From: an uncultured bacterium
Lineage (GTDB): Bacteria > Bdellovibrionota > Bacteriovoracia > Bacteriovoracales > CAZZBM01
Direction: 5' to 3'
Assembly (NCBI GenBank): GCA_964652255.1
Contig: CAZZBM010000001.1
Location: 530,985-594,984 of the forward strand
DNA: 64,000 nucleotides
Shown here: in pieces, positions 1 through 64,000 of the stretch
Layout: every line of letters starts with the position of its first letter
How positions within the stretch are numbered: the stretch's first letter is position 1
The notes under the pieces: model-generated
Databases searched by the model: none
Told to the model about the DNA's origin: nothing
The model's input: the letters and a program-made list of their open reading frames with translations, nothing else
Translations under genes and position numbers: made by a program

Positions 1-931
1 GCTCTGAAAATTTTTCCTGAAGTGTTTTTAATACTGTGTTAATTTCTGTAGGATGATGAGCATAATCATCAAAAATTTTCTTTTTTTCATTAGAAAAAAT
101 AAGTTGTAGTCTTCTTTCTACTCCTAAAAAAGAAAAAAGTCTTTTTTGAATGAGAGAAAAGTTTAAGTGTCGAATTCTGCCAATACAAGTAGCAAAAAAA
201 GCATTTTTTAATTGATGGTCACCAAAAATTTGGAGTTGAATTTCACCAAGAATTTTTCCTTCTTCATAAAAAAGAAAAGAAGAAAGAGAAGTTTTTTTAT
301 AAGAAAATTTTTTTAATAACTTAGCTTCATCATAAAAATGAGTACTTTGTTTTTTTAGTTGTTCTAAGCTTGATTGTAACTTTTCAAAAGAGCCATAAAA
401 ATCAAGATGATCTCCTTCTAAATTAGTAAGAAGTAAAATATGAGGATGAAGCTTTAAAAAAGAAGGTTCTGATTCATCAATTTCTAGAATAGTATAAGAA
501 GAATTTGTTTCATAAAAATGATTTTGATCTTGAATGAGACTACCTCCTACAAAAGCATTATCTTCAGGAAACAGAGTTCTTAAAAGTGCTGTAGTAGAAG
601 TTTTTCCATGACTTCCCGTTACACCAATAATCTTTTGATCTTTTAAAAAAGAAGCTAAGAATTCACCTCGGGAATAGCATGGGTATTTTTTTTTTGCTTC
701 TAAATATTCTTCTGTGTGAGTGGCAACAGGAGTATAAACAACACAAGTAAGATCAGGGGGAAGTGAGTCTTGAGTTTGACTTTGATAAATGGGAATTCCT
801 AAAGCAAGGAGTTTGCGGGTATAGCTGTTAAAGTGATGATCAGATCCAGAAACTTGATAACCTTTTTTGTAACAAGCTAAAGCTAGTGCACTCATCCCCA
901 CCCCACCAATTCCAATAAAATGCACTCTCAT
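1..931 (-). CDS. murC: UDP-N-acetylmuramate--L-alanine ligase MurC, 3' end cut by the window edge
   Basis: Not in the ORF track because it runs off the edge. The reverse-strand ATG at 931-929 overlaps the murG stop (ATGA). Translation starts MRVHFIGIGGVGMSALA, contains the P-loop GVTGSHGKTSTT, and reads AHHPTEI near position 60. The frame stays open to position 1. Confidence 0.85.
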   Translation of the reverse strand, partial: MRVHFIGIGGVGMSALALACYKKGYQVSGSDHHFNSYTRKLLALGIPIYQSQTQDSLPPDLTCVVYTPVATHTEEYLEAKKKYPCYSRGEFLASFLKDQKIIGVTGSHGKTSTTALLRTLFPEDNAFVGGSLIQDQNHFYETNSSYTILEIDESEPSFLKLHPHILLLTNLEGDHLDFYGSFEKLQSSLEQLKKQSTHFYDEAKLLKKFSYKKTSLSSFLFYEEGKILGEIQLQIFGDHQLKNAFFATCIGRIRHLNFSLIQKRLFSFLGVERRLQLIFSNEKKKIFDDYAHHPTEINTVLKTLQEKFSE

Positions 932-1923
932 AAATTCATCTCTTCTTTAATTTTCATTGTTGCTGATTTTTGTACCTTAATGTCATATTTTAAATCAATC
1001 ATCAGGGGGTATTTTTCTAAAATTTCTTGAAGACAAATATCTTTTCCCCAAGATTCTTGAAGAATTTCTACTGGAAAATGAGCTTGTTGTTGAAAACTTT
1101 TTGCATTAATTTCTTGATGATTATTCATAGACTTTGACCATGGAATAAGAATACAAGGTTTTTGAATACAAAAAAGTTCAGCTAAAGTACTTGCACCGGC
1201 TCTGGCGATGATAAGATCAGCTCTTTGGCAAAAAGGAATAATATCTTCAATATAAGAGTAGCGATGATAAGAATCTTCGCTAAAATCTTTATGATGTTTT
1301 CCTGATTGATGTTCTATAATAAAACGACCCGTAGCTCTTAAGCCAAGAGTGATTTCATTTAAAAATTCTGATCCTAAACTTCCCCCAAGAACAAAAATTC
1401 TATTTTTATCCTGAGTGTTTACATGAAAGTTTGTTGTAAAAAATTCTTTACGAATAGGATTTCCTGTTAGGGTTTCTTTAAGAGACTCAAATTGAGTAAA
1501 AATTTTTTTAACAAAAGGTTTTAAAAGCTTATTAGATCGACCCATAATAGCATTTTGTTCTAATAAATAAAGAGGAATTCTTAAAATAAATCCACTAAGA
1601 ATGGGTCCAATGCTTGTATAACTTCCAATTCCTAAAATGGCTTTAGGTCTTTTAAAAAGAAAAAGAAAAAAACAATATAGAAAAGAATAAAAATAAAAAA
1701 TCAGAGAAAGAAAAAGATCTTTTTTTGTTTGATAACCTGTTAAAGGGAAAAAATAAGTTTTTTTCTTGGAAAGTAATTTTTCATCTAACTTCTTTTTACT
1801 AGCAATAAAATACACATCGTAATCTTGCTCTAGTTCCTGTGCCATAGCTAAAGCTGGATAGATGTGCCCCCCAGTTCCTCCCGCTGTTAAATAAATTCTA
1901 GGTTTTTTCTTTACTAATAACAT
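928..1923 (-). CDS. murG: Undecaprenyl-PP-MurNAc-pentapeptide GlcNAc transferase MurG
   Basis: N-terminal glycine loop LTAGGTGGHIYPALA. Lies between ftsW and murC in a dcw cluster. Confidence 0.9.
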   Translation of the reverse strand: MLLVKKKPRIYLTAGGTGGHIYPALAMAQELEQDYDVYFIASKKKLDEKLLSKKKTYFFPLTGYQTKKDLFLSLIFYFYSFLYCFFLFLFKRPKAILGIGSYTSIGPILSGFILRIPLYLLEQNAIMGRSNKLLKPFVKKIFTQFESLKETLTGNPIRKEFFTTNFHVNTQDKNRIFVLGGSLGSEFLNEITLGLRATGRFIIEHQSGKHHKDFSEDSYHRYSYIEDIIPFCQRADLIIARAGASTLAELFCIQKPCILIPWSKSMNNHQEINAKSFQQQAHFPVEILQESWGKDICLQEILEKYPLMIDLKYDIKVQKSATMKIKEEMNL

Positions 1924-2929
1924 ATATAATTCCTAGTAAACTAAAAGAGACTAATAAGGAAGAGCCCCCATAACTAAAAAAAGGAAGGGTTAATCCTTTT
2001 GTTGGTAATAATCCTAAACAAACAGCCATATTGGTAAAAGCTTGAAAAAATAAAACAAAAACAAGACTCATCCCTAAATAAGGATTTTTTTTTAATGAAA
2101 GATCTTTATAAAGAAGAAAAAAAAAAATAAAATAAGAAGTAACAAATAAAAAAACTCCTAAAAAACCAAGTTCTTCACCTAAAACACTAAATAAAAAATC
2201 ATTATGAGCCTCTGGTAGGTAAAAAAGTTTTTCATGACCATTTCCAAGCCCCACACCAGTGATTCCTCCCTTGGAAAAAGCTAAAAAAGATTGAATGATT
2301 TGAAAACCTTTATGATAAGGATCTTGCCAAGGATCAAGAAAAGAGAGAAATCTTTTAAGACGATAAGGTGCTATGAGAATAAGGCTTGAAATTAAGGTTA
2401 TGAAAGATAAAAAAGAAAGAAGAAGATGTTGCCAAGAAAAATATTTTAAAAAAAGAAAATAAAGAATAGAAAGTAAACATAAAACAAAAGTTCCAAAATC
2501 TGGCTGTAACAATAAAAGAATAAAAGGAAGAAAATAAACAATCCATAAAAAAGAATGTCTTTTTTTTTCAGTTAAAAAATCTAGAGCTAGTAGAGAAGAA
2601 ATCTTTAAAAATTCTCCTGGCTGCAAGCTATAACCAAAAAAATGAATCCATCTTTTTGATCCCTTTAAAGCATGAGGAAAAATAAAAGTAAGAATGATAA
2701 GGATTAAAACAAGAAGATGACTAGGGTAGAAAAACTTCTTTAAAAAAGAAAAAGATGCTCTTGAAATCATGAAAAAAGCTAGGATTCCAATAAGAGTAAA
2801 GAGTAACTGTCTGTAAATAAAGAAATGACCTGATTGGAAGTATTCCCTAGCATAGATATAACTAGAAGAATAAACCATGAGAAGCCCAAAAACTTGAAGA
2901 ATAAAGGCTAAGAAAAAAGAAAATTTCAT
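1898..2929 (-). CDS. ftsW: SEDS-family peptidoglycan polymerase / cell division protein FtsW
   Basis: Polytopic membrane protein with a conserved C-terminal GLLPTKGLTLPFFSYGGSS block. Position in the dcw cluster. Confidence 0.9.
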   Translation of the reverse strand: MKFSFFLAFILQVFGLLMVYSSSYIYAREYFQSGHFFIYRQLLFTLIGILAFFMISRASFSFLKKFFYPSHLLVLILIILTFIFPHALKGSKRWIHFFGYSLQPGEFLKISSLLALDFLTEKKRHSFLWIVYFLPFILLLLQPDFGTFVLCLLSILYFLFLKYFSWQHLLLSFLSFITLISSLILIAPYRLKRFLSFLDPWQDPYHKGFQIIQSFLAFSKGGITGVGLGNGHEKLFYLPEAHNDFLFSVLGEELGFLGVFLFVTSYFIFFFLLYKDLSLKKNPYLGMSLVFVLFFQAFTNMAVCLGLLPTKGLTLPFFSYGGSSLLVSFSLLGIIYVISKEKT

Positions 2930-4332
2930 AATTGAAAAATAAGCTTTTTGTACTGTTTTCCTTTTTCTTTGTAATCTCTAAAGCTATCTGTACTAGGAGC
3001 TCCTGGACAAAGAAGTATTTTTTCTCCACTTTTTGCTTTTTGATAAGCCACTAAAACAGCTTCTCCAAAACTACCTACTAAAAAACAAGCTTCTACATGA
3101 TCAGCAAAAAATCTATTCATTACCTCTTTGCATTCTCCCATCAAAATAAGAATTCTTACTTTATTTTTTAACACGGGACCATAAGGAGCAAAATTTTCTT
3201 CCGTTTCTTTACCACCAGCAATGACAATAAGAGATCCTTGAATGGCTTGAATAGCCTTAACAAACTCTTCCATGTTTTCAGCTTTGGCATGATTAAAAAA
3301 AGAAACTTTATTTTTAGTCACAACAAATTCTAGACGATGAGCAATGCTTGGAAAAAAATCAATAAGCTTTTGAATAGCCACATGACTTGTTTCCAGAAGA
3401 AGATTCACTAAAATGGCAGCTAATAAATTTTCTTTGTTCTCTTTTCCTTGTATAAGAGTTTTGTTGACTAGAAAAGTAGCATGTCCCTTGAGATGAGAAT
3501 AAATTTTTCTCTCTTCAAAAGAAATTCCTTTAAAAGTTTTTTCTTCTAAATTTAGAACTTGAAGGGATTTTCTTGTATACCAATATTTTTTCCCAGGGAT
3601 TTTTTTAATCATAGGGTGATCAAAAAGCTCATGATGACTTAAAACAATTTTTAAATCCTCTTCTTTAGAAAATAAAACAGGTTTAAAAAGAAGATCCATA
3701 TATTCTTCTATGGAGTTAAAACCATATTTTTTATACTGATCATCAACATTGGGATAAACAATGAGTTTTGTTTTGAAATGAGACTGATGTTTTAATTGCC
3801 AAGGAGAAACTTCTAAAACAATATAATCAGCTTTTTCTTCCTCTAAAAAATAAGAAATCAAAGGATTATCTTGATCTCCTCCTGAAAACACTTTTTTACC
3901 ATCATTTCTTAGAGCAAAAGCAATCATTTCAACAATGGTTGTTTGACCATAACTTCCACCCACTAAAATAAGTTCTTCTTTTAAAAATTTTAAAGGAAAA
4001 GATAACTCATCATAAACTTCAATTTTCTCTTTTCTAGCCGCTTGGAGTTCTTTTAGCTGAGAATCTACCCTAGAAGCATGAATAATAAGATCAGCTTCTA
4101 AAAAATCCTTTAATCGATGTTCTCCAAAAACAGTACTATGTTGCTCTGAAAGAAGTTTTTTTAGTTTTTTAATTTCCTTATTAAGATCAAAAATATGCTT
4201 AATATCTGTGATTTTAATCTGACAGTTAAGTTTTTGAAAAAGCTCGATATATTTAAAAGCAACTTCACTTAATCCAACAATTAAAATCTTCTTGTTTTTG
4301 TATTTATCAAAGACCTTGTAGTTCATAAACAA
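2926..4332 (-). CDS. murD: MurD-like UDP-MurNAc-L-Ala--D-Glu ligase with a divergent ATP-binding loop
   Basis: Lies between mraY and ftsW. N-terminal Rossmann-like ILIVGLSEV, AHRLEFV, and C-terminal LLCPGAPSTDSF align by eye with E. coli MurD. The P-loop reads GGSYGQTT instead of GSNGKST. Confidence 0.75.
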   Translation of the reverse strand: MFMNYKVFDKYKNKKILIVGLSEVAFKYIELFQKLNCQIKITDIKHIFDLNKEIKKLKKLLSEQHSTVFGEHRLKDFLEADLIIHASRVDSQLKELQAARKEKIEVYDELSFPLKFLKEELILVGGSYGQTTIVEMIAFALRNDGKKVFSGGDQDNPLISYFLEEEKADYIVLEVSPWQLKHQSHFKTKLIVYPNVDDQYKKYGFNSIEEYMDLLFKPVLFSKEEDLKIVLSHHELFDHPMIKKIPGKKYWYTRKSLQVLNLEEKTFKGISFEERKIYSHLKGHATFLVNKTLIQGKENKENLLAAILVNLLLETSHVAIQKLIDFFPSIAHRLEFVVTKNKVSFFNHAKAENMEEFVKAIQAIQGSLIVIAGGKETEENFAPYGPVLKNKVRILILMGECKEVMNRFFADHVEACFLVGSFGEAVLVAYQKAKSGEKILLCPGAPSTDSFRDYKEKGKQYKKLIFQL

Positions 4333-5218
4333 CCCCTAAAGTTGAACAAATAATAATAAAAGTAATGACGAAGAAAAAATAAGTAATTTTTTTCTCAGAC
4401 CATCCTTTTAATTGTAAGTGATGATGAAAAGGAGACATAAGAAAAATTCTTTTTTTTCTATATTTAAAAGATAAAACCTGTAAGATAACAGAAAGAGTTT
4501 CAAAAACAAAAATACTTCCAAAAATAATTAATAAAAATTCTTGTTGAACTAAAATAGAACAATAAGCAAGAAAAAAACCTAAAGGTAAAGATCCAGTATC
4601 GCCCATAAAGATTCTTGCTGGGTATTTATTATAGTAAAAAAAACCTAATCCTGACCCTAAAAAAATAGAAAAAGGAGTGAGGTGTTCAAGCTCTTCAATA
4701 AAAAACATAAAACCAAAAACAATCATTAAAGATAAACCCATAGCTAAACCATCTAATCCATCAGTGAGATTGACTGCATTGCTGGTTGCTACAAACATAA
4801 AAGCCCAAAGAAAGATCATTAAAGGACCAAGATAAACTCCTAGAAAACTTTTAGAAGTAATGGAAGAAAAATAAAGAGAAGAGCTAGTAATAAAAGCAAT
4901 AATCCACTGCAAAATAAATCTTAATTGAATAGAGAGTCCTTCTTTGTTGTTTTTTTTATACTTAAGATAGTCATCAACAAAGCCTAAGGCACCAAAAGCA
5001 CAAAGACCAAAGACTAGAAAAAGATGCTCTTGAGTAGGATAAAATAAGAGTAAAAAAATAAGAGGAAGAAGAAAGATAAAGCCCCCAAAAGTAGGAGTAG
5101 TTTTTTTATCAGTATAAGGAATAAATTCTCTTAAAGAATCAAAAATAGATTTTTTTTTTAAAAAAGTTAATAAAAAAAAACCTAAAATTAAACTTAAAAA
5201 TAGAGCCATTAAAAACAT
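4307..5218 (-). CDS. mraY: Phospho-N-acetylmuramoyl-pentapeptide transferase MraY
   Basis: Motifs TPTFGG, VDDYLKY, NAVNLTDGLDGLA, MGDTGSLPLG and SPFHHHL. Confidence 0.92.
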   Translation of the reverse strand: MFLMALFLSLILGFFLLTFLKKKSIFDSLREFIPYTDKKTTPTFGGFIFLLPLIFLLLFYPTQEHLFLVFGLCAFGALGFVDDYLKYKKNNKEGLSIQLRFILQWIIAFITSSSLYFSSITSKSFLGVYLGPLMIFLWAFMFVATSNAVNLTDGLDGLAMGLSLMIVFGFMFFIEELEHLTPFSIFLGSGLGFFYYNKYPARIFMGDTGSLPLGFFLAYCSILVQQEFLLIIFGSIFVFETLSVILQVLSFKYRKKRIFLMSPFHHHLQLKGWSEKKITYFFFVITFIIICSTLGVVYELQGL

Positions 5219-6405
5219 AAGGTCCCTAAGCTTAACACATAGTCTTTATCTTTGTGAGGTATTTTTTCATGACCTCTATCAAGGTAAGTTTCTTCACCCT
5301 TGCCAGCAATCACAATAAGGTCTAATTCTTGAGCCTCTTGAAAAACTTTTAAAATAGCTTCTTTCCTTTCTTTGATAAAAGGAACATTAAGATTGATCTC
5401 TTGATAAATATTATAAGGATCTTCACTTCTTGAATTATCTTCTGTGATGATAATTTGAGAAGCATATTTTTGAGCTATTTGACCCATAAGAGGTCTTTTT
5501 CCTCTATCTCTATCTCCACCACAACCAAAGATAAGATAATCTATTTTAGGTAAAGATTGTAAAAGTTTTTCTAAACCATCAGGAGTATGAGCGTAGTCAA
5601 TAATAATTCTTAGTTTTTTTCCTTCAAATTCAATATTAATTTGTTCACATCGACCGGGAATAGGTCGAATATTTTCTATTTTTGCTTCTAGGTTTAAACT
5701 TTCAACTAAAGCATAAGCTAGAGAAAAGTTTTTTTCTTGAAAAGTGTTTTGAAAAAAACTAGGAATATTTTTAGCTAAAGGAACTAAATAAGAAGAAGGA
5801 AATTTTTCATGAAGATCTTTTTCTGAAACAAATAAAGGATACTGACAATAATTTAAAATTTTTTTCTTAGTTTGAAAATAGTGTTCTAAGCTTTTATGAT
5901 AATCAAGATGATCTTGAGAAAAATTAGTCCAAGCAATTCTTTCAAAAGAAACACCATAAAATCTTTCTTGATCTAAAGCATGAGAAGAAACCTCTATAAA
6001 ACAATACCCTTTTCTTCCTTGCATAAGTTTTCTCCAAAGAAGATAAGGGGGAGAGGTATAATTAGTTTTTGTTAAAAACTCACCCTCATAGTAAAGACCC
6101 AAAGTTCCTAGATAATAACTTTGAGGCACCATTAAGTGAGCTAAAAAAGCTGTAGAAGTTTTTCCGTTGGTCCCAGTAATCCCAATAAACTTTAAATCAT
6201 GAGGATAATAAAAATCTGCTAATTTTTTTTGTAAAGGAAGAAAATCTTCTTTTTTTACATGAAAAATATGTTGTGAATTTAAATGAGTAGTTGAAAAAAT
6301 TAAAGGATGATTTGTTGAAAATTCTTCTTGATCTGTAAAAAGAATTTCATCAGATTGCCCTTCATTAAAACATAATCCTTTAATCATCATAGAAAGGATC
6401 TCCAA
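5209..6405 (-). CDS. murE: UDP-MurNAc-L-Ala-D-Glu--2,6-diaminopimelate ligase MurE (compact form)
   Basis: Motifs GITGTNGKTST, EVSSHALDQ, NFSQDHLDYH, DYAHTPDGL, GCGGDRDRGKRPLMG, DNSRSEDP and AGKGEETY. Confidence 0.92.
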   Translation of the reverse strand: MEILSMMIKGLCFNEGQSDEILFTDQEEFSTNHPLIFSTTHLNSQHIFHVKKEDFLPLQKKLADFYYPHDLKFIGITGTNGKTSTAFLAHLMVPQSYYLGTLGLYYEGEFLTKTNYTSPPYLLWRKLMQGRKGYCFIEVSSHALDQERFYGVSFERIAWTNFSQDHLDYHKSLEHYFQTKKKILNYCQYPLFVSEKDLHEKFPSSYLVPLAKNIPSFFQNTFQEKNFSLAYALVESLNLEAKIENIRPIPGRCEQINIEFEGKKLRIIIDYAHTPDGLEKLLQSLPKIDYLIFGCGGDRDRGKRPLMGQIAQKYASQIIITEDNSRSEDPYNIYQEINLNVPFIKERKEAILKVFQEAQELDLIVIAGKGEETYLDRGHEKIPHKDKDYVLSLGTLCF

Positions 6406-8185
6406 GATAAACCTTTAACTGCCCTTTAGCAAGTCTCTCCTCCTTATAAATAACACCCTGAGAACCTTCAAAGATTAGATGAGGATTGATTTTTAAAGCT
6501 TCTTGCTGAGTGAGTCCCTTAAGAGATTTAGTTGATGTGGGTAAAAAAGTTTTTTGATCTAAAAGAGAAAGATATTTATTTTTGGGTTCTTGCAAAAAAA
6601 GATACTCTGCAATTTCTTTAAAGACTGGAGCAGCTAGTTTGCCTCCAAAATAGTTTTTCACCTGGGGCTCATCCAAATAGACATAAATTAAAAACCTCTC
6701 TTGAGTATTGGTAGAATAACCAATAAAACTAGAAACATAACCACTATACTGACCATTCTTGCTTTTTTGAGCTGTGCTGGTTTTACCAGCAATAGTGACA
6801 TATTTCATTTGAGCTGATCGACCAGTCCCTTCTAAGGTTACTCTCTCTAAAAGTTCATTCATTTTAGAAGCAATCTCCTTAGAAAGAACTCGTTTAAAAG
6901 GTTTCCTTTTATTTTTTAAAAGAGTTAATTCAGGTAATAAACCATTGGTGGCAAAAACAAGAAATCCTCTAATAACTTGTAAAGGTGTTAAGGCTAAACC
7001 CTGACCAAAAGTTAGCGTAGCCAACTCCAAAGAGCCCTCCCTACTAGGCTTTAATCCCTTAGACTCTCCAGAAAGCTCAATGCCAGTTTTTTCAAAAAAA
7101 CCAAAAAGAGAAAGCTTTTTTACAAGATCTTTTTGATTAAATCGTTGACCAATTTTAACCATTCCAATATTAGAACTCTTTTTAAGAATATCACTCACAC
7201 TTAACCACTGAAATTTTTGAAATTGAGCTTCTTTGATTTTATGTTGATCTATGAGATAAAATCCATTTTCACAAAAAATTTCCGTTTCAGGAGAAATAAG
7301 TCCTTCATTGAGACCCAAGGCAATAATAAAAGGCTTAAGAATGGAGCCAGGTTCAATAGGTTCTGTCATTAAATTTAAATTCCATCTTTCGGAAAAGTTT
7401 CTTAAGTTAGGATTAAAATCAGGAAGATGAGCTAGAGCTAAAATTTCTCCTGTATAAACATCAACAATGGCACCACCAGCAGCTATGCTTTTTGATTCTT
7501 TTAAAGCTTTGTTTAATATTTGCTCAAGTTGTTCCTGCATTTCTTTGGACAGAGAAAGTTCTAAAGATTCTGGTTCTTGACCCTTACCCCTCTCTTGAAT
7601 TTTAATAGCACGCCCCTTGGCATCTTTATAATAAGTAAAGGAAGAAGGAACACCTTTTAAGTTTTCTTCAAAAAAATATTCTAATCCGGCTAAACCTTGA
7701 GCATCTTGACCTACTGTTCCTAAACCTTTTGAAAAAAGATTTTCATAAGGGTAATATCTTTTCCAGGTTTCCTCTAGGTAAATTCCTTCTAATTTCTTTA
7801 GCTCTTCTTTCTCTTTATCCTTTAATAAAATGGAACGAGCTAAAAAAGTATATTTTTTTCTTGTTTCAATTTCTTTTTTAAATTTTTTAAAATCAAGATT
7901 TAAAACAAGGGAAGCTTTTTTTAAAGAATCTAAAAAAAGATCATTTTTTTTAGGAATCAAAAAAATATTATAAGATTTAATGTTCATAGCTAAGAGATGC
8001 CCATCACGATCATAGATAAGACCCCTAGGGGGGAAATACTTTACTTCACGAACAATTTGTTGATGAGCATACTGGGTTAAATCTTTTTTTTTATAAACTT
8101 GAAGATAAAAAGCTTTCATAAGAATAGAGCCATAAAAAAAAGTAAAAAAATAAAAAGTAATTTTTAGTTTTTTTCTAAGATCCAT
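6380..8185 (-). CDS. ftsI: Class B penicillin-binding protein / division transpeptidase FtsI
   Basis: N-terminal TM anchor. Transpeptidase motifs S-I-L-K (SxxK), SSN, and K-T-S in place of KTG. dcw position after ftsL. Confidence 0.88.
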   Translation of the reverse strand: MDLRKKLKITFYFFTFFYGSILMKAFYLQVYKKKDLTQYAHQQIVREVKYFPPRGLIYDRDGHLLAMNIKSYNIFLIPKKNDLFLDSLKKASLVLNLDFKKFKKEIETRKKYTFLARSILLKDKEKEELKKLEGIYLEETWKRYYPYENLFSKGLGTVGQDAQGLAGLEYFFEENLKGVPSSFTYYKDAKGRAIKIQERGKGQEPESLELSLSKEMQEQLEQILNKALKESKSIAAGGAIVDVYTGEILALAHLPDFNPNLRNFSERWNLNLMTEPIEPGSILKPFIIALGLNEGLISPETEIFCENGFYLIDQHKIKEAQFQKFQWLSVSDILKKSSNIGMVKIGQRFNQKDLVKKLSLFGFFEKTGIELSGESKGLKPSREGSLELATLTFGQGLALTPLQVIRGFLVFATNGLLPELTLLKNKRKPFKRVLSKEIASKMNELLERVTLEGTGRSAQMKYVTIAGKTSTAQKSKNGQYSGYVSSFIGYSTNTQERFLIYVYLDEPQVKNYFGGKLAAPVFKEIAEYLFLQEPKNKYLSLLDQKTFLPTSTKSLKGLTQQEALKINPHLIFEGSQGVIYKEERLAKGQLKVYLGDPFYDD

Positions 8186-8421
8186 AAAGAAGACTCTTTT
8201 GGATGTATCATATCATATTTTTTGATTAAAGGTTGTAAAAAATCATGAGAATAAAGCTTTGCTTTTTCAAGTTTTTTTTGACTTAAAATAAATTGTTCCT
8301 CTCTGAGTTCATGAAGAACTTGATGAAGCTCATAGTGAATTTCAAAGGTTAGAAGTCTTAACATCGCTAGAAGAAAAGATGAAAAGATGACAAATAAAAA
8401 AAGAAAGGTCCATTTCTTCAT
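8164..8421 (-). CDS. ftsL: Small bitopic coiled-coil protein, FtsL-like
   Basis: 85 aa with one N-terminal TM helix followed by a heptad-like region. Lies between rsmH and ftsI. No sequence motif beyond topology. Confidence 0.5.
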   Translation of the reverse strand: MKKWTFLFLFVIFSSFLLAMLRLLTFEIHYELHQVLHELREEQFILSQKKLEKAKLYSHDFLQPLIKKYDMIHPKESSLWILEKN

Positions 8422-9269
8422 TTTTCAAGAACTCTAAGTTTTGCACTTCTCGATCTTGGATTAAGATCAATCTCTTCTTCACTTGGAGTAACAGGTTTTT
8501 TTGTAAGAATCTTTCCTTCACTGGATTTAAAAAAGTGTTTAACAATTCTATCTTCTAAAGAATGAAAACTAATCACTAAGAGTCTCCCCCTCTTGTTCAA
8601 AGACTGAAACAGTAAAGGAAGTGTTGTCTCTAAATATTCAAGTTCGTCATTGATATGAATTCTTAAAGCTTGAAATACTTTTGTTGCAGGATGAATTTTA
8701 TGATATCCAGGAAAAAGATTCTTCACAAACTCAGCTAAATCTAAAGTTGTTAAAAAAGGTTTTTTTTTTCTTCTTAATACTATCTGCTTAGCAATTCTTC
8801 TAGAAGATCTCTCTTCTGCATAGTAAAAAAATAAATCAGCTAAGTCTTTTTCAGAATAAGTTTGTAAAACTTCACTGGCAGTTAAAGAATTTTTCTGATT
8901 CATCCTCATATCTAATGGACCTTCTTTTTGAAAAGAAAATCCTCTCTGTTGAGATTCTAATTGATGTGATGAAACTCCTATATCCATTAGAATAAAGTCT
9001 GGATGATACGTTTTTTTTTCTAAAAAAGAAGGAACATCTTTAAAGTTTAAATGATGAGCTTGAAATCTTTGGTCTTGAATCTTTTTTGCATTCTCAATAG
9101 ACTCTAAGTCTTGGTCAAAAGCTATAATTTGAGCTTTTGATTTTTTTAATAAAGCTAGACTATGACCACCAGCTCCTAGAGTTAAATCTAAAATAAGTTT
9201 TTCTTGACCTTGAAGATAAGAAAGAACTTCTTGAAGTAAAACTGGGGTATGATCTTTATACAAAATCAT
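8418..9269 (-). CDS. rsmH: 16S rRNA (cytosine1402-N4)-methyltransferase RsmH (MraW)
   Basis: Motifs HTPVLLQEV, DLTLGAGGHS, DIGVSSHQL and ISFHSLEDR. Sits at the head of the dcw cluster. Confidence 0.9.
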   Translation of the reverse strand: MILYKDHTPVLLQEVLSYLQGQEKLILDLTLGAGGHSLALLKKSKAQIIAFDQDLESIENAKKIQDQRFQAHHLNFKDVPSFLEKKTYHPDFILMDIGVSSHQLESQQRGFSFQKEGPLDMRMNQKNSLTASEVLQTYSEKDLADLFFYYAEERSSRRIAKQIVLRRKKKPFLTTLDLAEFVKNLFPGYHKIHPATKVFQALRIHINDELEYLETTLPLLFQSLNKRGRLLVISFHSLEDRIVKHFFKSSEGKILTKKPVTPSEEEIDLNPRSRSAKLRVLEK

Positions 9270-9672
9270 GAAAATTTATAGTAGAACCAAGCGATTTAGT
9301 TTGCTTTTCAAAAAAGTTTTGAGATTCTTCAAATTCAAATTTTTCTTTACAGTGTATACAGCATTCAGCTGTAGGTCTAGCAAGAAGTCGTTCATATTTA
9401 ATCCCTTCACCACAAGAGATGCAAATACCAAATTCTTCTTTTTCAAATTTTTCTAAAGATTTTTCGACTTTTTTTAAATAAAGAATATCCCTATTTCTAA
9501 ATCTTAAAACTTCATTCCTAAAATATTCAGTAGTTGCTGAATCTACCTCATCGCCAGTTTTTCTTTCTAGAATGGTTTCATAACTGTTTTTTCCTAAAAG
9601 AAGAAGTTTTCTCTTTTCTTCTAAAAGCTTGTTTTTTAAATTCTTTAATTGCAGAGTTGTTAATTTTTTCAT
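9256..9672 (-). CDS. dksA: DksA/TraR-family C4 zinc-finger RNA polymerase-binding factor
   Basis: Coiled-coil tip DEVDSA (DxxDxA), then RNRD, and a zinc finger C-I-S-C ... C-I-H-C, aligning by eye with E. coli DksA. Confidence 0.8.
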   Translation of the reverse strand: MKKLTTLQLKNLKNKLLEEKRKLLLLGKNSYETILERKTGDEVDSATTEYFRNEVLRFRNRDILYLKKVEKSLEKFEKEEFGICISCGEGIKYERLLARPTAECCIHCKEKFEFEESQNFFEKQTKSLGSTINFHDFV

Positions 9673-10241
9673 AAATGAATCCTCATCTCTTTTCTAATTT
9701 CTTGTATAAGAGATGAAAGAGTTTCAAAAACTCCTTCACCTTTGCTAGCAATAGCTTCTTGACTTAAATACTGTTCACAATGAAGTAATTTTTTTAGTTT
9801 TGAAGTTGGATAAATATCTTTTAAATCCCTTTTATTTAATTGAATAATCATGGGAATTTTTAAGTTTTCTTCTGTCATTATTTTTTGTAAATCCTGTAAA
9901 CTTTCTTCATTATCTTTAAGTCTTTTTCTTTGAGAATCAACAACAAAAACTATGCCATCTAAGCCTTGTAGAATGAGTTCCCGGATTTCTTCATTGATGA
10001 GTTGACCTGGAATTGTATATAAATGAATTTTAACATTAAAACCACCAAAAGAATCTCCTTGAACAGGAAGAAAATCAAAAAATAAAGTTCTTTCATTTTC
10101 TTTTTTTAAAAGATTGAGATCTAAGTCTGGTTGTTGAGAATAGTAAATATATTGTAAATTAGTAGTTTTTCCACCAAGTCCAGGGCCAAAATAAAGAATT
10201 TTTAAATGAATCTCCTTAGAAGAAAAATTTACAAAGGACAT
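9669..10241 (-). CDS. mglA: Ras-like polarity GTPase MglA
   Basis: The N-terminus MSFVNFSSKEIHLKILYFGPGLGGKTTNLQYIY is near-identical in pattern to Myxococcus MglA. Also NKRD (G4). The stop overlaps the dksA start by 4 nt. Confidence 0.85.
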   Translation of the reverse strand: MSFVNFSSKEIHLKILYFGPGLGGKTTNLQYIYYSQQPDLDLNLLKKENERTLFFDFLPVQGDSFGGFNVKIHLYTIPGQLINEEIRELILQGLDGIVFVVDSQRKRLKDNEESLQDLQKIMTEENLKIPMIIQLNKRDLKDIYPTSKLKKLLHCEQYLSQEAIASKGEGVFETLSSLIQEIRKEMRIHL

Positions 10242-10283
10242 CTAAGATAAAAGAATAAACTTTTTTTTTTAAAAGGTAAAATT

Positions 10284-10871
10284 TTAAAAACTTTGTCTGT
10301 GATCAAAAGCTTTTGCGATCGTATAAGAATCAAAATATTCTAAATGACCACCAGCAGGTAAACCTAAACCTATTCGTTCTATTTGAACTTGATCTTTAAA
10401 AAGTTCTCTTAAATAAAAACAAGTTGTTTCAGCTTCTAAAGAAGACCCTAAAGCAAGTAGAATTTTTTTAATCTCTTTTTGATCAATTAATTTTTTAAGC
10501 TGTCCTATGGGAAGATCACTTGGACCAATACCTTTTAAAGGGTTGAGTATTTGTTTAAGAATAAAATAACATCCTTGAAAAACACCACTCTTTTCCATGG
10601 CTAATAAATCTGACATGCTTTCTACGATACATAAAAAATCTTGTTCTCTGTGAGGATCAAGACAAATATGACAAAGATCTTTTTCAGTAATAAAGCCACA
10701 ATGAGAACAAAAGTTTAGAGATTCAATGGTAAGAAGTTGTTCTCGGATTTTTTTTAAATCTTGTTTAGAAAAAGAAAGAAGCTGAAAAGCATAGCGCTGA
10801 GCTGTTTTTTCACCTACTCCTGGAATTTTACTAAGGCTTTTAATGAGATCTTTTAAAGATTCTGGAATCAT
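10284..10871 (-). CDS. recR: Recombination protein RecR
   Basis: Helix-hairpin-helix IPGVGEKTAQR, a C4 zinc finger CSHCG...CHIC, and a Toprim-like C-terminus. Confidence 0.92.
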   Translation of the reverse strand: MIPESLKDLIKSLSKIPGVGEKTAQRYAFQLLSFSKQDLKKIREQLLTIESLNFCSHCGFITEKDLCHICLDPHREQDFLCIVESMSDLLAMEKSGVFQGCYFILKQILNPLKGIGPSDLPIGQLKKLIDQKEIKKILLALGSSLEAETTCFYLRELFKDQVQIERIGLGLPAGGHLEYFDSYTIAKAFDHRQSF

Positions 10872-12090
10872 CTTTTCCTATAAATGTATCAGCTAAGTTG
10901 CCAAAAACTTTTTCTAAATCTTGAATTATAGGATCTGAAAAAGGATCCTCTTTTTTTTCTTCCTGAAATAAATGATAGCCTAAATTTTCTAGCTCATCTT
11001 TGTAAAGAGAGGAATCTTTAAAAGAAGAATCAAAATAAATAGTTTTATCTTCAATAAAAGGAAGAGTCTGAGAGTAAAATTCTTGAGCTTCTTCAGATAA
11101 AAGTGTTAAAATTTTTTTCCATCTTTGATCTGTTCCTTGATAGTAGTGTCTTAAAGTTATTTTCTGTAATAATAAGGTAAAGGGTTCTTGAAAAAGAGGA
11201 CTCTTATCAATCCATTGAAGATCCTTAAAAATAACTTCAGTGCACCAGAGTAGATCTAAGTTTTGAATATCTTCACTGCTTTTTTGAAAAAAAACTTTTA
11301 AAAAATCTCTAATAAAAAATTCTTGATGAAAAGCTATGGAAAAGATGTTGTTAAGAATTTTTTTAACCTCAATCCAATTACCTTTTAAAACATAGGTAAA
11401 AAGATCATTTAAGGTCTTTTGATCAATGAGTCCAAAGTAATCTTTAAGATCTTGATAAGTAATAAAATCTTTTTGTAAAAATAGAGGCTCTACTAAAGTT
11501 AAAGCATCTCGGTAAGAGCCTTGAGCTAGAAAAGCTAATTTTTCAAAAACTAAATCTTCAGCTTCCTTAGATTCTTTTTTAAAAAGAAGTTTTAAAAAAG
11601 AAATTAAATTTTCAACTGTTGGTTCCTCACAGTGAAGAACCAATACTCTTGAGAGAACAGTAAGAGGAATCTTATGTTTTTCTGTCGTAGCAAATAAAAA
11701 TCTTAAATGCTTTGGAGGCTCTTCTAATATTTTTAACAAAGCATTAAAAGCACTTTGAGAAAGCATGTGAACTTCATCAATAAGATAAATCTTATAAGAA
11801 GCTTTTAAAGGTGGATATGAACTTTGTTCAATAATTTCTCTGATTTCATCAACACCATTATAACTGGCTCCATCAATTTCAATAAAATCAGGATGCCTTT
11901 CTAGTGAATCTTTTAGAAGCTCTTGAGCGTATAAACGAGCTAAGGTGGTTTTACCTAAGCCTCTTCCTCCTACAAAAAGAAATGGACCTCCATGATTTTT
12001 TTTTAAGGCTTCTTGTAGAAGATGAACAAGATGATCCTGACCCACAACTTCTTTAAAGTTTTTAGGTCTCCATTTTTGAGCTAATGTCAT
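10840..12090 (-). CDS. dnaX: DNA polymerase III subunit gamma/tau (short form)
   Basis: Motifs WRPKNFKEVVGQ, Walker A GGRGLGKTT, DEVHMLS, a sensor region SRVLVL, and LAQGSYRDAL. Confidence 0.9.
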   Translation of the reverse strand: MTLAQKWRPKNFKEVVGQDHLVHLLQEALKKNHGGPFLFVGGRGLGKTTLARLYAQELLKDSLERHPDFIEIDGASYNGVDEIREIIEQSSYPPLKASYKIYLIDEVHMLSQSAFNALLKILEEPPKHLRFLFATTEKHKIPLTVLSRVLVLHCEEPTVENLISFLKLLFKKESKEAEDLVFEKLAFLAQGSYRDALTLVEPLFLQKDFITYQDLKDYFGLIDQKTLNDLFTYVLKGNWIEVKKILNNIFSIAFHQEFFIRDFLKVFFQKSSEDIQNLDLLWCTEVIFKDLQWIDKSPLFQEPFTLLLQKITLRHYYQGTDQRWKKILTLLSEEAQEFYSQTLPFIEDKTIYFDSSFKDSSLYKDELENLGYHLFQEEKKEDPFSDPIIQDLEKVFGNLADTFIGKDDSRIFKRSH

Positions 12091-12095
12091 AGGTG

Positions 12096-12203
12096 TCTAA
12101 CCTTGGCTTTAAGCACCCTAGATTGACATTCTACCGCTGCTAGATTTCTCTCCTCACGGGGTTCAAAGCAAGTCTAGTCACTTAAGAGACCAAGGCAGCT
12201 AGA
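12096..12203 (-). ncRNA. ffs: Signal recognition particle RNA (4.5S type)
   Basis: The reverse strand reads ...CCCCGUGAGG-AGA-GAAA-UCU-AGCAGCGG..., the domain IV pattern (compare E. coli CAGG-UCC-GGAA-GGA-AGCAGCC). It is closed by long pairing CCUUGG/CCAAGG and CUAGA/UCUAG. Canonical position immediately upstream of dnaX. Ends approximate. Confidence 0.75.
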
Positions 12204-12206
12204 ACA

Positions 12207-12249
12207 TAACTTAGAAGAGATCTTTTTACAAGAGATCTCTTCTAAGTTA
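12207..12249. other. 17-bp perfect inverted repeat (taacttagaagagatct / agatctcttctaagtta) between ffs and the divergent ORF
   Basis: Arms 12207-12223 and 12233-12249 are exact reverse complements. Function unknown. Confidence 0.6.
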
Positions 12250-12260
12250 CCTTTTAATTT

Positions 12261-12923
12261 ATGTATTATTTCTTTTTTTTATCCTCTTGTCTTAGTTCTT
12301 CCTATCGCCCCTTAGCTTCTTCTTTCACTCTGAAAGAAATTTTAAATGATTATAAAAATGAGCCGTTTTATAGGCTTTATTATGATTTAAATGAATTTAA
12401 AAATTTTGAGAATATCTTTACAGATACAGAGAGAAAAATACTTCATGAGTTTACTTTTAGTGAATGGAATGAACAACATTTTAATCTTTTTCTTAAGCCT
12501 TTGGTTGAACAAAATTTTTCTTATTTGGGAAAGATAGACTTGTATTACTTTTTTATTATCAATCTAGAGAAAAATATTTTATCATTTAAGGATGATTTGT
12601 TAAAAATAAAAACCAAGAAAGATTTTTTTCAATTACTTCTAACTTATAAAAAATATTATGAACAAGAATATGATGAAAATGAGTTAAATATTTTCTATAA
12701 TATTTCTGATTCTAATTATCAAAATTTAATAAAAAAAAAATATTTTCAAGAAAATTTTTCAAATTCTCAAAAAGAATCTATTGATTTTTTAAATCAAGTT
12801 TATAGAAGTCTTTCTTATGTCAACATTCTTAGCTTGATAGAGGCTTATAAAGAACAAGGTACCGTATCTTTAGAAGCATCATTTGGAAAAGTTCTCAAGT
12901 TAAGATATAAAATTTCTTTTTAA
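12261..12923 (+). CDS. Hypothetical lipoprotein
   Basis: N-terminus MYYFFFLSSCLSS has a lipobox-like LSSC. Asn/Lys/Phe-rich with no recognisable motif. Confidence 0.5.
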   Translation: MYYFFFLSSCLSSSYRPLASSFTLKEILNDYKNEPFYRLYYDLNEFKNFENIFTDTERKILHEFTFSEWNEQHFNLFLKPLVEQNFSYLGKIDLYYFFIINLEKNILSFKDDLLKIKTKKDFFQLLLTYKKYYEQEYDENELNIFYNISDSNYQNLIKKKYFQENFSNSQKESIDFLNQVYRSLSYVNILSLIEAYKEQGTVSLEASFGKVLKLRYKISF

Positions 12924-13921
12924 GGAGATGAATATCCTAGTTGAGAGTCAGTATTTAATGTTTTTTTTCTAAAGTAGCTTTTAATTAATGTCATTGGATT
13001 ATTATGGGGATTAAAAGAATCGTTTATATTTATACAACCTTTAAGATTTAAAAAAATAAGATTAGAAAGAATAAATTGATCATTATCATCGATTAATTCT
13101 TTAAAATGATTTTGAGTTAAAAAATAATTTTTTGATAAAATTAAATGTTGTAAATTCGAAGCTTTTTTCAAAAGAGATAAAACTTGTTTTTTTGAGTCAT
13201 CTTTTCCTAAGCTTTGAAAAGTGATATCTAGAATTTTTAATTTTTCGATAAAAGGATTTAAAAAATCTAAGTTTTGAATAGGACCATAAAGTTTATTTTT
13301 GTTAGTTTCAATGTTTAAATCAGGTCCTTGAAGATAGAAAAACTCAATATTTTTTGTTTCCGGTCCTATAAAATCAATTTTTGAAAAAATATTATCACTT
13401 AGGTCTAGTCTTTTTAAGGAAGAAGAATTAATTTCTTTTAAAGACTTTAATTGATTATGATCTAAGTTTAGAGCTTGCAATTTGGAAAATTGAGAAAAAT
13501 CAAAAAAACATTCTGTTAGTTGAGAAAAAGACAAAGAAAGATTTTGTAAACTGTTTTTAAAAGGGAGCAAAACTTCTAGGGCAGAGCAATCAAATTTTGC
13601 ATGAGAAAATTCTACTGTTTTTAATATAGTGTCTTGATGTTTTTTAATTTGTGCTTGAGCAAGTAGTTCAAAATTTTCTTTTAATTTTTCTAGATTATCC
13701 TTGGTATTGATGGCATGATATTTTATTTCTAAAGTTTCTAGATTTGTAAATTTTTCAAGTCCATCTAAAGAATTTATTTTATTTTTTGTGTCTTTTTGAT
13801 ATAAGCTGATGTTCTCGACATCATAGTTATCTTTAAATTGGTTAATTATACTAAATTTTGTATCATTGTTATGATAGTTTTGTGAAAAAACATTATATGT
13901 TAAAATAAAAAAAATCATCAT
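12920..13921 (-). CDS. Secreted leucine-rich-repeat (LRR) protein
   Basis: Hydrophobic N-terminus. Repeated LxxLxLxxNxL units (LETLEIKYH, LQNLSLSFSQL, LQALNLDHNQLKSL, LKRLDLSDNIFSKI, LQHLILSKN). Confidence 0.75.
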   Translation of the reverse strand: MMIFFILTYNVFSQNYHNNDTKFSIINQFKDNYDVENISLYQKDTKNKINSLDGLEKFTNLETLEIKYHAINTKDNLEKLKENFELLAQAQIKKHQDTILKTVEFSHAKFDCSALEVLLPFKNSLQNLSLSFSQLTECFFDFSQFSKLQALNLDHNQLKSLKEINSSSLKRLDLSDNIFSKIDFIGPETKNIEFFYLQGPDLNIETNKNKLYGPIQNLDFLNPFIEKLKILDITFQSLGKDDSKKQVLSLLKKASNLQHLILSKNYFLTQNHFKELIDDNDQFILSNLIFLNLKGCININDSFNPHNNPMTLIKSYFRKKTLNTDSQLGYSSP

Positions 13922-13973
13922 AGTTGAAAAATAAACGATATTTTTAAGTAAAAAGATAGATTCTAGGTATTTT

Positions 13974-14381
13974 TTACTTTTTTCTCACAAGTATTTGATT
14001 ATCTTTAAAAGATTCTACAATGAGAATCTCGCCTTTTTTAGCAGGGGTTCCCTGAGCTTGCCAAATAGTTCCCATACATGACAAAAAACCTGAGCCAGAA
14101 AAATCTTCTTGTAAAAGAATCTCTTCATGTAGGGGATTTCTGGCAAAAGGATCTTCTTTTTGTTTTCTTTTTTTTAGAAGATATCGAGCAAGAAGAGATC
14201 CAATAAGAACAAAAAAAGAAAAAGAAGAAAAAAGAATATAAAGATTAGAAGTAAAAAAACCAATAAGAGAAGTAAGAAAAGATCCTATCCCAAAGAAAAG
14301 AAGAAAGTAAGTAAAGCTTGTTAATTCTAAAATTAAAAAAAATAATCCTAGAAGAAAAAAAGCTAAAACTGGTGAAATCAT
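13974..14381 (-). CDS. NfeD-family membrane protein
   Basis: Three N-terminal TM helices plus a short soluble C-terminal domain. Overlaps (4 nt) and follows an SPFH gene, the classic NfeD-SPFH operon. Confidence 0.7.
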   Translation of the reverse strand: MISPVLAFFLLGLFFLILELTSFTYFLLFFGIGSFLTSLIGFFTSNLYILFSSFSFFVLIGSLLARYLLKKRKQKEDPFARNPLHEEILLQEDFSGSGFLSCMGTIWQAQGTPAKKGEILIVESFKDNQILVRKK

Positions 14382-15304
14382 TCTTTGTCCTTTTTTATGG
14401 TTTCAAGAAGGGCTAGGAGAGGAGCAAAACTTTGCTGTGCTTCTAAGGGAAGAAAAAGAACTTTATGATTAGGTGAAGATGCCATCTCTTTTAAAGACTC
14501 AACATATTTTAAAGACATAAAATATCTCATAGTTTTATCATTGCTTGACTCAGCAACGCTTTTAATAGCATTAGCTTCAGCTATGGCTAATCTTTCTTTG
14601 ATTTCAGCTTCTTTTTCTGCTGCTATTCTTTTTCCTTCAGCTTCTACAATAGTTGCCATTTTTTGACCTTCTGCAGTAAGAATTGCTGATTGTTTCTCTC
14701 CTTCAGATTTTAAAATAGCTGCTTGTCTTAGTCCCTCAGCTTCTAAAATATTAGCTCTTTTATCTCTTTCTGCCTTCATTTGTCTTGCCATGGAATTTAC
14801 TAAATCTTGAGGAGGTTTAATGTCTTTAATCTCTACTCTTGTCACTTTTGTTCCCCAAGGACTTGTAGCCTCATCAATCACTTGAAGTAACTTAGCATTA
14901 ATAGCTTCTCTGTGAGAGAGGAGCTCATCAAGGTCCATAGATCCCATTACAGTTCTTAAACTGGTCATAGAAAGATTTAAAATAGCTTGTCTAAGATTTT
15001 CAACACCATAAACAGCTTTGGAAGGTTCTAAGATTCTAAAAAAAACTATACCATCGGTTTGAACAACAGCATTATCTTTTGTAATAACATCTTGAGAGGG
15101 AACTTGAAGAACTGTTTCCATGAGAGAAACCTTTTGTCTTATATTCTCAATAAAAGGACTAATAAATTGAATGCCTGGAGTAAGGGTTGTTTTATACTGA
15201 CCAAATCTTTCACAAACATAGTGATAACCTTGTGGCACAATCACAATCATCTTACTTAAAAAAGTAAGAAGAAAAACAACTAAAATAATAATAAAATAAG
15301 TCAT
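14378..15304 (-). CDS. SPFH/band-7 (stomatin/QmcA-like) protein
   Basis: One TM, then an SPFH core (TKDNAVVQTDGIVFFRI, RVEIKDIKPP) and an Ala/Glu-rich coiled-coil tail. Start moved to the ATG at 15304 because the track start (15379) lies inside tRNA-Arg. Confidence 0.85.
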   Translation of the reverse strand: MTYFIIILVVFLLTFLSKMIVIVPQGYHYVCERFGQYKTTLTPGIQFISPFIENIRQKVSLMETVLQVPSQDVITKDNAVVQTDGIVFFRILEPSKAVYGVENLRQAILNLSMTSLRTVMGSMDLDELLSHREAINAKLLQVIDEATSPWGTKVTRVEIKDIKPPQDLVNSMARQMKAERDKRANILEAEGLRQAAILKSEGEKQSAILTAEGQKMATIVEAEGKRIAAEKEAEIKERLAIAEANAIKSVAESSNDKTMRYFMSLKYVESLKEMASSPNHKVLFLPLEAQQSFAPLLALLETIKKDKE

Positions 15305-15317
15305 AAAGCTCCTTTTA

Positions 15318-15394
15318 TGGCGCAACCGGTACGATTCGAACGTACGACCTTCTGATTCGTAGTCAGATGCTCTATCCAACTAAGCTACGGCTGC
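15318..15394 (-). tRNA. tRNA-Arg (anticodon ACG), CCA encoded
   Basis: Hand-folded cloverleaf on the reverse strand: acceptor GCAGCCG/CGGTTGC, D arm GCTTAGTTGGATAGAGC, anticodon stem TCTGA/TCAGA with loop CTACGAA, T arm GTACG-TTCGAAT-CGTAC, 3' GCCA. Confidence 0.93.
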
Positions 15395-15455
15395 TCTAAT
15401 GAACTTTATTATGTAGATTCTTTCATATCTGTCAATAAAATGCTAAGAAAAGTTC

Positions 15456-15767
15456 ATGAATTTTTTATCCTTTCTTTTTAGGGACCCTATTGATTATAAA
15501 AAATTATATACAAAAGAAGTCATTCTTTTAGATGTAAGGACAGTTGAAGAATTTTCTAGAAAATCAATTCAAGGGAGTCAGCATCTTCCTTTACAAGAAT
15601 TAGGAGAAAAATATAAAAAATTAGATAAAAATAAAACTTATTTTATCTATTGTGCCAGTGGTGGAAGAAGCAGAACAGCCATGAATTTTTTAAAAAAACA
15701 AGGCTTTAATCATGTTTATAACACAGAAAGTGTGGAAAAAACAAAAACTATTATTGAATCAAAATGA
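15456..15767 (+). CDS. Single-domain rhodanese (sulfurtransferase)
   Basis: Active-site loop YCASGGRS (CxxGxRS) in a ~100 aa alpha/beta domain. Confidence 0.8.
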   Translation: MNFLSFLFRDPIDYKKLYTKEVILLDVRTVEEFSRKSIQGSQHLPLQELGEKYKKLDKNKTYFIYCASGGRSRTAMNFLKKQGFNHVYNTESVEKTKTIIESK

Positions 15768-15946
15768 ATTTTACAAAAATTTTTTTCTTATTTTTATTAG
15801 CCTTTATCATAAGAGATAAACCCATGGCTCAAAATTCAATCAATGTAGCATTTGAAATAATACCAGTAGAAAATGCTACTAATGCAACAACTTCTCAACC
15901 AAGCTATATAATTAAAATAAATGCTCATGATAAAAAAAAATTTTAG
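15764..15946 (+). CDS. Signal-peptide-bearing N-terminal fragment of the downstream LRR protein (frame broken at A9)
   Basis: The ATG overlaps the rhodanese stop (ATGA). Hydrophobic N-terminus MNFTKIFFLFLLAFII. Ends ...GAT AAA AAA AAA TTT TAG in the A9 tract. Confidence 0.5.
   Translation: MNFTKIFFLFLLAFIIRDKPMAQNSINVAFEIIPVENATNATTSQPSYIIKINAHDKKKF
15932..15940 (+). repeat. A9 homopolymer at a frame break
   Basis: Nine consecutive A read directly. It separates the two frames of the LRR gene. Confidence 0.95.
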
Positions 15947-16047
15947 ATTTAAGCTCTTTAAATATAGAGTATTTAAATTATTTAAAGACTTTTGATACGG
16001 TAGAAATATTAATCTTAAAAAATAATAATTTAACCTCAAAAGAGTTA

Positions 16048-16887
16048 ATGAATTTAAAGGATCATTTTCCTAATTTAAAAGAATTAGATCTATCCAGAAA
16101 TAATATTAAAGATTTAAACTTTTTAAACAATCTTACAAAATTAGAAAAACTTGATGTTAGCGGCAATCCTCTTGATGATCTGGTTATTGAGAATCACCCT
16201 TCTCTTAGGGAATTTATTTTTATGTCTAAACCAGGTTATTTTAAAAGATTTTCCTTTAAAAACTTACCTTCTTTAGAAAAAATTTATGTTACTATTGACG
16301 AAGAAAGTCCAGCTGGGTCTTTCATTTATCCAAGAGAACCTTTTGAGTTAAGTTTTTTACCTAGCTTAAAAACACTATATATGGACGCTATTTCTCATTA
16401 TAAATTTCATCTTGAAGGAGATTTTTCTGCTTTAAAATATTTAACTTATAGACAGACTAAAGTTCGTTATCTTGATTTTCTTTATTTTTTTCCTAATATT
16501 GAAGTTTTGGATCTTTCTTATAATGACATTGATGAATTTAACCCTTTAACATATTTAAAAAAATTAAAAGTTTTAGATCTCACTTTTAATCCCTTAATTG
16601 ATCTTCCAGAAAATTTATCTCCCGTTTTGCAGATTGTTTTTTTAGATAGAAGTACTGTGACAGGACTTCATCCTCTTTTAGCGATTCCCTCTGTTGAATT
16701 TATTTCTGCTGATTCATGCTCTTGGATTAAAAAGATGATTCCAGAATATAAACCTATTATGGGGGAAAAAGAAGTTAGTCTTTATGGGTCTTTTAGTGGA
16801 TTAACAACACAGGAAAGAAAAACTATTAATGTAGAAAAAAAAGCTCTAGAAGAAGTAGGAGTTAGGGTTTATACTGATGATTTTTAA
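16048..16887 (+). CDS. LRR protein (frame is open and LRR-like from 15934)
   Basis: LRR units LKELDLSRNNIKDLNFL, LEKLDVSGNPL, IEVLDLSYNDIDEFNPL and LKVLDLTFNPL. The upstream in-frame sequence KKILDLSSLNIEYLNYLKTFDTVEILILKNNNLTSKEL is also LRR-like. Confidence 0.75.
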   Translation: MNLKDHFPNLKELDLSRNNIKDLNFLNNLTKLEKLDVSGNPLDDLVIENHPSLREFIFMSKPGYFKRFSFKNLPSLEKIYVTIDEESPAGSFIYPREPFELSFLPSLKTLYMDAISHYKFHLEGDFSALKYLTYRQTKVRYLDFLYFFPNIEVLDLSYNDIDEFNPLTYLKKLKVLDLTFNPLIDLPENLSPVLQIVFLDRSTVTGLHPLLAIPSVEFISADSCSWIKKMIPEYKPIMGEKEVSLYGSFSGLTTQERKTINVEKKALEEVGVRVYTDDF

Positions 16888-16944
16888 AATTTAATAGGAT
16901 TAAAAATTTGATCTTTTTTTTAAAAAATGTCATCATAAGCCTTT

Positions 16945-17127
16945 ATGTTTTTTATTATTTTTTTTCTAAAGCTCTTTCTTCTTTCTTGCTCTACCCAGCA
17001 AGATAAACAATTTGATCCTCTTGATTCTTTTGTACCTTCTACAAACAAAGATGTTCAAGCTTATGATTCAGAAGAAGAGGTTTCAGTTCATACTTTAGAT
17101 AAAGATGAACGTTCTATATTTGATTGA
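16945..17127 (+). CDS. Small putative lipoprotein (60 aa)
   Basis: MFFIIFFLKLFLLSCSTQQ has the lipobox LLSC. The acidic tail overlaps the nagZ 3' end convergently. Confidence 0.4.
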   Translation: MFFIIFFLKLFLLSCSTQQDKQFDPLDSFVPSTNKDVQAYDSEEEVSVHTLDKDERSIFD

Positions 17128-18077
17128 ACTCTATTTATCTTTTCTATTTTTTTTAAAAGAAAATTTTCATTCAATTCTCCATTTTTAATAGCTTGTTCAA
17201 TGATTTTATTAACTTGATTAACAAGATTTGGTTGAAATTCTTCTGGATATTTTACTCTCATTTTTCCACTAGAAGCAAGGTCATTTTGAGAAAATAAAAG
17301 AAGATCATGTCCTGATTTTAAAGAGAATATTACTCTTTCTTTTAAGGAGTAATTTAAAAGTGCTCCCATATGAAGATCATCAGTAATAAGTAGCCCAGGA
17401 TAATTTTTTAAATGCTGCTTAATAAAATCTTTATCAAAAGTAATAGGTAAAGCATTTTCTTTTAAAAGAACATGAGCAGAAAGAATACAAGGGCTTTTTA
17501 GTTTTAAAAAAGGTTCTAATTCTTTTTTTTGATAGTTTTCTAAATAAAAAAGTCCTTGGTGTGAATCTTGATTGAGAGTAGCACTTCCATGACCTGGAAA
17601 ATGTTTAATGCAGGAGAGAATTCCTACTTCATTGTAAGCTTTAATAAAATCTTCAGCTATAGAAATAATTTTTTTAGTATCATCAGAAAACGCTCTATTT
17701 TTCATAATAGAGTTTTTGTCCCAAAGATCAACTAGAGGAGAATAATTAAGATTAATTCCAAGATTTTTTAAAAATAAAGCTTGTTCTTTAAAGTAAGCAT
17801 AGCGTTCAGGAGAGTTCATTTTGGAAACAAGAGTAGGATCTTTAAAAGAATAATGATCTTTTAATCTGTTTACTGAAGGGCTTTCAAAATCTGTAGAAAG
17901 AATTTGATTCTTTGGAAATTGAGCTAAAAAATTTTTAATTTCTTCTAGATTTTTGCTCTTAAAATCCGAATAAAAAAAGATATAACCAGCTTGGTTGCTG
18001 TTGATTTCTTCCATAAAAGAAGTAACACAAAGTTTTTCAAACATATTCTTAGTTATAGCTTTTTTTTTTACAATCAT
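17088..18077 (-). CDS. nagZ: Glycoside hydrolase family 3 beta-N-acetylglucosaminidase (NagZ-like)
   Basis: Motifs IKHFPGHGSATLNQDSH and ITDDLHMGAL. No signal peptide. The true start may be an internal Met (MFEKL or MEEIN). Confidence 0.8.
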   Translation of the reverse strand: MIVKKKAITKNMFEKLCVTSFMEEINSNQAGYIFFYSDFKSKNLEEIKNFLAQFPKNQILSTDFESPSVNRLKDHYSFKDPTLVSKMNSPERYAYFKEQALFLKNLGINLNYSPLVDLWDKNSIMKNRAFSDDTKKIISIAEDFIKAYNEVGILSCIKHFPGHGSATLNQDSHQGLFYLENYQKKELEPFLKLKSPCILSAHVLLKENALPITFDKDFIKQHLKNYPGLLITDDLHMGALLNYSLKERVIFSLKSGHDLLLFSQNDLASSGKMRVKYPEEFQPNLVNQVNKIIEQAIKNGELNENFLLKKIEKINRVQSNIERSSLSKV

Positions 18078-18375
18078 AAACTCTTACTTCATAAAGAAAA
18101 TTTTCGATTTTTTCTGAACCATGAAAAGAATAAGTGTACTCTTTTTTTATAAGATAAAAAGTATTACCAAAAAGTTCCAAGCTGTTTTTTTCTTCTATTT
18201 TTTTTAAAACATTTTTTTTATTAGGACCAGACATAATAATGCTTGCAATAAAATTACATTTTTTTGGTTCTTTTTCTGAAAAATTAACAGAAGAGAGATC
18301 TCTAGAAGAAGAACAAGATTGAAGACTAAGAATGATTATAAAGATCATCTGGATGAATAAAATAAATCTTTTCAA
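18049..18375 (-). CDS. Hypothetical lipoprotein
   Basis: MKRFILFIQMIFIIILSLQSCSSS has a lipobox. Confidence 0.45.
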   Translation of the reverse strand: MKRFILFIQMIFIIILSLQSCSSSRDLSSVNFSEKEPKKCNFIASIIMSGPNKKNVLKKIEEKNSLELFGNTFYLIKKEYTYSFHGSEKIENFLYEVRVYDCKKKSYN

Positions 18376-18898
18376 GATTTATAAATCTTAAGCTTAAGAT
18401 CTTAAAAATAAAACTACTTATTTTAAAAAAGTCATTTTCTAATGGAGTTGAAGAAATTTTTTGTGAGACGTTATTTTTTTCAAATTTGATAAAATTAATT
18501 TTATTTTCTCTGATAATATATTTTTTTAAAAGTATTTCTTTTCTATCCAAAAGAAGATCTTCAAATTTACTTGGCAGAGGAAGATAAATCTTTTTTATTT
18601 TTGATTTTTTTTTAAAAAAATTTTTTATTTTAAAAAATTGATTCTTTTTTTTATCTTTTATGTAGGAATTATCAATCAAAATATTAGCTTGTACGGCTGG
18701 TTCTTCTAGAAGATTATGATTGTTGATGAGTTGATTATAAGAATCAGGTGATGGAATTTCAAATCCAGCTCTTTCTTCATTGAAATAAACTTGTAAAAAT
18801 ATTTTTTTTGAATTTTTACTATTATTAAAGGGTAGTGATTTGAAGTATTGTTTCTCTAATTCAGAACAAGAAAAAATAAAAAAACAAAGAAAAAACAT
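18326..18898 (-). CDS. Hypothetical lipoprotein
   Basis: MFFLCFFIFSCSELEK has the lipobox IFSC. Lys/Asn-rich. Confidence 0.45.
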   Translation of the reverse strand: MFFLCFFIFSCSELEKQYFKSLPFNNSKNSKKIFLQVYFNEERAGFEIPSPDSYNQLINNHNLLEEPAVQANILIDNSYIKDKKKNQFFKIKNFFKKKSKIKKIYLPLPSKFEDLLLDRKEILLKKYIIRENKINFIKFEKNNVSQKISSTPLENDFFKISSFIFKILSLRFINLEKIYFIHPDDLYNHS

Positions 18899-19055
18899 CA
18901 GAAACTTATCTTAGTGGAGTTTTTTGCTTTAATACAGTAAATAAGTCTTTTTTACCAAAAAAGGAGGCTCTGTAGACAGAGTCTTTTTAAAAGAGTAGAG
19001 TTCAAGAAAAAAAGATTTTTGAAAAAAGAGTTCAAAGATCTAAAGGAGTGGATCA

Positions 19056-20135
19056 ATGATGTCTTTTCAAGAATTTTTATTGCCAGAAAAACTAAAAAAT
19101 AATGTAAAAAAAATGGGTTTTAATGAACCTACCCCTATTCAAGCTAAGGTTTTACCTTTGGCTTTTCAAGGGCATGACGTGATTGGATTAGCCCAAACAG
19201 GCTCAGGAAAAACAGCTGCTTATGCTATTCCAGGAGTTAAATATCTTTTGGAAAACAATCAAGGCAAAATTTTGATTTTAGTTCCTACAAGAGAACTAGC
19301 CTCTCAAGTGGCTGAAGTCTTTAAAAAGTTAATTTTAGATACTTCTTTAAAACAAGCCTTATTAGTGGGTGGTGTTCCTATGTATAAGCAGATAAGAGAT
19401 CTTAAATTTAAGCCAAGAATTTTTATTGGAACTCCTGGAAGAATTAATGATCTTTTAAAAAGAAAGATGCTTAGATTAGAAGATGTTCAGTATTTAGTTT
19501 TTGATGAAGTGGATAGAATGTTAGATATTGGGTTTCAAGTGCAAGTTGATGAAATCTTAAAATACTTAAAACAAAAAAAACAAACTTTATTTTTTTCAGC
19601 TACTTTAAGTCCTAAAGTCTCTAGTTTAGTGAAAAACTACTTAATAGATCCTAAAAAAATAACCATAGGAACAATTAATAAACCAGTGGCTTTATTAGAG
19701 CAAAAAACAATTAAAGTAAATGAGAAAGAAAAGTACACATCTTTAAAAGATGCTTTAATAAAGATTGATGGATCAAGTTTAATTTTTGTTAAAACAAAAC
19801 ATATGTCAGCTAACTTAGCAAAAAAACTCAAGGAAGATGGTTTTTTCACAGAAGCTTTTCATGGTGATTTAAGTCAAGGTGCTAGAAATAGAGCCATACA
19901 GTCTTTTAAGAGAAATGATAAAGCTATTCTAGTAGCGACAGATATCGCTTCTAGAGGACTTGATATTGATCATATTAAATGTGTTTTTAATTTTGATCTT
20001 CCTCATAATCCAGAAGATTTTGTTCATAGAGTGGGTAGAACTGCTAGAGCAGGAAGAACAGGTCAGTCTATTACATTTTTATCAAGAAAAGATGAATTTC
20101 TTTGGAAAAAAATCTTAAGGTTAATCAATAGTTAA
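19056..20135 (+). CDS. DEAD-box ATP-dependent RNA helicase (core only)
   Basis: Q motif FNEPTPIQ, then AQTGSGKT, PTRELA, DEVD (motif II variant), SAT, and HRVGRTARAG. Confidence 0.9.
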   Translation: MMSFQEFLLPEKLKNNVKKMGFNEPTPIQAKVLPLAFQGHDVIGLAQTGSGKTAAYAIPGVKYLLENNQGKILILVPTRELASQVAEVFKKLILDTSLKQALLVGGVPMYKQIRDLKFKPRIFIGTPGRINDLLKRKMLRLEDVQYLVFDEVDRMLDIGFQVQVDEILKYLKQKKQTLFFSATLSPKVSSLVKNYLIDPKKITIGTINKPVALLEQKTIKVNEKEKYTSLKDALIKIDGSSLIFVKTKHMSANLAKKLKEDGFFTEAFHGDLSQGARNRAIQSFKRNDKAILVATDIASRGLDIDHIKCVFNFDLPHNPEDFVHRVGRTARAGRTGQSITFLSRKDEFLWKKILRLINS

Positions 20136-20951
20136 ATTTTCTTCTTTTAAATAAGGAAGAGTTTTTAAAACTTCTTCCTTATTAATATCATTATTTCTAA
20201 TGTTTAAAATTTCTAAAGATGGGAGTTCCTTTATTGGAGTAACATCACAGATATAGTTATTTTCTATGTTAAGATAAGTAAGTTTTTTTTTATCTTGAAG
20301 ATAATCTAAATCTGTTAAAGAGTTGTTCATTAAGGAAAGATATCTTAATTGGCTAAGATTACGTAGACCTATGAGTTGATGTATCTCATTTCCATTAGCT
20401 ATCAGAAAATGAAGATTAAAAAGAATCCTTGCAAAATTAATATTATTTAAAGCATTGTAACTCACAGAAAGAGTTTTAAGTTGATGTAATTTACCAATAG
20501 AGTTAATATTTTTTGGATAAGTACCATTAAGATTTAAAAAAATAATAGATTTTAAATTTTCAATTTCTTTTAAATCTACATTCTTATTATAAGAAAGATC
20601 TAAAAATTTTAAATTTGGTAAAGAATAAAAATTAATTCTAAAAAAAAGTTTCTTTTTTGAGAGCTTAAGAACAATCATTTGAGAGAGAGTCTTGATTTTA
20701 TTATTTCTTAAATTGAGGTCTTCAAGAGAAGAAAGTTCATGAAGAGAAGAAAGATCTGAAATAGCATTAAAACTAAGATTTAGTCTTTTTAGTTTTTTAA
20801 CCTTTTCTAAGCCTTTTGTACTTGTAATTTTATTATAACTTAAATCAAGAACTTCAAGATCAGGATAAGAGGATAAATCAGGAATTTCAGTATATCCTTT
20901 TTTAGAAAGATTAAGTTCAGTGGTACTATGAACTATCCATAAAAAAAACAT
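20121..20951 (-). CDS. LRR protein
   Basis: About ten 22-residue repeats (LEVLDLSYNKITSTKGL, LKRLNLSFNAISDLSSL, LEDLNLRNNKIKTL, LKFLDLSYNKN, LRYLSLMNNSLTDLDYL, LTYLNIENNYICDV, LEILNIRNNDI). Confidence 0.78.
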   Translation of the reverse strand: MFFLWIVHSTTELNLSKKGYTEIPDLSSYPDLEVLDLSYNKITSTKGLEKVKKLKRLNLSFNAISDLSSLHELSSLEDLNLRNNKIKTLSQMIVLKLSKKKLFFRINFYSLPNLKFLDLSYNKNVDLKEIENLKSIIFLNLNGTYPKNINSIGKLHQLKTLSVSYNALNNINFARILFNLHFLIANGNEIHQLIGLRNLSQLRYLSLMNNSLTDLDYLQDKKKLTYLNIENNYICDVTPIKELPSLEILNIRNNDINKEEVLKTLPYLKEENLTID

Positions 20952-20975
20952 AAAGAATTTATCGGAAAAATTTTC

Positions 20976-22130
20976 TTATTTTAGAAGAGCTTCTAAAAAA
21001 GAAATAGGCATCACTACAACTTCACCTGCTTTCTTAAAATGATTTTCATTCTTTCCAACAATGTTTTTAACATAATCTTGATATTCTTTAGGTAAGTTTT
21101 CTATTTCAATTTCAGAGGGTTCAATAAAACGCCTAGGAGGATTATTCTCTATAAACAACATACTTGAAATAATATTAACATAATGAACGAGTTTTTTTTC
21201 CACCAAGGGCTCTTTTTGGCTTTCCTCAACAAGATTAATTTGTTGTCTTAAACCTTCTTGTTCCTGTAGATATTTTTCCAAAAGAAGTTTTCTTAAAACC
21301 TCTTCTTTTTGTTCTCTCAATTCGTCCATATTAAGACCCAAGGACTCAGTATTTTTTAATAATTCTTCTTTTGTTTGAGAGGTTAATACTTTTTTATAAA
21401 GAGCTGTTTTTAGGTCTAAATCATCTTTTATCAGCTTGGTTTCAGATTTTTTTTCATTGACCTCTTGACTGGAAAGATAGACAATTTTTTCAAAATTTTT
21501 TTCAATCTCTATTTGATCTAAATCTAGAGCAATTCCTTGAGCCTCCTCTAGTTGTTTATAAGCCAGATCTAACTGTTTTTTTCCTGAAAGGTGTTCTTTA
21601 ATACTTCTTTGAAGAAGACAAGCTTCTGGATTTTTTGGACAATCTAATTTAAGCCCCTTTAAACATAATTCAAAAGAAGATTCGAGATTTTCACTGTTTT
21701 CTTGTAAGAGACATATAGAGTCCTTGCATTTAAAAGAAGCAGTTTTTTTATTTAAGCAGTAGGCACCAATTTGTAGAAGTAAGCGTCTAGAGGTAAGACT
21801 ATCCATAAGCTTTAAAAGATCCATTCTGTTTAATTGTTGTTTACTTACTTTATAGCCCTTACCTAGGAGTCCTTCAAGAATTCTTTCCTGAAGAAATTCT
21901 TTGTTTTTTTTATTTTCTGGATAAAGATCTAAAAGATGAGTTTCATGGTTTAATGTTTTAATTTCTTTAGGGGTTAAACGATTCAAAATTTTATAATAAC
22001 AATCAATAGGATCTTTTTCATTAAGACAAGATTTGAAAGTAGGGTGATTTAAAAGTCGATCTTGGGCTAGTTTTTTTTTCAAAGCTTCAGCAGCTTCTTG
22101 TTCTAGAGAAGAAAATAAAAAGAACAACAT
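20976..22130 (-). CDS. Hypothetical protein with a Cys-containing middle and a coiled-coil C-terminal half
   Basis: Long ORF 24 nt upstream of the LRR gene. No recognisable motif. Confidence 0.5.
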   Translation of the reverse strand: MLFFLFSSLEQEAAEALKKKLAQDRLLNHPTFKSCLNEKDPIDCYYKILNRLTPKEIKTLNHETHLLDLYPENKKNKEFLQERILEGLLGKGYKVSKQQLNRMDLLKLMDSLTSRRLLLQIGAYCLNKKTASFKCKDSICLLQENSENLESSFELCLKGLKLDCPKNPEACLLQRSIKEHLSGKKQLDLAYKQLEEAQGIALDLDQIEIEKNFEKIVYLSSQEVNEKKSETKLIKDDLDLKTALYKKVLTSQTKEELLKNTESLGLNMDELREQKEEVLRKLLLEKYLQEQEGLRQQINLVEESQKEPLVEKKLVHYVNIISSMLFIENNPPRRFIEPSEIEIENLPKEYQDYVKNIVGKNENHFKKAGEVVVMPISFLEALLK

Positions 22131-22172
22131 TTAAGGTTATTGTAATTTTTTTTATAAAAATAATAAAGTTTT

Positions 22173-23231
22173 TTAATAAAAATCAAAACTTAAAGAATAA
22201 GCTCCTTTTTCTTCGAATTTCAAAGACACTTGCCTATCAGTAGAGCCTTTATTGAAAATATATGGAAAAGAAGGTGATAAGTTGCTGAAGTTTGTAGTCT
22301 CGTACTCATATTGAATTGTTGGAGGAGAGAACTTAAAATTTAATGATATATCTTTAGGTTTTTTGTCTCCAACGTCTTTAATTGTGAAGCCACTAGGATG
22401 ACCTGAATCTCTATATAGATCGATATATGTCCTAAGTGTCTTGGAAGAATTTTTGTATAGCTTAAAAATAATACTAATATACAAATATGTGTTTATAAAA
22501 AAAGTTGAATAATATAAAGCAATTTTTAGTTTTTCTAATGAAGGAAAAAGTTGAGGTTGTTCAATATCTATTAGATAGCTTGAAGCAGATATACTATTTT
22601 TTTTCAATTTCAATTTTATTTAATATATAAAAATCAATGGATAATAACTTTAAAGAAGAAAAAAAAGTAGAATTAGTTTTTTTATCAAAAAGTAATTCAG
22701 TACTTAATATGTTATAAAAACGACGTTTTGGTGTAATTTGTTGAAAACAAGAAGAATCTTTTAAATAGATTGTTAGAAACAATTTTTCTAGCTTGTTGAG
22801 TTTGCTTATATCTTTAAAAAGTGCTAAATATTCATCGGAATTATCTATATATACGCTAAATGCAAGTGTATTAAAATAGAAGATATGTTCCATGGGGTTG
22901 AGTAAAGAATATAAATTCTTTTTATCTTTTAAAACTTTTGAATAAGATAAAATTCCATTAAACTTAGTTGAGTCATTATTAATTATTTTTTTATATCTTC
23001 TTCAAAGCTTGCTACATCTGAAAATATATTTTGAAAATATGATGCTATCGTGGGCTCAAGTACATATGAATTAGAGTCAGAAGGAGCTTAAAATGACAAA
23101 AAGTCAGAATTTGAGAAACCAAAAGTAGATGTTTCATTAGAAAAAGTAATGTAGGGATATGTGAATGTAAACGGAGTATTATCTTCGTTATTTGAAAATA
23201 ATATAAAAAAGATATTAAAAAAAATTATTAT
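22173..23231 (-). pseudogene. Decayed secreted-protein gene: no ATG, one in-frame TAA, one frameshift in A8
   Basis: Track ORFs 22594-22893 and 22173-22613 join if the A8 tract (plus-strand T8 at 22597-22604) loses one base. The frame of 22594-22893 continues upstream through TAA at 23090-23088 to a signal-peptide-like IIIFFNIFFILFS. That peptide begins at ATA (23231) 6 nt after AAGGA. Confidence 0.55.
22597..22604 (-). repeat. A8 (coding strand) homopolymer at a frame break
   Basis: Eight consecutive T on the plus strand, at the junction of two overlapping ORFs. Confidence 0.95.
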
Positions 23232-23330
23232 TTTTTTCCTTATATTTAAAGTAAATTAGCGATAGAAAAGTACTGTGTTGTAAGAAAAAAGTCTATCTAA
23301 TATGTAAAAATGCAAAAAATCAAAATTAAT

Positions 23331-24710
23331 CTAATTTAAAATTTTCTTCAGGCAATCACTTACTTGCTGAGGAGCCACTTTGCCTTGTAATCTTTTAAGA
23401 ACTTGACCTACAAAAAGAGTAAATAATCTATCTTTTCCTTTTTTATATTCTTCTACTTCTTGATGAAAATCTTGAAGCACTTCTAGGCATATTTTTTGAA
23501 GATCTTCTTCTCTAATATCAATTTGTTCAAAAGAGAGGATTTTTAATGCTTCAGAAAGAGATTTTTTTTCTTGAATGATAAAAGAAATTAATTCTTTAGC
23601 TTGAGAAGAGAGAAGTTTTTTGTTTTCTAGAAGGGAAAGTATTTCACCAAGGGTAGCTCCAGAAAGAAAAGAATTTTTAAAGGAAATTTTTTCATCTTTT
23701 AAAATTCCTTGAACTTCATTCATCATCCATTGAAAAGATTTTTTAGGATGAGGGTAAGTTGTTAAGATAGATCTAAAATAATTCTCTACATCTTTGTCTA
23801 AAAGTAGAGAAGTTTCTTTCTCACTTAAATGAAATTCTTCTAAAAGTCTTTTAAGTTTTTCTTGTGGAAGCTCTGGTAGAATTGCTGTATGAATAAAAGG
23901 ATTTTTTAGTGTCAAAAGGTCAGGTTCGTTAAAATAACGATAATCTTCATCTGTATCTTTTTTTCTTAAAGCAATGGTTTTTTCTCCATCAAAAAGAAGA
24001 GTTTCTCTGTGAATGATTTGATTGTTTTCTAAAAGAGTTCGATGTTTTTTTTCTTCGTACTCAATAGCTTTTTCAATGGCTTTAAAACTATTTAAATTTT
24101 TTATTTCTGTTCTTGTTCCTAGTTCTTTCGTTGAAGAAAGAGATAAATTTACATCACACCTAAATTGACCCTCTTGCATTTTTCCCTCGCAAATTTCTAG
24201 AGTGGTGACAAGTTCATGAAGAGTTTTTAAAAAAAGAAGAGCTTCTTCTTTGCTAGAAAAAGTTGGTTCAGTCACAAGCTCAATTAAAGGAACTCCACAA
24301 CGATTAAGATCTAAGTAAGTTACATCATTCTCGTGAAGAAGTTTACCTGTATCTTCTTCCAGTTGAATTCTTTCAATGAGATATTTTTTATGATCAATTT
24401 CTAAATAACCTTTAGTAGCAAAAGGTTCTTTGAGTTGTGTGATTTGATACCCTTTTGGCAAATCAGCATAACGATAGTGTTTTCTTACAAAAGTACTTTC
24501 TTCATGAAGAGTAGAGTTTGTTGCTAGGGCTAAATAAGTAGCAAAAAGAACAGCTTGTTCATTGACTTGAGGCAAAGCTCCAGGCTGAGCTGTACAAACT
24601 GGACACAAAGAAGTGTTAGGATAAAGTGTCATTGTAGAACAAGCACAAAACATTTTTGTTTGAGTCTTAAGTTGTAAGTGAATTTCCAGTCCTAGGGTCA
24701 TTTTAAACAT
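23331..24710 (-). CDS. gatB: Asp/Glu-tRNA(Asn/Gln) amidotransferase subunit B
   Basis: Motifs GLEIHLQL, CPVCTAQPGALP, NRCGVPLIELVTEP, and a C-terminal YqeY-like tail. gatCAB order. Confidence 0.93.
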   Translation of the reverse strand: MFKMTLGLEIHLQLKTQTKMFCACSTMTLYPNTSLCPVCTAQPGALPQVNEQAVLFATYLALATNSTLHEESTFVRKHYRYADLPKGYQITQLKEPFATKGYLEIDHKKYLIERIQLEEDTGKLLHENDVTYLDLNRCGVPLIELVTEPTFSSKEEALLFLKTLHELVTTLEICEGKMQEGQFRCDVNLSLSSTKELGTRTEIKNLNSFKAIEKAIEYEEKKHRTLLENNQIIHRETLLFDGEKTIALRKKDTDEDYRYFNEPDLLTLKNPFIHTAILPELPQEKLKRLLEEFHLSEKETSLLLDKDVENYFRSILTTYPHPKKSFQWMMNEVQGILKDEKISFKNSFLSGATLGEILSLLENKKLLSSQAKELISFIIQEKKSLSEALKILSFEQIDIREEDLQKICLEVLQDFHQEVEEYKKGKDRLFTLFVGQVLKRLQGKVAPQQVSDCLKKILN

Positions 24711-26088
24711 AAAACTCTTCTCCTAGAGCTAAAAGTTGTTCTTCTTGAAAGTGAGGTGCAACAAGTTGTAAGCCACAAGATAAATTTTGCTCAGCTAAAC
24801 CCAAAGGAATATTAAGTGCAGGAAGATTAGCTAAGCTGATACCAACAGTGAAAAGATCAAGAGTATGTTCTTGTAAGGGAGTTAGTGTGTCAGTAAGTTT
24901 TGGAGCTACAAAAGCATTGGTTGGAATCATGATAAAATCAAGACATTCAAAATGTTTTAAAAATTCTTCAGTAATTTTTTGTCTTAAAAAAAGAGATTTT
25001 TCAAAGTAAGCTTCTTTTTTTGAAGAGTGAAGAAAATAAGTTCCTTCTAAAATTCTTCTTTTAACTTCAGGTCCAAAAAGTTCTCTTTGATTTAAAATAT
25101 AATCTTGTAAAGAATCATAGTCTTTAAAATCTCCGCCATATCTAAGACCATCTAGCCGAGCAAGATTAGAACTTGCTTCCGCTGAAACAAGAATATAATA
25201 AACCTGTCCCCAATAAGAAGCTGTATCAAAAGAAATTTCTTTGAGTTGAATGTTTTTTTTCTCAGCTTCCCTTAAAAAAGAAGAAAGTTGTTTTTGAATA
25301 AGAGGAGAACATTTTAAAATAAAGCTAGGATCATAACCTAATTTAATTTTACGAGATCTTTTTTCTTCTAAGGCTTTTAAGCAATTTGTTTTTGAAGAAT
25401 TCATGGTAGAATCTCGTAAATCTCTTTCTGATAAAACATCCAAAATCATAGCTAAATCCCTAGGACTTCTAGCTATAGGAGCTGCTTGATCAAAACTAGA
25501 AGCATAGGCAATTTGACCATAGCGACTAATTCTAGAGTAAGTAGGTTTTAAAGACCAAAGTCCTTGAAAAGCAGCGGGCAGTCTAATAGAGCCCCCAGTA
25601 TCAGTTCCAATGCTAAAAAAAGAAGAACCTTCTAAAACACTTGAAGCAGATCCTCCACTAGATCCCCCCGCATAATGATCTTGAGAGTGAGCATGAGTGC
25701 AAATTCCAAAAGCTGAATGACGATTTAAAGATCCCATCCCAAATTCATCACAATTGTTTTTTCCAATAAGAATAGCTTCTTCTTTTTTTAATAACTCAGA
25801 CACCTGTCCATCATAGGGAGCAACATAGTGAAGAAGATGTCTTGAAGCTCCTGTAGTTCTAAGTCCTTTGGTGAGAAAAAGATCTTTTAAAGAATAAGGA
25901 ATAGCTGTTAAATAATGATGAATTTTTTTTATTTGAGAAGCTTGAAAAAGAGCCTGATCTTTTAAAAGAGAAATAAAAGCATTACTTGAAGATTTTTCAG
26001 CTTTATGAAAAGCTTCAGTAGTTAATTCCGTGGGAGTAATTTTTTTTTCAATTAAAGCCTGATGAGCTTCGCTAATTGTTTTAAACAT
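24703..26088 (-). CDS. gatA: Asp/Glu-tRNA(Asn/Gln) amidotransferase subunit A
   Basis: Amidase signature GGSSGGSASSV...GTDTGGSIRLPAAF. Confidence 0.93.
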   Translation of the reverse strand: MFKTISEAHQALIEKKITPTELTTEAFHKAEKSSSNAFISLLKDQALFQASQIKKIHHYLTAIPYSLKDLFLTKGLRTTGASRHLLHYVAPYDGQVSELLKKEEAILIGKNNCDEFGMGSLNRHSAFGICTHAHSQDHYAGGSSGGSASSVLEGSSFFSIGTDTGGSIRLPAAFQGLWSLKPTYSRISRYGQIAYASSFDQAAPIARSPRDLAMILDVLSERDLRDSTMNSSKTNCLKALEEKRSRKIKLGYDPSFILKCSPLIQKQLSSFLREAEKKNIQLKEISFDTASYWGQVYYILVSAEASSNLARLDGLRYGGDFKDYDSLQDYILNQRELFGPEVKRRILEGTYFLHSSKKEAYFEKSLFLRQKITEEFLKHFECLDFIMIPTNAFVAPKLTDTLTPLQEHTLDLFTVGISLANLPALNIPLGLAEQNLSCGLQLVAPHFQEEQLLALGEEFYV

Positions 26089-26323
26089 CTTGAACCAGAG
26101 GGATTTTAATAAGATTTTTTTTTCTTCTTGGAGCTAAATGAAGAAGAGGAATAGATTCTTTAACTTCATCTTTTCTAAGATGAAGATAATTTTTTTTAGA
26201 AACGATCATTTTAGCTGAGAGAGAATCTAAAAACTCTGTATAATGAACAATTTCTAAAAGATCTTCTTCTAGTTCTTGAGTTTTTTTGATCCCAGCTAGC
26301 TCAAATATTTTATCTATCTTCAT
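26081..26323 (-). CDS. gatC: Asp/Glu-tRNA(Asn/Gln) amidotransferase subunit C
   Basis: 80 aa, immediately upstream of and overlapping gatA. Weak sequence signal (LRKDE). Confidence 0.7.
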   Translation of the reverse strand: MKIDKIFELAGIKKTQELEEDLLEIVHYTEFLDSLSAKMIVSKKNYLHLRKDEVKESIPLLHLAPRRKKNLIKIPLVQDV

Positions 26324-28122
26324 TAAAAAACCCTTTCAAGAAGGTAATATTTTGAAGGGATTTCGTCAAGAAAGAGGCTAGGGATTTGATACTGAAAGCT
26401 TCCATAAAGATATCTTGTTTTAGAATAAGAAAGATAAAGCTTTTTTTTAGCTCGAGTGAGAGCTACATAAAAAAGTCTTCTTTCTTCTTCTAGGTCATCT
26501 TTTTGAAGACTTTGATAAGAGGGAAAAATTTGATTTTCAAGACCTAGAATGAAGACATGGTCAAACTCTAAGCCTTTAGTGGCATGAATGGTCATAAGTT
26601 GAACTTGAAAAGTAGTTTCTCTTACTTCGTCTTTGAGTTGAACTTGGTAGAGAAAATCTTCTAGTTCTTCTATGGAAACTTGTTTTAAAACTGATCTTAA
26701 TTCTTGAACATGATCTATTTTTTCTTGACCATTCTTTTCTTTCTTTAATTCTTGTAAAAAAGAAGTTTTTTCTAAAAGAAAATCAAGAATTTTGTTAGGT
26801 TCAATTTTTGACTCTACTAGAGCTTGAAGTTCTTTAATAAGGGTGAAAACTTCTTTGAAAGATTCTTGTACTTTTTTTGATCCCAAAGAAAATGACTCTA
26901 AAAAAGAGAAAAGAGGTCTATCTAAACTTTGTTGTAAAAAAAGTAGTTTATCAATAGATGTTTTTCCTAGAGATCTTTTAGGAACATTAAGAATTCTTAA
27001 GAGATAAAAATCATCTTCTGGCTGAAACATAAGTTTAAAATAAGCTAAAAGATCTTTAATTTCTTTACGATCATAAAATTTAAGCCCACCATAAACTTGA
27101 TAGGAAATTTTTTTCCTAGAAAGAGCTTCTTCTAAGTTTCTGGAAAGAAGATTATTTCTGTAGATAATAGCAATGGATTCTTCTTGAGAAATATTTTTAA
27201 TTTTTTCAGCAATAAAATTCGCTTCTACTTTTTCATCAAAACATTCTTTGACCTCAATCAAAGGTCCTTCTTCTTGCTCACTAAAAAGATTTTTCTCTTT
27301 TCTTTCTTTATTGTTTTGAATGACTTCATAGGCGGCTTCTAAAATAGTTTTTGAAGATCTGAAATTTTGTTCTAGTTTAAAGATTTTTACCTCTGGAAAA
27401 TGTTCTTCAAAGTGTAAGATATTTCTAATGTCAGCTCCTCTCCAAGAATAAATACTTTGATCTTCATCTCCTACAACACAAAGATTTTTATTGTAGCTTC
27501 TTAAGTGCTTAAGAAGAAGAAATTGAGCTCTGTTAGTATCTTGATATTCATCAACAAGAATATGCGTATAGAGAGAAGAGTACTTTTGTTCAAGGTGAGG
27601 CTTCTCATGAAAAATTTCTAAAGTTTTAGTAAGAAGTGAAGAGAAATCTAGAGCTTTATTGTGATGTAAAATATCTTCAAAAAGAAGAAAATATTTATGA
27701 AAAAGAGAATCTCTTATAGGGTAATCTTTATAAAAACCTTCTTGCTTGATGCTTTCTCTGTAGTTAAGAAGTTCATAGGCTGAAAAGAGATTTTTTTCTC
27801 CCTGAGAGAGAAGAAGATCATCCATGATTTTTTTGCTATCTTTTTCATCATAAACAGAAAAATTTTTAATCCATTCAATTCTAAGAAATTTTACACAAAA
27901 AGCATGAAAAGTAGATACTTCACAAGAAGTTTTTAACCTAGAAAGAATTTCATGAACAGCTTTATTAGAAAAAGTTAAAGTCAGAATTCTTCCTTTTAAA
28001 TCTTGCAATCTTTGAATTCTTTCAACTAAAACTCTTGTTTTTCCTGACCCAGCACCAGCCAAAATCATCACAGGTCCGTCTAAATGAGATAAAGCTTCTT
28101 GTTGTTGTGGTGTAAAGTTCAT
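26323..28122 (-). CDS. pcrA: UvrD/PcrA/Rep-family superfamily 1 DNA helicase (short)
   Basis: Motifs AGAGSGKT, TFHAFC, VDEYQDTN, VGDEDQSIYSWRGA, QNFRS, TIHATKGLEF and YVALTRAKK. Confidence 0.88.
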   Translation of the reverse strand: MNFTPQQQEALSHLDGPVMILAGAGSGKTRVLVERIQRLQDLKGRILTLTFSNKAVHEILSRLKTSCEVSTFHAFCVKFLRIEWIKNFSVYDEKDSKKIMDDLLLSQGEKNLFSAYELLNYRESIKQEGFYKDYPIRDSLFHKYFLLFEDILHHNKALDFSSLLTKTLEIFHEKPHLEQKYSSLYTHILVDEYQDTNRAQFLLLKHLRSYNKNLCVVGDEDQSIYSWRGADIRNILHFEEHFPEVKIFKLEQNFRSSKTILEAAYEVIQNNKERKEKNLFSEQEEGPLIEVKECFDEKVEANFIAEKIKNISQEESIAIIYRNNLLSRNLEEALSRKKISYQVYGGLKFYDRKEIKDLLAYFKLMFQPEDDFYLLRILNVPKRSLGKTSIDKLLFLQQSLDRPLFSFLESFSLGSKKVQESFKEVFTLIKELQALVESKIEPNKILDFLLEKTSFLQELKKEKNGQEKIDHVQELRSVLKQVSIEELEDFLYQVQLKDEVRETTFQVQLMTIHATKGLEFDHVFILGLENQIFPSYQSLQKDDLEEERRLFYVALTRAKKKLYLSYSKTRYLYGSFQYQIPSLFLDEIPSKYYLLERVF

Positions 28123-29777
28123 TCTACTGTAATAGATTTAGCTAAATTTCTTGGTCGATCAATAGGACGTTTTTTTAAAAGAGAAAATTCATAACTAAAA
28201 AGTTGGGTTAAAACATTAAGAAAGAGACTATCTAAATATTCATTTTCTTCATGAGCATGAAAAATTTCTACAAAAGAGTGACGACTAAGAATTTCTCTGG
28301 CTGCAATTTCATTTTTTTGAGTAAAATTTTTAGTGTTAAGAATGAAAGTTAAGGATCTTTCATCAATAAGAGCTAATGGACCATGTTTAAATTCTGAAGA
28401 GTAGTATCCTTCACAAGGATAGTAGGAAACTTCTTTAAGTTTCAAAGCTCCTTCTAGGGCTAGAGAATAAGAAAGGGAGCGCCCTAGAAAGAAAAATTTT
28501 TCTAGGTGAGAATATTTTTGAGCTAATTTTTTTATAGCGTGATGATGCATGAGTGCTTTTTGAATGGTCTTTGAGGCTTTTTTTTCTGGGTCTAAGTGAA
28601 GTCCAAAAATAAAACTATAAATCTGATGAGTGAAAACTTTTGTACTTGCCACAGCAACTTCTTCTCCAGCATGCAAAAGAAGAGACTTTGTATTAAGAGC
28701 TAGATAAGAGTGAGCTTGATTGACCAAAGAATAAATGGAATAAGTAGGAAATTCTTCTAAAATAGGTAAAAGATCTGCTGTTTCACCAGATTGAGAGATA
28801 ATAAGAAGAGGAGCTTTTTTTTTAACAAGATAAGGAGAAGATCTTAATTCTCCCCCTATAAAAACATCAACAGAAAATTTTTGTGTTTTGAGTAAAAGTT
28901 CTTTGATAAAAAGAGCAGCATGATAAGAACTTCCACAACCTGTTATATATAATTGCTTCTCTTGAATACATTCAGAAAGAAGTTCTTCAAATAAAATGTG
29001 ATTAAAATGTTCAGTGAAAGTATTCAAACTTTCTGCTTGATCATAAATTTCTTTGATCATAAAGTGATCAAAGATTCCTTTAGATATTTTTTTTTTCTTT
29101 TGAGGAAAAAAAGTTTTTGTTAATTGAAGGGGTATTAGATCTTTGTGAAAAAAATGAAATTCTTGATCAAGTGAAAAAATAATGTTTTCAGGTAGGAGGA
29201 ATATTTCATCATCTTTTAAACCCAAAGGATCGGAAGCAAGAGAAAGACTTTTAGCAGAGCAAACAAGAGAGAGTCCTTTTTTAAGTCCATAAAGAATTTT
29301 ACTTTCATGATGGATAAAAACAAAAACGTTTTTTCCTTTAATTTTTTCATAAAGTATTTTTAAGCAAGATAAAATATTAGAATTTTCTTTGTAAAGCTTT
29401 GTTAAAATATTTAAAAAAAGAAGAGTGTCTGTTGTTTCTGGAGAGAAAAAAATATTAAATTCTTCACATAGTTCTTGAACGTTTTCAATAATGCCATTAT
29501 GTACAACAGAAAAAAATTCATTTTGAAAAGGATGAGTGTTGTCTAAAGAAACCGGTCCATGGGTTGCCCATCTACTATGACCTAAAATGAAAGAAGATTC
29601 AATAAAAGGAATTTTTTTTGATTCAAAAGCTCCTAAATGTTTTTCAATTAAAAATTGTTGATTTTTTTCATAAACAAAACCAAAAGAATCATACCCTCTA
29701 TAAGAAAGGTAATTTAATCCTTCTTTTAAAGAAGTAAAAGCTTCAGTTTGGTTTTTAAAAGCTACAATTGCACACAT
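28119..29777 (-). CDS. glmS: Glutamine--fructose-6-phosphate aminotransferase
   Basis: The N-terminal MCAIVA supplies the nucleophile Cys. Two SIS domains (GCGSSYHA, SQSGETADL). The C-terminal KSITVE is the canonical GlmS end. Confidence 0.9.
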   Translation of the reverse strand: MCAIVAFKNQTEAFTSLKEGLNYLSYRGYDSFGFVYEKNQQFLIEKHLGAFESKKIPFIESSFILGHSRWATHGPVSLDNTHPFQNEFFSVVHNGIIENVQELCEEFNIFFSPETTDTLLFLNILTKLYKENSNILSCLKILYEKIKGKNVFVFIHHESKILYGLKKGLSLVCSAKSLSLASDPLGLKDDEIFLLPENIIFSLDQEFHFFHKDLIPLQLTKTFFPQKKKKISKGIFDHFMIKEIYDQAESLNTFTEHFNHILFEELLSECIQEKQLYITGCGSSYHAALFIKELLLKTQKFSVDVFIGGELRSSPYLVKKKAPLLIISQSGETADLLPILEEFPTYSIYSLVNQAHSYLALNTKSLLLHAGEEVAVASTKVFTHQIYSFIFGLHLDPEKKASKTIQKALMHHHAIKKLAQKYSHLEKFFFLGRSLSYSLALEGALKLKEVSYYPCEGYYSSEFKHGPLALIDERSLTFILNTKNFTQKNEIAAREILSRHSFVEIFHAHEENEYLDSLFLNVLTQLFSYEFSLLKKRPIDRPRNLAKSITVE

Positions 29778-29778
29778 T

Positions 29779-30771
29779 TTATAAAGGTTTATCTAACCTA
29801 GAAGCTCTTGTTAAAGCAAGAGTTTTCCTCTTAACTTTTTTGCTCACTGTTGTTCCAGCCCCTGTTTTACCATAATCTTCTATAACTATTGGAGCTATAA
29901 GATTAGTATTAGCTCCAATAAAGGTATGATTTTTGATAATAGTTTGATGTTTTTCAGTCCCGTCAAAATTGCAAGTAATAGTTCCTGCTCCTATATTGTT
30001 ATGAGACCCTAAAGAGCTATCCCCAAGATAAGTATGGTGTTTGATTTTGTTATGATTTTTTCCTTTACTTCTTTTGATCTCCACAAAGTTACCTAAAATA
30101 TTATCATGACCCAAATGACAATCTTGAGTATGACAAAAGGGGCCAAGGATAGATTTTTGTTTGAAAGAAGAATTTTTAAGATAACAAAAGCTTTTGATTA
30201 AAGAATCTTTACCTAGTTTAATAGAATTTAAAACATTAAAAGATTCAATAGTGCAGTTATGATCAAATATACTATTTATAATGGTCACATGAGGATGAAT
30301 ACAACAAGGTCCTTTAAAAATTGTATCATGATCAATGTAAGTAGAAGAAAAATCTAAAATATGAACACCTTTTTTTTTTAATTTTTTATAGAATTTAAAT
30401 TTTAATTTTTGTAAAATTTCTTGTTCATGTTCTTTAATGTTTAGAGTTTTTACATATTGAATTGATTGAAAATCTTTTTCCTGAAGATTTTTTAATTGTT
30501 CAAAAGAAATAGTAAAAGAAATACAGTTTTCTAAAGTTGTTTTTTTTTCTTGAACTAAAGTATTTTTTTTTGGTTTTAATTTTAACAAGGGATAATCGCC
30601 GTTAACATAAAAACAAAAATCTTTTCGGTCTGTTTTTTTTTTCACTAAAATTTCTTTATAAGAAGAAATAAAAATAGCTTTAGGATAGAGTTCTGAAAAA
30701 TATTGCGTTAATTTTTTGCCTAGAAAAGAAAAATCTTGAGAAATTTTTACAAAAGTATGAACTTTTTCCAT
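29779..30771 (-). CDS. glmU: GlmU-like protein: conserved left-handed beta-helix acetyltransferase domain, shortened and degenerate N-terminal domain
   Basis: The C-terminus HHTYLGDSSLGSHNNIGAGTITCNFDGTEKHQTIIKNHTFIGANTNLIAPI aligns by eye with E. coli GlmU residues ~360-430. The N-terminal ~135 aa lack the L-x2-G-x-G-T-R-M signature. Confidence 0.7.
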   Translation of the reverse strand: MEKVHTFVKISQDFSFLGKKLTQYFSELYPKAIFISSYKEILVKKKTDRKDFCFYVNGDYPLLKLKPKKNTLVQEKKTTLENCISFTISFEQLKNLQEKDFQSIQYVKTLNIKEHEQEILQKLKFKFYKKLKKKGVHILDFSSTYIDHDTIFKGPCCIHPHVTIINSIFDHNCTIESFNVLNSIKLGKDSLIKSFCYLKNSSFKQKSILGPFCHTQDCHLGHDNILGNFVEIKRSKGKNHNKIKHHTYLGDSSLGSHNNIGAGTITCNFDGTEKHQTIIKNHTFIGANTNLIAPIVIEDYGKTGAGTTVSKKVKRKTLALTRASRLDKPL

Positions 30772-30850
30772 AACAATTTTATAAATGGACTTTTTTATAG
30801 AGAAAAGCCCTTTTAGACTTTTTTCCTAAAAGTCGATAATTTTTTTATCT

Positions 30851-32965
30851 ATGTCAAAGAAATCTTATCCTTGTCTTGTTGTTACTGATAATTATCTTCT
30901 ACCGAAAATGAAAAAAGAATTTTCATTTAAGAAAAAAGAATCTTTGGAAATTTTAAAAAAAACTGAAAAACATCTTGTTCTTCTTTATCGTGATCAAATA
31001 AAATCTATTCTTTGTGAGATTGTAAGAAAAGAAACAGATAAAGTCGTTTTGAAAGGGATTTCTTTTGTAGAAGTCTTAGATAAGAATAAAAACTTAGTTC
31101 AAGTTGAAGAGATTAAAGAAGAATATGAGTTAGCTTTAGGAGAAAAACTTCAAGGAGATCTTTTAAAACAATCTATTGTGGATCTTCTTATTCATGAAAA
31201 AAGTGAAGAACTTAGTCCACAACAAATTTTAGATTTAAGATCTATTGATAGTTTGTTTGATTTTTTTAATGAAACAGTTTCAAAGTTAAATCTTTCACCG
31301 GAGTTGGAAAAAAAATTTTTTAATGAAAAAAATATTATTAAAAAACTAAAGACTCTTCAAGAAAGTCTAGAAAAGAAAAATGATTCTTTACCAAGACTTT
31401 TTGAGTTTCATCCTTTTTTTTCACCTAGAAATAATCCTTATGAAGAAAAATTAATGAATAAAAAATTTACTTCTGAAGTGAAAGAAGAACTTTTAAAAGA
31501 AGCTAAAAAATTAGATCGCTTGCCTCAAGAATCACAAGAATCTTTTGTGATTAAGCAATATTTAGACTTTGTTCTTTCTCTTCCTTGGGGAAATTTAAAA
31601 GAAGGGGCATTGGATTTAAAAGAAATAGAAAAAAAATTTCATTTGAGTCACTATGGTTTAGATGAAGTCAAAGAAAGAATTTTGGACTATCTTTTTAGTT
31701 ATTCTTTAAAATTACAAAGTCCTATTCTTTGTTTAGTTGGTCCCTACGGAGTAGGGAAAACAACTTTTGTTCAAAACCTAGCTGAAGCTATTGATCGTCC
31801 TTTTGAAAAGATTAGTTTGGCTGGTTTGAGTGATGAAGCTGAAATTAGAGGTCATAGAAAAACTTATGTAGGTTCAATGCCAGGAAGAATTTTATCTCTT
31901 TTAAAAAAAGTTCAAGTAGACAATCCTGTTATTCTTCTTGATGAGGTTGATAAGGTAGCTAAACAAACTCGTGGTGATGTCTATGGAGCACTGTTAGAAT
32001 TACTGGATCCAAGTCAGCAGAGTCAATTTAGAGATCATTTTCTTGGTTTAGATTATGATCTTTCAAAAGTTTTATTTGTTTGTACAGCTAATCATATTGA
32101 AGATATCCCTAGAGCTTTAAAAGATAGAATGGAATTTATTTATTTAGAGGGATTTTCTTTAGAAGAAAAAAAGATTATTGCTCAAAACTATTTATTACCT
32201 AAAATTAGAAAGGAATACAAATTAAAAGATTTTGAATTTAGTCCTAAATTAATAGAAAAGATTATATTAAATTTAGATCAAGAATCAGGGGTAAGACAAT
32301 TAGAAAAATTTTTAAGATCATTTACAGAAAGGCAAATAAGAAAAAATTTTTTAGGTCCTTTTGAGGAACAAGATTTATTACCTTTTTTAAAGAAAAAAGA
32401 TCTTCCTCTTTTAGATCGTTATCCTGGTAGCTTTGATCTTTTAGCTTATACGCCCTATGGTGGGGTTCTTATTCCTTTAGAAGTTCTTCTTATTGATGGA
32501 ATGAAAATGGAACTTACTGGTGAAATTGGAGAAACTTTTAAGGAATCTATTAAGGTAGCTTATTCTTTAGTAAAACGTTCTTTAAAATCTTTAGGTTTAG
32601 TTGAAAATTTTTTTGATCAAAAAAGTTTTCATATTCATGTTCCTCTTATTCTTGGAGAAAAACAAGGTCCTAGTGGTGGTCTTCCTCTGTATGTTGCTAT
32701 GATTTCAAGCTTGATGAATAAATCTTTACCACAAGATTTAGTTATGAGTGCAGAATTGAGTCTTCAGGGTCAAATACTTCCTGTTGGAGGAATTAAAGAA
32801 AAACTATTGGCTGCTCAAAGAGCTGGAAAAAAAAGAGTTTTTCTTTCTGTTCATAATCAAAAAGATATTCCTCTAAATCTTGATTTAGAGGTTTATTTTT
32901 TTCATTCTATTCAAGAAGTTCTTTCTTTGCTATTCTTTGAAGAAAGAGAATTACAAGTCATATGA
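30851..32965 (+). CDS. lon: ATP-dependent Lon protease
   Basis: Walker A GPYGVGKTT, Walker B LLDEVDK, catalytic Ser in QGPSGG, and Lys in GGIKEKLLAAQRAG. Confidence 0.9.
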   Translation: MSKKSYPCLVVTDNYLLPKMKKEFSFKKKESLEILKKTEKHLVLLYRDQIKSILCEIVRKETDKVVLKGISFVEVLDKNKNLVQVEEIKEEYELALGEKLQGDLLKQSIVDLLIHEKSEELSPQQILDLRSIDSLFDFFNETVSKLNLSPELEKKFFNEKNIIKKLKTLQESLEKKNDSLPRLFEFHPFFSPRNNPYEEKLMNKKFTSEVKEELLKEAKKLDRLPQESQESFVIKQYLDFVLSLPWGNLKEGALDLKEIEKKFHLSHYGLDEVKERILDYLFSYSLKLQSPILCLVGPYGVGKTTFVQNLAEAIDRPFEKISLAGLSDEAEIRGHRKTYVGSMPGRILSLLKKVQVDNPVILLDEVDKVAKQTRGDVYGALLELLDPSQQSQFRDHFLGLDYDLSKVLFVCTANHIEDIPRALKDRMEFIYLEGFSLEEKKIIAQNYLLPKIRKEYKLKDFEFSPKLIEKIILNLDQESGVRQLEKFLRSFTERQIRKNFLGPFEEQDLLPFLKKKDLPLLDRYPGSFDLLAYTPYGGVLIPLEVLLIDGMKMELTGEIGETFKESIKVAYSLVKRSLKSLGLVENFFDQKSFHIHVPLILGEKQGPSGGLPLYVAMISSLMNKSLPQDLVMSAELSLQGQILPVGGIKEKLLAAQRAGKKRVFLSVHNQKDIPLNLDLEVYFFHSIQEVLSLLFFEERELQVI

Positions 32966-33746
32966 AACTTTATCTTGTTGGTGGGTCTGTAAGAGATCTT
33001 CTACTAAAAAAAAAATTCTAGATTTTGATTATACAGTAGTGAATTCTTTTGAAGAAGAATTTTTTAAACATGGATATAAAAAAAAAAGTGATTATTATCC
33101 AGTTTATCTTCATCCTAAGTATCCTCAAGTGACTTTAGCTTTAGCAAGAAAAGAAAAGTTATTAGATTTTTCTAAAAGATTATTTTCCTTTCAAATAAAA
33201 GATGTTTCTTTAGAAGAAGATCTTTTTAGAAGAGATTTTACTGTTAATGCAATAGCTTTTGGAAAAAAAATTATTGATCCTTATGGAGGGCTTCAAGATT
33301 TAAAAAAAAAACTACTGAAACCTTTAGGGATTCACTTTAAAGAAGATCCTTTAAGGTTTTTCAGAGCAGCTCGTTTTGCTGCTCAGCTAGATTTTGAATT
33401 AGATTTAAAAGAGACTTATTTTGGAGAAGTGAGTCTAGGAAAGCAAGAGGAAGAATTAAGAAAAGTGTTAAGTTTAAAAAAACCTCAAAAATTTTTTATT
33501 TTATCTTCAGAGTTAAAGATACCTTTTTTACATGTAGTAGAAAAAAAATTTTTAACAGGCCTTGAACAATTCTTAGGTTTTAACCAAAGAGTTATTCTTT
33601 TTAATTTTTTTTATCCTAAAAGTCCTATTTTTAAAAATAAAAAACAAGACCATCTTTTAAAAAAAATTTTAAGTGAAAACTCTTTACATAGTTTTGTTGA
33701 TCGTGAAGAATGGTTAAGGTTAAGATCTTTTTTATGGGTAAATTAA
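32962..33746 (+). CDS. cca: CCA-adding tRNA nucleotidyltransferase (short, no HD domain), reading frame broken in an A10 tract
   Basis: The ATG at 32962 overlaps the lon stop (ATGA) and encodes MKLYLVGGSVRDLLLKKK, then hits TAG at 33019. The track ORF (32937-33746) carries the rest in another frame (ILDFDYTVV...RRDFTVNA...EDPLRFFRAARFAA). One extra A in 33006-33015 joins them. Confidence 0.8.
33006..33015 (+). repeat. A10 homopolymer at the cca frame break
   Basis: Ten consecutive A read directly. Confidence 0.95.
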
Positions 33747-33883
33747 TTTTTTATTTTTTCTTTTATTTTTTATTATTCTCTTTTCCAGTTAAGGGGAAAC
33801 CTCTTTTTAATGTTTTACAAGAACATAGTCACTTTTATGTAGATCGATTTTATGAAAAAATCTTATCAAAAATCAATAATTAA
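33734..33883 (+). CDS. Possible small secreted protein (49 aa), below the track cutoff
   Basis: ATG at 33734. Encodes MGKLIFYFFFYFLLFSFPVKGKPLFNVLQEHSHFYVDRFYEKILSKINN with a hydrophobic N-terminus. No Shine-Dalgarno. Could be chance in AT-rich DNA. Confidence 0.2.
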   Translation: MGKLIFYFFFYFLLFSFPVKGKPLFNVLQEHSHFYVDRFYEKILSKINN

Positions 33884-33918
33884 GCTTTAATTTTAATGAA
33901 TCGATAACTCTTTTATGA
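33881..33918 (+). repeat. 38-nt upstream/start module, copy 1 (taagCtttaattttaatgaatcgataactcttttatga)
   Basis: Identical to 34806-34843 except for one base. Confidence 0.9.
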
Positions 33919-34808
33919 AATTATTATTATTATTATTATTATTTACAGCTTGTTCATCAGGGTCAACTTCTAGTTCTGTTGTTAGTTCTAGTGAATCTTT
34001 TTATAGTTTTAAGTATTTTGAAAATGATGCTTTAATATCTTCTGGAGCTGAATCAATTTTAAGTTTAAGCCAAAAAACAAGTGTTGTTATTTCTTTTCAA
34101 GATTATGTTCATATTTATATTAAACTAGATTTGAACAACCTGAATAGCCCTACCAACACTGTGACAAGTCCTTATGTGGCTAATATTGCTTATGCAGATC
34201 CTTTAATATGTTTAGATGGCGAAGACGGTTATGATCCTATTTATTCTGGAGCACCATTTACTATTCCTGAGGGGCTTACTGAGGAAGATATTCAATCTGG
34301 ATTCGCTGCCCATATTTTATCTTGTAAAAATTTTTTATTAGGTTCTATTCTTCCACTCTCACCAAAAGATCCTAGTACTTATTTATTAAAACCTAATATG
34401 TCCATTTTTAAAATGGATGGAACATTTTTAGATATCTCTGTGACAGGAACAATAAATTGGAGTCCATTAAGTGGATATCTTCATATTGACCCTTATAATC
34501 CTCAAACAGCTCAAGAAGAAAATTTAGAACTATTTGTTTACCTTAATTCTGGAGCTATTTTATTTGATGAACAACTTATTACATGTGAAGGATGTGCTAT
34601 GAGTATAGCGTTAGAAAATTCTCCTAATTTTTCCTACAATGATGTTGTATATAAAATTACCATTAATAGAACTAATAACTCTGAAAAAGGTGTTCTTACT
34701 ATCCCAGAAGGTGTTTTTCAAGATTCAGAGGGAAATAATTACTTAGGGTTTTATCCTTTGCATTTACCTTGGGGAGAACCAATTGTTAAATTTGCCCCAG
34801 AAATTTAA
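33915..34808 (+). CDS. Surface lipoprotein, paralog 1 of a tandem pair (C...P-E-G-x-F family)
   Basis: MKLLLLLLLFTACSSGSTSSS carries a lipobox and a Ser tether. Shares blocks with the N-terminal ~290 aa of the next gene (TGTINW, LITCEGCAMSIA vs LITIGNSCNMSIS, TIPEGVFQDSEGN vs EFAEGAFVNSED). Confidence 0.6.
   Translation: MKLLLLLLLFTACSSGSTSSSVVSSSESFYSFKYFENDALISSGAESILSLSQKTSVVISFQDYVHIYIKLDLNNLNSPTNTVTSPYVANIAYADPLICLDGEDGYDPIYSGAPFTIPEGLTEEDIQSGFAAHILSCKNFLLGSILPLSPKDPSTYLLKPNMSIFKMDGTFLDISVTGTINWSPLSGYLHIDPYNPQTAQEENLELFVYLNSGAILFDEQLITCEGCAMSIALENSPNFSYNDVVYKITINRTNNSEKGVLTIPEGVFQDSEGNNYLGFYPLHLPWGEPIVKFAPEI
33921..33941 (+). repeat. (TTA)7 trinucleotide repeat encoding Leu7 of the signal peptide
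   Basis: Seven exact TTA units in frame. Confidence 0.95.
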
Positions 34809-34843
34809 GTTTTAATTTTAATGAATCGATAACTCTTTTATGA
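34806..34843 (+). repeat. 38-nt upstream/start module, copy 2
   Basis: See 33881-33918. Confidence 0.9.
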
Positions 34844-34857
34844 GATTTTTATTATTA

Positions 34858-34864
34858 TTTTTTT
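34858..34864 (+). repeat. T7 homopolymer inside a signal-peptide coding region, at a frame break
   Basis: Seven consecutive T. With T8, the ATG at 34840 reads MRFLLLFFLSLVSCS in frame with the long ORF. Confidence 0.95.
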
Positions 34865-34868
34865 ATCC

Positions 34869-36545
34869 TTGGTGAGTTGTTCTTTAAGTAGCAACAATCA
34901 ATCTTTAAGTTCATCAAATACTTCTGAGGAATTATACAAGTTTTTTTATTATACTCAAAGTGGGGATTATCTAGGATCAAGCTCTAATCTTAGTGATTCT
35001 TTAGAATTAAACTCTGGTGGTTCAGCTAATATTTTTGTAGTTTTATCTGATTATGCACACATGACTATTTATCCTCCTTATGTTGAATCAACAAATTTTC
35101 AAGCTAATGCCAAACTTCCACAGTGCATGGATGGAGTCGTTGATACTGATAACCTAGAGTTCATCCCTGAATTGATGGAATATTTAGGAGGAGTGATGCC
35201 TCCAGTGTATGAAGGAGATTTTTCTTTACCTGATGGATTTACTGATCCAACTCCAGAAGAAAGACAATTAAATTTTATTCCTTGTAAAGTTTGGCTTTTT
35301 AGAGATTTTAAACCTATTGATGCTAGTGAATCATCTACTTTTAGTATTAAAAATACAGGTGTCTTTTTTGCTGATGGATCCAGTCCATCAATAGATTTTA
35401 CAGGGACCATTAATTGGGATGTTCTTGGAGGATTAACTACTTTAGAGACTTATCCTCAATATACCCAAAAACATGATCCTAATGGGACAGAGATTACTTT
35501 AACTTTTCAGCAAGGATTTAGATTATATGATGAAGACTTAATTACGATAGGAAATAGTTGTAATATGAGTATTTCTCCTAATGATAATGATTTTCATACA
35601 GAGTTTACTATTACAATTACTCCAAAGATTCCAACTGCATTATCTTCTTGTACTTTAGAGTTTGCCGAGGGAGCTTTTGTTAATAGTGAAGATGTTTCTT
35701 CTTTGCCTATTTCACCTATTGAAATTGATTGGGCTGATAGAATGTTTTTTACAGTGGAATTTCCTGAAGATCCAGTAAATAAGAATCCTCCTGTGGATCC
35801 AGTAAGTGTGATTAAAAAAATTCCTTATGGTGATTTAACTTGGAATGGAACAAATGTGATGTATGAAGGAGTACCTTATACTCCTACGACAACAAAAATA
35901 GAAGTAAATTTAATTCCAACTTATAGATCTATTGAAGAAGATAAGTTTGAACTGGCTACAGGTTTAATTGAATTTTTAGATGAGTCTAATTCAACAAATG
36001 TTATTGTCCCTGATGAAGAAGATTTTATTAATATTTTTGATGAAGATGGAGAATCAAATAAGATGACGTACTATTTAAATCCTATAGCATCTTTTCAGCA
36101 TATTATAGGTGATACTGCTCCTATCGATTTAACTTTTAAATTAGATTTTTTCACTGAAACTTTATCTTATGCTGGAGCTGAGATTGAAGTTGGTTCTCAA
36201 CCAACAGATCAAAAAAGTTTTTCTTGGAGTACACTGTTTGATATTAATAATGTTTTAAAAGGAGTTGATACAGGGTACACTTCAGGAACTACTCAAATAG
36301 TTAGGGTGATCTTACCTTTAGGTTCAAGTGTGGATACTGATTTAATAAGTACAACCTGTAATAGTATTCAATCTGCAACTAGTGTGGTTGGTAGTAACAA
36401 TATGGTTTTTGATATCATTGTTGAAAATCTAGTCGATGAAAACTGCACAGTTACCTTTGATAAAGGAGCCTTCATTGGCATAAACTATGATATTAAGTCT
36501 CAGGCTATTGCTCCTGTTGAAATTACTTTTACTGGAACTACCTAA
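34869..36545 (+). CDS. Large surface lipoprotein, paralog 2 (three C...G-A-F type modules). The canonical ATG at 34840 is out of frame by one base.
   Basis: The track ORF starts at TTG and reads MVSCSLSS, so only the lipobox Cys remains of a signal peptide. The homologous ATG with its upstream module lies at 34840. Confidence 0.6.
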   Translation: MVSCSLSSNNQSLSSSNTSEELYKFFYYTQSGDYLGSSSNLSDSLELNSGGSANIFVVLSDYAHMTIYPPYVESTNFQANAKLPQCMDGVVDTDNLEFIPELMEYLGGVMPPVYEGDFSLPDGFTDPTPEERQLNFIPCKVWLFRDFKPIDASESSTFSIKNTGVFFADGSSPSIDFTGTINWDVLGGLTTLETYPQYTQKHDPNGTEITLTFQQGFRLYDEDLITIGNSCNMSISPNDNDFHTEFTITITPKIPTALSSCTLEFAEGAFVNSEDVSSLPISPIEIDWADRMFFTVEFPEDPVNKNPPVDPVSVIKKIPYGDLTWNGTNVMYEGVPYTPTTTKIEVNLIPTYRSIEEDKFELATGLIEFLDESNSTNVIVPDEEDFINIFDEDGESNKMTYYLNPIASFQHIIGDTAPIDLTFKLDFFTETLSYAGAEIEVGSQPTDQKSFSWSTLFDINNVLKGVDTGYTSGTTQIVRVILPLGSSVDTDLISTTCNSIQSATSVVGSNNMVFDIIVENLVDENCTVTFDKGAFIGINYDIKSQAIAPVEITFTGTT

Positions 36546-36553
36546 GCTACTAA

Positions 36554-36587
36554 TAATTAAGACTGAAGAATTCTTCAGTCTTAATTA
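36554..36587. terminator. 34-nt perfect palindrome (17-bp stem, EcoRI-centred) between convergent genes
   Basis: taattaagactgaagaa / ttcttcagtcttaatta are exact reverse complements. Located at the convergent 3' ends: about 9 nt past the stop of the plus-strand lipoprotein gene, while its right arm overlaps the stop and last codons of the minus-strand ORF (36581-36961). No long U tract. Confidence 0.5.
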
Positions 36588-37190
36588 AAATCATGATTCC
36601 AAAGTTTTTTAATAAAATCATCTAATGAAAGAATAAAAAGATTTTCTGTTATTTTTCTAGAATGCTTTTCTAAGGAAACAACATAATCTTTTTTAAATGT
36701 TTTGTTGTGAAGATATTTTACAATAGTTTTTAATTCTTGAAAGGAAATGTGTTCTTTAGCTTTAATCTCTAGAGGAATTTCTTTATTTAAAATAAAATCA
36801 ATTTCTTCTTTTTGTAAAGTTCTAAAATGTTCTATAGATAAAGATCTGTTGAGGTAGCTTTTGTAACTAAAAAGTTCATTATAAATAAGATGCTCAAAAG
36901 AAAAACTAAATTCAGGTGTTTTTTGAACAATATTTTTTCTTTTGATTAAAGTATTAATCAAGCCTAAGTCAAAGAAAAAAAATGTAGAACTTTTAACAAG
37001 TTTTCTCGAAGAAGAATCAAAAAAAGGTAAAACTTCTTGGATAAGAAGAGTGTCCTTTAAAAGATCAAAATAATGATCAACAGTTGTTCTTTTGACTTGA
37101 GAATCATTAGCAAGAGAGCTAAATTCAATTAATTGTCCTGATGATAAAGCTGCACTGTTGTCATTTTTATTAATTATTTGACAATAAGAA
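36581..37190 (-). pseudogene. 5'-truncated remnant of a COG1373-type AAA+ ATPase (winged-helix + DUF4143 nuclease-like C-terminus)
   Basis: The open frame upstream of the track ORF reads SSGQLIEFSSLANDSQVKRTTVDHYFDLLKDTLLIQEVLPFFDSSSRKLVKSSTFFFFDLGLIN, followed by EEIDFILNKEIPLEIKAK. This pattern recalls DUF4143 proteins. No ATPase domain or start codon is present, and it abuts the neighbouring gene. Confidence 0.55.
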
Positions 37191-37197
37191 GATTTTT

Positions 37198-37689
37198 TTA
37201 CATTTTCCAGTCTTTTAAATTTAAAAGATATTTGGTTCCTCTTAAAAGCTTTTCAACTTGAGTTAAAGCGTAGAGCTCATAAATAAGAGCAATGAAAAGA
37301 GTGATCATATGACTTAAACTAAGTCCAAAATGGTAAAATCTAGGAAGAAGAGAAGCTCCTAGAAAAGAAGTTAAACTTAGAAGAGTGATATTAAGAAAAG
37401 TCCAAGAAAAAATTTTTTTTTGATGAACTTCTAATCTCTTTTGATTTCTAGAAATTTCTAGAAGATGATCCTGATAGTTTTCATCAATAGATTCAAAGGA
37501 TTCTTGAAAAAGTTTTTTTAATCCTAAAAAAAAGAAGAGAAGAAAAGCTTTAATAAAAAGAGTAATTAAGAAAGTAAAAATAGCAAAAAGAATATGATGA
37601 ATATTTATAAAGCCTAAGCCTGAAAAAAAAGTTAATAGATTAAGAATAAAAGAGAATATCAATAAACATTTTAATAAGTAAGAGACCAT
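37198..37689 (-). CDS. Hypothetical polytopic membrane protein
   Basis: Four predicted TM helices with a central charged loop. No motif. Confidence 0.5.
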   Translation of the reverse strand: MVSYLLKCLLIFSFILNLLTFFSGLGFINIHHILFAIFTFLITLFIKAFLLFFFLGLKKLFQESFESIDENYQDHLLEISRNQKRLEVHQKKIFSWTFLNITLLSLTSFLGASLLPRFYHFGLSLSHMITLFIALIYELYALTQVEKLLRGTKYLLNLKDWKM

Positions 37690-37725
37690 TGAGTTTTACC
37701 TTACCCTTTGTTAGGATCAAGATCA

Positions 37726-38451
37726 ATGTTTGGTAAGATTCTTATTCCTGTGATTCTTTTTCTTTTAGGTTATGGTTCTGTTCAATTATTTTCTGGTTTA
37801 TTTGAAGTTAAAAATGATTACAAGAGATGTTTGCAAGATCTTGCCTCTTCTCGTTTTGGAAATAAGTGGGTAGCTGCTTTTGAATTATCAAAAATTTTTC
37901 CTAAGATTGATCAAAAAGATTATCCTGATTTATTTCAAGAGATAGCTTCCTTAAAAGAATTAGATGAGAGGAGTGAGGTCTTTCTTACCCTAACGGTAGC
38001 TCAATTAAGATTAGAAGAAGCTAGGTCTTATTTAAAAAAGAGATTAAATTCTACTCATCCCGAAATAAGAATGTATGCTTTGTTGGGTTTAAGTTATCTT
38101 GATTTTCAAGATGAAGATTACTCGTCTTATTTTAATATTCACGATACTCATTATTTGCAAGCTCTGACTTACTATGTCTTACAAGGTTCAGTGGAAAAAT
38201 ATAGGTCTATAGCAGAAAAATTTTATCAAGAGAAAGAAAAAAGAAACTTAGCTTGTTTATTTTTTTTTAAACTAGGAGAAGATCTTTGTTTGAAAGAAAT
38301 TGAACTTTATCCCTTGGAGATGCAAAAAAATTTCATGAAAGCTATGAGTAAGACTCTTTATTCTTTAGTGGAAAGAGAAAAATTAGACCTTGCAGTTTTA
38401 GAGGTTCTCAGAAGTCTTGAAAAAGAACATCAATCTAAGCATACTAATTAA
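37726..38451 (+). CDS. Membrane-anchored helical-repeat protein (possibly HEAT-like) at the head of the Rieske/cyt b operon
   Basis: ATG at 37726 (the track TTG at 37708 is less likely). N-terminal TM MFGKILIPVILFLLGYG, then repeated helical pairs (HPEIRMYALLGLSYL). 3 nt before the Rieske gene. Confidence 0.45.
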   Translation: MFGKILIPVILFLLGYGSVQLFSGLFEVKNDYKRCLQDLASSRFGNKWVAAFELSKIFPKIDQKDYPDLFQEIASLKELDERSEVFLTLTVAQLRLEEARSYLKKRLNSTHPEIRMYALLGLSYLDFQDEDYSSYFNIHDTHYLQALTYYVLQGSVEKYRSIAEKFYQEKEKRNLACLFFFKLGEDLCLKEIELYPLEMQKNFMKAMSKTLYSLVEREKLDLAVLEVLRSLEKEHQSKHTN

Positions 38452-38454
38452 AGA

Positions 38455-38943
38455 ATGAAACATCTTTCAAGAAGAGGCTTTATTAAGCTCTTTTCTTTGG
38501 GTTTAATTTTTTTACTTGCTAGTTTATTAGGAATGTTTTCCTTCCTTTATCGCTATCTTTTTCCTAACTTAGTCATTGAACCTGAAATGATTTTTGTCGC
38601 AGGTTATCCTCAAGATTTTAAAGAAGGTGTAGATCTTAAATTTAGTTCTAGCCACGGAGTTTTTATCTATCGTCATGAAGGTCAAATTATTGCTTTATCA
38701 ACTATTTGTACCCATTTAGGTTGTGTTCCTGGTTGGTCTAAAGTGGAAGAAAAATTTAAATGTGCTTGTCATGGTTCTGGCTTTTATGCCAATGGCATTA
38801 ATTTTGAAGGACCAGCTCCAAGACCCCTAGAAAGATTTAAGATTAGTTTAAATGCAGAAGGTAAAATTTTAATTGATAAAACTAAAGTTTATCGTCATGA
38901 AAAAGGAGAATGGTCCTATCCAGGATCTTTTATTGAAGTATGA
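38455..38943 (+). CDS. petA: Rieske [2Fe-2S] subunit with a Tat signal
   Basis: Twin-arginine SRRGFIK. Cluster ligands CTHLGC and CACHGS. Confidence 0.88.
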
Positions 38944-39710
38944 ATTGGAAAAAAATTACTTCAACTCAAGTATGGAAATCTATTTTTAGAGTAGGTCCAC
39001 CAGATAATCCCAGAAATAGAGCTAGTCTGATCACAGGTAATGTCTTTCTTCACTTGCATCCCATTAAGTTAAAAAAATCTGGTGTTCAACTAGGCTATAC
39101 TTGGTGCATGGGAGGTTTAAGTTTTTTTCTTTTTTTAGCTTTAGCTCTCACAGGAGTACTCCTCATGTTTTACTATCGCCCTACAGCTGAATATGCCTAT
39201 AATGATATTATTGCTTTTAGAGAACATGTTCCTTTAGGCTTCTTAAGAGAGGTTCATCGCTGGGCAGCCCATGCTATGGTGATCACCGTTTGGATTCATA
39301 TGTTTAGAGTCTTTATGACAGGTTCTTATAAACCTCCTAGAGAATTTAATTGGGGAATAGGAGTCTTGTTACTTGTTTTTACTCTCTTACTTTCTTTTAC
39401 AGGTTATCTTCTCCCTTGGGATCAAATTGCTGTTTGGGGAATTACCGTAGGAGCTAATATGGCAAAATCAGTTCCTTTTTTAGGTCATTCTGGACCAGGA
39501 GCAAGTTTAGCTAAAATTGGAGATTTTGTTTTAGTTTCAGATAAAAGTGATGTCAGATTTGCTCTTTTAGGTGGTCGTTTTGTTGGGGAAGCAGCTTTAC
39601 TAAGATTTTATGTTCTTCATTGTGTTTTTATTCCTATGATTTTAGCTCTTTTAATTGCTGTTCATTTTTGGAGAGTTAGAAAAGATGGGGGAATTTCAGC
39701 TCCTTTATGA
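38940..39710 (+). CDS. petB: Cytochrome b, N-terminal (b6-like) four-helix subunit
   Basis: Haem-ligand His pairs in helices B and D (HRWAAHAMV...[13 protein letters not shown]...HFW). Confidence 0.88.
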
Positions 39711-40777
39711 AATCTTTAATTAATTTTTTAGCTTATCCGCAATATTCATTTACTCTTATTATTGGATTTTTTTTTTTCATTATTAAATATCCACAACATT
39801 TTGCTTCCATTAGGTTTCTTAAGATTACTTCTTCTTTGATTCTTCTTTTTTTTCTTTATCTTTGCTCAGATCCGAATTTTTTCAAGATTATTTCTTTAGC
39901 AGATAATGTGCCTATTCTTTTTTTAAATGGTTTATTCTTTTTTTTTCTCTGGTATTCTTTTTATAAAGCTCACAAAAATGATCAACGAACTACACAAGGT
40001 TTAGAACCCATAGAAGCTCTACCAGAAAACAGAGAAAAAGTTTGGGTGTGGCCACATCTTGTTTATGTAGAACTATTAGCGATGATGGGAGCTATTATAT
40101 TTCTTTTATTGTGGGCTTTATTTTTAAAAGCTCCTTTAGAAGAACCTGCTGATTTAAGTTGGGCACCTAATCCAGCGAAAGCCCCTTGGTATTTTCTAGG
40201 TCTTCAAGAAATGCTTGTTTATTTTGATCCTTGGATTGCTGGTATTTTAATTCCAGGGCTTATTGTTGTAGGACTTATTGCTATCCCCTATATTGATACC
40301 AATCCAAAGGGAAGTGGTTATTTTACTTTTAAAGAGAGAAAAACAGCTATTTCTATTTGGGTTTTTGGATGGTTGGTTCTTTGGGTTTATTTGATTCAAG
40401 TAGGGACTTTTTTAAGAGGACCCAATTGGACTTTTTATGGTCCCATGGAATATTGGGATAAACACAAAGTCGTGAGTGAAGCCAATGTAAACTTTTCAGA
40501 AGTTATTTGGATTAAACTTTTTAGACAACTTCTTCCTCAAAATCTTTTTCTAAGAGAACTTCCTGGTATTATTTTTGTGCTTTTATATATTTTAGGAGGA
40601 TATTTTTTAATTAAGAAAGTCTTTTCAGGAAAAGAACAGCAATTAGGTTCTATAAGATATAAAATTTTTGTTTTTTTACTCCTTATGTTAGGAAGTTTAC
40701 CTTTAAAAATGTACTTAAGATGGTTGTTTAATCTTAAATACATTATTGCTCTTCCTGAATTAGAATTAAGTATATGA
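39707..40777 (+). CDS. Cytochrome b C-terminal (subunit IV-like) protein with extra TM helices
   Basis: [17 protein letters not shown] is the P-x-W-Y-F motif of the cytochrome b C-terminal half. Extended on both sides by additional TM helices. Confidence 0.8.
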
Positions 40778-43515
40778 AAGAACCTGGGTTTGATTTAAAA
40801 AAACTTCATAAAGTCTTTTTTACTCTTTCTATTGCATTGTTCACTGTTCTTGTAGGATCCTTTTTAGGAGATTATTTTAAACCTTGGAGAAGTTTTCAGG
40901 TTAAAGCTCTAGAAATAGAGAAAAATATTTTGCAAGATCGACTCTTAGAACAAGATAAAAATTTGGATAAAAATATTCTAGAAGAATTAGATCAATCTTA
41001 TCATAAAGAAAAACAAAATGTTGCGAGAAAACAAGGAAAAATTCAAGAATTACAAAAAGAAATTCGTTTTATTGATGGAGAAATTTTACCTTTAAACTCT
41101 TCTTTATCAAAATCTTCTTCTGAGCTTAATGCTTTAATTTTTCAGTATGAAGCTAGTGGTTCCAAGGATGCAAAGCTTTTAAAGAAAATAGAAGAGAGAA
41201 GAGAAGTTGTTTCTCTGACTAAAGATAAAATAAAACTTTTAGAAGAGAAAAAAAAAGATTTTTTACAAGAGCAAAAAAATATCACTCAAGAATTAGTTAA
41301 AATAGAAAAAGCTCAAGAAGAATTTTTAGCTCAACAAAAAAGAACTAGCCAAGCTTTGGAAAAAACAGAACAAAATTTTATTTGGTTGCTAAGAAATGCT
41401 CCTTTTTTAGATTATATAGATCCTACAATCAAACCAGATCAATTAGTGTTAAAAAATTTAAAACAAGATTTTTATTTTGCCTCTACCTTTGTGGTAGATA
41501 CTTGTAAAACTTGCCATGTTTTTATTGATAAAAAAGGGTTTGAAAAACAAGAACAACCTTATAAAACTCATTCTCAGCTAGGAATTTTAGTAGGAGAAGG
41601 AAGTCCACATTCTTTTAAAGAGTTTGGATGTACCACTTGTCATGAGGGTAATGGTAGAAAATTTCATGAATTTAATGCACCAGCTCATAGACCTCAAAAT
41701 GAAGAACAAAAAAAAGAATGGGAAAGAAAATATGCTTTTAAAGAATCTCATCATGAGCCTTACCCCATGCTCCCTTTGCAGTTCACTGAAGCTTCTTGCC
41801 AAAAATGTCATAGTGAAGAAGTGAGAGTTACTGGAGCTAATAAACTCAACGAAGGAAAACATTTAGTAGAAACAGCTGGGTGTTATGCTTGTCATGAAAT
41901 TAAAAATTTTCATTTTATGCCTAAAGTTGGTCCTAACTTAGATCATCTTCCCTCTAAGATGAGTAAAGATTATCTCTTAAGTTGGATTTATTATCCGCAT
42001 AATCTTAATCCTAAATCACGCATGCCTGCTTTTTTTAATTTAAGTAATCAAAAAGATAGTCAACAATTTAACCTTGTTGAAGTCCATTCTATGGGTGAAT
42101 ATCTTTGGAAAAAATCAACTGAAAAAAAACCACTTTTATTCTATAAAAAAGGATCTAAAGAAAAAGGACAAGAACTTTTTAAAAGTATTGGTTGTTTAGC
42201 CTGTCATCAAGCACCTCAAGAAGAAGTTTCTTTAGCAAAAAGAGGTCCTTATCTTTTTGCTCCAGGATCAAAATTAAATCCTGATTGGTTAGTGTCTTGG
42301 ATTAAAAATCCCAAATATTATAATGCTAAAACAATTATGCCATCCTTTCGGTTAAAGGATGATGAAATACAAGATCTTGCTACTTATCTTTTAAGTTTAA
42401 AAAGTTCTTTAGTAGAAGAGACAAAATTAGATTCTTATCAAGAGCAATCTTTAGATCAACTTGTTCTTTATTATTTAAAAGAATTTGCTTCCAGTGAAAG
42501 AGCTCAAAAAAATCTTTTAAAAATGAATAAAGAAGAAAAATTGGATTATTTAGCTCTTAAATCTATTCAAAAATATGGTTGTTATTCCTGTCATGAACTC
42601 TCTTTTATGGATAAAGATATTCCTGGGATAGGACCAGAATTAAATAAAATAGGAGAAAAACCTCTTTCACAATTAGGTTTTGGAACACAAAAGATTGAAC
42701 ACTCAAGACAAGCTTGGTTAAAAGAACATCTTCTCAATCCTAGAATTTGGGATGAAGGAGTTCCTTCTCTTTTTAAAGATAGAAAAAAAATGCCAAAGTT
42801 TTTCTTTACTGAACAAGAAGCTGATAAAATCGTCACCTTTCTTTTAGGATTAAAAAAATCTAATGGAGAAAAAAAATTATCTGATCGTGAAAAATTAGTA
42901 GAAGAAGGTCGTCAAGAAATGATGCAAAAAAATTGTTATTCTTGTCATAAAATTGCAGGTCATGGTGGAGATATTCTTCCACTTTATGAAGAAGATGAAA
43001 ATTTAGGTCCACCTTGGCTAGTTCAAGAGGGAGCAAGAGTGAAGAGTTCTTGGTTGTATGAATTTCTAGATCAAGTCAGTATCATTAGACCGAATATAAA
43101 AGTAAAAATGCCTAGTTATGATCTCTCCCATGAATCTAAAATGAAAATTATTAAAGGCTTTGAAGCAGAAGCTAAAGTTGATTTTTTAACCAATCCTTTA
43201 GATAACAAAGTGAGTTTAACTCCTGAAGAAAATCTAGCAGTCAATAAAATGATGAATGAACTCATTTGCGTGACTTGTCACACTCAAGGTTTTAATCAAA
43301 GTCCAGCTAAAGCTCCTGATTTAAAACTTTCAGCAAAAAGATTAAGAAGAGATTGGATTAAAGACTGGATGAGGCATCCTCAAAAGTATCTTCCTTACAC
43401 TTCTATGCCTAATTTTTGGGAAGAAGGTCAATCTACTACTGTAGATTATCTAAATAAAGATCCTAATGAACAATTAGAAGCTTTTACAAAATGGATTATA
43501 AATTATGGTCAGTAA
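40774..43515 (+). CDS. Membrane-anchored octahaem c-type cytochrome with an N-terminal coiled coil
   Basis: Eight CxxCH motifs (CKTCH, CTTCH, CQKCH, CYACH, CLACH, CYSCH, CYSCH, CVTCH). An N-terminal TM helix is followed by ~200 aa rich in Lys/Glu/Leu heptads. Confidence 0.85.
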   Translation: MKEPGFDLKKLHKVFFTLSIALFTVLVGSFLGDYFKPWRSFQVKALEIEKNILQDRLLEQDKNLDKNILEELDQSYHKEKQNVARKQGKIQELQKEIRFIDGEILPLNSSLSKSSSELNALIFQYEASGSKDAKLLKKIEERREVVSLTKDKIKLLEEKKKDFLQEQKNITQELVKIEKAQEEFLAQQKRTSQALEKTEQNFIWLLRNAPFLDYIDPTIKPDQLVLKNLKQDFYFASTFVVDTCKTCHVFIDKKGFEKQEQPYKTHSQLGILVGEGSPHSFKEFGCTTCHEGNGRKFHEFNAPAHRPQNEEQKKEWERKYAFKESHHEPYPMLPLQFTEASCQKCHSEEVRVTGANKLNEGKHLVETAGCYACHEIKNFHFMPKVGPNLDHLPSKMSKDYLLSWIYYPHNLNPKSRMPAFFNLSNQKDSQQFNLVEVHSMGEYLWKKSTEKKPLLFYKKGSKEKGQELFKSIGCLACHQAPQEEVSLAKRGPYLFAPGSKLNPDWLVSWIKNPKYYNAKTIMPSFRLKDDEIQDLATYLLSLKSSLVEETKLDSYQEQSLDQLVLYYLKEFASSERAQKNLLKMNKEEKLDYLALKSIQKYGCYSCHELSFMDKDIPGIGPELNKIGEKPLSQLGFGTQKIEHSRQAWLKEHLLNPRIWDEGVPSLFKDRKKMPKFFFTEQEADKIVTFLLGLKKSNGEKKLSDREKLVEEGRQEMMQKNCYSCHKIAGHGGDILPLYEEDENLGPPWLVQEGARVKSSWLYEFLDQVSIIRPNIKVKMPSYDLSHESKMKIIKGFEAEAKVDFLTNPLDNKVSLTPEENLAVNKMMNELICVTCHTQGFNQSPAKAPDLKLSAKRLRRDWIKDWMRHPQKYLPYTSMPNFWEEGQSTTVDYLNKDPNEQLEAFTKWIINYGQ

Positions 43516-44071
43516 AGATTATCCTCTTAAAACAGCCATGTGGCTATTTTTAATTACTGATGCACTTACCTTTGGTACCTTTTTAATTGGTTATGGAGCC
43601 TACCGAGCTCAATTAGAGTGGCCATCACCGGTGAAGTATTTGGGAATTGAACTTTCAGCTTTAGCCACTTTTATTTTAATTTGTAGTTCAGTGTCTATGG
43701 TTTTTACTATTGATGATTGTCGACAAAAAAACAAGTCTGGAATGTTGCTTTGGTTGTTGTTAACCATCTTAGGAGGAGTGATTTTTTTAGGTATTCAAGC
43801 TTATGAATATACTCATCTCATTCAATCAGGGATGACTTTTAATCATTTTGATCATGGAACAAGTTTATTTGCGACAACTTTTTATGCCATTACAGGATTT
43901 CATGGGTTGCACGTATTAACGGGAGTGATCTATCTTTTAGTTCTTTATATTAAAGCTTTTCAAGGAAAATACGATCAAGCCCAGTATGAAGAACTAGAAG
44001 TTGCTGGTTTGTTTTGGCACTTTGTTGATTTAGTTTGGATTTTAGTTTTTACTTTTATTTATTTATTATGA
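43505..44071 (+). CDS. ctaE: Haem-copper oxidase subunit III
   Basis: Five TM helices. C-terminal FWHFVDLVWILVFTFIY signature. The start overlaps the octahaem gene by 11 nt. Confidence 0.85.
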   Translation: MVSKDYPLKTAMWLFLITDALTFGTFLIGYGAYRAQLEWPSPVKYLGIELSALATFILICSSVSMVFTIDDCRQKNKSGMLLWLLLTILGGVIFLGIQAYEYTHLIQSGMTFNHFDHGTSLFATTFYAITGFHGLHVLTGVIYLLVLYIKAFQGKYDQAQYEELEVAGLFWHFVDLVWILVFTFIYLL

Positions 44072-44208
44072 ACTTTTTATTTGCTTGTCCTAATTGTGCT
44101 AATAGTCCAGGATCTGGAGATCAAACTTTTCTTATTGTTTTTATTTTTATTCTTTGTACTTATTTTCCCATAAGTTATTGTTTTTATCTTTTAAAAAAAT
44201 TTAAGTGA
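44068..44208 (+). CDS. Small CxxC + TM protein (46 aa), ATGA-coupled to coxIII
   Basis: MNFLFACPNCANSPGSGDQTFLIVFIFILCTYFPISYCFYLLKKFK. Below the track cutoff. The start overlaps the coxIII stop. Confidence 0.35.
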   Translation: MNFLFACPNCANSPGSGDQTFLIVFIFILCTYFPISYCFYLLKKFK

Positions 44209-44233
44209 GAGTTTTTTTTTATCTCTCACTTAA
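44200..44233. terminator. Hairpin between convergent genes (ttaagtgagagt / atctctcacttaa, T-rich loop)
   Basis: 12-bp stem read directly. Flanked by A/T runs on both sides. Confidence 0.55.
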
Positions 44234-44246
44234 AAATTAAGATGAC

Positions 44247-44966
44247 TTATTGATTTAATGTAATTTTAAATTTTAACTCAGCAAGTTTTTGAGATGTATC
44301 AGAGCAGTTTTTAGTGACTCTTATTTTTCCTTTAACAACTATTGTACATGGATTATTTGTTCCAAGATCTTCTTCATCAGGGTTGGTGTCATTTGTTGGC
44401 ACCCCTTGAATAAAAACATCACTTAATTGCTGTGGAGTGATAAGATTTTGAAGTCCTAATTGAGTAAAGTACTCAGATAAAATAACTAAAAGATGATCAT
44501 ATAAAGATAAAGTCAAATTATTATCTTTTGGATCAGGAATAGTAGGACATTCTTGAGAGCTAATAAATTTTTGAAAATTACTAACTTGTTGTGTAAGATC
44601 ATCATAATTTATGTTTTCTAAGTTTTGGGAAAAAAGAGAAGTAATAAAAGTCATGAGAGTGGTTATGTTAGAAAGAGGATAATTTGGAGAAGAGTCAGAG
44701 TAAGTTGTTGAAATTTGAGAAAAAAAAGTATTTAAATTATTACTTAAAGTCTGATCATTTAGATTATCTATGAGTGTTTGTCTTAAGGTTAAAGCATTAT
44801 TAACAATAACTTCAGCAGGATAATAAATATAATTTGAATGATCTGGTGTTAACATCAGAACAACGAGTTTTTTCATCTCTGAATACATTGAGTTATAGGT
44901 CTCATTATTTTCAGCAAAAACTTTTATTGGCAATAGTAAAGTCATTAGAAATAGAAATTTTTTCAT
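44247..44966 (-). CDS. Secreted hypothetical protein, antisense insert in the respiratory cluster
   Basis: Perfect Shine-Dalgarno AAGGAGA 5 nt before the ATG. Signal peptide MKKFLFLMTLLLPIKVFA/EN. Asn/Ser/Thr/Leu-rich with four Cys in the C-terminal half. Confidence 0.55.
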   Translation of the reverse strand: MKKFLFLMTLLLPIKVFAENNETYNSMYSEMKKLVVLMLTPDHSNYIYYPAEVIVNNALTLRQTLIDNLNDQTLSNNLNTFFSQISTTYSDSSPNYPLSNITTLMTFITSLFSQNLENINYDDLTQQVSNFQKFISSQECPTIPDPKDNNLTLSLYDHLLVILSEYFTQLGLQNLITPQQLSDVFIQGVPTNDTNPDEEDLGTNNPCTIVVKGKIRVTKNCSDTSQKLAELKFKITLNQ

Positions 44967-45066
44967 AGAATTCTCCTTTTTTGATTACTATTATTTTGGG
45001 AAAAAAAATCTTTGTCTAGTAAAAAATCAAGTTTTTATCAAAAGATTTTTAGAGTATAGATAAGTT

Positions 45067-45864
45067 ATGCAAATTTTTTGGATTTCAGCTTCTTTAATTA
45101 TTTTTATCATGATTACTTTGGGGGGAGTGGTCCATAATATGGGAGCAAGTTTAGCTTGTCCTGATTGGCCACTGTGCTTTAATGAGTTTTTTCCTAAGAT
45201 GGAAGGTTTAGTAGCTATTGAACATAGTCATAGATTACTAGGAGCTTTTATAGGAATGATGTTTGTGGGGCTTAATATTTATAAGTTTAGTAGAAAGCAT
45301 TTGATGTTATTAACTTTAGTGATTTTACAAGGTGTTTTTGGTGGAGTGACTGTTTTATTGCAACTGTCAACTTTATTTTCTACTTTACACTTAACACTTT
45401 CATTAGTGTTTTTTTTCTTGGTTTTTAGAGAAATTGAGTGGAATTTAACACCTGAACAAAGTTCTAGAAGACTTTGGCAGGTGATCTTTGTTTTAGTTTT
45501 TGTTCAAGTGGTTTATGGAGCTTTAATGAGACATCTAGGTCTTGGTCTTGCCTGTGGTGGAGGCTTAAATCAATTTATTTTTTACTGTGATTTTGTAGCA
45601 GAAGAAGTGAAAGGATATCTTCATTTAATTCATCGTTATTATGGATATTTTTTATTTTTATTCCTAGTATTTGTCACTTATAAAGAAAGAAAATTAAGTT
45701 TTTTTTATAAACTACCTTTGATAGTGACTTTTTTTCAGGTTTTATTAGGGGTAGTAACTATTATTACTTATATTAGTCCCACTTGGACAACATTACATCT
45801 AATGGTAGCTGTTGTTCTTCTTTGTGTTCTTTTTCTAGGAATAAAAAAGAGTTTCCGTGATTAA
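45067..45864 (+). CDS. ctaA: Haem A synthase (CtaA/COX15 family)
   Basis: Eight TM helices. Conserved His in EHSHRLLG and HLIHRYYG, and a Cys pair CPDWPLC. Adjacent to ctaB. Confidence 0.75.
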   Translation: MQIFWISASLIIFIMITLGGVVHNMGASLACPDWPLCFNEFFPKMEGLVAIEHSHRLLGAFIGMMFVGLNIYKFSRKHLMLLTLVILQGVFGGVTVLLQLSTLFSTLHLTLSLVFFFLVFREIEWNLTPEQSSRRLWQVIFVLVFVQVVYGALMRHLGLGLACGGGLNQFIFYCDFVAEEVKGYLHLIHRYYGYFLFLFLVFVTYKERKLSFFYKLPLIVTFFQVLLGVVTIITYISPTWTTLHLMVAVVLLCVLFLGIKKSFRD

Positions 45865-46624
45865 AGCCTTTTTGATAGTCAGTAAAGCTAGATTAAATCT
45901 TTCAGTGCTCATGAGTTACGCTTTTGGATTATTTTTAACGGACAAGGAAAAAATCTATTCTCTTATAGGGGCTTTTTTAGTTTTATCTAGTGCTTCTTTA
46001 AGCAATGTTTTAATAGAAAAAAAAGAAGATGCAATGATGTTAAGAACAAAAAAAAGAAAAGATTATTTAAAAATCTTTTCTTTTTGGTGGTTTGTTGTCT
46101 TTCTTCTTTTTATAGGTGGTTGTTTCTTAACTCCTCAAAGAGATACTCTATTATTTTTTATTTTAGGTTTTATTTTTTATGTGGGAATTTACACTCCTTT
46201 AAAAAAGATGACTCCTTTAGCTTTATACATAGGAACTATACCAGGAGCTATTCCCGCTTTTGCTGGAGCTTATCCCAATCCTTGGGCTTATTACTTGTTT
46301 GTTTTGTTGGTTTTTTGGCAAATTCCTCACTTTCTTGCTTTAAGTCTTCTTTATAAAAAAGATTATGAAAAAGCTCATTTTAGAGTTCATTCTGTTATTT
46401 ATGGAGAGAGAAAAACAAGAAAAATTTTAGAATTTTTTTTGATCATTTTTTTTATAGTGACTATGAGTGTTTTTATTAAAAGTTGGCTTTATTTAACTTT
46501 AACTTTTTTATTTAATCTTGTCTTGTTTTTAATTTATAAAAAAAATATGAGATATTTTTTTTTAATGACTTTAATTTATCTTCCTTTGTTTTTTATTCCT
46601 TTATTTTTCTATATTAAAAATTAA
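45857..46624 (+). CDS. ctaB: Protohaem IX farnesyltransferase (haem O synthase)
   Basis: UbiA-type polytopic protein with a GTG start. Motifs YTPLKKMTP and WQIPHFLALS. Confidence 0.8.
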   Translation: MIKAFLIVSKARLNLSVLMSYAFGLFLTDKEKIYSLIGAFLVLSSASLSNVLIEKKEDAMMLRTKKRKDYLKIFSFWWFVVFLLFIGGCFLTPQRDTLLFFILGFIFYVGIYTPLKKMTPLALYIGTIPGAIPAFAGAYPNPWAYYLFVLLVFWQIPHFLALSLLYKKDYEKAHFRVHSVIYGERKTRKILEFFLIIFFIVTMSVFIKSWLYLTLTFLFNLVLFLIYKKNMRYFFLMTLIYLPLFFIPLFFYIKN

Positions 46625-47020
46625 ATCAACAATAATGGTTGTGTCATCCTCAGATAGAATGAGTTGAAAGGATTTTAGAGAATTAAGTAGGTTGTATGTT
46701 TCTAGATACTTTTGAGATATTTCTAAGTCAAGGTTTAAATAAGTTAAAAATAAATTTGAAAAATAATCAAAACTTCTATAATGAAAGAAAACATGAGAAG
46801 GAAAGGAATGAAGCTTAGATCGAATGATGGATTTATTGAATAAAGAGAAGTCAGTGAGGGAATCTTTGAAATGTTGAATGATAAAAGTTTGAATATCTTC
46901 AAAGCTTAAATTTTTTTGAGATAAAGATTTTTTGATGATTTCTTTACAGGAATAAGGTGGCTGTTCAAGAAAGGTTTTAAATAAAGTTGTTGCTGGGGTT
47001 GCTAAAAGAAAGAAAAACAT
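46601..47020 (-). CDS. Hypothetical protein, antisense insert between ctaB and coxII
   Basis: ORF only. Short hydrophobic N-terminus. Confidence 0.4.
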   Translation of the reverse strand: MFFFLLATPATTLFKTFLEQPPYSCKEIIKKSLSQKNLSFEDIQTFIIQHFKDSLTDFSLFNKSIIRSKLHSFPSHVFFHYRSFDYFSNLFLTYLNLDLEISQKYLETYNLLNSLKSFQLILSEDDTTIIVDLIFNIEK

Positions 47021-47108
47021 AGAAAGCTTTTAAGGGATAAAAGAGAAGAGATCAATATTTTTTCTCTCATTGCAGGAAAAAAGAGGCTTTGTTAAGATAA
47101 GAGGCGTC

Positions 47109-47846
47109 ATGAGTTTTTTAGAAGTGATTACTCCTCCAGAAATTATCTCCAAAGATGGTCATCTTATTGATGAACTATTTTATTACATTACTTGGATGAT
47201 TGGATTTTACTTTTTAGTGATTTGCATTGCCTTAATTTATGTCAGTTATAGATATTCAGCTAAAAGAAATCCACAGCCCTTATTTACTTATGGAAATAAA
47301 AAAGTTCATGTATGGATTACGACTTTTTTAGGAGCTTTAGTTTTTTTTAGTGTAGATTTTAATATTACAAGAATTTCTAATAATGATATGATGAATTTTT
47401 TTTGGAAAAATCCTAAAGAAGCTCTTAAGATTGAAGTTTTGGGACTTCAATGGATGTGGGCTTTTAGATATCCTAATGAAGAAGGAAAATTTAATACAAA
47501 AGAAGATTTAGTCCTTAATTCAGAGCTAAGAATTCCTGTGAATAGACCTGTTGTTTTTCAAATTACTTCTAAGGATGTGATTCATTCTCTTTTTTTTCCT
47601 CATACGAGATTAAAAACAGATGCTATTCCTGGAAAAGTAACAAGGTTATGGTTTGAGCCAGTGAAAACTGGAACTTTTGAAATTGTTTGTGCAGAAATGT
47701 GTGGAGCTAATCACTATCTCATGAAAGCAAAACTTGTAGTGATGAAAGAAGATGAGTATGATGAGTGGTTGAAAAAACAAAGAGAAGTCAATATGAACTT
47801 AGTATCAGATGAGTTTAGTCATTGGGGTTGGGAATGGAGAGAATAG
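47109..47846 (+). CDS. ctaC: Cytochrome c oxidase subunit II (no fused cytochrome c)
   Basis: Two TM helices. CuA site DVIHS...CAEMCGANH..M. The ATG at 47109 is preferred over the track TTG at 47070. Confidence 0.9.
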   Translation: MSFLEVITPPEIISKDGHLIDELFYYITWMIGFYFLVICIALIYVSYRYSAKRNPQPLFTYGNKKVHVWITTFLGALVFFSVDFNITRISNNDMMNFFWKNPKEALKIEVLGLQWMWAFRYPNEEGKFNTKEDLVLNSELRIPVNRPVVFQITSKDVIHSLFFPHTRLKTDAIPGKVTRLWFEPVKTGTFEIVCAEMCGANHYLMKAKLVVMKEDEYDEWLKKQREVNMNLVSDEFSHWGWEWRE

Positions 47847-49543
47847 AGCAAGAGATACATCATGAGCCGACTTCTTTTCTAAGAAAATATCTTTTTTCTA
47901 CTGATCATAAAATGATTGCCAAACAATTTTTATGGTACGGTTTTTTCTTTCTTTTTATTGGTGGAATCATGGCTTTGCTCATTAGGTGGGTTTTAGCTTA
48001 TCCTACTATTCCTTTTCCTTTGTTAGGAAAATTACTTTATTTTAATAATGCAGGATTAGTTTCACCACAAGAATATGCTTCTTTATTTACTCTTCATGGC
48101 ACTATTATGATTTTTTATGCCATCACCCCTTTGTTAATTGGAGCCTTTGGTAATTATTGTATCCCTTTAATGATTGGAGCTAGAGATATGGCTTTTCCAA
48201 CTCTGAATATGCTTTCTTTCTGGTTTATGGTTATTTCAGGAGTATTATTATTAGCTTCTTTTTTTCTTCCTTTAGGAGCTGCTGCTGGAGGTTGGACTAG
48301 TTACCCTACTTTAAGTACCTTAATTGGAAGTCCTGGTCATGGACAAACCTTTTGGTGTTTAGCTATTTTTTTTTTAGGAATCTCATCGACGATGGGAGCT
48401 ATTAATTATATTACCACTATTATTGCTTATAGAGCTCCTGGAATGCACTATTTTAGAATGCCTCTTACTATTTGGGGTTTACTCTTAACAGCTATTCTTA
48501 ATGTTATTTTCTTACCTGTCTTAGCTGCTGGAATTTTACTATTACTTTTTGATCGTTTATTTGGAACAACATTTTTTTTAGCTGGAGCAGGTGCTATTTC
48601 AGGGTCAGGGGATCCTATTTTATATCAACATGTTTTTTGGATTTTTGGTCATCCTGAGGTTTATATTTTAATTCTTCCTGCCTGGGGAATAGTTTCAGAT
48701 TTATTATCTTTTTTTTCCAGAAAACCTGCCTTTGCTGCTAAAACCACAGCCCTAGCTATGAGTTCAGTGACGATTTTATCTACTATTGTTTACGGTCATC
48801 ATATGTTTACTACTCAAATGAGTCCACTACTCACTCAGTCTTTTATGACTTTAACTTTAACGATTTCTATTCCTTCTACTGTCTTGTTTGCGAATTGGAT
48901 TTTAACCATGTGGGGTGGATCTCTAAGATTTACTGTTCCAATGTTATTTACGATGAGTGTTGTTTTTGTTTTTGGCTTAGGAGGCTTAACAGGTCTTTAT
49001 TTAGGGGCTGTTTCAACAGACTTATATCTTCATGATACTTATTTTGTCGTAGGTCATTTTCACTATACAATGGCTGCTTCAGTTCTTATGGGAACTTTTG
49101 CTGGAATTTATTATTGGTTTCCAAAGATGTATGGCAAAATGATGAATGTAACCTTAGGTAAAATTCATTTTTGGGGAACTTTTTTAACTTTGAATGTTGT
49201 TTTTACAGTGATGATGCTTATGGGTTTTGCTGGAATGCATAGAAGAATTTTTAATCCTTTTGTGTATGAGTATTTAGTAAAGTTGATTCCTTTAAATACT
49301 TTAACGACAACAGCAGCTTTATTACTAGGCTTGTCTCAAATTCCTTTTATCATAAATCTTTTTTATTCTTTATTTAAAGGAGAAAAAGCAAAAGACAATC
49401 CTTGGGAAGTAGGAACATTAGAGTGGACCTTACCTTCACCTCCACCTTATCACAACTATGATGTGATCCCTGTGGTGGAATGTGGACCACATGAGTTAGG
49501 TCGAAAAGAAAAGGATTTTTACTATCAAACAGAAAAGATCTGA
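47834..49543 (+). CDS. ctaD: Cytochrome c oxidase subunit I
   Basis: Motifs WIFGHPEVYILILP, GHHMFT and VGHFHY. The ATG at 47834 is preferred over the TTG at 47822. Confidence 0.93.
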   Translation: MERIEQEIHHEPTSFLRKYLFSTDHKMIAKQFLWYGFFFLFIGGIMALLIRWVLAYPTIPFPLLGKLLYFNNAGLVSPQEYASLFTLHGTIMIFYAITPLLIGAFGNYCIPLMIGARDMAFPTLNMLSFWFMVISGVLLLASFFLPLGAAAGGWTSYPTLSTLIGSPGHGQTFWCLAIFFLGISSTMGAINYITTIIAYRAPGMHYFRMPLTIWGLLLTAILNVIFLPVLAAGILLLLFDRLFGTTFFLAGAGAISGSGDPILYQHVFWIFGHPEVYILILPAWGIVSDLLSFFSRKPAFAAKTTALAMSSVTILSTIVYGHHMFTTQMSPLLTQSFMTLTLTISIPSTVLFANWILTMWGGSLRFTVPMLFTMSVVFVFGLGGLTGLYLGAVSTDLYLHDTYFVVGHFHYTMAASVLMGTFAGIYYWFPKMYGKMMNVTLGKIHFWGTFLTLNVVFTVMMLMGFAGMHRRIFNPFVYEYLVKLIPLNTLTTTAALLLGLSQIPFIINLFYSLFKGEKAKDNPWEVGTLEWTLPSPPPYHNYDVIPVVECGPHELGRKEKDFYYQTEKI

Positions 49544-49562
49544 ACTTGTTTTTAGTCTTCTT

Positions 49563-49955
49563 ATGATGATGATTGGAATGTTCTTTTTAACTCTTTTTTT
49601 ACTCTTTTTTCTTTATCAAACAAGAAATCTTCTTGGTGTTTTTGAGCATAAGAAGGTTTTATTTTTTAGTGGAGCCTGGATTGCTTTAAGTTCTTTTTTT
49701 TATGAAGAGCTTTATATTTTTTTTTATTCGAGTGCTTTATTTTGTATAAGTCAATTTTTTTTACTTACTCATTTTGAAAAACAAGGAGCATTAGGTTCTT
49801 GGCTTTATTTTTTTATTCTTTTACACTTAGTTCATCTAGGGGGAGGAATAATCTTGAGAGCCAAAGAAAATCTTTTTGTGTATAGTAGAAGATACTGGCA
49901 TTTTTTAACAGGATTATGGTTTATTTGTTCATTTTTACTTTTTTACTTCACTTAA
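49563..49955 (+). CDS. Second, short subunit III-like membrane protein
   Basis: Four TM helices, ending in a YWHFLTGLWFICSF signature reminiscent of the CoxIII C-terminus. Confidence 0.55.
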   Translation: MMMIGMFFLTLFLLFFLYQTRNLLGVFEHKKVLFFSGAWIALSSFFYEELYIFFYSSALFCISQFFLLTHFEKQGALGSWLYFFILLHLVHLGGGIILRAKENLFVYSRRYWHFLTGLWFICSFLLFYFT

Positions 49956-50773
49956 GTTGTTCAAGAAAAACTTTTATTGAACAAAAAGTTTTTGTCAATA
50001 ATTTGACTGTTGAAGTTAAAACTTTGCATCATGGGGAAAAGGTTTATGTTCAATATTGTCAAGCTTGTCACGGAATTAAAGGTGATGGTCAGGGACTTAG
50101 TGGTCGAGGTTTAATTCCAGCTCCTAGAAATTTTCAGCAGGGAATTTTTAAATTTGGTTTAAGTGAAGGAGCTGGACTACCTAGTGATGAAGATTTTAAA
50201 AGAATTATTAGGTACGGATTAAAAGGAACTGGAATGATGCCACAAGATCTTACAGATCAAGAGATTTTTGCAGTAACACAATTTATTAAGACCTTTGCTC
50301 CACAAGTTTGGGAAAAACCTCAGGAAACAATAAAGACAATTACTTTTATTGATGATCCCTATGGGGAAGGAAAGAAAACTTTTGCGATTAAAAAAGGAAA
50401 AGAACTTTATCATACATTAACCAACTGTGTGATTTGTCACAAATCCTATATTACAAGAGAAGATTTTAAAACTTTAGATCCAGAAAATGTTCTTGTTCAA
50501 TCTCATGATTTATTTCAGTTAAAGATTCAAGAGACAGAATATTTTACTTCTAATGCTGAAAAGCTTCAAAAAAGTCTACCTCCTGATTTTGAACTTCATC
50601 CTTTAAGACTTATTCACATAGATAAAACTTTAGAGGAAGGTGTTTATAAAAGAATTGCTGCTGGGATTACTGGGGGTAATATGCCTGCTTGGCATGGATT
50701 GATTTCTCATGAAGAGATGTATGCCATTGCTTATTATGTTGTGTCTTTAATTCCTGAGGAATCAAAAAAATGA
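49916..50773 (+). CDS. Dihaem c-type cytochrome lipoprotein
   Basis: Lipobox LHLSCS. Two CxxCH motifs (CQACH, CVICH) with distal Met candidates. Confidence 0.8.
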   Translation: MVYLFIFTFLLHLSCSRKTFIEQKVFVNNLTVEVKTLHHGEKVYVQYCQACHGIKGDGQGLSGRGLIPAPRNFQQGIFKFGLSEGAGLPSDEDFKRIIRYGLKGTGMMPQDLTDQEIFAVTQFIKTFAPQVWEKPQETIKTITFIDDPYGEGKKTFAIKKGKELYHTLTNCVICHKSYITREDFKTLDPENVLVQSHDLFQLKIQETEYFTSNAEKLQKSLPPDFELHPLRLIHIDKTLEEGVYKRIAAGITGGNMPAWHGLISHEEMYAIAYYVVSLIPEESKK

Positions 50774-51357
50774 CTTTAGTTTTAAAACCTGTTTTTTGGT
50801 GGGCTTTAATTCTTTTTCTTTTTGCTGTTCCTTTTTATCGTTCTGTGAATAGAGATTTAAAAAAAGAAATCCCTATCATAAAAAGTATTAAAAACTTTCA
50901 AGGAATTGATCAAGATAATCAGGTGAAGTCTTTTCAAGATTTTAGAAAGTATTTAGTTCTTAATCTACATTTTACTCGTTGTCCTGGAGAGTGTGTTGAT
51001 TTAATGAAGCAGAGTCAAAAACTTCAAGTGAAACTTCTTCCTTTTATAGATCATATTCATATGATTTCTCTCACAGTAGATTCAGAATATGATTCAGTTG
51101 AAGTGTTGAAAAGATACAGTACAGACTTAGGAGCTCACAAGAATCTTTGGTCTTTTTGGAGAGCTAAAAATTCTCAAGATTTAGAAACTTATTTACAAAA
51201 AGAACTCTACTTAAGCATAAATGAAAGCTTGGATCCTTTTGAGATTGCTCATTCCACTAAATTTGTTCTTATAGATTCAAAGCTTCAAATTAGAGGTTAT
51301 TATGATCAGGTAGAAGATTTACTTTTAGATTTCGCTTTCTTGTTACATCATTTATGA
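50770..51357 (+). CDS. sco: SCO1/SenC copper chaperone
   Basis: N-terminal TM anchor. Thioredoxin-fold CPGEC motif and a downstream conserved His (EIAHS). Confidence 0.8.
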   Translation: MTLVLKPVFWWALILFLFAVPFYRSVNRDLKKEIPIIKSIKNFQGIDQDNQVKSFQDFRKYLVLNLHFTRCPGECVDLMKQSQKLQVKLLPFIDHIHMISLTVDSEYDSVEVLKRYSTDLGAHKNLWSFWRAKNSQDLETYLQKELYLSINESLDPFEIAHSTKFVLIDSKLQIRGYYDQVEDLLLDFAFLLHHL

Positions 51358-51608
51358 AGAAGTTATATTTAATTGTTTTCTTTTTTCTCACACTTTTCAC
51401 TGTTCTTGAAATTTTTGCAGCAGAATATTTTTCGGGTTTTTTAAAACAAAGTTCTTTAGTTATTTTGGCTTTTGTTAAGGCTTTTTTAGTGGCTTGGTAT
51501 TATATGCATTTAAAGGATGAATCTAAGTTATTAAAATTTATTGCTTCTATGTTAATTTTTGGAGTGATTTTAGCTTTAGTAGTGATTGTTGAAGTGGTGA
51601 TTAGATGA
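51354..51608 (+). CDS. Prokaryotic cytochrome c oxidase subunit IV family protein
   Basis: 84 aa, three TM helices, WYYMHLKDE motif (the xxMHL signature of the COX4_pro family). Confidence 0.6.
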   Translation: MKKLYLIVFFFLTLFTVLEIFAAEYFSGFLKQSSLVILAFVKAFLVAWYYMHLKDESKLLKFIASMLIFGVILALVVIVEVVIR

Positions 51609-51730
51609 AAGTATCAAACTTAATCATGATGCCTACTTGGGTTCTTCTTTTAGGTCTTATTGTTGTTTTTTTTATTGTGAAGACTTTTATTTATATTAAA
51701 GATAAAGAAAGAGAAGATGAAGAAAGCTAA
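51605..51730 (+). CDS. Small single-TM protein (41 aa), ATGA-coupled to coxIV
   Basis: MKVSNLIMMPTWVLLLGLIVVFFIVKTFIYIKDKEREDEES. Below the track cutoff. Confidence 0.3.
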   Translation: MKVSNLIMMPTWVLLLGLIVVFFIVKTFIYIKDKEREDEES

Positions 51731-52173
51731 TGATCTATGTCTTCTTCTACTGTAATGACGACTATTTTAGAGGGACTTAAATAAGAATCAATTGAGAATA
51801 ATCCTTCAGGCAGCTGAATAGAGATATTTTGATCTTTAATTAAGATATCTGAGCAGTCTTCGTTGGAAAGAGTCCTGATTTTATAAGAATAGTTTTGAGG
51901 AGGCGAGATATCAACAATATCTATAGTCATCTCATTGTCAAAACCAAGGGTGCAATTTTCTTCATTGAAAGATAGAAAAATTTCTTTTGAGGTATTTAAT
52001 ATGGGATTAGGGTTTTGATTAAAAACAGGATTAAAATGCACATTAAAAATGAGATCAAATTCTTTATCTATGGTGATGTCATGGATTAAGATGGGAGAAA
52101 GACCAGAAGAGCTATTTATGAAGGAAGAATGATTAAAATTAGAGCAAGAAAAGAGGAGTAAAAATAAGAACAC
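51727..52173 (-). CDS. Two-cysteine lipoprotein family member A
   Basis: GTG start. Lipobox LFSC. Pattern NCTLGF...x32...EDC...IQLPEGLF. Confidence 0.55.
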   Translation of the reverse strand: MFLFLLLFSCSNFNHSSFINSSSGLSPILIHDITIDKEFDLIFNVHFNPVFNQNPNPILNTSKEIFLSFNEENCTLGFDNEMTIDIVDISPPQNYSYKIRTLSNEDCSDILIKDQNISIQLPEGLFSIDSYLSPSKIVVITVEEDIDH

Positions 52174-52222
52174 AAAAAATTCTATCGTCTTTTTAAGAGT
52201 AAAACTTAACTAAAGACCCTTA

Positions 52223-52251
52223 TTGACGAATAGGGTAAAAAAATTTAAATT
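52223..52251 (+). promoter_or_regulatory. Candidate sigma70-type promoter for tRNA-Ala (TTGACG-N17-TAAATT)
   Basis: Hexamers read directly. The -10 ends 13 nt before the tRNA 5' end. Confidence 0.3.
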
Positions 52252-52264
52252 AAGCACTCAAAGT

Positions 52265-52340
52265 GGGGGTGTAGCTCAGCTGGAAGAGCATCTGATTTGC
52301 ATTCAGAGGGTCGCAGGTTCGACTCCTGTCATCTCCACCA
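52265..52340 (+). tRNA. tRNA-Ala (anticodon UGC), CCA encoded
   Basis: Hand-folded: acceptor GGGGGTG/CATCTCC with the G3:U70 Ala identity pair, D arm GCTCAGCTGGAAGAGC, anticodon loop TTTGCAT, T arm GCAGG-TTCGACT-CCTGT, 3' ACCA. Confidence 0.93.
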
Positions 52341-52359
52341 AGTTTTTTTATAAAAAAGA

Positions 52360-52863
52360 TTAATCTAAAATCATAATTGATCCTTCTGTGTAAGCTTCAT
52401 TGCCAATAGTGTCTATGATAAAACTATCAGCTGAAACAGTAACAGATAGATCTTCAGGGTTATTCTCGAGAATATTCATTACAGGACCAAGACAATCCAT
52501 AGATTCTTGGTTTATTTCTTCAGTATTATCTATATTAAAAATAATATCACCTGAGACATAACCAATCAAATCAAGAAGTTCTTGGGGTATCTCATCAACA
52601 TCTGCACTAAGGTCAATAAGAAAATCTCTGCTAGTTAAAGTAACAGAACAAAGGGGATTGCCCTGATTAAAGAAAGCCATGGTTCCATTTTCGCTGAGGA
52701 TCATACTGTTAACGTCAAGATTTGTAGTAGCGACAAATAAGAATAGATCTTCATAAACGATATTTTTTAAGACAAAATTTTGATTAGAAGAACTAGAGTT
52801 AGGAAGATCAGAAATGTTTGAATTAGTGCAAGATAAGATTAAAAATAAAAATAAATTTCTCAT
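52360..52863 (-). CDS. Two-cysteine lipoprotein family member B
   Basis: Lipobox ILSC. Pattern LCSVTLT...x51...MDC...VTVSADSF. Confidence 0.55.
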   Translation of the reverse strand: MRNLFLFLILSCTNSNISDLPNSSSSNQNFVLKNIVYEDLFLFVATTNLDVNSMILSENGTMAFFNQGNPLCSVTLTSRDFLIDLSADVDEIPQELLDLIGYVSGDIIFNIDNTEEINQESMDCLGPVMNILENNPEDLSVTVSADSFIIDTIGNEAYTEGSIMILD

Positions 52864-52893
52864 ATAATCTTTATCGATTGAATAAAAAAATTA

Positions 52894-53364
52894 CTAAAGC
52901 ATATTTTCATATTGCCAAGGGGTGAGTCCTGTTTGAGTGAATTCTGTATTGAAAACTCCATTTACAGAAACAGTTTCTGTTGGAATAGTAATGATAGCAG
53001 TTTGACTAGACCAAACATCAATCAAGTTACAATCTCCTATAGCACTTAAATTTGCATGATAGATGGTTTTACCAGCAATACCTTCTAGTTCTGGATCCTG
53101 CGGAATAATCTGATTATAAATTTCTAGAGCATAAGTACAAGTGACGGGACCACCTTCTGTGTCATCAGTAATGCTAATGGTAGGATTTTGAGTAAAAATG
53201 ATATCTTCATGGGCACCATAAATAACAAAAAAAAAGCCTTCTGTAGTGAAAAGTCCTTCGATAAGAGAAGAGTCTACTTCTGAGCTAGAAGAGGTATATT
53301 TTGATTCATTATTCCAATGAAAATCAGCACAAGAAGATAAAAATAAACATAATAAAAATCTCAT
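52894..53364 (-). CDS. Two-cysteine lipoprotein family member C
   Basis: Lipobox LSSC. Pattern TCTYALE...x35...GDC...ITIPTETV. Confidence 0.55.
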   Translation of the reverse strand: MRFLLCLFLSSCADFHWNNESKYTSSSSEVDSSLIEGLFTTEGFFFVIYGAHEDIIFTQNPTISITDDTEGGPVTCTYALEIYNQIIPQDPELEGIAGKTIYHANLSAIGDCNLIDVWSSQTAIITIPTETVSVNGVFNTEFTQTGLTPWQYENML

Positions 53365-53445
53365 AAATTCTTCTATCGGAAAAAAAACAAAAAAACTAAA
53401 AACTAATCTAATTTGGAAAAATTTTTAAGTTTTTGTCAAAAAAAC

Positions 53446-53477
53446 TTCTCAAAGATGATCATTGTCATCTTTGAGAA
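53446..53477 (-). terminator. Rho-independent terminator of lipoprotein gene D
   Basis: 13-bp perfect stem (ttctcaaagatga / tcatctttgagaa) with a 6-nt loop. On the minus strand it is followed by T7 (plus-strand A7 at 53438-53444). Confidence 0.65.
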
Positions 53478-53493
53478 AAAAGAGAATTACATC

Positions 53494-53967
53494 TTATAAT
53501 AGAGTTACTTCTTCAGAATATTCTGGGCTTTCAACAGTTGAAAGCTTTTCTACAGTAAAAAGATTTGCTGGGAGTTCAAAGGTGACTTCAGTTGCAGGAA
53601 CTATCATTGTGTCACAAGGTGCTTCCTTAGGAATAGTTACTGAGTTTATTGTAATTTTATTTGGATTATTTACATCATCTTGAGTTAAAGATGCTCCTCC
53701 AAGAGTAAGAGTACAAATATCTTCGCCTGAAGTAACGGTAATAGTGGAATCAGTATTTAAATTATATTCTGGGTCAGTTCCAAAATCTGTTCCAAGAGTG
53801 ACTGTGAATTGAAGGCTTCCAGTTGATGACTTGAAAGATAGATCTGAAATCTCAACAGAAAGGTCTTGTTCATTTTCTGGATCAGAGGTTGAATTACTTG
53901 CTGTTGAATTGGTGGTGTTATTGAGACAGCCTAGTAGTAGAAAGAAAGGTAGTGATAATTTTTTCAT
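53494..53967 (-). CDS. Two-cysteine lipoprotein family member D
   Basis: Shine-Dalgarno AAGGAGA. Lipobox LLGC. Pattern ICTLTLG...x32...APC...FELPANLF. Confidence 0.65.
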   Translation of the reverse strand: MKKLSLPFFLLLGCLNNTTNSTASNSTSDPENEQDLSVEISDLSFKSSTGSLQFTVTLGTDFGTDPEYNLNTDSTITVTSGEDICTLTLGGASLTQDDVNNPNKITINSVTIPKEAPCDTMIVPATEVTFELPANLFTVEKLSTVESPEYSEEVTLL

Positions 53968-54021
53968 AAAAATCTCCTTTTTTATAAAATTATGTTTTTA
54001 ATGAGTTCAAAAGACAAGTGA

Positions 54022-54570
54022 TTAATTTGATCTTGTGGTATTAATTTTCATTTTTGCTAATTTAGCGACAGTGATTTTTTCTTCAGGAGAATTTTCATAG
54101 AAAAATCCTGGGCTAAAAATAACGTCAACATTTTCTGGAACTTGAGAACTTCCTGTTAAAGCATGAATGACGTTAAAATAATTTTGTCTTTCAGGGTCCT
54201 GATTAATATGAAGACAGGGTTTTGTTTTTAAAAAAGATAATCCTGGAAAGTAGCCTAATTCAAGAAGAGATTGAGTTTTTTCTATAAGATTATTGTTTGA
54301 TTTGGAGTTAGTTGTATTTGTAAGAATTGTATCAGTAGATTTACCTTTAGGAGTTTTGTTTTCAAATCTTAATTGAGGAAAATTTACAAGACTGTTTTTT
54401 TTCACCAAAAGAACACAGGTATTTTGTCCTGATTTTAAAGTGATTTTACCTCCGGGGAGTGAAACAATAAAATCCTCTCTAGGTTCTTTTAAACCCAAAG
54501 TCATATGTGAATAATTACTACTTAGAATAATTTCTTTAATAAAAGAAAAAGCTATAGATATAAAAAACAT
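54022..54570 (-). CDS. Hypothetical secreted protein
   Basis: Hydrophobic N-terminus. AGGAGA Shine-Dalgarno. No motif. Confidence 0.45.
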   Translation of the reverse strand: MFFISIAFSFIKEIILSSNYSHMTLGLKEPREDFIVSLPGGKITLKSGQNTCVLLVKKNSLVNFPQLRFENKTPKGKSTDTILTNTTNSKSNNNLIEKTQSLLELGYFPGLSFLKTKPCLHINQDPERQNYFNVIHALTGSSQVPENVDVIFSPGFFYENSPEEKITVAKLAKMKINTTRSN

Positions 54571-54672
54571 AAATAATCTCCTAGAAAAATTGTTAAAAAT
54601 GTTTTATTAAAAGTCAAAAAAAACTTGAAAAAATCTTGTATTATTTTTAATATCGATCAAGGGAGGTGTTTA

Positions 54673-54798
54673 ATGAAAATTTTAACTTTAGTATTAATGA
54701 ATGTCTTTTTTTTACCAACTTGGGATATAGATAAAAAAGATGGTACAATTAAAAATAACCCTAAAGACCCTAAGAGATTAAGAGATTTGACTCTTTAA
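54673..54798 (+). CDS. Small hydrophobic-N-terminus peptide (41 aa) behind a near-consensus Shine-Dalgarno
   Basis: AAGGGAGGTG lies 6 nt before the ATG. Encodes MKILTLVLMNVFFLPTWDIDKKDGTIKNNPKDPKRLRDLTL. Below the track cutoff. Confidence 0.4.
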   Translation: MKILTLVLMNVFFLPTWDIDKKDGTIKNNPKDPKRLRDLTL

Positions 54799-54810
54799 AG
54801 TAATAATATC

Positions 54811-55230
54811 ATGATTAATTTCATGATATTATTACTTTTCTTTTTATTTTTAGGATGCAGGAGTTCTGAAAGAGATTTAAATGCTGCTACTCAAAGCCTT
54901 TTTTTTAATCTGATTAATCCTTTAAAAAATGACCTTAAAAATCTTTCTTATGCAAATCTAGTAGAAGGATTTTCTGCTGACTCTAATTATTCAGAACTTT
55001 TATTCAGCGTTGAAAGCAACAAAAAAACACAAGGTGATTGTTCTTTTGTAAAGAAAAACAATAAGTTTGTGCTTATGAAAAAATGTGCTTTAGCGACTCC
55101 TTTGACTTTAAAAGATTTTAGATTAGCCCCTAAAAATTCTTTTTCTCACCAAGGAACGAGTTCCTCTATAAGAGAACATGGAAGATATCAACAAGAATTA
55201 AGTGAATTAAAATTTACTTTTTTAAAATAA
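54811..55230 (+). CDS. Hypothetical lipoprotein
   Basis: MINFMILLLFFLFLGCRSS has the lipobox FLGC. Confidence 0.5.
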   Translation: MINFMILLLFFLFLGCRSSERDLNAATQSLFFNLINPLKNDLKNLSYANLVEGFSADSNYSELLFSVESNKKTQGDCSFVKKNNKFVLMKKCALATPLTLKDFRLAPKNSFSHQGTSSSIREHGRYQQELSELKFTFLK

Positions 55231-55242
55231 TAAGGAGAACAC

Positions 55243-55869
55243 ATGAAGCTATTATTAGTATTTTTACTAGGTTGTGTTTCTGAGTCGAGAAACACACAGT
55301 CGTTAATGGGAGGGTTTTCTATCTCAACAAATAGGATGAAAAAGCCATCTAAAAAAGAATTAAAATTTGTTTTAAACAAAATTGATAATAATTTTTTAGG
55401 TGGAATTTATACTACAGATTCTTTTTTTCAGGAAGCGATGACAAATACAAAATTTACTCTTTTTGCTTTTATAAAAGATAGTGAAGAATGCTTGCTTTAT
55501 TTTAATAAAGAATCTGGCATAAAAAGTTTAGACAATGGAGCCGCTGGATTTCAATTTTCTCTTGAAGAGTTCAAAAAAAATGAAAAATTAGATTTAAGTT
55601 TAAAAGATGATTCTTTTAGATGTAGCACTATGATTGATAAAATAAGTGATGTTGATGAGTTCTATTTTGTTCCTTTAAGTCATGGACAGTACCAAGAAAC
55701 TTATGGTTTAAATACTGTGAAAACAAATTTAAATAATGCTATCAATTCTCAAAAATTAAATCCAATAAAAAATTTTATGAATGAACTTATTTTAGAACAA
55801 ATATCTAATCAAGTGCCATATACAGGAGATTCCTATCAGGGAAATCTGGTTTCTATTAAAAAAAAATGA
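55243..55869 (+). CDS. Hypothetical lipoprotein
   Basis: Shine-Dalgarno AAGGAGA. MKLLLVFLLGCVSES has the lipobox LLGC. Confidence 0.55.
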   Translation: MKLLLVFLLGCVSESRNTQSLMGGFSISTNRMKKPSKKELKFVLNKIDNNFLGGIYTTDSFFQEAMTNTKFTLFAFIKDSEECLLYFNKESGIKSLDNGAAGFQFSLEEFKKNEKLDLSLKDDSFRCSTMIDKISDVDEFYFVPLSHGQYQETYGLNTVKTNLNNAINSQKLNPIKNFMNELILEQISNQVPYTGDSYQGNLVSIKKK

Positions 55870-55881
55870 AATAATAAAAAA

Positions 55882-55923
55882 TATCTTGTCTAGATTTTTG
55901 TTAAAAAAGATTTAGGCAAGATA
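55882..55923 (+). terminator. Candidate terminator hairpin after 55243-55869
   Basis: 14-bp stem (tatcttgtctagat / atttaggcaagata) that is perfect on the plus strand if two G:U pairs are allowed. No clean U tract. Confidence 0.4.
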
Positions 55924-56049
55924 GGTTAAAAGGTTTTTAAAAAAATAAATTTATTGATTGTTCATGTATTGATAATCTATCAAAGATAGTAGACTTTTTC
56001 TAATTTTTTAATAAAAAAATCTGCTATAGGCGGACAAGCTTAGTTGATT

Positions 56050-56391
56050 TTATTCTTTTAAAAATAAGGTAAGAAGATCTTGCTCAATAAAAAAGTCCAG
56101 TGGGATCTCTTTTAGAGGATTTTTAGGACAAAGAAAAAGATTTTTTGTACCATCTCGATTAATGAGTAGTTTTAATGTAAAATTTTTTAAGATTAGATCC
56201 TCATTATCTGATAAAAAGAATAAAATTTTTTTTAAAGAGGGAAGAGTAGCATTGTCCCTATTAAGGAAGGCATCACCAAGAAATAAACAATATTCAGCAA
56301 GGATCATAAGCTGATCTGGTTCTGGAAGTGGACATTTATTTTTATCCTGGGCATCTTCAGGGGGATTATAGATAGGAATAGCATAACCCAT
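56050..56391 (-). CDS. Hypothetical protein whose signal-peptide-like extension (to 56451) lacks a canonical start codon
   Basis: The in-frame upstream sequence KEIIFYILLTTALLALGHSS precedes the track Met. No ATG, GTG or TTG is available there. Confidence 0.4.
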   Translation of the reverse strand: MGYAIPIYNPPEDAQDKNKCPLPEPDQLMILAEYCLFLGDAFLNRDNATLPSLKKILFFLSDNEDLILKNFTLKLLINRDGTKNLFLCPKNPLKEIPLDFFIEQDLLTLFLKE

Positions 56392-56759
56392 GGAGCTATG
56401 ACCTAGTGCTAAAAGTGCTGTAGTAAGTAAAATATAAAAAATAATCTCTTTTTAAGATTAAAAAAAGTCTTAGTCTTATTTAAAAAGACTTACTTTATCT
56501 TATTGTAAGTAGAAAAAAATAAAACTTATTCTTTTAAAAAAGAATTTTATAAAATTGCTCTTGAGATCTTCTTTTCAAATTTTTTAATAGATAGTTTTTT
56601 TATGAAGATAACTAGAAGATTTTCTAAGAGTTGTTTTAAGTACACAATTTGTTAAAAGATAAAGAATAAAATTTGTATTGTTATCATTAAATGTAGAATA
56701 AAAAGCAAGGAACTAAGTTAAAAAGATGAAATTTTAATGAAAAATTAAGGATTTGTTAA

Positions 56760-56792
56760 ATCCAACAACCTTGCTAAGCAAGGCTGTTGGAT
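56760..56792 (-). terminator. Candidate terminator hairpin after lipoprotein gene E
   Basis: 15-bp stem (atccaacaaccttgc / gcaaggctgttggat). Its single mismatch is an A:C on the plus strand but a G:U wobble on the minus strand, which favours a minus-strand RNA structure. Confidence 0.45.
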
Positions 56793-56806
56793 AAATATTT
56801 GAGATA

Positions 56807-57256
56807 TTATAGTTTTTCTATAGTTCCAGCTGAAGTTGTTAGAAGTGGAGATTTTGTTGATGTTCCGTAAGTAAAAGTCTCTGCAGGAACACTAACAGTC
56901 ACATCTGTAAGTGCAGCTGCAGTATTATCAAGGGTCTTACCACCACCAATGCAATCACTATTAGTAGTAGTTATTATGATAGTTCTTGGATCAGTTGTTT
57001 TAGTAGCTGCAGCATTCACAGCAGTCCCAGTAAAGTCAGCATTAGTAGTAGTAAGATTACAAGTTGCAGTTCCTTTTGTAAGTTTTATAGCTACATCACC
57101 TGCTGATGTAGGTGTTACTTTGTCTAAAAAGCCTGTAACGGTTAAGGTTACCAAAGTCCCACTCTTATTGATAGAGACAGAAGATAAAGTGATAGTGGCA
57201 TCATCCTTACAAGATCCTAGTAGTAGAGGTAGTAATAAAGTCATTTTTTTTAACAT
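56807..57256 (-). CDS. Two-cysteine lipoprotein family member E (Thr/Ala-rich)
   Basis: Shine-Dalgarno AAGGAGA. Lipobox LGSC. Pattern TCNLTTT...x35...SDC...VSVPAETF. Confidence 0.65.
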   Translation of the reverse strand: MLKKMTLLLPLLLGSCKDDATITLSSVSINKSGTLVTLTVTGFLDKVTPTSAGDVAIKLTKGTATCNLTTTNADFTGTAVNAAATKTTDPRTIIITTTNSDCIGGGKTLDNTAAALTDVTVSVPAETFTYGTSTKSPLLTTSAGTIEKL

Positions 57257-57359
57257 AAATATATTCTCCTTTTTAATTTTTTAAAATCTTTTTTTATTTA
57301 ACATGATGATAGAATCAAAGTAAATAGATTTTTTTATCACAAGATTTATTATCGATCAG

Positions 57360-58292
57360 TTAAGTAAAAAACTGTAGTAGTGAAAAAAGTTTCTTGGAAG
57401 CTAAAATTTGAACTTCTTGAGTGGTTTTTAAAAGCAGGGGAGAGAGATCTTGCTTGAGATAATCTTGGTAAACCTCTTGAAAAGGAGAAAGTTCTTTTAA
57501 AAGATCCTCGTAAAAAAGATCCTTGGCTTCTTTCCAGGAAAGCTTTGAAGAGTAAATCTTTTCAAGATTTTGCTTGTTGGTAAAAGGCTCATGCAGCTGA
57601 AAAAGAAGAGAAGAAGGGCTTTTTGGCTCCTCAGCAGGAGTTGAATCAGTGGGAATTTTTTGAATTTTTTTATAAAGATCTTCTTTGTTAAAGAAAAGTG
57701 GTAAGGTATTAAGATAACTTTTACTCATCTTTCTTCCATCAAGACCAGGATAAGAAAGGGTAGAAATTTCCCCAGTGGGTAGTGTGAAGAAGGAAGTCTT
57801 TAACTTTTCATTTAGAATCCTAGCTAAATCTCTTGTAATATCTAAATGTTGTTTTTGATCAGGTCCTAAAGGAACATGAGTGGCATCAAAAATAAGAATA
57901 TCAGCAGCCATTAAAACTGGATAAGTAAAAAGACCAGGATTAATACCTTGATCAGGATCTTTGTTCTCACTAAGATTTTTCTCTACAAGACTTTTATAAG
58001 CATGAGAACGATTTAAATGTGATTTTGGTAAATGACAAAGAAGTATCCAAAACAATTCGAAGATTTCAGGGATTTTTGATTGTTGATAAATTTTATGCTT
58101 GTTAAGATTAAAAGCATAAAGAGCAGAAGCAATGGTTTTTAAAGACCCTGGATCATAACTTGTTGTATAACCATGAGCATCTGCTAAAAAAATAAAAGTC
58201 TCACAAGAAGAAGTAAGAAGAGGCTTGATGACCCCTATATAATGCCCAAGATGAAGAGAACCTGAACATTTAATACCTGTAAGTCTTCTCAC
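57360..58292 (-). CDS. trpS: Tryptophan--tRNA ligase
   Basis: Class I motifs: HLGH (the HIGH motif) and KMSKS. Size ~310 aa, typical of TrpS. Confidence 0.88.
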   Translation of the reverse strand: MRRLTGIKCSGSLHLGHYIGVIKPLLTSSCETFIFLADAHGYTTSYDPGSLKTIASALYAFNLNKHKIYQQSKIPEIFELFWILLCHLPKSHLNRSHAYKSLVEKNLSENKDPDQGINPGLFTYPVLMAADILIFDATHVPLGPDQKQHLDITRDLARILNEKLKTSFFTLPTGEISTLSYPGLDGRKMSKSYLNTLPLFFNKEDLYKKIQKIPTDSTPAEEPKSPSSLLFQLHEPFTNKQNLEKIYSSKLSWKEAKDLFYEDLLKELSPFQEVYQDYLKQDLSPLLLKTTQEVQILASKKLFSLLQFFT

Positions 58293-58350
58293 TTAAGCAT
58301 CTTAGGAAAAAGAGATGATTTTTGTCAAGAAATTGTGCTATAGAGTGTGA

Positions 58351-59610
58351 GTGAAAATTGTTAAAATTCTTGAAACAGGTGAAGGTCTCTCTGAAAACAA
58401 TCTATTGGTACCCTTTGTTTTAGAAGGAGAAGAAGTTGAGGTCCTAAAAAAAGGTAAACAAGGAATCTTGAAAAAGATTGTAAAACCTTCTTTGGCAAGA
58501 AGAAATTCTAAATGCTCTCATTTTCAAACTTGTGGAGGTTGTCAGTGGCAACATATCCATTACGAAGAACAATTAAGAATAAAAAAAAGAAACTTAGAAG
58601 AAAAGTTTCAACATATTTTAAAATGGAATCAAGATATTCCTATTCATTCTCAAGAAGAGTGGTTTTATCGTAATAAACTAGATCTTAGTTTTGGCGTGGG
58701 TTTTAATACAGGAGAAAAAGCCATAGGACTTCATCCTAGAGGTGTTTATTCTAAAATTTTAGATTTAAAAGAGTGTTTTATTTTTGATCCAAAATTAGGT
58801 GAATTGCTAACTTTTGTTAAAGAATTAACTCAAGATCAATCTTATTATGAGGTGAAAAAAGAAGAAGGCTTCCTTAGAAATTTAATTCTTAGAAAAGAAC
58901 AAGATCAATGGATGATACTCCTTGTTACTAATGAAAAAAAAGAAACTTGGATTTTAAATTTTTTTCAACAACTTCAAAAAAAAATTTCTTATGTAGTAAG
59001 TTGCTACTGGGCTCTGAATCAAAAAAAAAATGATGCCTTATGGGACTTAGAATTTAAAAAAATTTTAGGACAAGATTATTTAGAAGTGAAAGGTTTTTTT
59101 CTTGGACCTAAATCCTTTTTTCAACCCAATGAAAAAACTCATGAACTTTTTTTTCAACTCGTGAAAGATTTTGTTCAAGCTGAAGAAAAAGATGTTTTAC
59201 TTGATCTTTATTGTGGAGTAGGAACCTTAGGATTAGTGGCAGGGGTGAATCAAATTATTGGTATTGAAAACAATTATGAAGCCATTGAAATAGCTAAAAT
59301 CAATAGCAAGGGAAAAAATGCTCTGTATTTTTGCCAAAGTGCAGAACAATCTCTAAATGAAATTATTCAACAATATAAAATTAATAAAATTATTCTTGAT
59401 CCTCCTAGAGCTGGATTAGAAGATCAGGTGATAAAAATTTTAAATCATTGTTCTGTCAAAGATTTAATTTATATTAGTTGCCATCCCGCCACTCTTTTAA
59501 GAGATTTAACAAAATTAAATTATGAATTAGTAAGAGTTGAAGCTTTGGATCAATTTCCACAAACTCGTCATGTAGAAGTTTTCACTCACCTTAAAAAAAA
59601 AGAGAAGTAA
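58351..59610 (+). CDS. RumA/TrmA-family RNA (uracil-5)-methyltransferase with an Fe-S cluster
   Basis: GTG start. Cys cluster CSHFQTCGGCQWQH, SAM motif DLYCGVGT, and the catalytic region DPPRAG...ISCHPATLLRDL. Confidence 0.85.
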   Translation: MKIVKILETGEGLSENNLLVPFVLEGEEVEVLKKGKQGILKKIVKPSLARRNSKCSHFQTCGGCQWQHIHYEEQLRIKKRNLEEKFQHILKWNQDIPIHSQEEWFYRNKLDLSFGVGFNTGEKAIGLHPRGVYSKILDLKECFIFDPKLGELLTFVKELTQDQSYYEVKKEEGFLRNLILRKEQDQWMILLVTNEKKETWILNFFQQLQKKISYVVSCYWALNQKKNDALWDLEFKKILGQDYLEVKGFFLGPKSFFQPNEKTHELFFQLVKDFVQAEEKDVLLDLYCGVGTLGLVAGVNQIIGIENNYEAIEIAKINSKGKNALYFCQSAEQSLNEIIQQYKINKIILDPPRAGLEDQVIKILNHCSVKDLIYISCHPATLLRDLTKLNYELVRVEALDQFPQTRHVEVFTHLKKKEK

Positions 59611-60859
59611 TCCAAAAATAAATCAAAAGACCAGTAATATCTACAATAGTAGAAATAGCTGGACTGGCTGCTACAGCAGGATCACGTCCAAGGGCATAAA
59701 TACCAAGAGGAATAGCAGTGGCTAAAAAAGTAGAAGTAAGAACTTGAATTAAAATGGCAAAAGAAATAACTTGAGCTAAAAGAAATTGATTAAAAAAAAG
59801 ATAAATACTAATAAAAAGAAAAAGAGAAAGAATGGAACCTAAGAAAAAACCAATTCTAAATTCTTTCCAGAAAATTTTTAAAGTAGAAAGTGATTTTAAC
59901 TCTCCTAAAGAAAGTGATTTAATAATTACTGAAGCTACCTGACTAGCGGAATTACCTCCTGTTGCTGTCATGAGAGGCATAAAAATAGTGAGAAGAGAGT
60001 GATGTTCTAAAAATAAACGATAACGCTCTACAATAAAACTAGAAATTAAACCTACAATAGCAAGAAGAACAATCCAGATAATTCTTTTTTGTAAGTGAGA
60101 AAAAATATTTAAAGACGTGTAGGTCTCTTCACCAGTAGAGACAATCCCCATGAATTTTTCTAAATCTTCTTTTTCTTCTGTTCTAATAACCTCAAAAGCT
60201 TCATCATAAGAAACAATTCCCATGAGTTGTTTTCTGGAGTTGACTATAGGAATAGCTAAAAGATCATACTTTTCAATTTTCTTTGCTACAGATTCTTGGT
60301 CTTCTAAAATATCAGCAAAAATCACTTGATCATGCAGAAGGTCTTTTAAAAGAGTTTTAGCTGGACTTAAAATTAAATCTCTTAAGGAAACAACCCCAAG
60401 AAGCTCTTCTTTGAGATTAACTATATAAAGATAATAAATAAGAATTTTAGATCCTCTTTGATCCTTTCTGAGAGACTCTAAGGCTTGCACCACAGTCATA
60501 TTCTCAGTGAGAGAAACATAATCAGTGCTCATAATACTTCCAGCAGATTCTTCTGGATAAGATGAAAGCTCTAAAAGTTCTTCTTTCAGTTCTTTTTTTA
60601 ACAAAGGAAGTAAATGAAGCTGATCTTCTCTTGAAAGTTTTTGATAAAGATCAATCCTGTCATTAGAATACATGGATTCAAAAAGAGGAATAAAATTTTC
60701 TTGAAGATCTTCAAACAGAAGAAGTTGATCTTCTAAAGAAAGTTTAGAAAAAACTTCTCCTTGAAGCTCCTGTTCAAGACTTAAGAGCTGCTCTTTTTTT
60801 TCCTCTAAAGAAAGAGAAGAGAGTTTTTCTGCTAAGTCAACGGCTAAATGATCATTCAT
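59591..60859 (-). CDS. mgtE: Magnesium transporter MgtE
   Basis: N-terminal helical domain, a CBS pair (IMSTDYVSL, LLGVVSLRDL, LLAIPIVNSRKQLMGIVSYDE) and a five-TM C-terminal domain with ATGGNSASQ. Confidence 0.9.
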   Translation of the reverse strand: MNDHLAVDLAEKLSSLSLEEKKEQLLSLEQELQGEVFSKLSLEDQLLLFEDLQENFIPLFESMYSNDRIDLYQKLSREDQLHLLPLLKKELKEELLELSSYPEESAGSIMSTDYVSLTENMTVVQALESLRKDQRGSKILIYYLYIVNLKEELLGVVSLRDLILSPAKTLLKDLLHDQVIFADILEDQESVAKKIEKYDLLAIPIVNSRKQLMGIVSYDEAFEVIRTEEKEDLEKFMGIVSTGEETYTSLNIFSHLQKRIIWIVLLAIVGLISSFIVERYRLFLEHHSLLTIFMPLMTATGGNSASQVASVIIKSLSLGELKSLSTLKIFWKEFRIGFFLGSILSLFLFISIYLFFNQFLLAQVISFAILIQVLTSTFLATAIPLGIYALGRDPAVAASPAISTIVDITGLLIYFWITSLFF

Positions 60860-60920
60860 CTCTTCTCCAAGTTCTTAATTTTTGTTAAGAATAACAAAAA
60901 GAAATAAAAAGGGGAAGAAT

Positions 60921-61685
60921 ATGTTACTCAAAGGAAAAAAAGCCTTGGTCCTAGGTGCTGCTAATGAACGCTCTATTGCTTGGGCTATTGCTAAAGCTTT
61001 TTACAGAGAAGGCTGTATAGTGGGTCTCACTTATGTGAATGATAAAATTAAAGAAAAAATGGAGTCTTTAATAGAAGAGGTGAAATCTCCTTTTGTTGCT
61101 AAGCTGGATGTAACCAATGAAAATGACTTTGAACAATTAACTTTGCAATTAGAACGATCTTTTCAGGATATTGATATCGTGGTGCATTCTCTAGCTTATG
61201 CAGAAAAAGAAGATTTAGAAAAAAATTTTTCTCTGACAAGTAAAAAAGGATTTCTTCTGGCTCATGAAATCTCTTCCTATTCCTTTATTGAAACTGCTAG
61301 AGTGGTAAAACCTTTTTTAACAGAAAAATCATCTTTAATGACTTTAACCTATTATGGATCTCAAAAAGTAATTCCTCACTACAATGTTATGGGATTAGCA
61401 AAAGCAAGCTTAGAAAGCGCTGTGAGATATCTTGCTTATGATTTAGGTTCTTTTAATATTAGAGTTAATGCCTTATCAGCTGGTCCTATAAAAACTTTTG
61501 CTGCTTCAGCTATTCCAGGTTTTAGTACCCTGCTTAATGAAATGGAAACAAAATCAGTCCTTAAAGAACCCTTAAAATCTTCTCATTTAGCAGATGCAGC
61601 TGTTTTTTTAGGAAGTGATCTTTCACAGTTAATCACAGGTCAAATTCTTTATGTTGATGGTGGACTCTCTATTAGAGGTCTTTAA
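60921..61685 (+). CDS. fabI: Enoyl-[acyl-carrier-protein] reductase (NADH) FabI
   Basis: GAANERSIAWAIA and the Y-x6-K catalytic pair (YNVMGLAKASLE). The ATG at 60921, behind AAAGGGGAAG, is preferred over the track TTG at 60882. Confidence 0.9.
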   Translation: MLLKGKKALVLGAANERSIAWAIAKAFYREGCIVGLTYVNDKIKEKMESLIEEVKSPFVAKLDVTNENDFEQLTLQLERSFQDIDIVVHSLAYAEKEDLEKNFSLTSKKGFLLAHEISSYSFIETARVVKPFLTEKSSLMTLTYYGSQKVIPHYNVMGLAKASLESAVRYLAYDLGSFNIRVNALSAGPIKTFAASAIPGFSTLLNEMETKSVLKEPLKSSHLADAAVFLGSDLSQLITGQILYVDGGLSIRGL

Positions 61686-61715
61686 TTTTAAAATAAAAAA
61701 ATTACTTACACTAAA

Positions 61716-61745
61716 AAGAAGGTGAGTTTATAAACTCACCTTCTT
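61716..61745. terminator. Bidirectional terminator between fabI and groEL
   Basis: 12-bp perfect stem (aagaaggtgagt / actcaccttctt) with a 6-nt loop. A-run upstream, and T/A-rich downstream. Confidence 0.6.
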
Positions 61746-61753
61746 AAAAGAAA

Positions 61754-63385
<1,632 letters not shown>

Positions 63386-63393
63386 TTACTCCT

Positions 63394-63681
63394 TTAATGT
63401 AAAATTCCAAGAAGATCTTCTTCTTTCATGATGAGATACTCTTGTTGTTCAACCTTCACTTCTGTTCCTGAGTACTTTCCAAAAAGAACCTTATCTCCAA
63501 CCTTTACTTCTAAAGGTCTTACCGTTCCATCTTGTAATCTATAACCAGTTCCAACACTTATAACTTCACCCTGAGAAGGTTTTTCTTTGTGATTATCTGG
63601 AATGATAATTCCGCCAGCTGTCTTGGTTTCTTCTTCTAGTCTTTTAACTAGAACTCTGTCTTGCAATGGACGTACATTCAT
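63394..63681 (-). CDS. groES: Co-chaperonin GroES
   Basis: [29 protein letters not shown]. 95 aa, 11 nt upstream of groEL. Confidence 0.95.
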
Positions 63682-63815
63682 TGTTTCAAATCTCCTTTTT
63701 ATTTATCTACTCAGCTCAAGATAAGACTTCTTTAAGAAGAGTCAAGGGAAAAAGAGAAAATTTTATACTGAATCTATCTTTTTTATTCTTTCTCTATATA
63801 TAAATAAACTTATCT

Positions 63816-64000
63816 ATGAAAATTATAAAAACCTTATTTTTATTAGGATTATTCATTCAACTGAATATGAATGCTCAACCCCTTTTTACTCCTCAAACTT
63901 ATGAAGAAAATCCAGTAGAAATTTATGATGAAAAACCATCGGTGCCTAAAGAGGTACAAGACGAAGAGCCTAATACTTTTAGTGTGGAAGATATAGATGG
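63816..64000 (+). CDS. Secreted hypothetical protein, 3' end cut by the window edge
   Basis: ATG at 63816. Encodes MKIIKTLFLLGLFIQLNMNA/QP, a signal-peptide-like N-terminus, then an acidic region. The frame is open to the edge. Confidence 0.4.
   Translation, partial: MKIIKTLFLLGLFIQLNMNAQPLFTPQTYEENPVEIYDEKPSVPKEVQDEEPNTFSVEDID

What the first reader, a model, noticed from the sequence alone, without database searches (positions are those of the whole stretch)
32962..33021. Housekeeping cca gene is frameshifted in an A10 tract although its start is ATGA-coupled to lon
ATG 32962 overlaps the lon TGA and encodes the canonical CCA-enzyme N-terminus MKLYLVGGSVRDLLLKKK, then runs into TAG at 33019. 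The rest of the enzyme is in the adjacent frame (ILDFDYTVV with the DxD catalytic pair, RRDFTVNA, EDPLRFFRAARFAA). A11 instead of A10 (33006-33015) restores one ORF. The track's alternative N-terminus (MKKENYKSYETLSCWWVCKRSSTKKK) is read from the lon coding region and is implausible. Both tRNA genes in this window encode their own CCA, so cca may only be needed for repair and could tolerate reduced expression. Alternatively, expression depends on transcriptional or translational slippage on the A run.
Basis: partly seen in the sequence, partly recalled or inferred. Interest (0 to 1): 0.6.

Follow-up and report, generated by a model that had tools for sequence, protein, structure and literature searches.

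The report
Conserved poly-A frameshift in cca gene
The gene for the enzyme that repairs the CCA ends of tRNAs is split by a one-base frameshift in a run of ten A's, and because the same split is kept under selection in every known relative, it is most likely a built-in slippage site that sets low expression, not a sequencing error or a dead gene.

Summary
ATG 32962 overlaps the lon stop (ATGA) and encodes MKLYLVGGSVRDLLLKKKF, then stops at TAG 33019. The rest of a class II tRNA nucleotidyltransferase lies in the -1 frame, to 33746. One extra A in the A10 run (33006-33015) gives a 261-aa protein with canonical motif spacing.

The new result is that the frameshift is conserved. I recovered the lon-cca junction from 12 further samples assembled by three other pipelines. 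These represent three more lineages, with 45-86% cca amino-acid identity among the four. All have ATGA, an A10 or A11 run and the same need for +1 nt or a -1 shift. No member of the clade has an intact gene.

Evidence that the gene is functional:
- dN/dS in the joined frame is 0.15-0.22, against 0.12-0.15 for lon.
- Substitution periodicity moves by one base at the tract.
- Three of the four lineages have no start codon that could bypass the shift.
- All 26 other long coding-strand A runs in the window are in frame.

No conserved downstream RNA structure or upstream SD-like element exists. The best reading is therefore obligatory recoding on the homopolymer. RNA-polymerase slippage adding one A is the most likely route, with ribosomal -1 slippage on A_AAA_AAA possibly contributing. 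This is a new member of a known kind of recoding.

The parts
30851..32965 (+). lon (ATP-dependent protease, 704 aa). Its TGA stop overlaps the cca start.
   Evidence: ORF. Pfam Lon_C 6.5e-42 and AAA 1.4e-22. Orthologues P0122 and P0123 have the same downstream cca.
32962..32965 (+). ATGA start/stop overlap, a signature of translational coupling between lon and cca.
   Evidence: Sequence. Identical ATGA overlap in all 12 related contigs.
32962..33021 (+). cca segment 1, zero frame: MKLYLVGGSVRDLLLKKKF followed by TAG. It carries the GGxVRD half of catalytic motif A.
   Evidence: The N-terminal 18 residues are nearly invariant in the four lineages.
33006..33015 (+). A10 slippery tract, the site of the required +1-nt (mRNA) or -1 (ribosome) shift. 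It is in phase as ctA_AAA_AAA_AAA.
   Evidence: Conserved as A10 or A11 in every relative.
33006..33746 (+). cca segment 2, -1 frame: KKKILDFDY... to the stop. It carries DxD (D21, D23), RRDFTVNA, DPYGGLQDL and EDPLRFFRAARF, then a short helical C-terminal part.
   Evidence: AlphaFold2 model of the joined protein has pLDDT 89.4. All 44 significant Foldseek PDB hits are class II nucleotidyltransferases.
33078..33087 (+). Second A10 run inside cca, in frame (KKK). Not conserved in length in relatives (A7 there).
33302..33311 (+). Third A10 run inside cca, in frame (DLKKKLL). Not conserved in relatives (DLEKR/DLEKK/DLEKN).
15318..15394 (-). tRNA-Arg(ACG) with genomically encoded 3' CCA. Context: cca is probably needed for repair only.
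52265..52340 (+). tRNA-Ala(UGC) with genomically encoded 3' CCA (context).

Best explanation
In this uncultured, AT-rich, small-genome bacterial clade, cca is a functional gene whose only route to a complete enzyme is recoding at a conserved A10/A11 tract, 15 codons after a start codon that overlaps the lon stop.

Proposed mechanism:
1. Ribosomes finishing lon re-initiate at the overlapping ATG. This step is inferred from the conserved ATGA.
2. Most of them make a 19-residue dead-end peptide.
3. A minority make the full 261-aa class II tRNA nucleotidyltransferase. This happens because the mRNA carries one extra A, added by RNA polymerase slipping backwards on the T10 template. I judge this the main route.
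4. Alternatively, the ribosome slips -1 on A_AAA_AAA. I judge this a likely minor contributor. Both routes give the same protein, ...LLLKKKILDFDY....

The net effect is a fixed, low output of a tRNA 3'-end repair enzyme from an operon shared with an abundant protease.

Shown here: the frameshift, its conservation, purifying selection in the joined frame, the absence of any bypassing start codon, and the absence of other cis-elements. Inferred: which polymerase or ribosome event does the shift, its efficiency, and the purpose (down-tuning).
For: 1. Conservation. There are 13 junctions from 13 samples and 4 assembly pipelines, covering 4 lineages. All have ATGA, an A10 or A11 run and the same +1-nt requirement. 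Every clade member in the 5.8-billion-protein database is a truncated ORF call of 228-230 or 269 aa; none is intact.

2. Selection. dN/dS in the joined frame is 0.15-0.22 at dS 0.47-0.89, against 0.12-0.15 for lon in the same pairs. Before the tract, variable sites peak at the third position of the ATG frame (2/1/5). After it, they peak at the third position of the -1 frame (34/108/67 by ATG-frame phase, chi-square p = 2.7e-9).

3. No bypass. L006, L015 and L007 have no start codon in the -1 frame upstream of the DxD motif, and L006 and L015 have a stop 15 nt before the tract. The first later start would delete motif A.

4. The joined protein is a sound enzyme. Its motif spacing equals that of the outgroups.

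5. Only the homopolymer is conserved as a signal. The consensus downstream fold is -3.15 kcal/mol, single-sequence z-scores run from +0.77 to -1.62, and there is no conserved SD-like element upstream. The run is kept at 10 bases or more although -1 PRF needs only 7.

6. Precedent.
- Single-base insertions prevail at A/T runs in bacterial transcripts, and the rate rises exponentially with run length (PMC5574713).
- An A11 run in Citrobacter tssM1 gives about 20-25% transcriptional frameshifting (PMC4256274).
- Frameshifts in poly-A tracts are conserved in Blochmannia and Buchnera and are rescued by transcriptional slippage (PMC3017870).
- Runs of A with n > 7 are treated as programmed transcriptional realignment sites, and A10 dnaX genes are inferred to use it (PMC3711429).
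Against: - No RNA or protein data exist, so the product has not been observed.
- The tract is also a perfect in-phase A_AAA_AAA heptamer. Iterated AAA codons make bacterial ribosomes slide (PMC4363877), so sequence alone cannot apportion the two routes.
- Conservation of AAA-AAA-AAA is weak evidence by itself. AAA is 85% of Lys codons here, and 16 of 26 KKK triplets in the window are all-A.
- Slippage at the two other A10 runs in the window's cca would spoil part of the corrected mRNAs.
- The enzyme is unusually short (261 aa against about 350-410) and falls below the NCBIfam equivalog cut-offs. CCA-adding activity, as opposed to A-adding or another activity, is not established.
- The rest of the genome could not be checked for a second cca.
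Confidence: 0.62

Rival explanations
1. Programmed -1 ribosomal frameshifting is the main route. Two tRNA-Lys on A_AAA_AAA re-pair one base back, or the ribosome slides on the poly-A. Transcripts are mostly faithful A10.
For: The heptamer is in the correct X_XXY_YYZ phase in all four lineages. Ribosomes slide on iterated AAA codons in E. coli (PMC4363877). A_AAA_AAA is a recognised -1 PRF motif (PMC3711429).
Against: There is no conserved downstream hairpin or pseudoknot and no upstream SD-like stimulator. The nearby zero-frame stop is not conserved; L015 reads on for 8 more codons. The run is held at 10-11 bases although 7 would suffice. The phase is forced by the conserved LLLKKK peptide, so it is not independent evidence.
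Confidence: 0.24
2. DNA-level phase variation. The tract switches between OFF (A10) and ON (A11) by replication slippage, and only a subpopulation of cells makes the enzyme.
For: Homopolymers of this length are hypermutable, and poly-A phase variation is known (discussed in PMC3711429).
Against: All 13 assemblies from 13 samples show the OFF phase, and no ON allele was seen. The A10-to-A11 difference between lineages is explained by base substitutions that keep the same frame offset. The gene is a cytoplasmic housekeeping or repair enzyme, not a contingency locus. Minor ON subpopulations cannot be excluded from consensus assemblies.
Confidence: 0.05
3. The gene is a decaying pseudogene, tolerated because tRNA genes encode their own CCA.
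For: Both tRNA genes in the window encode CCA. The gene is short and rich in A10 runs. Homopolymer indels are typical first steps of gene erosion in reduced genomes (PMC3017870).
Against: The same single lesion is shared by lineages only 45% identical in protein, with no second lesion in any of them. dN/dS is 0.15-0.22, and codon periodicity is maintained in both segments. All catalytic motifs are intact.
Confidence: 0.03
4. Sequencing or assembly error at a homopolymer; the true sequence is A11.
For: Homopolymers are error-prone on some platforms.
Against: The Logan re-assembly gives an identical sequence. The same frame offset is seen in 12 other samples assembled by Logan, ENA/MEGAHIT and JGI pipelines. 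All 26 other long A runs in the window are in frame.
Confidence: 0.01

Closest known systems
Conserved poly(A)-tract frameshifts rescued by transcriptional slippage in the insect endosymbionts Buchnera and Blochmannia (Tamas et al. 2008 and Wernegreen et al. 2010, as cited in PMC3017870)
   Same: An AT-rich reduced genome. A single indel inside a run of 9 or more A's in an otherwise intact housekeeping gene. The lesion is shared between lineages with no further decay, and reduced but non-zero expression is expected.
   Different: A different gene (cca is not among the Blochmannia cases listed in PMC3017870) and a different, uncultured clade, with relatives in activated-sludge metagenomes. Conservation here spans much deeper divergence: 45% cca and about 50% Lon identity, with dS saturated. 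The site sits 15 codons from a start that is translationally coupled to lon.
Programmed transcriptional realignment in cellular genes: Thermus thermophilus dnaX (A9), A10 dnaX genes (PMC3711429), and Citrobacter rodentium tssM1 (A11, about 20-25%; PMC4256274)
   Same: A homopolymeric A run of 9-11 is the only cis-element, and adding extra A's to the mRNA restores or changes the frame.
   Different: In dnaX and tssM both products are functional and their ratio matters. Here the zero-frame product is a 19-residue peptide with no evident function, so recoding acts as an expression throttle rather than a two-product device.
-1 programmed ribosomal frameshifting on A_AAA_AAG/A (E. coli dnaX, IS3-family transposases)
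   Same: An in-phase A-rich heptamer and a -1 direction.
   Different: The defining stimulators (downstream hairpin or pseudoknot, upstream SD-like element) were looked for and not found. The run is longer than PRF needs.
Class II tRNA nucleotidyltransferases (bacterial CCA-adding enzymes, e.g. PDB 6ibp/7otr, 1miv; A-adding 1vfg/4wbz)
   Same: The head domain carries GGxVRD...DxD, RRD and EDxxR motifs. Foldseek TM (query-normalised) is 0.6-0.74.
   Different: The protein is about 100-150 residues shorter. It has no HD domain and no PF12627 hit, and it falls below the NCBIfam equivalog cut-offs. Relatives have QDPLR or HDPLR in place of EDPLR.

Membership tests
Programmed transcriptional realignment (RNA-polymerase slippage) site | Homopolymeric A or T run of about 8-9 or more at the exact point of the frame transition | tested here: met
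   A10 at 33006-33015. Relatives have A10 or A11.
Programmed transcriptional realignment (RNA-polymerase slippage) site | The frame transition and slippery run are conserved between species, with purifying selection on both ORF segments | tested here: met
   Four lineages. dN/dS is 0.15-0.22, and substitution periodicity shifts at the tract.
Programmed transcriptional realignment (RNA-polymerase slippage) site | The mRNA population is heterogeneous in run length (extra A's) while the DNA is homogeneous | not testable with these tools
   No reads or transcriptomes are available.
-1 programmed ribosomal frameshift site | X_XXY_YYZ heptamer in zero-frame phase | tested here: met
   ctA_AAA_AAA in the window and ttA_AAA_AAA in relatives.
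-1 programmed ribosomal frameshift site | A stimulatory element: a downstream stem-loop or pseudoknot 5-9 nt away, or an upstream SD-like sequence | tested here: not met
   RNAalifold consensus is -3.15 kcal/mol with weak pairs starting about 38 nt into the alignment. Single-sequence z-scores are not significant. The upstream sequence is not SD-like and not conserved beyond the coding constraint.
Phase-variable (contingency) locus | Both ON and OFF tract lengths are found among strains or samples | tested here: not met
   13 of 13 assemblies are in the OFF phase. Minority alleles are not visible in consensus sequences.
Pseudogene | Relaxed constraint (dN/dS near 1) and accumulation of further lesions | tested here: not met
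   There is a single shared lesion only.
Class II tRNA nucleotidyltransferase (CCA-adding/repair enzyme) | Pol-beta-type head domain with motif A (GGxVRD...DxD), motif B (RRD) and motif D (EDxxR) | tested here: met
   G7 G8 S V R11 D, D21-F-D23, R90 R91 D92 and E128 D P L R132. PF01743 scores 69.5 bits against a cut-off of 23.
Class II tRNA nucleotidyltransferase (CCA-adding/repair enzyme) | Full-length match to a curated equivalog model, including the body/tail RNA-binding region | tested here: not met
   The best NCBIfam model, NF008137, scores 140.5 bits against a cut-off of 451 and matches only positions 1-151 of 409. There is no PF12627 hit. The fold search still places the whole model among CCA, A-adding and PAP enzymes.
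Class II tRNA nucleotidyltransferase (CCA-adding/repair enzyme) | Adds or repairs CCA on tRNA 3' ends | not testable with these tools
   This needs an enzyme assay.
Translationally coupled gene pair | Overlapping stop and start (ATGA) conserved among relatives | tested here: met
   All 13 junctions. The coupling itself is inferred.

The most novel reading that the evidence does not exclude
The tract is a regulatory device rather than only a fixed throttle, so that cca output responds to cell state. There are two possible routes. First, RNA-polymerase slippage at the end of the A run could rise when the next nucleotide (UTP) is scarce. Second, ribosomal -1 slippage or sliding on the Lys codons could rise when charged tRNAs are scarce. 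The second route would include the case where tRNA 3' ends are damaged, which would make this an autoregulatory loop for tRNA 3'-end repair, analogous in logic to the prfB +1 frameshift. It would be the first recoding-based feedback found for a tRNA-processing enzyme. It would also be one of very few ancient recoded housekeeping genes besides prfB and dnaX.
Probability: 0.1. Interest if true: 0.85.

Novelty: new member of a known kind. Interest (0 to 1): 0.62.

Why it matters
Conserved recoding sites in non-mobile cellular genes are rare; prfB and dnaX are the classic cases, with a handful of others. This adds a tRNA-maturation enzyme to that list. It shows a homopolymer frameshift held in place across lineages that have diverged to 45-52% protein identity, which is far deeper than the endosymbiont examples.

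It also has practical consequences. Every automatic annotation of this clade mis-calls cca, either as a 228-230-aa N-terminally truncated protein or as a 269-aa protein with a spurious N-terminus read from lon. Metabolic reconstructions would therefore score the enzyme as broken or catalytically dead.

The locus is a compact, well-defined test case of about 60 nt for separating transcriptional from ribosomal slippage on poly-A. It also points to an unusually small (261-aa) class II nucleotidyltransferase that may define the minimal architecture needed for CCA repair.

Tried and rejected
- Two scans of GTDB representative genomes, one with the repaired protein and one with the four-lineage alignment, found no relative. 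The clade could not be named.
- The JGI metagenome scan with the single protein found only a 28%-identical enzyme (L005), which was not used.
- Look-up of the window's Lon in the contig index failed. Accession-number searches in the literature were empty or spurious. The source organism and the rest of its genome remain unknown.
- A scan for other homopolymer frameshifts flagged 18060-18069, 22597-22604 and 26115-26123. The first and third are ordinary adjacent genes: lipoprotein with a NagZ-like gene, and gatC with gatA. The second is unresolved: it is not a DUF481 orthologue and has no Pfam hit.
- A downstream frameshift-stimulating structure was sought by alignment folding and by single-sequence folding with shuffles. 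Nothing conserved or significant was found.
- A terminator-like hairpin inside the 3' end of lon (32870-32891) could have been an attenuator ahead of cca. It is absent from L006 and L007, so it is not part of the conserved mechanism.
It was re-run with database sequences.
- Conservation of the all-A Lys codons was considered as evidence for selection on the run. It is too weak on its own, because AAA is 85% of Lys codons.
Full report
**1. The observation**

- lon is a 704-aa protein with Lon_C and AAA domains. It ends with TGA at 32963-32965, and ATG 32962-32964 overlaps that stop.
- From this ATG the frame reads MKLYLVGGSVRDLLLKKKF and stops at TAG 33019-33021.
- The run 33006-33015 is ten A's.
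- The -1 frame continues KKKILDFDYTVV...RRDFTVNA...DPYGGLQDL...EDPLRFFRAARF... to a stop at 33746.
- Adding one A gives a single 261-codon ORF. It hits Pfam PolyA_pol over residues 3-119 (E = 4.5e-19) and the N-terminal 146-151 positions of NCBIfam CCA-enzyme models.
- phmmer against the PDB aligns it to CCA-adding enzymes with no gap across the junction: 'lylvggsvrdlllkkkildfd' against 'ayivggavrdlllgktphdvd'.
- Intact outgroup enzymes have the same spacing, e.g. RDLLL-KKPEK-DKD in P0003.
- Both tRNA genes in the window end in an encoded CCA.

**2. It is not an artefact**

A Logan re-assembly of SRA run SRR12404947 is base-for-base identical to window 32395-33915. The window is 29.5% G+C. Outside cca it has 26 coding-strand A runs of 9-10 bases in 54.7 kb of ORFs, and all are in frame. 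A scan for the frameshift signature at other long runs found only ordinary gene junctions and one unresolved case.

**3. The key new result: the frameshift is conserved**

The cca protein has no close relative in the 5.8-billion-protein database except its own mis-called ORF. The neighbouring Lon, however, has two relatives at 50-52% identity. Their contigs show the same gene order, gatCAB-uvrD-glmS-glmU-x-lon-cca. Together with cluster members they gave 12 further lon-cca junctions from 12 other samples:
- Logan assemblies L006-L014 and L016;
- an ENA activated-sludge assembly, L015;
- a JGI metagenome, L017.

Every junction has the ATGA overlap and an N-terminus of the form MK[LIF][YF]L[VIT]GGSVR[DN]LLLKKK. 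Every one has an A10 run (window, L007, L016, L017) or an A11 run (L006 type, L015), and all need the same +1 nt or -1 shift to reach [IN][LS]DFDY....

The A10-to-A11 difference is explained by base substitutions (ATT CTA to AAT TTA) that leave the frame offset unchanged. A profile search with the four joined proteins found only truncated ORF calls (228, 229, 230 and 269 aa) for this clade. The next hits are separated by a large score gap, from 400 bits or more down to 188 bits. No intact allele is on record.

**4. The gene is under selection in the joined frame**

- The four lineages are 45% (window against the rest), 74% and 86% identical in the joined protein, along its whole length.
- Nei-Gojobori dN/dS is 0.15-0.22 for the informative pairs (dS 0.47-0.89). 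lon in the same pairs gives 0.12-0.15.
- Among L006, L015 and L007, variable sites before the tract fall 2/1/5 on codon positions 1/2/3 of the ATG frame.
- After the tract they fall 34/108/67 by the same phase, so the peak is now the third position of the -1 frame (chi-square p = 2.7e-9). The reading frame seen by selection therefore moves by one base at the tract.

**5. Nothing bypasses the shift**

In L006, L015 and L007 the -1 frame has no ATG, GTG or TTG upstream of the tract. In L006 and L015 it has a TAG 15 nt before the tract. The TTG at 32937 that gives the window's 269-aa 'alternative' ORF is unique to the window. The first start after the tract (codon 27 or 34) would remove GGxVRD and DxD. 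The window's joined protein has no internal Met at all.

**6. The product**

The AlphaFold2 model of the joined protein is confident: mean pLDDT 89.4, pTM 0.84, and 96-97 over residues 1-40, which span the junction. All 44 significant Foldseek hits in the PDB are class II CCA-adding, A-adding or poly(A) polymerase structures, with query-normalised TM-scores up to 0.74.

The enzyme is compact. It is 261-263 aa against about 350-410 in the outgroups, with no HD domain and no PF12627 hit, and it scores below the NCBIfam equivalog cut-offs. The short C-terminal region is nevertheless conserved within the clade. Whether it adds full CCA or only the terminal A cannot be decided here.

**7. Mechanism**

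The only conserved cis-element is the homopolymer.
- The downstream consensus fold is -3.15 kcal/mol, and single sequences do not fold better than shuffles.
- Upstream conservation is explained by the GGSVR(D/N)LLL peptide and is not SD-like.
- The nearby zero-frame TAG is not conserved in L015.
- The run is kept at 10-11 A's, longer than the 7 a ribosomal heptamer needs.

The published record points the same way:
- Single-base insertions predominate at A/T runs in bacterial transcripts and rise exponentially with run length (PMC5574713).
- An A11 run gives about 20-25% transcriptional frameshifting in Citrobacter tssM1 (PMC4256274).
- Poly-A frameshifts in Blochmannia and Buchnera are conserved and rescued this way, with roughly 30% corrected transcripts quoted (PMC3017870).
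- Runs of A with n > 7 are the hallmark of programmed transcriptional realignment (PMC3711429).

All four lineages here need an insertion, which is the favoured error direction. I therefore rank RNA-polymerase slippage first. The tract is also an in-phase A_AAA_AAA, and ribosomes slide on iterated AAA codons (PMC4363877). A ribosomal contribution, or even dominance, therefore cannot be excluded from sequence, and both routes give the same protein.

Purpose is inference. cca is probably needed only for repair, because the tRNA genes seen encode CCA. Its start is coupled to an abundant protease gene, so a slippage requirement would hold its output at a small fixed fraction of lon's.

**8. Comparison and novelty**

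This works like the conserved poly-A frameshifts of insect endosymbionts and like programmed transcriptional realignment in dnaX and tssM. It differs in four ways:
- the gene: no paper in the searchable library combines CCA-adding enzyme or tRNA nucleotidyltransferase with programmed frameshifting or transcriptional slippage, and neither term appears in the main text of the GeneTack survey;
- the clade: uncultured, and absent from GTDB representatives;
- the depth of conservation;
- the absence of a functional zero-frame product.

It is a new member of a known kind.

**9. Limits**

- There are no reads, RNA or protein data.
- Only 64 kb of its genome was seen, so a second cca cannot be excluded, though there is none in the window.
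- L008-L014 are near-identical to L006. They count as independent samples, not independent lineages.
- dN/dS for comparisons with the window itself is saturated (dS of about 0.7-1.3) and is not informative.

Noticed in passing
window 22173-23010 (- strand); T8 at 22597-22604: A 146-aa ORF (TTG start) is preceded by an open stretch of about 135 codons in another frame. That stretch ends in TAG immediately after an A8 run ('...NKIEIEKK*' then 'LKLKKNSISASS...'). This could be a second homopolymer frameshift, needing -1 nt, or two small ORFs. The joined protein has no Pfam hit and is not the DUF481 gene found at this position in L006.
   Followed up: partly
window 33710-33883 (+); L006 12943-13101; L007 3265-3423: A small ORF of 52-57 aa, hydrophobic and then '...PVKGKPLF..L..(F/H)(T/S)HFYV(E/D)..YEK', is conserved directly downstream of cca in all lineages. 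In the window it overlaps the cca 3' end by 37 nt. It has no Pfam hit.
   Followed up: partly
window 33078-33087 and 33302-33311: The 0.8-kb cca gene holds three of the window's six plus-strand A runs of 10 bases or more. The two in-frame ones are not conserved in relatives (A7, or interrupted there). If RNA polymerase slips at them too, part of the corrected mRNA would be spoiled again.
   Followed up: partly
window 32870-32891 (+), inside the 3' end of lon: An intrinsic-terminator-like hairpin (9-bp stem, CCTCTAAATC/TTGA/TTTAGAGG, then a T-rich tail) lies about 70 nt before the cca start. It is absent from L006 and L007, so it is not part of the conserved arrangement.
   Followed up: yes
window 30851-32965; P0122, P0123: Lon of this clade (704-709 aa) has AAA and Lon_C domains but gives no hit to the usual N-terminal substrate-binding domain, PF02190. 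The more distant Lon homologues in the same search all carry it.
   Followed up: no
window 32962-33746 (joined): The clade's tRNA nucleotidyltransferase is only 261-263 aa. It has head, neck and a short helical C-terminus, with no HD domain and no PF12627 hit. Relatives have QDPLR or HDPLR instead of the EDPLR nucleotide-template motif. It may be a minimal or A-adding-only enzyme.
   Followed up: partly
window 33915-36545 (+): Two lipoprotein-like genes (297 and 558 aa; MKLLLLLLLFTACSS... signal) lie between cca and the conserved downstream genes. They are absent at this position in L006 and L007, where the 163-aa gene and the Rieske/cytochrome b cluster follow directly.
   Followed up: no
whole window; contig of 745,960 bp reported for P0001 and P0121: The source appears to be a small, 29.5% G+C genome with very dense coding. 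It has no representative in the GTDB species set, and its only relatives are in wastewater or activated-sludge and other metagenome assemblies. This looks like an undescribed reduced-genome lineage. Its nearest cca homologues are MAGs labelled Oligoflexia or Gammaproteobacteria.
   Followed up: partly

What the first reader, a model, noticed from the sequence alone, without database searches (positions are those of the whole stretch)
34840..34880. T7 tract inside a lipoprotein signal peptide puts the canonical ATG out of frame (candidate phase-variation switch)
Behind the duplicated upstream module, ATG 34840 reads ATG AGA TTT TTA TTA TTA TTT TTT TAT CCT TGG TGA, giving MRFLLLFFYPW and a stop. 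The 558-aa ORF is in the next frame and retains only ...LVSCS of a signal peptide, so the track has to start it at TTG. Adding one T to the T7 run (34858-34864) gives MRFLLLFFLSLVSCSLSSNNQ. That is a textbook lipoprotein signal peptide, and it resembles family member C (MRFLLCLFLSSC). The gene is therefore OFF by one homopolymer unit. This is the arrangement used by slipped-strand contingency genes for surface antigens in Mycoplasma, Campylobacter and Helicobacter.
Basis: partly seen in the sequence, partly recalled or inferred. Interest (0 to 1): 0.7.

Follow-up and report, generated by a model that had tools for sequence, protein, structure and literature searches.

The report
One-base frameshift in a lipoprotein gene
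A surface-lipoprotein gene in a small, AT-rich relative of predatory Bdellovibrio-like bacteria has lost one T from an ordinary run of T's, which disconnects it from its start codon; at least two other genes nearby carry the same kind of damage, so it looks like routine gene erosion rather than a purpose-built on/off switch.

Summary
ATG 34840 reads MRFLLLFFYPW and stops. The T7 run is at 34858-34864. One extra T gives MRFLLLFFLSLVSCS, fused to a 568-aa protein. That N-terminus aligns with the intact lipoprotein signal peptides of all three known homologues. The ATG also sits behind the same 35-nt module as the paralogue's ATG.

The phase-variation reading is not supported beyond that:
- T7 is an ordinary run here: 301 A/T runs of 7 or more in 64 kb, about 255 of them inside intact ORFs and reaching T11.
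- At least two other genes in the window carry the same lesion, a run one base short. They are cca (A10, 33006-33015) and a secreted LRR protein (A9, 15932-15940).
- The region holds gene remnants, and the genome is small (contig 746 kb, 29% GC).
- An independent Logan assembly of SRR12404947 shows the same three run lengths, so an assembler artefact is unlikely. Read-level heterogeneity could not be examined.

Most likely this is replication-slippage damage to a dispensable gene, either a young pseudogene or one expressed only leakily. It is reversible in principle but not a dedicated switch.

In passing: the duplicated upstream module matches the Bdellovibrio FliA/sigma-28 attack-phase promoter (TTAAG-N16-CCGATA). 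It ends 8 nt before the ATG with no Shine-Dalgarno sequence.

The parts
34805..34831 (+). FliA/sigma-28-type promoter of gene B (TTAAG-N16-TCGATA). This is the core of the 'duplicated upstream module'.
   Evidence: It matches TTAAG-N16-NCGATA exactly. The Bdellovibrio attack-phase consensus is TTAAG-N16-CCGATA (PMC3627812). The module is 93% identical to the one upstream of gene A.
34840..34875 (+). Ancestral start codon (ATG 34840-34842) and the 11-codon dead-end frame MRFLLLFFYPW, with stop TGA at 34873-34875.
   Evidence: The ATG is in register with ATG 33915 of paralogue A. There is no Shine-Dalgarno sequence, and the promoter -10 element ends 8 nt upstream.
34858..34864 (+). T7 run. T8 (Phe-Phe-Leu, TTT TTT TTA) or T5 would put the ATG in frame with the long ORF.
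   Evidence: The run has the same length in the Logan contig L001.
34869..36545 (+). Body of lipoprotein gene B: 558 codons from TTG 34869, or 557 aa from GTG 34872 in the public call. The lipobox L-V-S-C is at 34869-34880, with the Cys codon TGT at 34878-34880.
   Evidence: The homologues are P0002 (40% identity, MKYIIFILLAGCS), P0003 (MRFLFFFLLNCS) and A297.
36554..36587 (.). Perfect 34-nt palindrome just after the stop of B. It is a likely bidirectional terminator.
   Evidence: I6, 100% complementary. The Logan contig L001 ends there.
33880..34808 (+). Paralogue A297: the same promoter module (33880-33906), ATG 33915, an intact signal peptide MKLLLLLLLFTAC encoded by (TTA)7 at 33921-33941, and a stop at 34806-34808.
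   Evidence: (33% identity to B over 192 aa).
32962..33746 (+). cca (tRNA nucleotidyltransferase), carrying the same kind of lesion. ATG 32962 reads MKLYLVGGSVRDLLLKKK, then the A10 run (33006-33015) is one base short.
   Evidence: With one A added, the Pfam PolyA_pol match grows from profile positions 52-125 (41.7 bits) to 1-125 (69.5 bits). The Logan contig L084 also has A10.
15764..16887 (+). Secreted LRR protein gene with the same kind of lesion. ATG 15764 opens a signal peptide and 58 codons, then the A9 run (15932-15940) is one base short. The LRR frame is open from the run to 16887.
   Evidence: The Logan contig L083 also has A9.

Best explanation
Gene B is a lineage-specific lipoprotein gene driven by a sigma-28-type promoter that sits directly in front of an ATG with no Shine-Dalgarno sequence. 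Its mRNA is probably leaderless or nearly so.

The hydrophobic core of its signal peptide was encoded by Phe-Phe-Leu (TTT TTT TTA, a T8 run), and one T has been lost by replication slippage. Ribosomes starting at ATG 34840 now make an 11-residue peptide and stop. The 558-codon body has lost its start codon, its positive n-region and most of its hydrophobic core, so no exported lipoprotein is made from the genomic sequence as it stands.

This is a real genomic -1 frameshift of a generic kind. It is one of at least three one-base-short A/T-run frameshifts in this 64-kb window of a small, 29%-GC genome in which such runs occur about every 200 bp. It is best read as recent erosion of a dispensable surface-protein gene, that is, a young pseudogene.

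Low-level rescue is possible, by RNA-polymerase insertion of an extra U or by a -1 slip of tRNA-Phe on the U run. Reversion by replication slippage is also possible. Nothing marks this tract as a dedicated switch.

Shown: the frameshift, the ancestral start, the homology of the signal peptide, the other frameshifts and the abundance of runs.
Inferred: promoter function, leaderless transcription, slippage as the cause, and the expression state.
For: - Ancestral start and signal peptide: module identity and register with paralogue A. The N-terminal alignment with P0002, P0003 and A297 has M1, L9, C14 and S15 invariant.
- The sequence is real at consensus level. Three Logan contigs of SRR12404947 (L001, L083, L084, 9 kb in all) are 100% identical to the window, including T7, A9 and A10.
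- Generic nature: 301 A/T runs of 7 or more in 64 kb, against 56 expected under independent bases and 196 under a first-order Markov model. About 255 lie inside ORFs that stay in frame, up to T11.
- The same lesion occurs in cca and in the LRR gene.
- Erosion context: a DUF4143 C-terminal fragment lies next to B. In the related organism (L082) only a 12-residue remnant of A survives, and P0003 carries an in-frame TAG. Both tRNA genes in the window encode their CCA ends, so cca is dispensable. B evolves fast, with dN/dS about 0.6 against P0002, compared with 0.08-0.15 for neighbouring genes.
- Literature: in AT-rich reduced genomes, poly(A)/poly(T) indels are the first step of gene erosion and are sometimes rescued by transcriptional slippage (PMC3017870). 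Single-base insertions by RNA polymerase dominate at A/T runs and rise exponentially with run length (PMC5574713).
Against: - The 558-codon ORF is still completely open. Chance would give this with P about 1e-21 at this base composition. The promoter is also still identical to that of the intact paralogue. The lesion is therefore either very recent or the gene is still under selection, which also fits a reversible switch or a maintained, slippage-rescued frameshift.
- Two of the three frameshifted genes encode secreted or surface proteins, and two of the three lesions lie near the 5' end. That is the pattern expected of contingency genes.
- The closest N-terminal relative, P0003, carries an in-frame T11 run at the equivalent place, so a T run in this signal peptide is a recurring feature.
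- Read-level heterogeneity was not examined.
Confidence: 0.5

Rival explanations
1. Phase-variable contingency gene. The T run changes length by slipped-strand mispairing at a useful rate, so the population holds ON (T8 or T5) and OFF (T7) cells. That would vary a surface lipoprotein exposed to a host or prey. The sequenced consensus happens to be OFF.
For: - The tract sits in the 5' coding region of a surface-protein gene, and a single unit toggles the frame.
- The ORF and the promoter are otherwise intact.
- The gene belongs to a tandem, fast-evolving paralogue family whose 5' cassette is conserved.
- A second secreted protein (LRR) is also OFF at a homopolymer.
- P0003 has T11 at the same place.
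- From my own knowledge: Mycoplasma lipoprotein and adhesin genes such as M. fermentans P78 and M. hominis Vaa switch on coding-region poly(A) runs of only about 7-9 nt.
Against: - T7 is not exceptional here. There are 255 comparable or longer runs within intact ORFs of the window, including essential genes.
- None of the other six lipoprotein candidates has a run of 7 or more in its signal peptide.
- A non-surface gene, cca, carries the same lesion.
- There is no length polymorphism in the only data available. Both assemblies give T7, and the Logan contig passes through the tract without a break.
- Gene remnants nearby point to decay.
Confidence: 0.2
2. A maintained frameshift that is routinely corrected during expression. 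RNA polymerase adds a U in the U7 run, or tRNA-Phe slips -1 on A-UUU-UUU-U. Either would give a reduced but functional amount of the full lipoprotein, as described for frameshifted genes of Buchnera and Blochmannia.
For: - The correction needed is +1 nt in the RNA or -1 by the ribosome, which is the direction polymerase slippage favours at A/T runs (PMC5574713).
- All three lesions in the window need the same correction.
- cca and the LRR gene have A-AAA-AAA slippery runs of 9-10 nt followed closely by a stop codon.
- The ORFs are otherwise intact, as in Blochmannia (PMC3017870).
Against: - A 7-nt run is short. Slippage rises exponentially with run length, and the documented rescued genes have runs of about 9 or more.
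- No stimulatory RNA structure lies downstream (z = -0.07).
- The heptamer is imperfect, because the P-site codon would re-pair on AUU.
- A transcriptome-wide survey in Buchnera found no case of a restored reading frame.
- Conservation of the frameshift across strains cannot be tested.
Confidence: 0.15
3. Sequencing or assembly error. The real genome has T8 and the gene is simply intact.
For: - All three frameshifts are one base short in a homopolymer, the typical direction of systematic under-calling.
- The NCBI assembly and the Logan assembly probably derive from the same read set, so they are not independent with respect to read errors.
Against: - A different assembler gives identical run lengths and 100% identity over 9 kb, with contigs up to 12 kb. 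That implies accurate reads.
- About 255 other runs of 7-11 nt in ORFs are in frame, including 37 of 9 nt or more. There is therefore no systematic under-calling.
- T7 is the run length least prone to error.
Confidence: 0.1
4. The annotated TTG/GTG-initiated protein (MSCSLSS...) is the real, functional product. It might be made by termination-reinitiation, because the short ORF's TGA stop overlaps GTG 34872 (GTGA).
For: - The public annotation calls this start.
- The overlap of the stop TGA 34873-34875 with GTG 34872-34874 is the classic translational-coupling arrangement.
Against: - That product would lack any signal peptide and carry the lipobox Cys at position 3. All homologues have an N-terminal signal peptide with that Cys invariant.
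- There is no Shine-Dalgarno sequence.
- A surface or periplasmic beta-rich protein stranded in the cytoplasm is unlikely to function.
Confidence: 0.05

Closest known systems
Homopolymer-frameshifted genes of AT-rich reduced genomes (Buchnera, Blochmannia; PMC3017870 and the work on poly(A) tracts cited there)
   Same: Small, AT-rich genome with a very high density of A/T runs. A single indel lies inside a run in otherwise intact ORFs. Several genes are affected at once, and both erosion and transcriptional-slippage rescue are possible outcomes.
   Different: The run here is only 7 nt, whereas documented cases are mostly 9-12 nt. The organism is a Bacteriovoracia relative, not an insect endosymbiont. 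No transcript data exist, and conservation of the frameshift is unknown.
Coding-region mononucleotide phase variation of surface lipoproteins and adhesins (Mycoplasma fermentans P78, M. hominis Vaa; poly-G/C genes of Campylobacter and Helicobacter). Recalled from my own knowledge, not checked in the library.
   Same: A short homopolymer in the 5' coding part of a lipoprotein gene, with one unit toggling the frame. The gene family keeps a conserved 5' cassette while the mature part diverges.
   Different: No length polymorphism has been shown. The tract is not longer or rarer than the genome background. The same lesion occurs in a housekeeping-type gene. The tract lies inside the signal peptide rather than in the mature part.
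FliA (sigma-28) attack-phase promoters of Bdellovibrio bacteriovorus, TTAAG-N16-CCGATA (PMC3627812)
   Same: The module upstream of A and B reads TTAAG-N16-TCGATA. The same motif precedes three further lipoprotein ORFs and lon in the window. In Bdellovibrio this regulon includes cell-surface proteins.
   Different: Here the -10 element ends only 8 nt before the start codon and there is no Shine-Dalgarno sequence, which suggests leaderless mRNAs. No transcription start sites have been mapped, and fliA was not looked for.
Programmed -1 ribosomal frameshifting on U-rich heptamers (for example U UUU UUA)
   Same: A U7 run, with the downstream ORF in the -1 frame.
   Different: The heptamer in the zero frame is A UUU UUU, an imperfect P-site re-pairing. 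There is no downstream stimulatory structure. The homologues use a plain in-frame ATG.

Membership tests
Bacterial lipoprotein precursor (Lgt/LspA substrate) | N-terminal Met, then Lys or Arg within the first residues, then an uncharged hydrophobic stretch | tested here: met
   Met only in the T8 (or T5) reconstruction: M-R-FLLLFFLSLV. Not met by the sequence as it stands, where the ORF begins at LVSC or SC.
Bacterial lipoprotein precursor (Lgt/LspA substrate) | Lipobox [LVI][ASTVI][GAS]-C with an invariant Cys | tested here: met
   L-V-S-C lies at 34869-34880. The Cys and the following Ser are invariant in all four family members. Cys is at position 14, one short of the usual lower limit of 15 (PROSITE rule, from memory). 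All candidates here have Cys at 11-14.
Bacterial lipoprotein precursor (Lgt/LspA substrate) | Lgt, LspA (and Lnt) encoded in the genome; acylation of the protein | not testable with these tools
   Only 64 kb of the genome is available, and there are no protein data.
Simple-sequence contingency locus (phase variation by slipped-strand mispairing) | A repeat tract in the promoter or 5' coding region whose length sets the reading frame | tested here: met
   T7 lies at codons 7-9 of the ancestral frame. T8 or T5 is in frame, T7 is out.
Simple-sequence contingency locus (phase variation by slipped-strand mispairing) | A tract that is unusually long or over-represented relative to the rest of the genome or to comparable genes | tested here: not met
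   There are 136 runs of 7 nt and 119 longer runs inside ORFs of the window. Housekeeping genes carry up to T11. The other lipoprotein genes have no run of 7 or more in their signal peptides.
Simple-sequence contingency locus (phase variation by slipped-strand mispairing) | Tract length polymorphic within a population or between strains | tested here: inconclusive
   Two assemblies of one sequencing run both give T7. No other strain was found in 5.8 billion proteins, 1.84 billion representatives or the JGI metagenomes.
Simple-sequence contingency locus (phase variation by slipped-strand mispairing) | The gene product is surface-exposed or interacts with the host | tested here: inconclusive
   It is a predicted lipoprotein of an orphan family with no Pfam match. 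The structure model is unusable (pLDDT 37.5). Localisation is inferred only.
Homopolymer frameshift in an AT-rich reduced genome (erosion, with or without transcriptional-slippage rescue) | A small AT-rich genome with a high density of poly(A)/poly(T) runs in coding regions | tested here: met
   29% GC. The contig is 745,960 bp. There are 4.4 runs of 7 or more per kb of ORF, an excess over the composition models.
Homopolymer frameshift in an AT-rich reduced genome (erosion, with or without transcriptional-slippage rescue) | A single indel inside the run with the ORF otherwise intact, and several genes affected | tested here: met
   B (T7), cca (A10) and the LRR gene (A9) are each restored by adding one base.
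Homopolymer frameshift in an AT-rich reduced genome (erosion, with or without transcriptional-slippage rescue) | A mixed mRNA pool containing frame-corrected transcripts, or the frameshift conserved across strains | not testable with these tools
   No transcriptome is available and no second strain was found.
FliA/sigma-28-dependent promoter (Bdellovibrio attack-phase type) | TTAAG-N16-CCGATA upstream of the gene | tested here: met
   TTAAG-N16-TCGATA lies at 34805-34831 and at 33880-33906. The pattern gives 10 matches with at most one mismatch, against 3.7 expected, and no shuffle out of 100 reached 10. Seven of the 26 CGATA[AG] sites lie 6-11 nt before ORF starts. The consensus is from PMC3627812.
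FliA/sigma-28-dependent promoter (Bdellovibrio attack-phase type) | A mapped transcription start and dependence on FliA | not testable with these tools
   No RNA data are available, and fliA is not in the window.
Programmed -1 ribosomal frameshift site | An X XXY YYZ heptamer in the zero frame plus a downstream stimulatory structure | tested here: not met
   The zero-frame heptamer is A UUU UUU, so only the A-site tRNA re-pairs perfectly. The 100 nt downstream fold no better than shuffled sequence (z = -0.07).

The most novel reading that the evidence does not exclude
A reduced-genome, probably host-associated Bacteriovoracia lineage uses short A/T runs near the 5' ends of surface and secreted protein genes as stochastic ON/OFF switches. 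The candidates are the sigma-28-driven lipoprotein B and the LRR protein. These would be the first contingency loci described in Bdellovibrionota. The switching would act on leaderless mRNAs, where the 5'-terminal AUG leaves no alternative start.
Probability: 0.15. Interest if true: 0.55.

Novelty: new member of a known kind. Interest (0 to 1): 0.27.

Why it matters
For annotation, the public gene call (GTG start, 557 aa, no signal peptide) misdescribes the locus. It is a frameshifted lipoprotein gene. Two neighbouring calls, cca and the LRR protein, are likewise truncated at homopolymers.

Biologically, the locus shows that this unusually small, AT-rich relative of predatory bacteria is accumulating one-base deletions in A/T runs of dispensable genes. 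That is the first step of gene loss known from insect endosymbionts.

If read-level data showed mixed run lengths, the same locus would become evidence for surface-antigen switching in a phylum where none is known. As it stands it is an ordinary lesion with a good mechanistic explanation.

Tried and rejected
- Searching for other strains or orthologues to compare run lengths. The 5.8-billion-protein search found only the protein itself. A full HMMER scan of 1.84 billion representatives found only P0002 and P0003, both on one Logan contig of a related organism, plus the paralogue A297. 81 Bacteriovoracia loci around the cytochrome b gene contain no homologue. Two JGI metagenome scans, one with protein patterns and one with the exact promoter module, found nothing. 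A four-sequence alignment was too divergent to search with.
- Structure prediction of B from a two-sequence alignment gave pLDDT 37.5 and pTM 0.26, mostly beta. It is unusable, so no fold search was run.
- Pfam gives nothing for A, B or the small lipoproteins.
- Programmed ribosomal frameshifting was rejected for lack of a downstream structure and of a perfect heptamer.
- The generic sigma-70 promoter scan of the locus was uninformative, with 19 sites against 16 expected.
- cca could not serve as an 'essential gene' to prove rescue, because both tRNA genes in the window encode their CCA ends.
- Testing whether the frameshifts avoid housekeeping genes gave only a weak signal. At least 161 of about 258 runs lie in recognisable housekeeping ORFs with no frameshift. 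Three out of three lesions falling outside them has P of about 0.05 on my own rough estimate, and the classification was made after the fact.
- Other ORF junctions flagged by the indel scan are ordinary gene boundaries: 8174, 18069, 26123, 49901 and 50764.
- Identifying the organism or sample from the literature failed. SRR12404947 is not cited in the library, and the sponge Bdellovibrionota MAGs of PMC9944714 differ in size and GC.
- The exact-protein look-up for Lon failed, because the Logan assembly breaks inside lon.
Full report
**Observation**

The sequence is as described. ATG 34840 opens ATG AGA TTT TTA TTA TTA TTT TTT TAT CCT TGG TGA, giving MRFLLLFFYPW and a stop at 34873-34875. The T run is seven bases, at 34858-34864. 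The long ORF is in the -1 frame. Its first possible start is TTG 34869 (558 aa). The public gene call uses GTG 34872 (557 aa, P0001). Adding one T yields a 568-aa protein beginning MRFLLLFFLSLVSCSLSSNNQ. Removing two T's also restores the frame.

**Why ATG 34840 is the ancestral start**

- The 58 nt at 34805-34862 are 93% identical to 33880-33937, upstream of the neighbouring gene A297. The 23-mer ending in ATG occurs exactly twice in the window against 0 expected. The two ATGs are therefore in register.
- A297 and B are paralogues, 33% identical over 192 aa.
- A full HMMER scan of 1.84 billion representative proteins found only three relatives. They are A297 itself and two proteins of a related organism: P0002 (562 aa, 40% identical, MKYIIFILLAGCS...) and P0003 (MRFLFFFLLNCS...).
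- In the alignment, the reconstructed N-terminus of B shares an invariant Met1, Leu9, Cys14 and Ser15 with all of them.
- The family therefore consists of lipoproteins with very short signal peptides, and B has lost its connection to its own.

**What the upstream module is**

- It reads TTAAG-N16-TCGATA (34805-34831; 33880-33906 for A). The experimentally derived consensus of attack-phase promoters in Bdellovibrio bacteriovorus, attributed to FliA/sigma-28, is TTAAG-N16-CCGATA (PMC3627812).
- The pattern is enriched in the window: 10 matches with at most one mismatch against 3.7 expected, and 0 of 100 shuffles reached 10.
- Six of those matches sit directly before ORF starts. These are A, B, three small lipoprotein ORFs at 51.7-53.4 kb, and lon.
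- Of the 26 CGATA[AG] sites, 7 lie 6-11 nt before a real start codon.
- The -10 element ends 8 nt before the ATG and there is no Shine-Dalgarno sequence. The mRNAs are therefore probably leaderless or nearly so. This is an inference, since no start sites have been mapped.
- It matters here because a leaderless mRNA depends on its 5'-terminal AUG. The internal TTG or GTG is unlikely to be used, except perhaps by reinitiation, since the short ORF's TGA overlaps GTG 34872 (GTGA). Such a product would lack a signal peptide.

**Is the sequence right?**

- Three contigs from an independent assembly (Logan) of run SRR12404947 are 100% identical to the window over 9 kb. L001 covers 34814-36585, L083 covers 14175-19887 and L084 covers 32395-33915.
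- These contigs include the T7 run and the two other runs discussed below. Contigs of up to 12 kb with no mismatch imply accurate reads.
- About 255 other A/T runs of 7-11 nt within ORFs are in frame, so there is no systematic under-calling.
- The two assemblies probably share their reads, so a read-level artefact is not excluded, but it is unlikely for a 7-nt run.

**Context**

- The organism is a relative of Bacteriovoracia. Its cytochrome b is at most 85% identical to any GTDB representative.
- Its GC content is 29% and the source contig is 745,960 bp.
- The window carries intact cell-wall, replication, translation and respiratory genes and three LRR proteins.
- Homopolymers are extremely common. 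There are 301 A/T runs of 7 or more in 64 kb, against 56 expected under independent bases and 196 under a first-order Markov model.
- T7 is the commonest class of such runs. The other six lipoprotein candidates have no run of 7 or more in their signal peptides.

**B is not the only casualty**

- cca starts at ATG 32962, overlapping the lon stop, and reads MKLYLVGGSVRDLLLKKK. It then falls out of frame at A10 (33006-33015). One extra A extends the Pfam head-domain match from profile positions 52-125 (41.7 bits) to 1-125 (69.5 bits).
- A secreted LRR protein starts at ATG 15764 and falls out of frame at A9 (15932-15940). The LRR frame is open from the run onward but has no start codon before 16048.
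- A fourth possible case is an 8-nt run at 22597-22604 (minus-strand gene) that separates a 99-aa and a 146-aa ORF. It is unverified.
- All three sure cases are one base short.
- Both tRNA genes in the window encode CCA, so cca is dispensable.

**Signs of erosion nearby**

- The ORF next to B is a C-terminal fragment of a DUF4143 protein.
- In the related organism only 12 residues of A survive, and P0003 has an in-frame TAG.
- B evolves fast, with dN/dS about 0.6 against P0002 (dS near saturation). Neighbouring genes give 0.08-0.15 and the cca C-terminus gives 0.34.

**Mechanism**

- The best-supported reading is a replication-slippage deletion of one T from a Phe-Phe-Leu T8 run. It is one instance of generic homopolymer frameshifting in an AT-rich, eroding genome, as described for Blochmannia and Buchnera (PMC3017870).
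- The gene is OFF for export.
- The open 558-codon frame (chance P about 1e-21) and the intact promoter show that the lesion is recent or that the gene is still useful.
- Leaky rescue is plausible but probably weak at 7 nt. Polymerase insertions dominate at A/T runs and rise exponentially with length (PMC5574713). There is no downstream RNA structure (z = -0.07), and the zero-frame heptamer A UUU UUU is imperfect.

**The contingency-gene reading**

- It remains possible. The tract lies in the 5' part of a surface-protein gene and one unit toggles the frame. The family has a conserved 5' cassette. P0003 carries an in-frame T11 at the same place.
- It fails the test that usually distinguishes such loci, a tract that stands out from the genome background. 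It also lacks any evidence of length polymorphism.

**Comparison and novelty**

- The locus works like the homopolymer-frameshifted genes of insect endosymbionts and meets the sequence-level criteria of that class.
- It resembles Mycoplasma coding-region poly(A) switches in layout, but membership is not established.
- It is a new example of a known kind of lesion in an unusual lineage.
- The more interesting by-products are the sigma-28-type, apparently leaderless promoters in front of a set of lipoprotein genes, and the very small AT-rich genome for this phylum.

**Limits**

There are no reads, no transcripts and no second strain. The structure model of B was unusable (pLDDT 37.5), and the family has no Pfam match.

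Noticed in passing
window 33880-33906, 34805-34831 (+); 52183-52209, 52872-52898, 53374-53400 (-); 30812-30838 (+): A TTAAG/TTTAG-N16-NCGATA motif equals the Bdellovibrio FliA/sigma-28 attack-phase promoter consensus (PMC3627812). It lies directly upstream of five lipoprotein ORFs and of lon. It ends 6-11 nt before the start codon with no Shine-Dalgarno sequence, which suggests leaderless or near-leaderless mRNAs. Lipoprotein ORFs at 53967, 54570 and 57256 instead have AGGAG ribosome-binding sites.
   Followed up: partly
window 32962-33746, run 33006-33015: cca (tRNA nucleotidyltransferase) is frameshifted at an A10 run 15 codons into the gene. One extra A restores the whole catalytic head domain. 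The public ORF call (TTG 32937, 269 aa) misses the GGxVRD motif. The run length is the same in the Logan assembly.
   Followed up: yes
window 15764-16887, run 15932-15940: A secreted LRR protein gene is split by an A9 run that is one base short. The signal peptide and 58 codons are in one frame and the LRR body in another. The sequence after the run (AAAATTYTAGATTT, encoding KKK-ILD) is nearly the same as at the cca frameshift. This is probably coincidence.
   Followed up: partly
window 22173-22893 (-), run 22597-22604: A 99-aa and a 146-aa ORF on the minus strand meet at an 8-nt homopolymer. Removing one base would fuse them into 239 aa. There is no Pfam match, so it is unclear whether this is one broken gene or two genes.
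   Followed up: partly
window 33921-33941: The signal peptide of paralogue A297 is encoded by a perfect (TTA)7 trinucleotide repeat (seven leucines). Slippage there would change the signal-peptide length without changing the frame.
   Followed up: no
window 36581-36961 (-): This 126-aa ORF matches only the C-terminal end of DUF4143 (profile positions 92-159 of 160). It is a remnant of a longer ATPase gene. The related organism (L082) lacks it altogether.
   Followed up: partly
window 51727-52173 (-): A lipoprotein-like ORF can start only at GTG (VFLFLLLFSCS...). It has no Lys or Arg n-region, although it has an exact sigma-28-type promoter 8 nt upstream. It is a distant paralogue of the small lipoproteins at 52.4-54.0 kb.
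   Followed up: partly
window-wide: 33915, 34840, 52863, 53364, 53967, 57256: All lipoprotein candidates have unusually short signal peptides, with the lipobox Cys at residues 11-16. The homologues in the related organism have Cys at 11-12.
   Followed up: no
L082 (Logan ERR12350087, 3548 bp): 2122-2150, 2722-2757, 2835-2845, 3432-3434: A contig from a related organism (72-77% nt identity) has a different or chimeric gene order. The minus-strand membrane-protein gene abuts the middle of cca, so the cca head domain is missing. It carries a 12-residue remnant of A297. P0003 there has an in-frame T11 run in its signal peptide and an in-frame TAG after codon 203, with the frame open beyond it.
   Followed up: partly
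window 12920-13921 (-), 16048-16887 (+), 20121-20951 (-): Three leucine-rich-repeat proteins lie within 8 kb of a small 29%-GC genome (source contig 745,960 bp). Its nearest relatives are predatory Bacteriovoracia with 2-4 Mb genomes. This suggests a host-associated, genome-reduced lineage.
   Followed up: no
window 32395: The Logan assembly of SRR12404947 breaks inside the single-copy lon gene, next to T6 and A6 runs. This could reflect read heterogeneity or low coverage. It was not resolvable with these tools.
   Followed up: no
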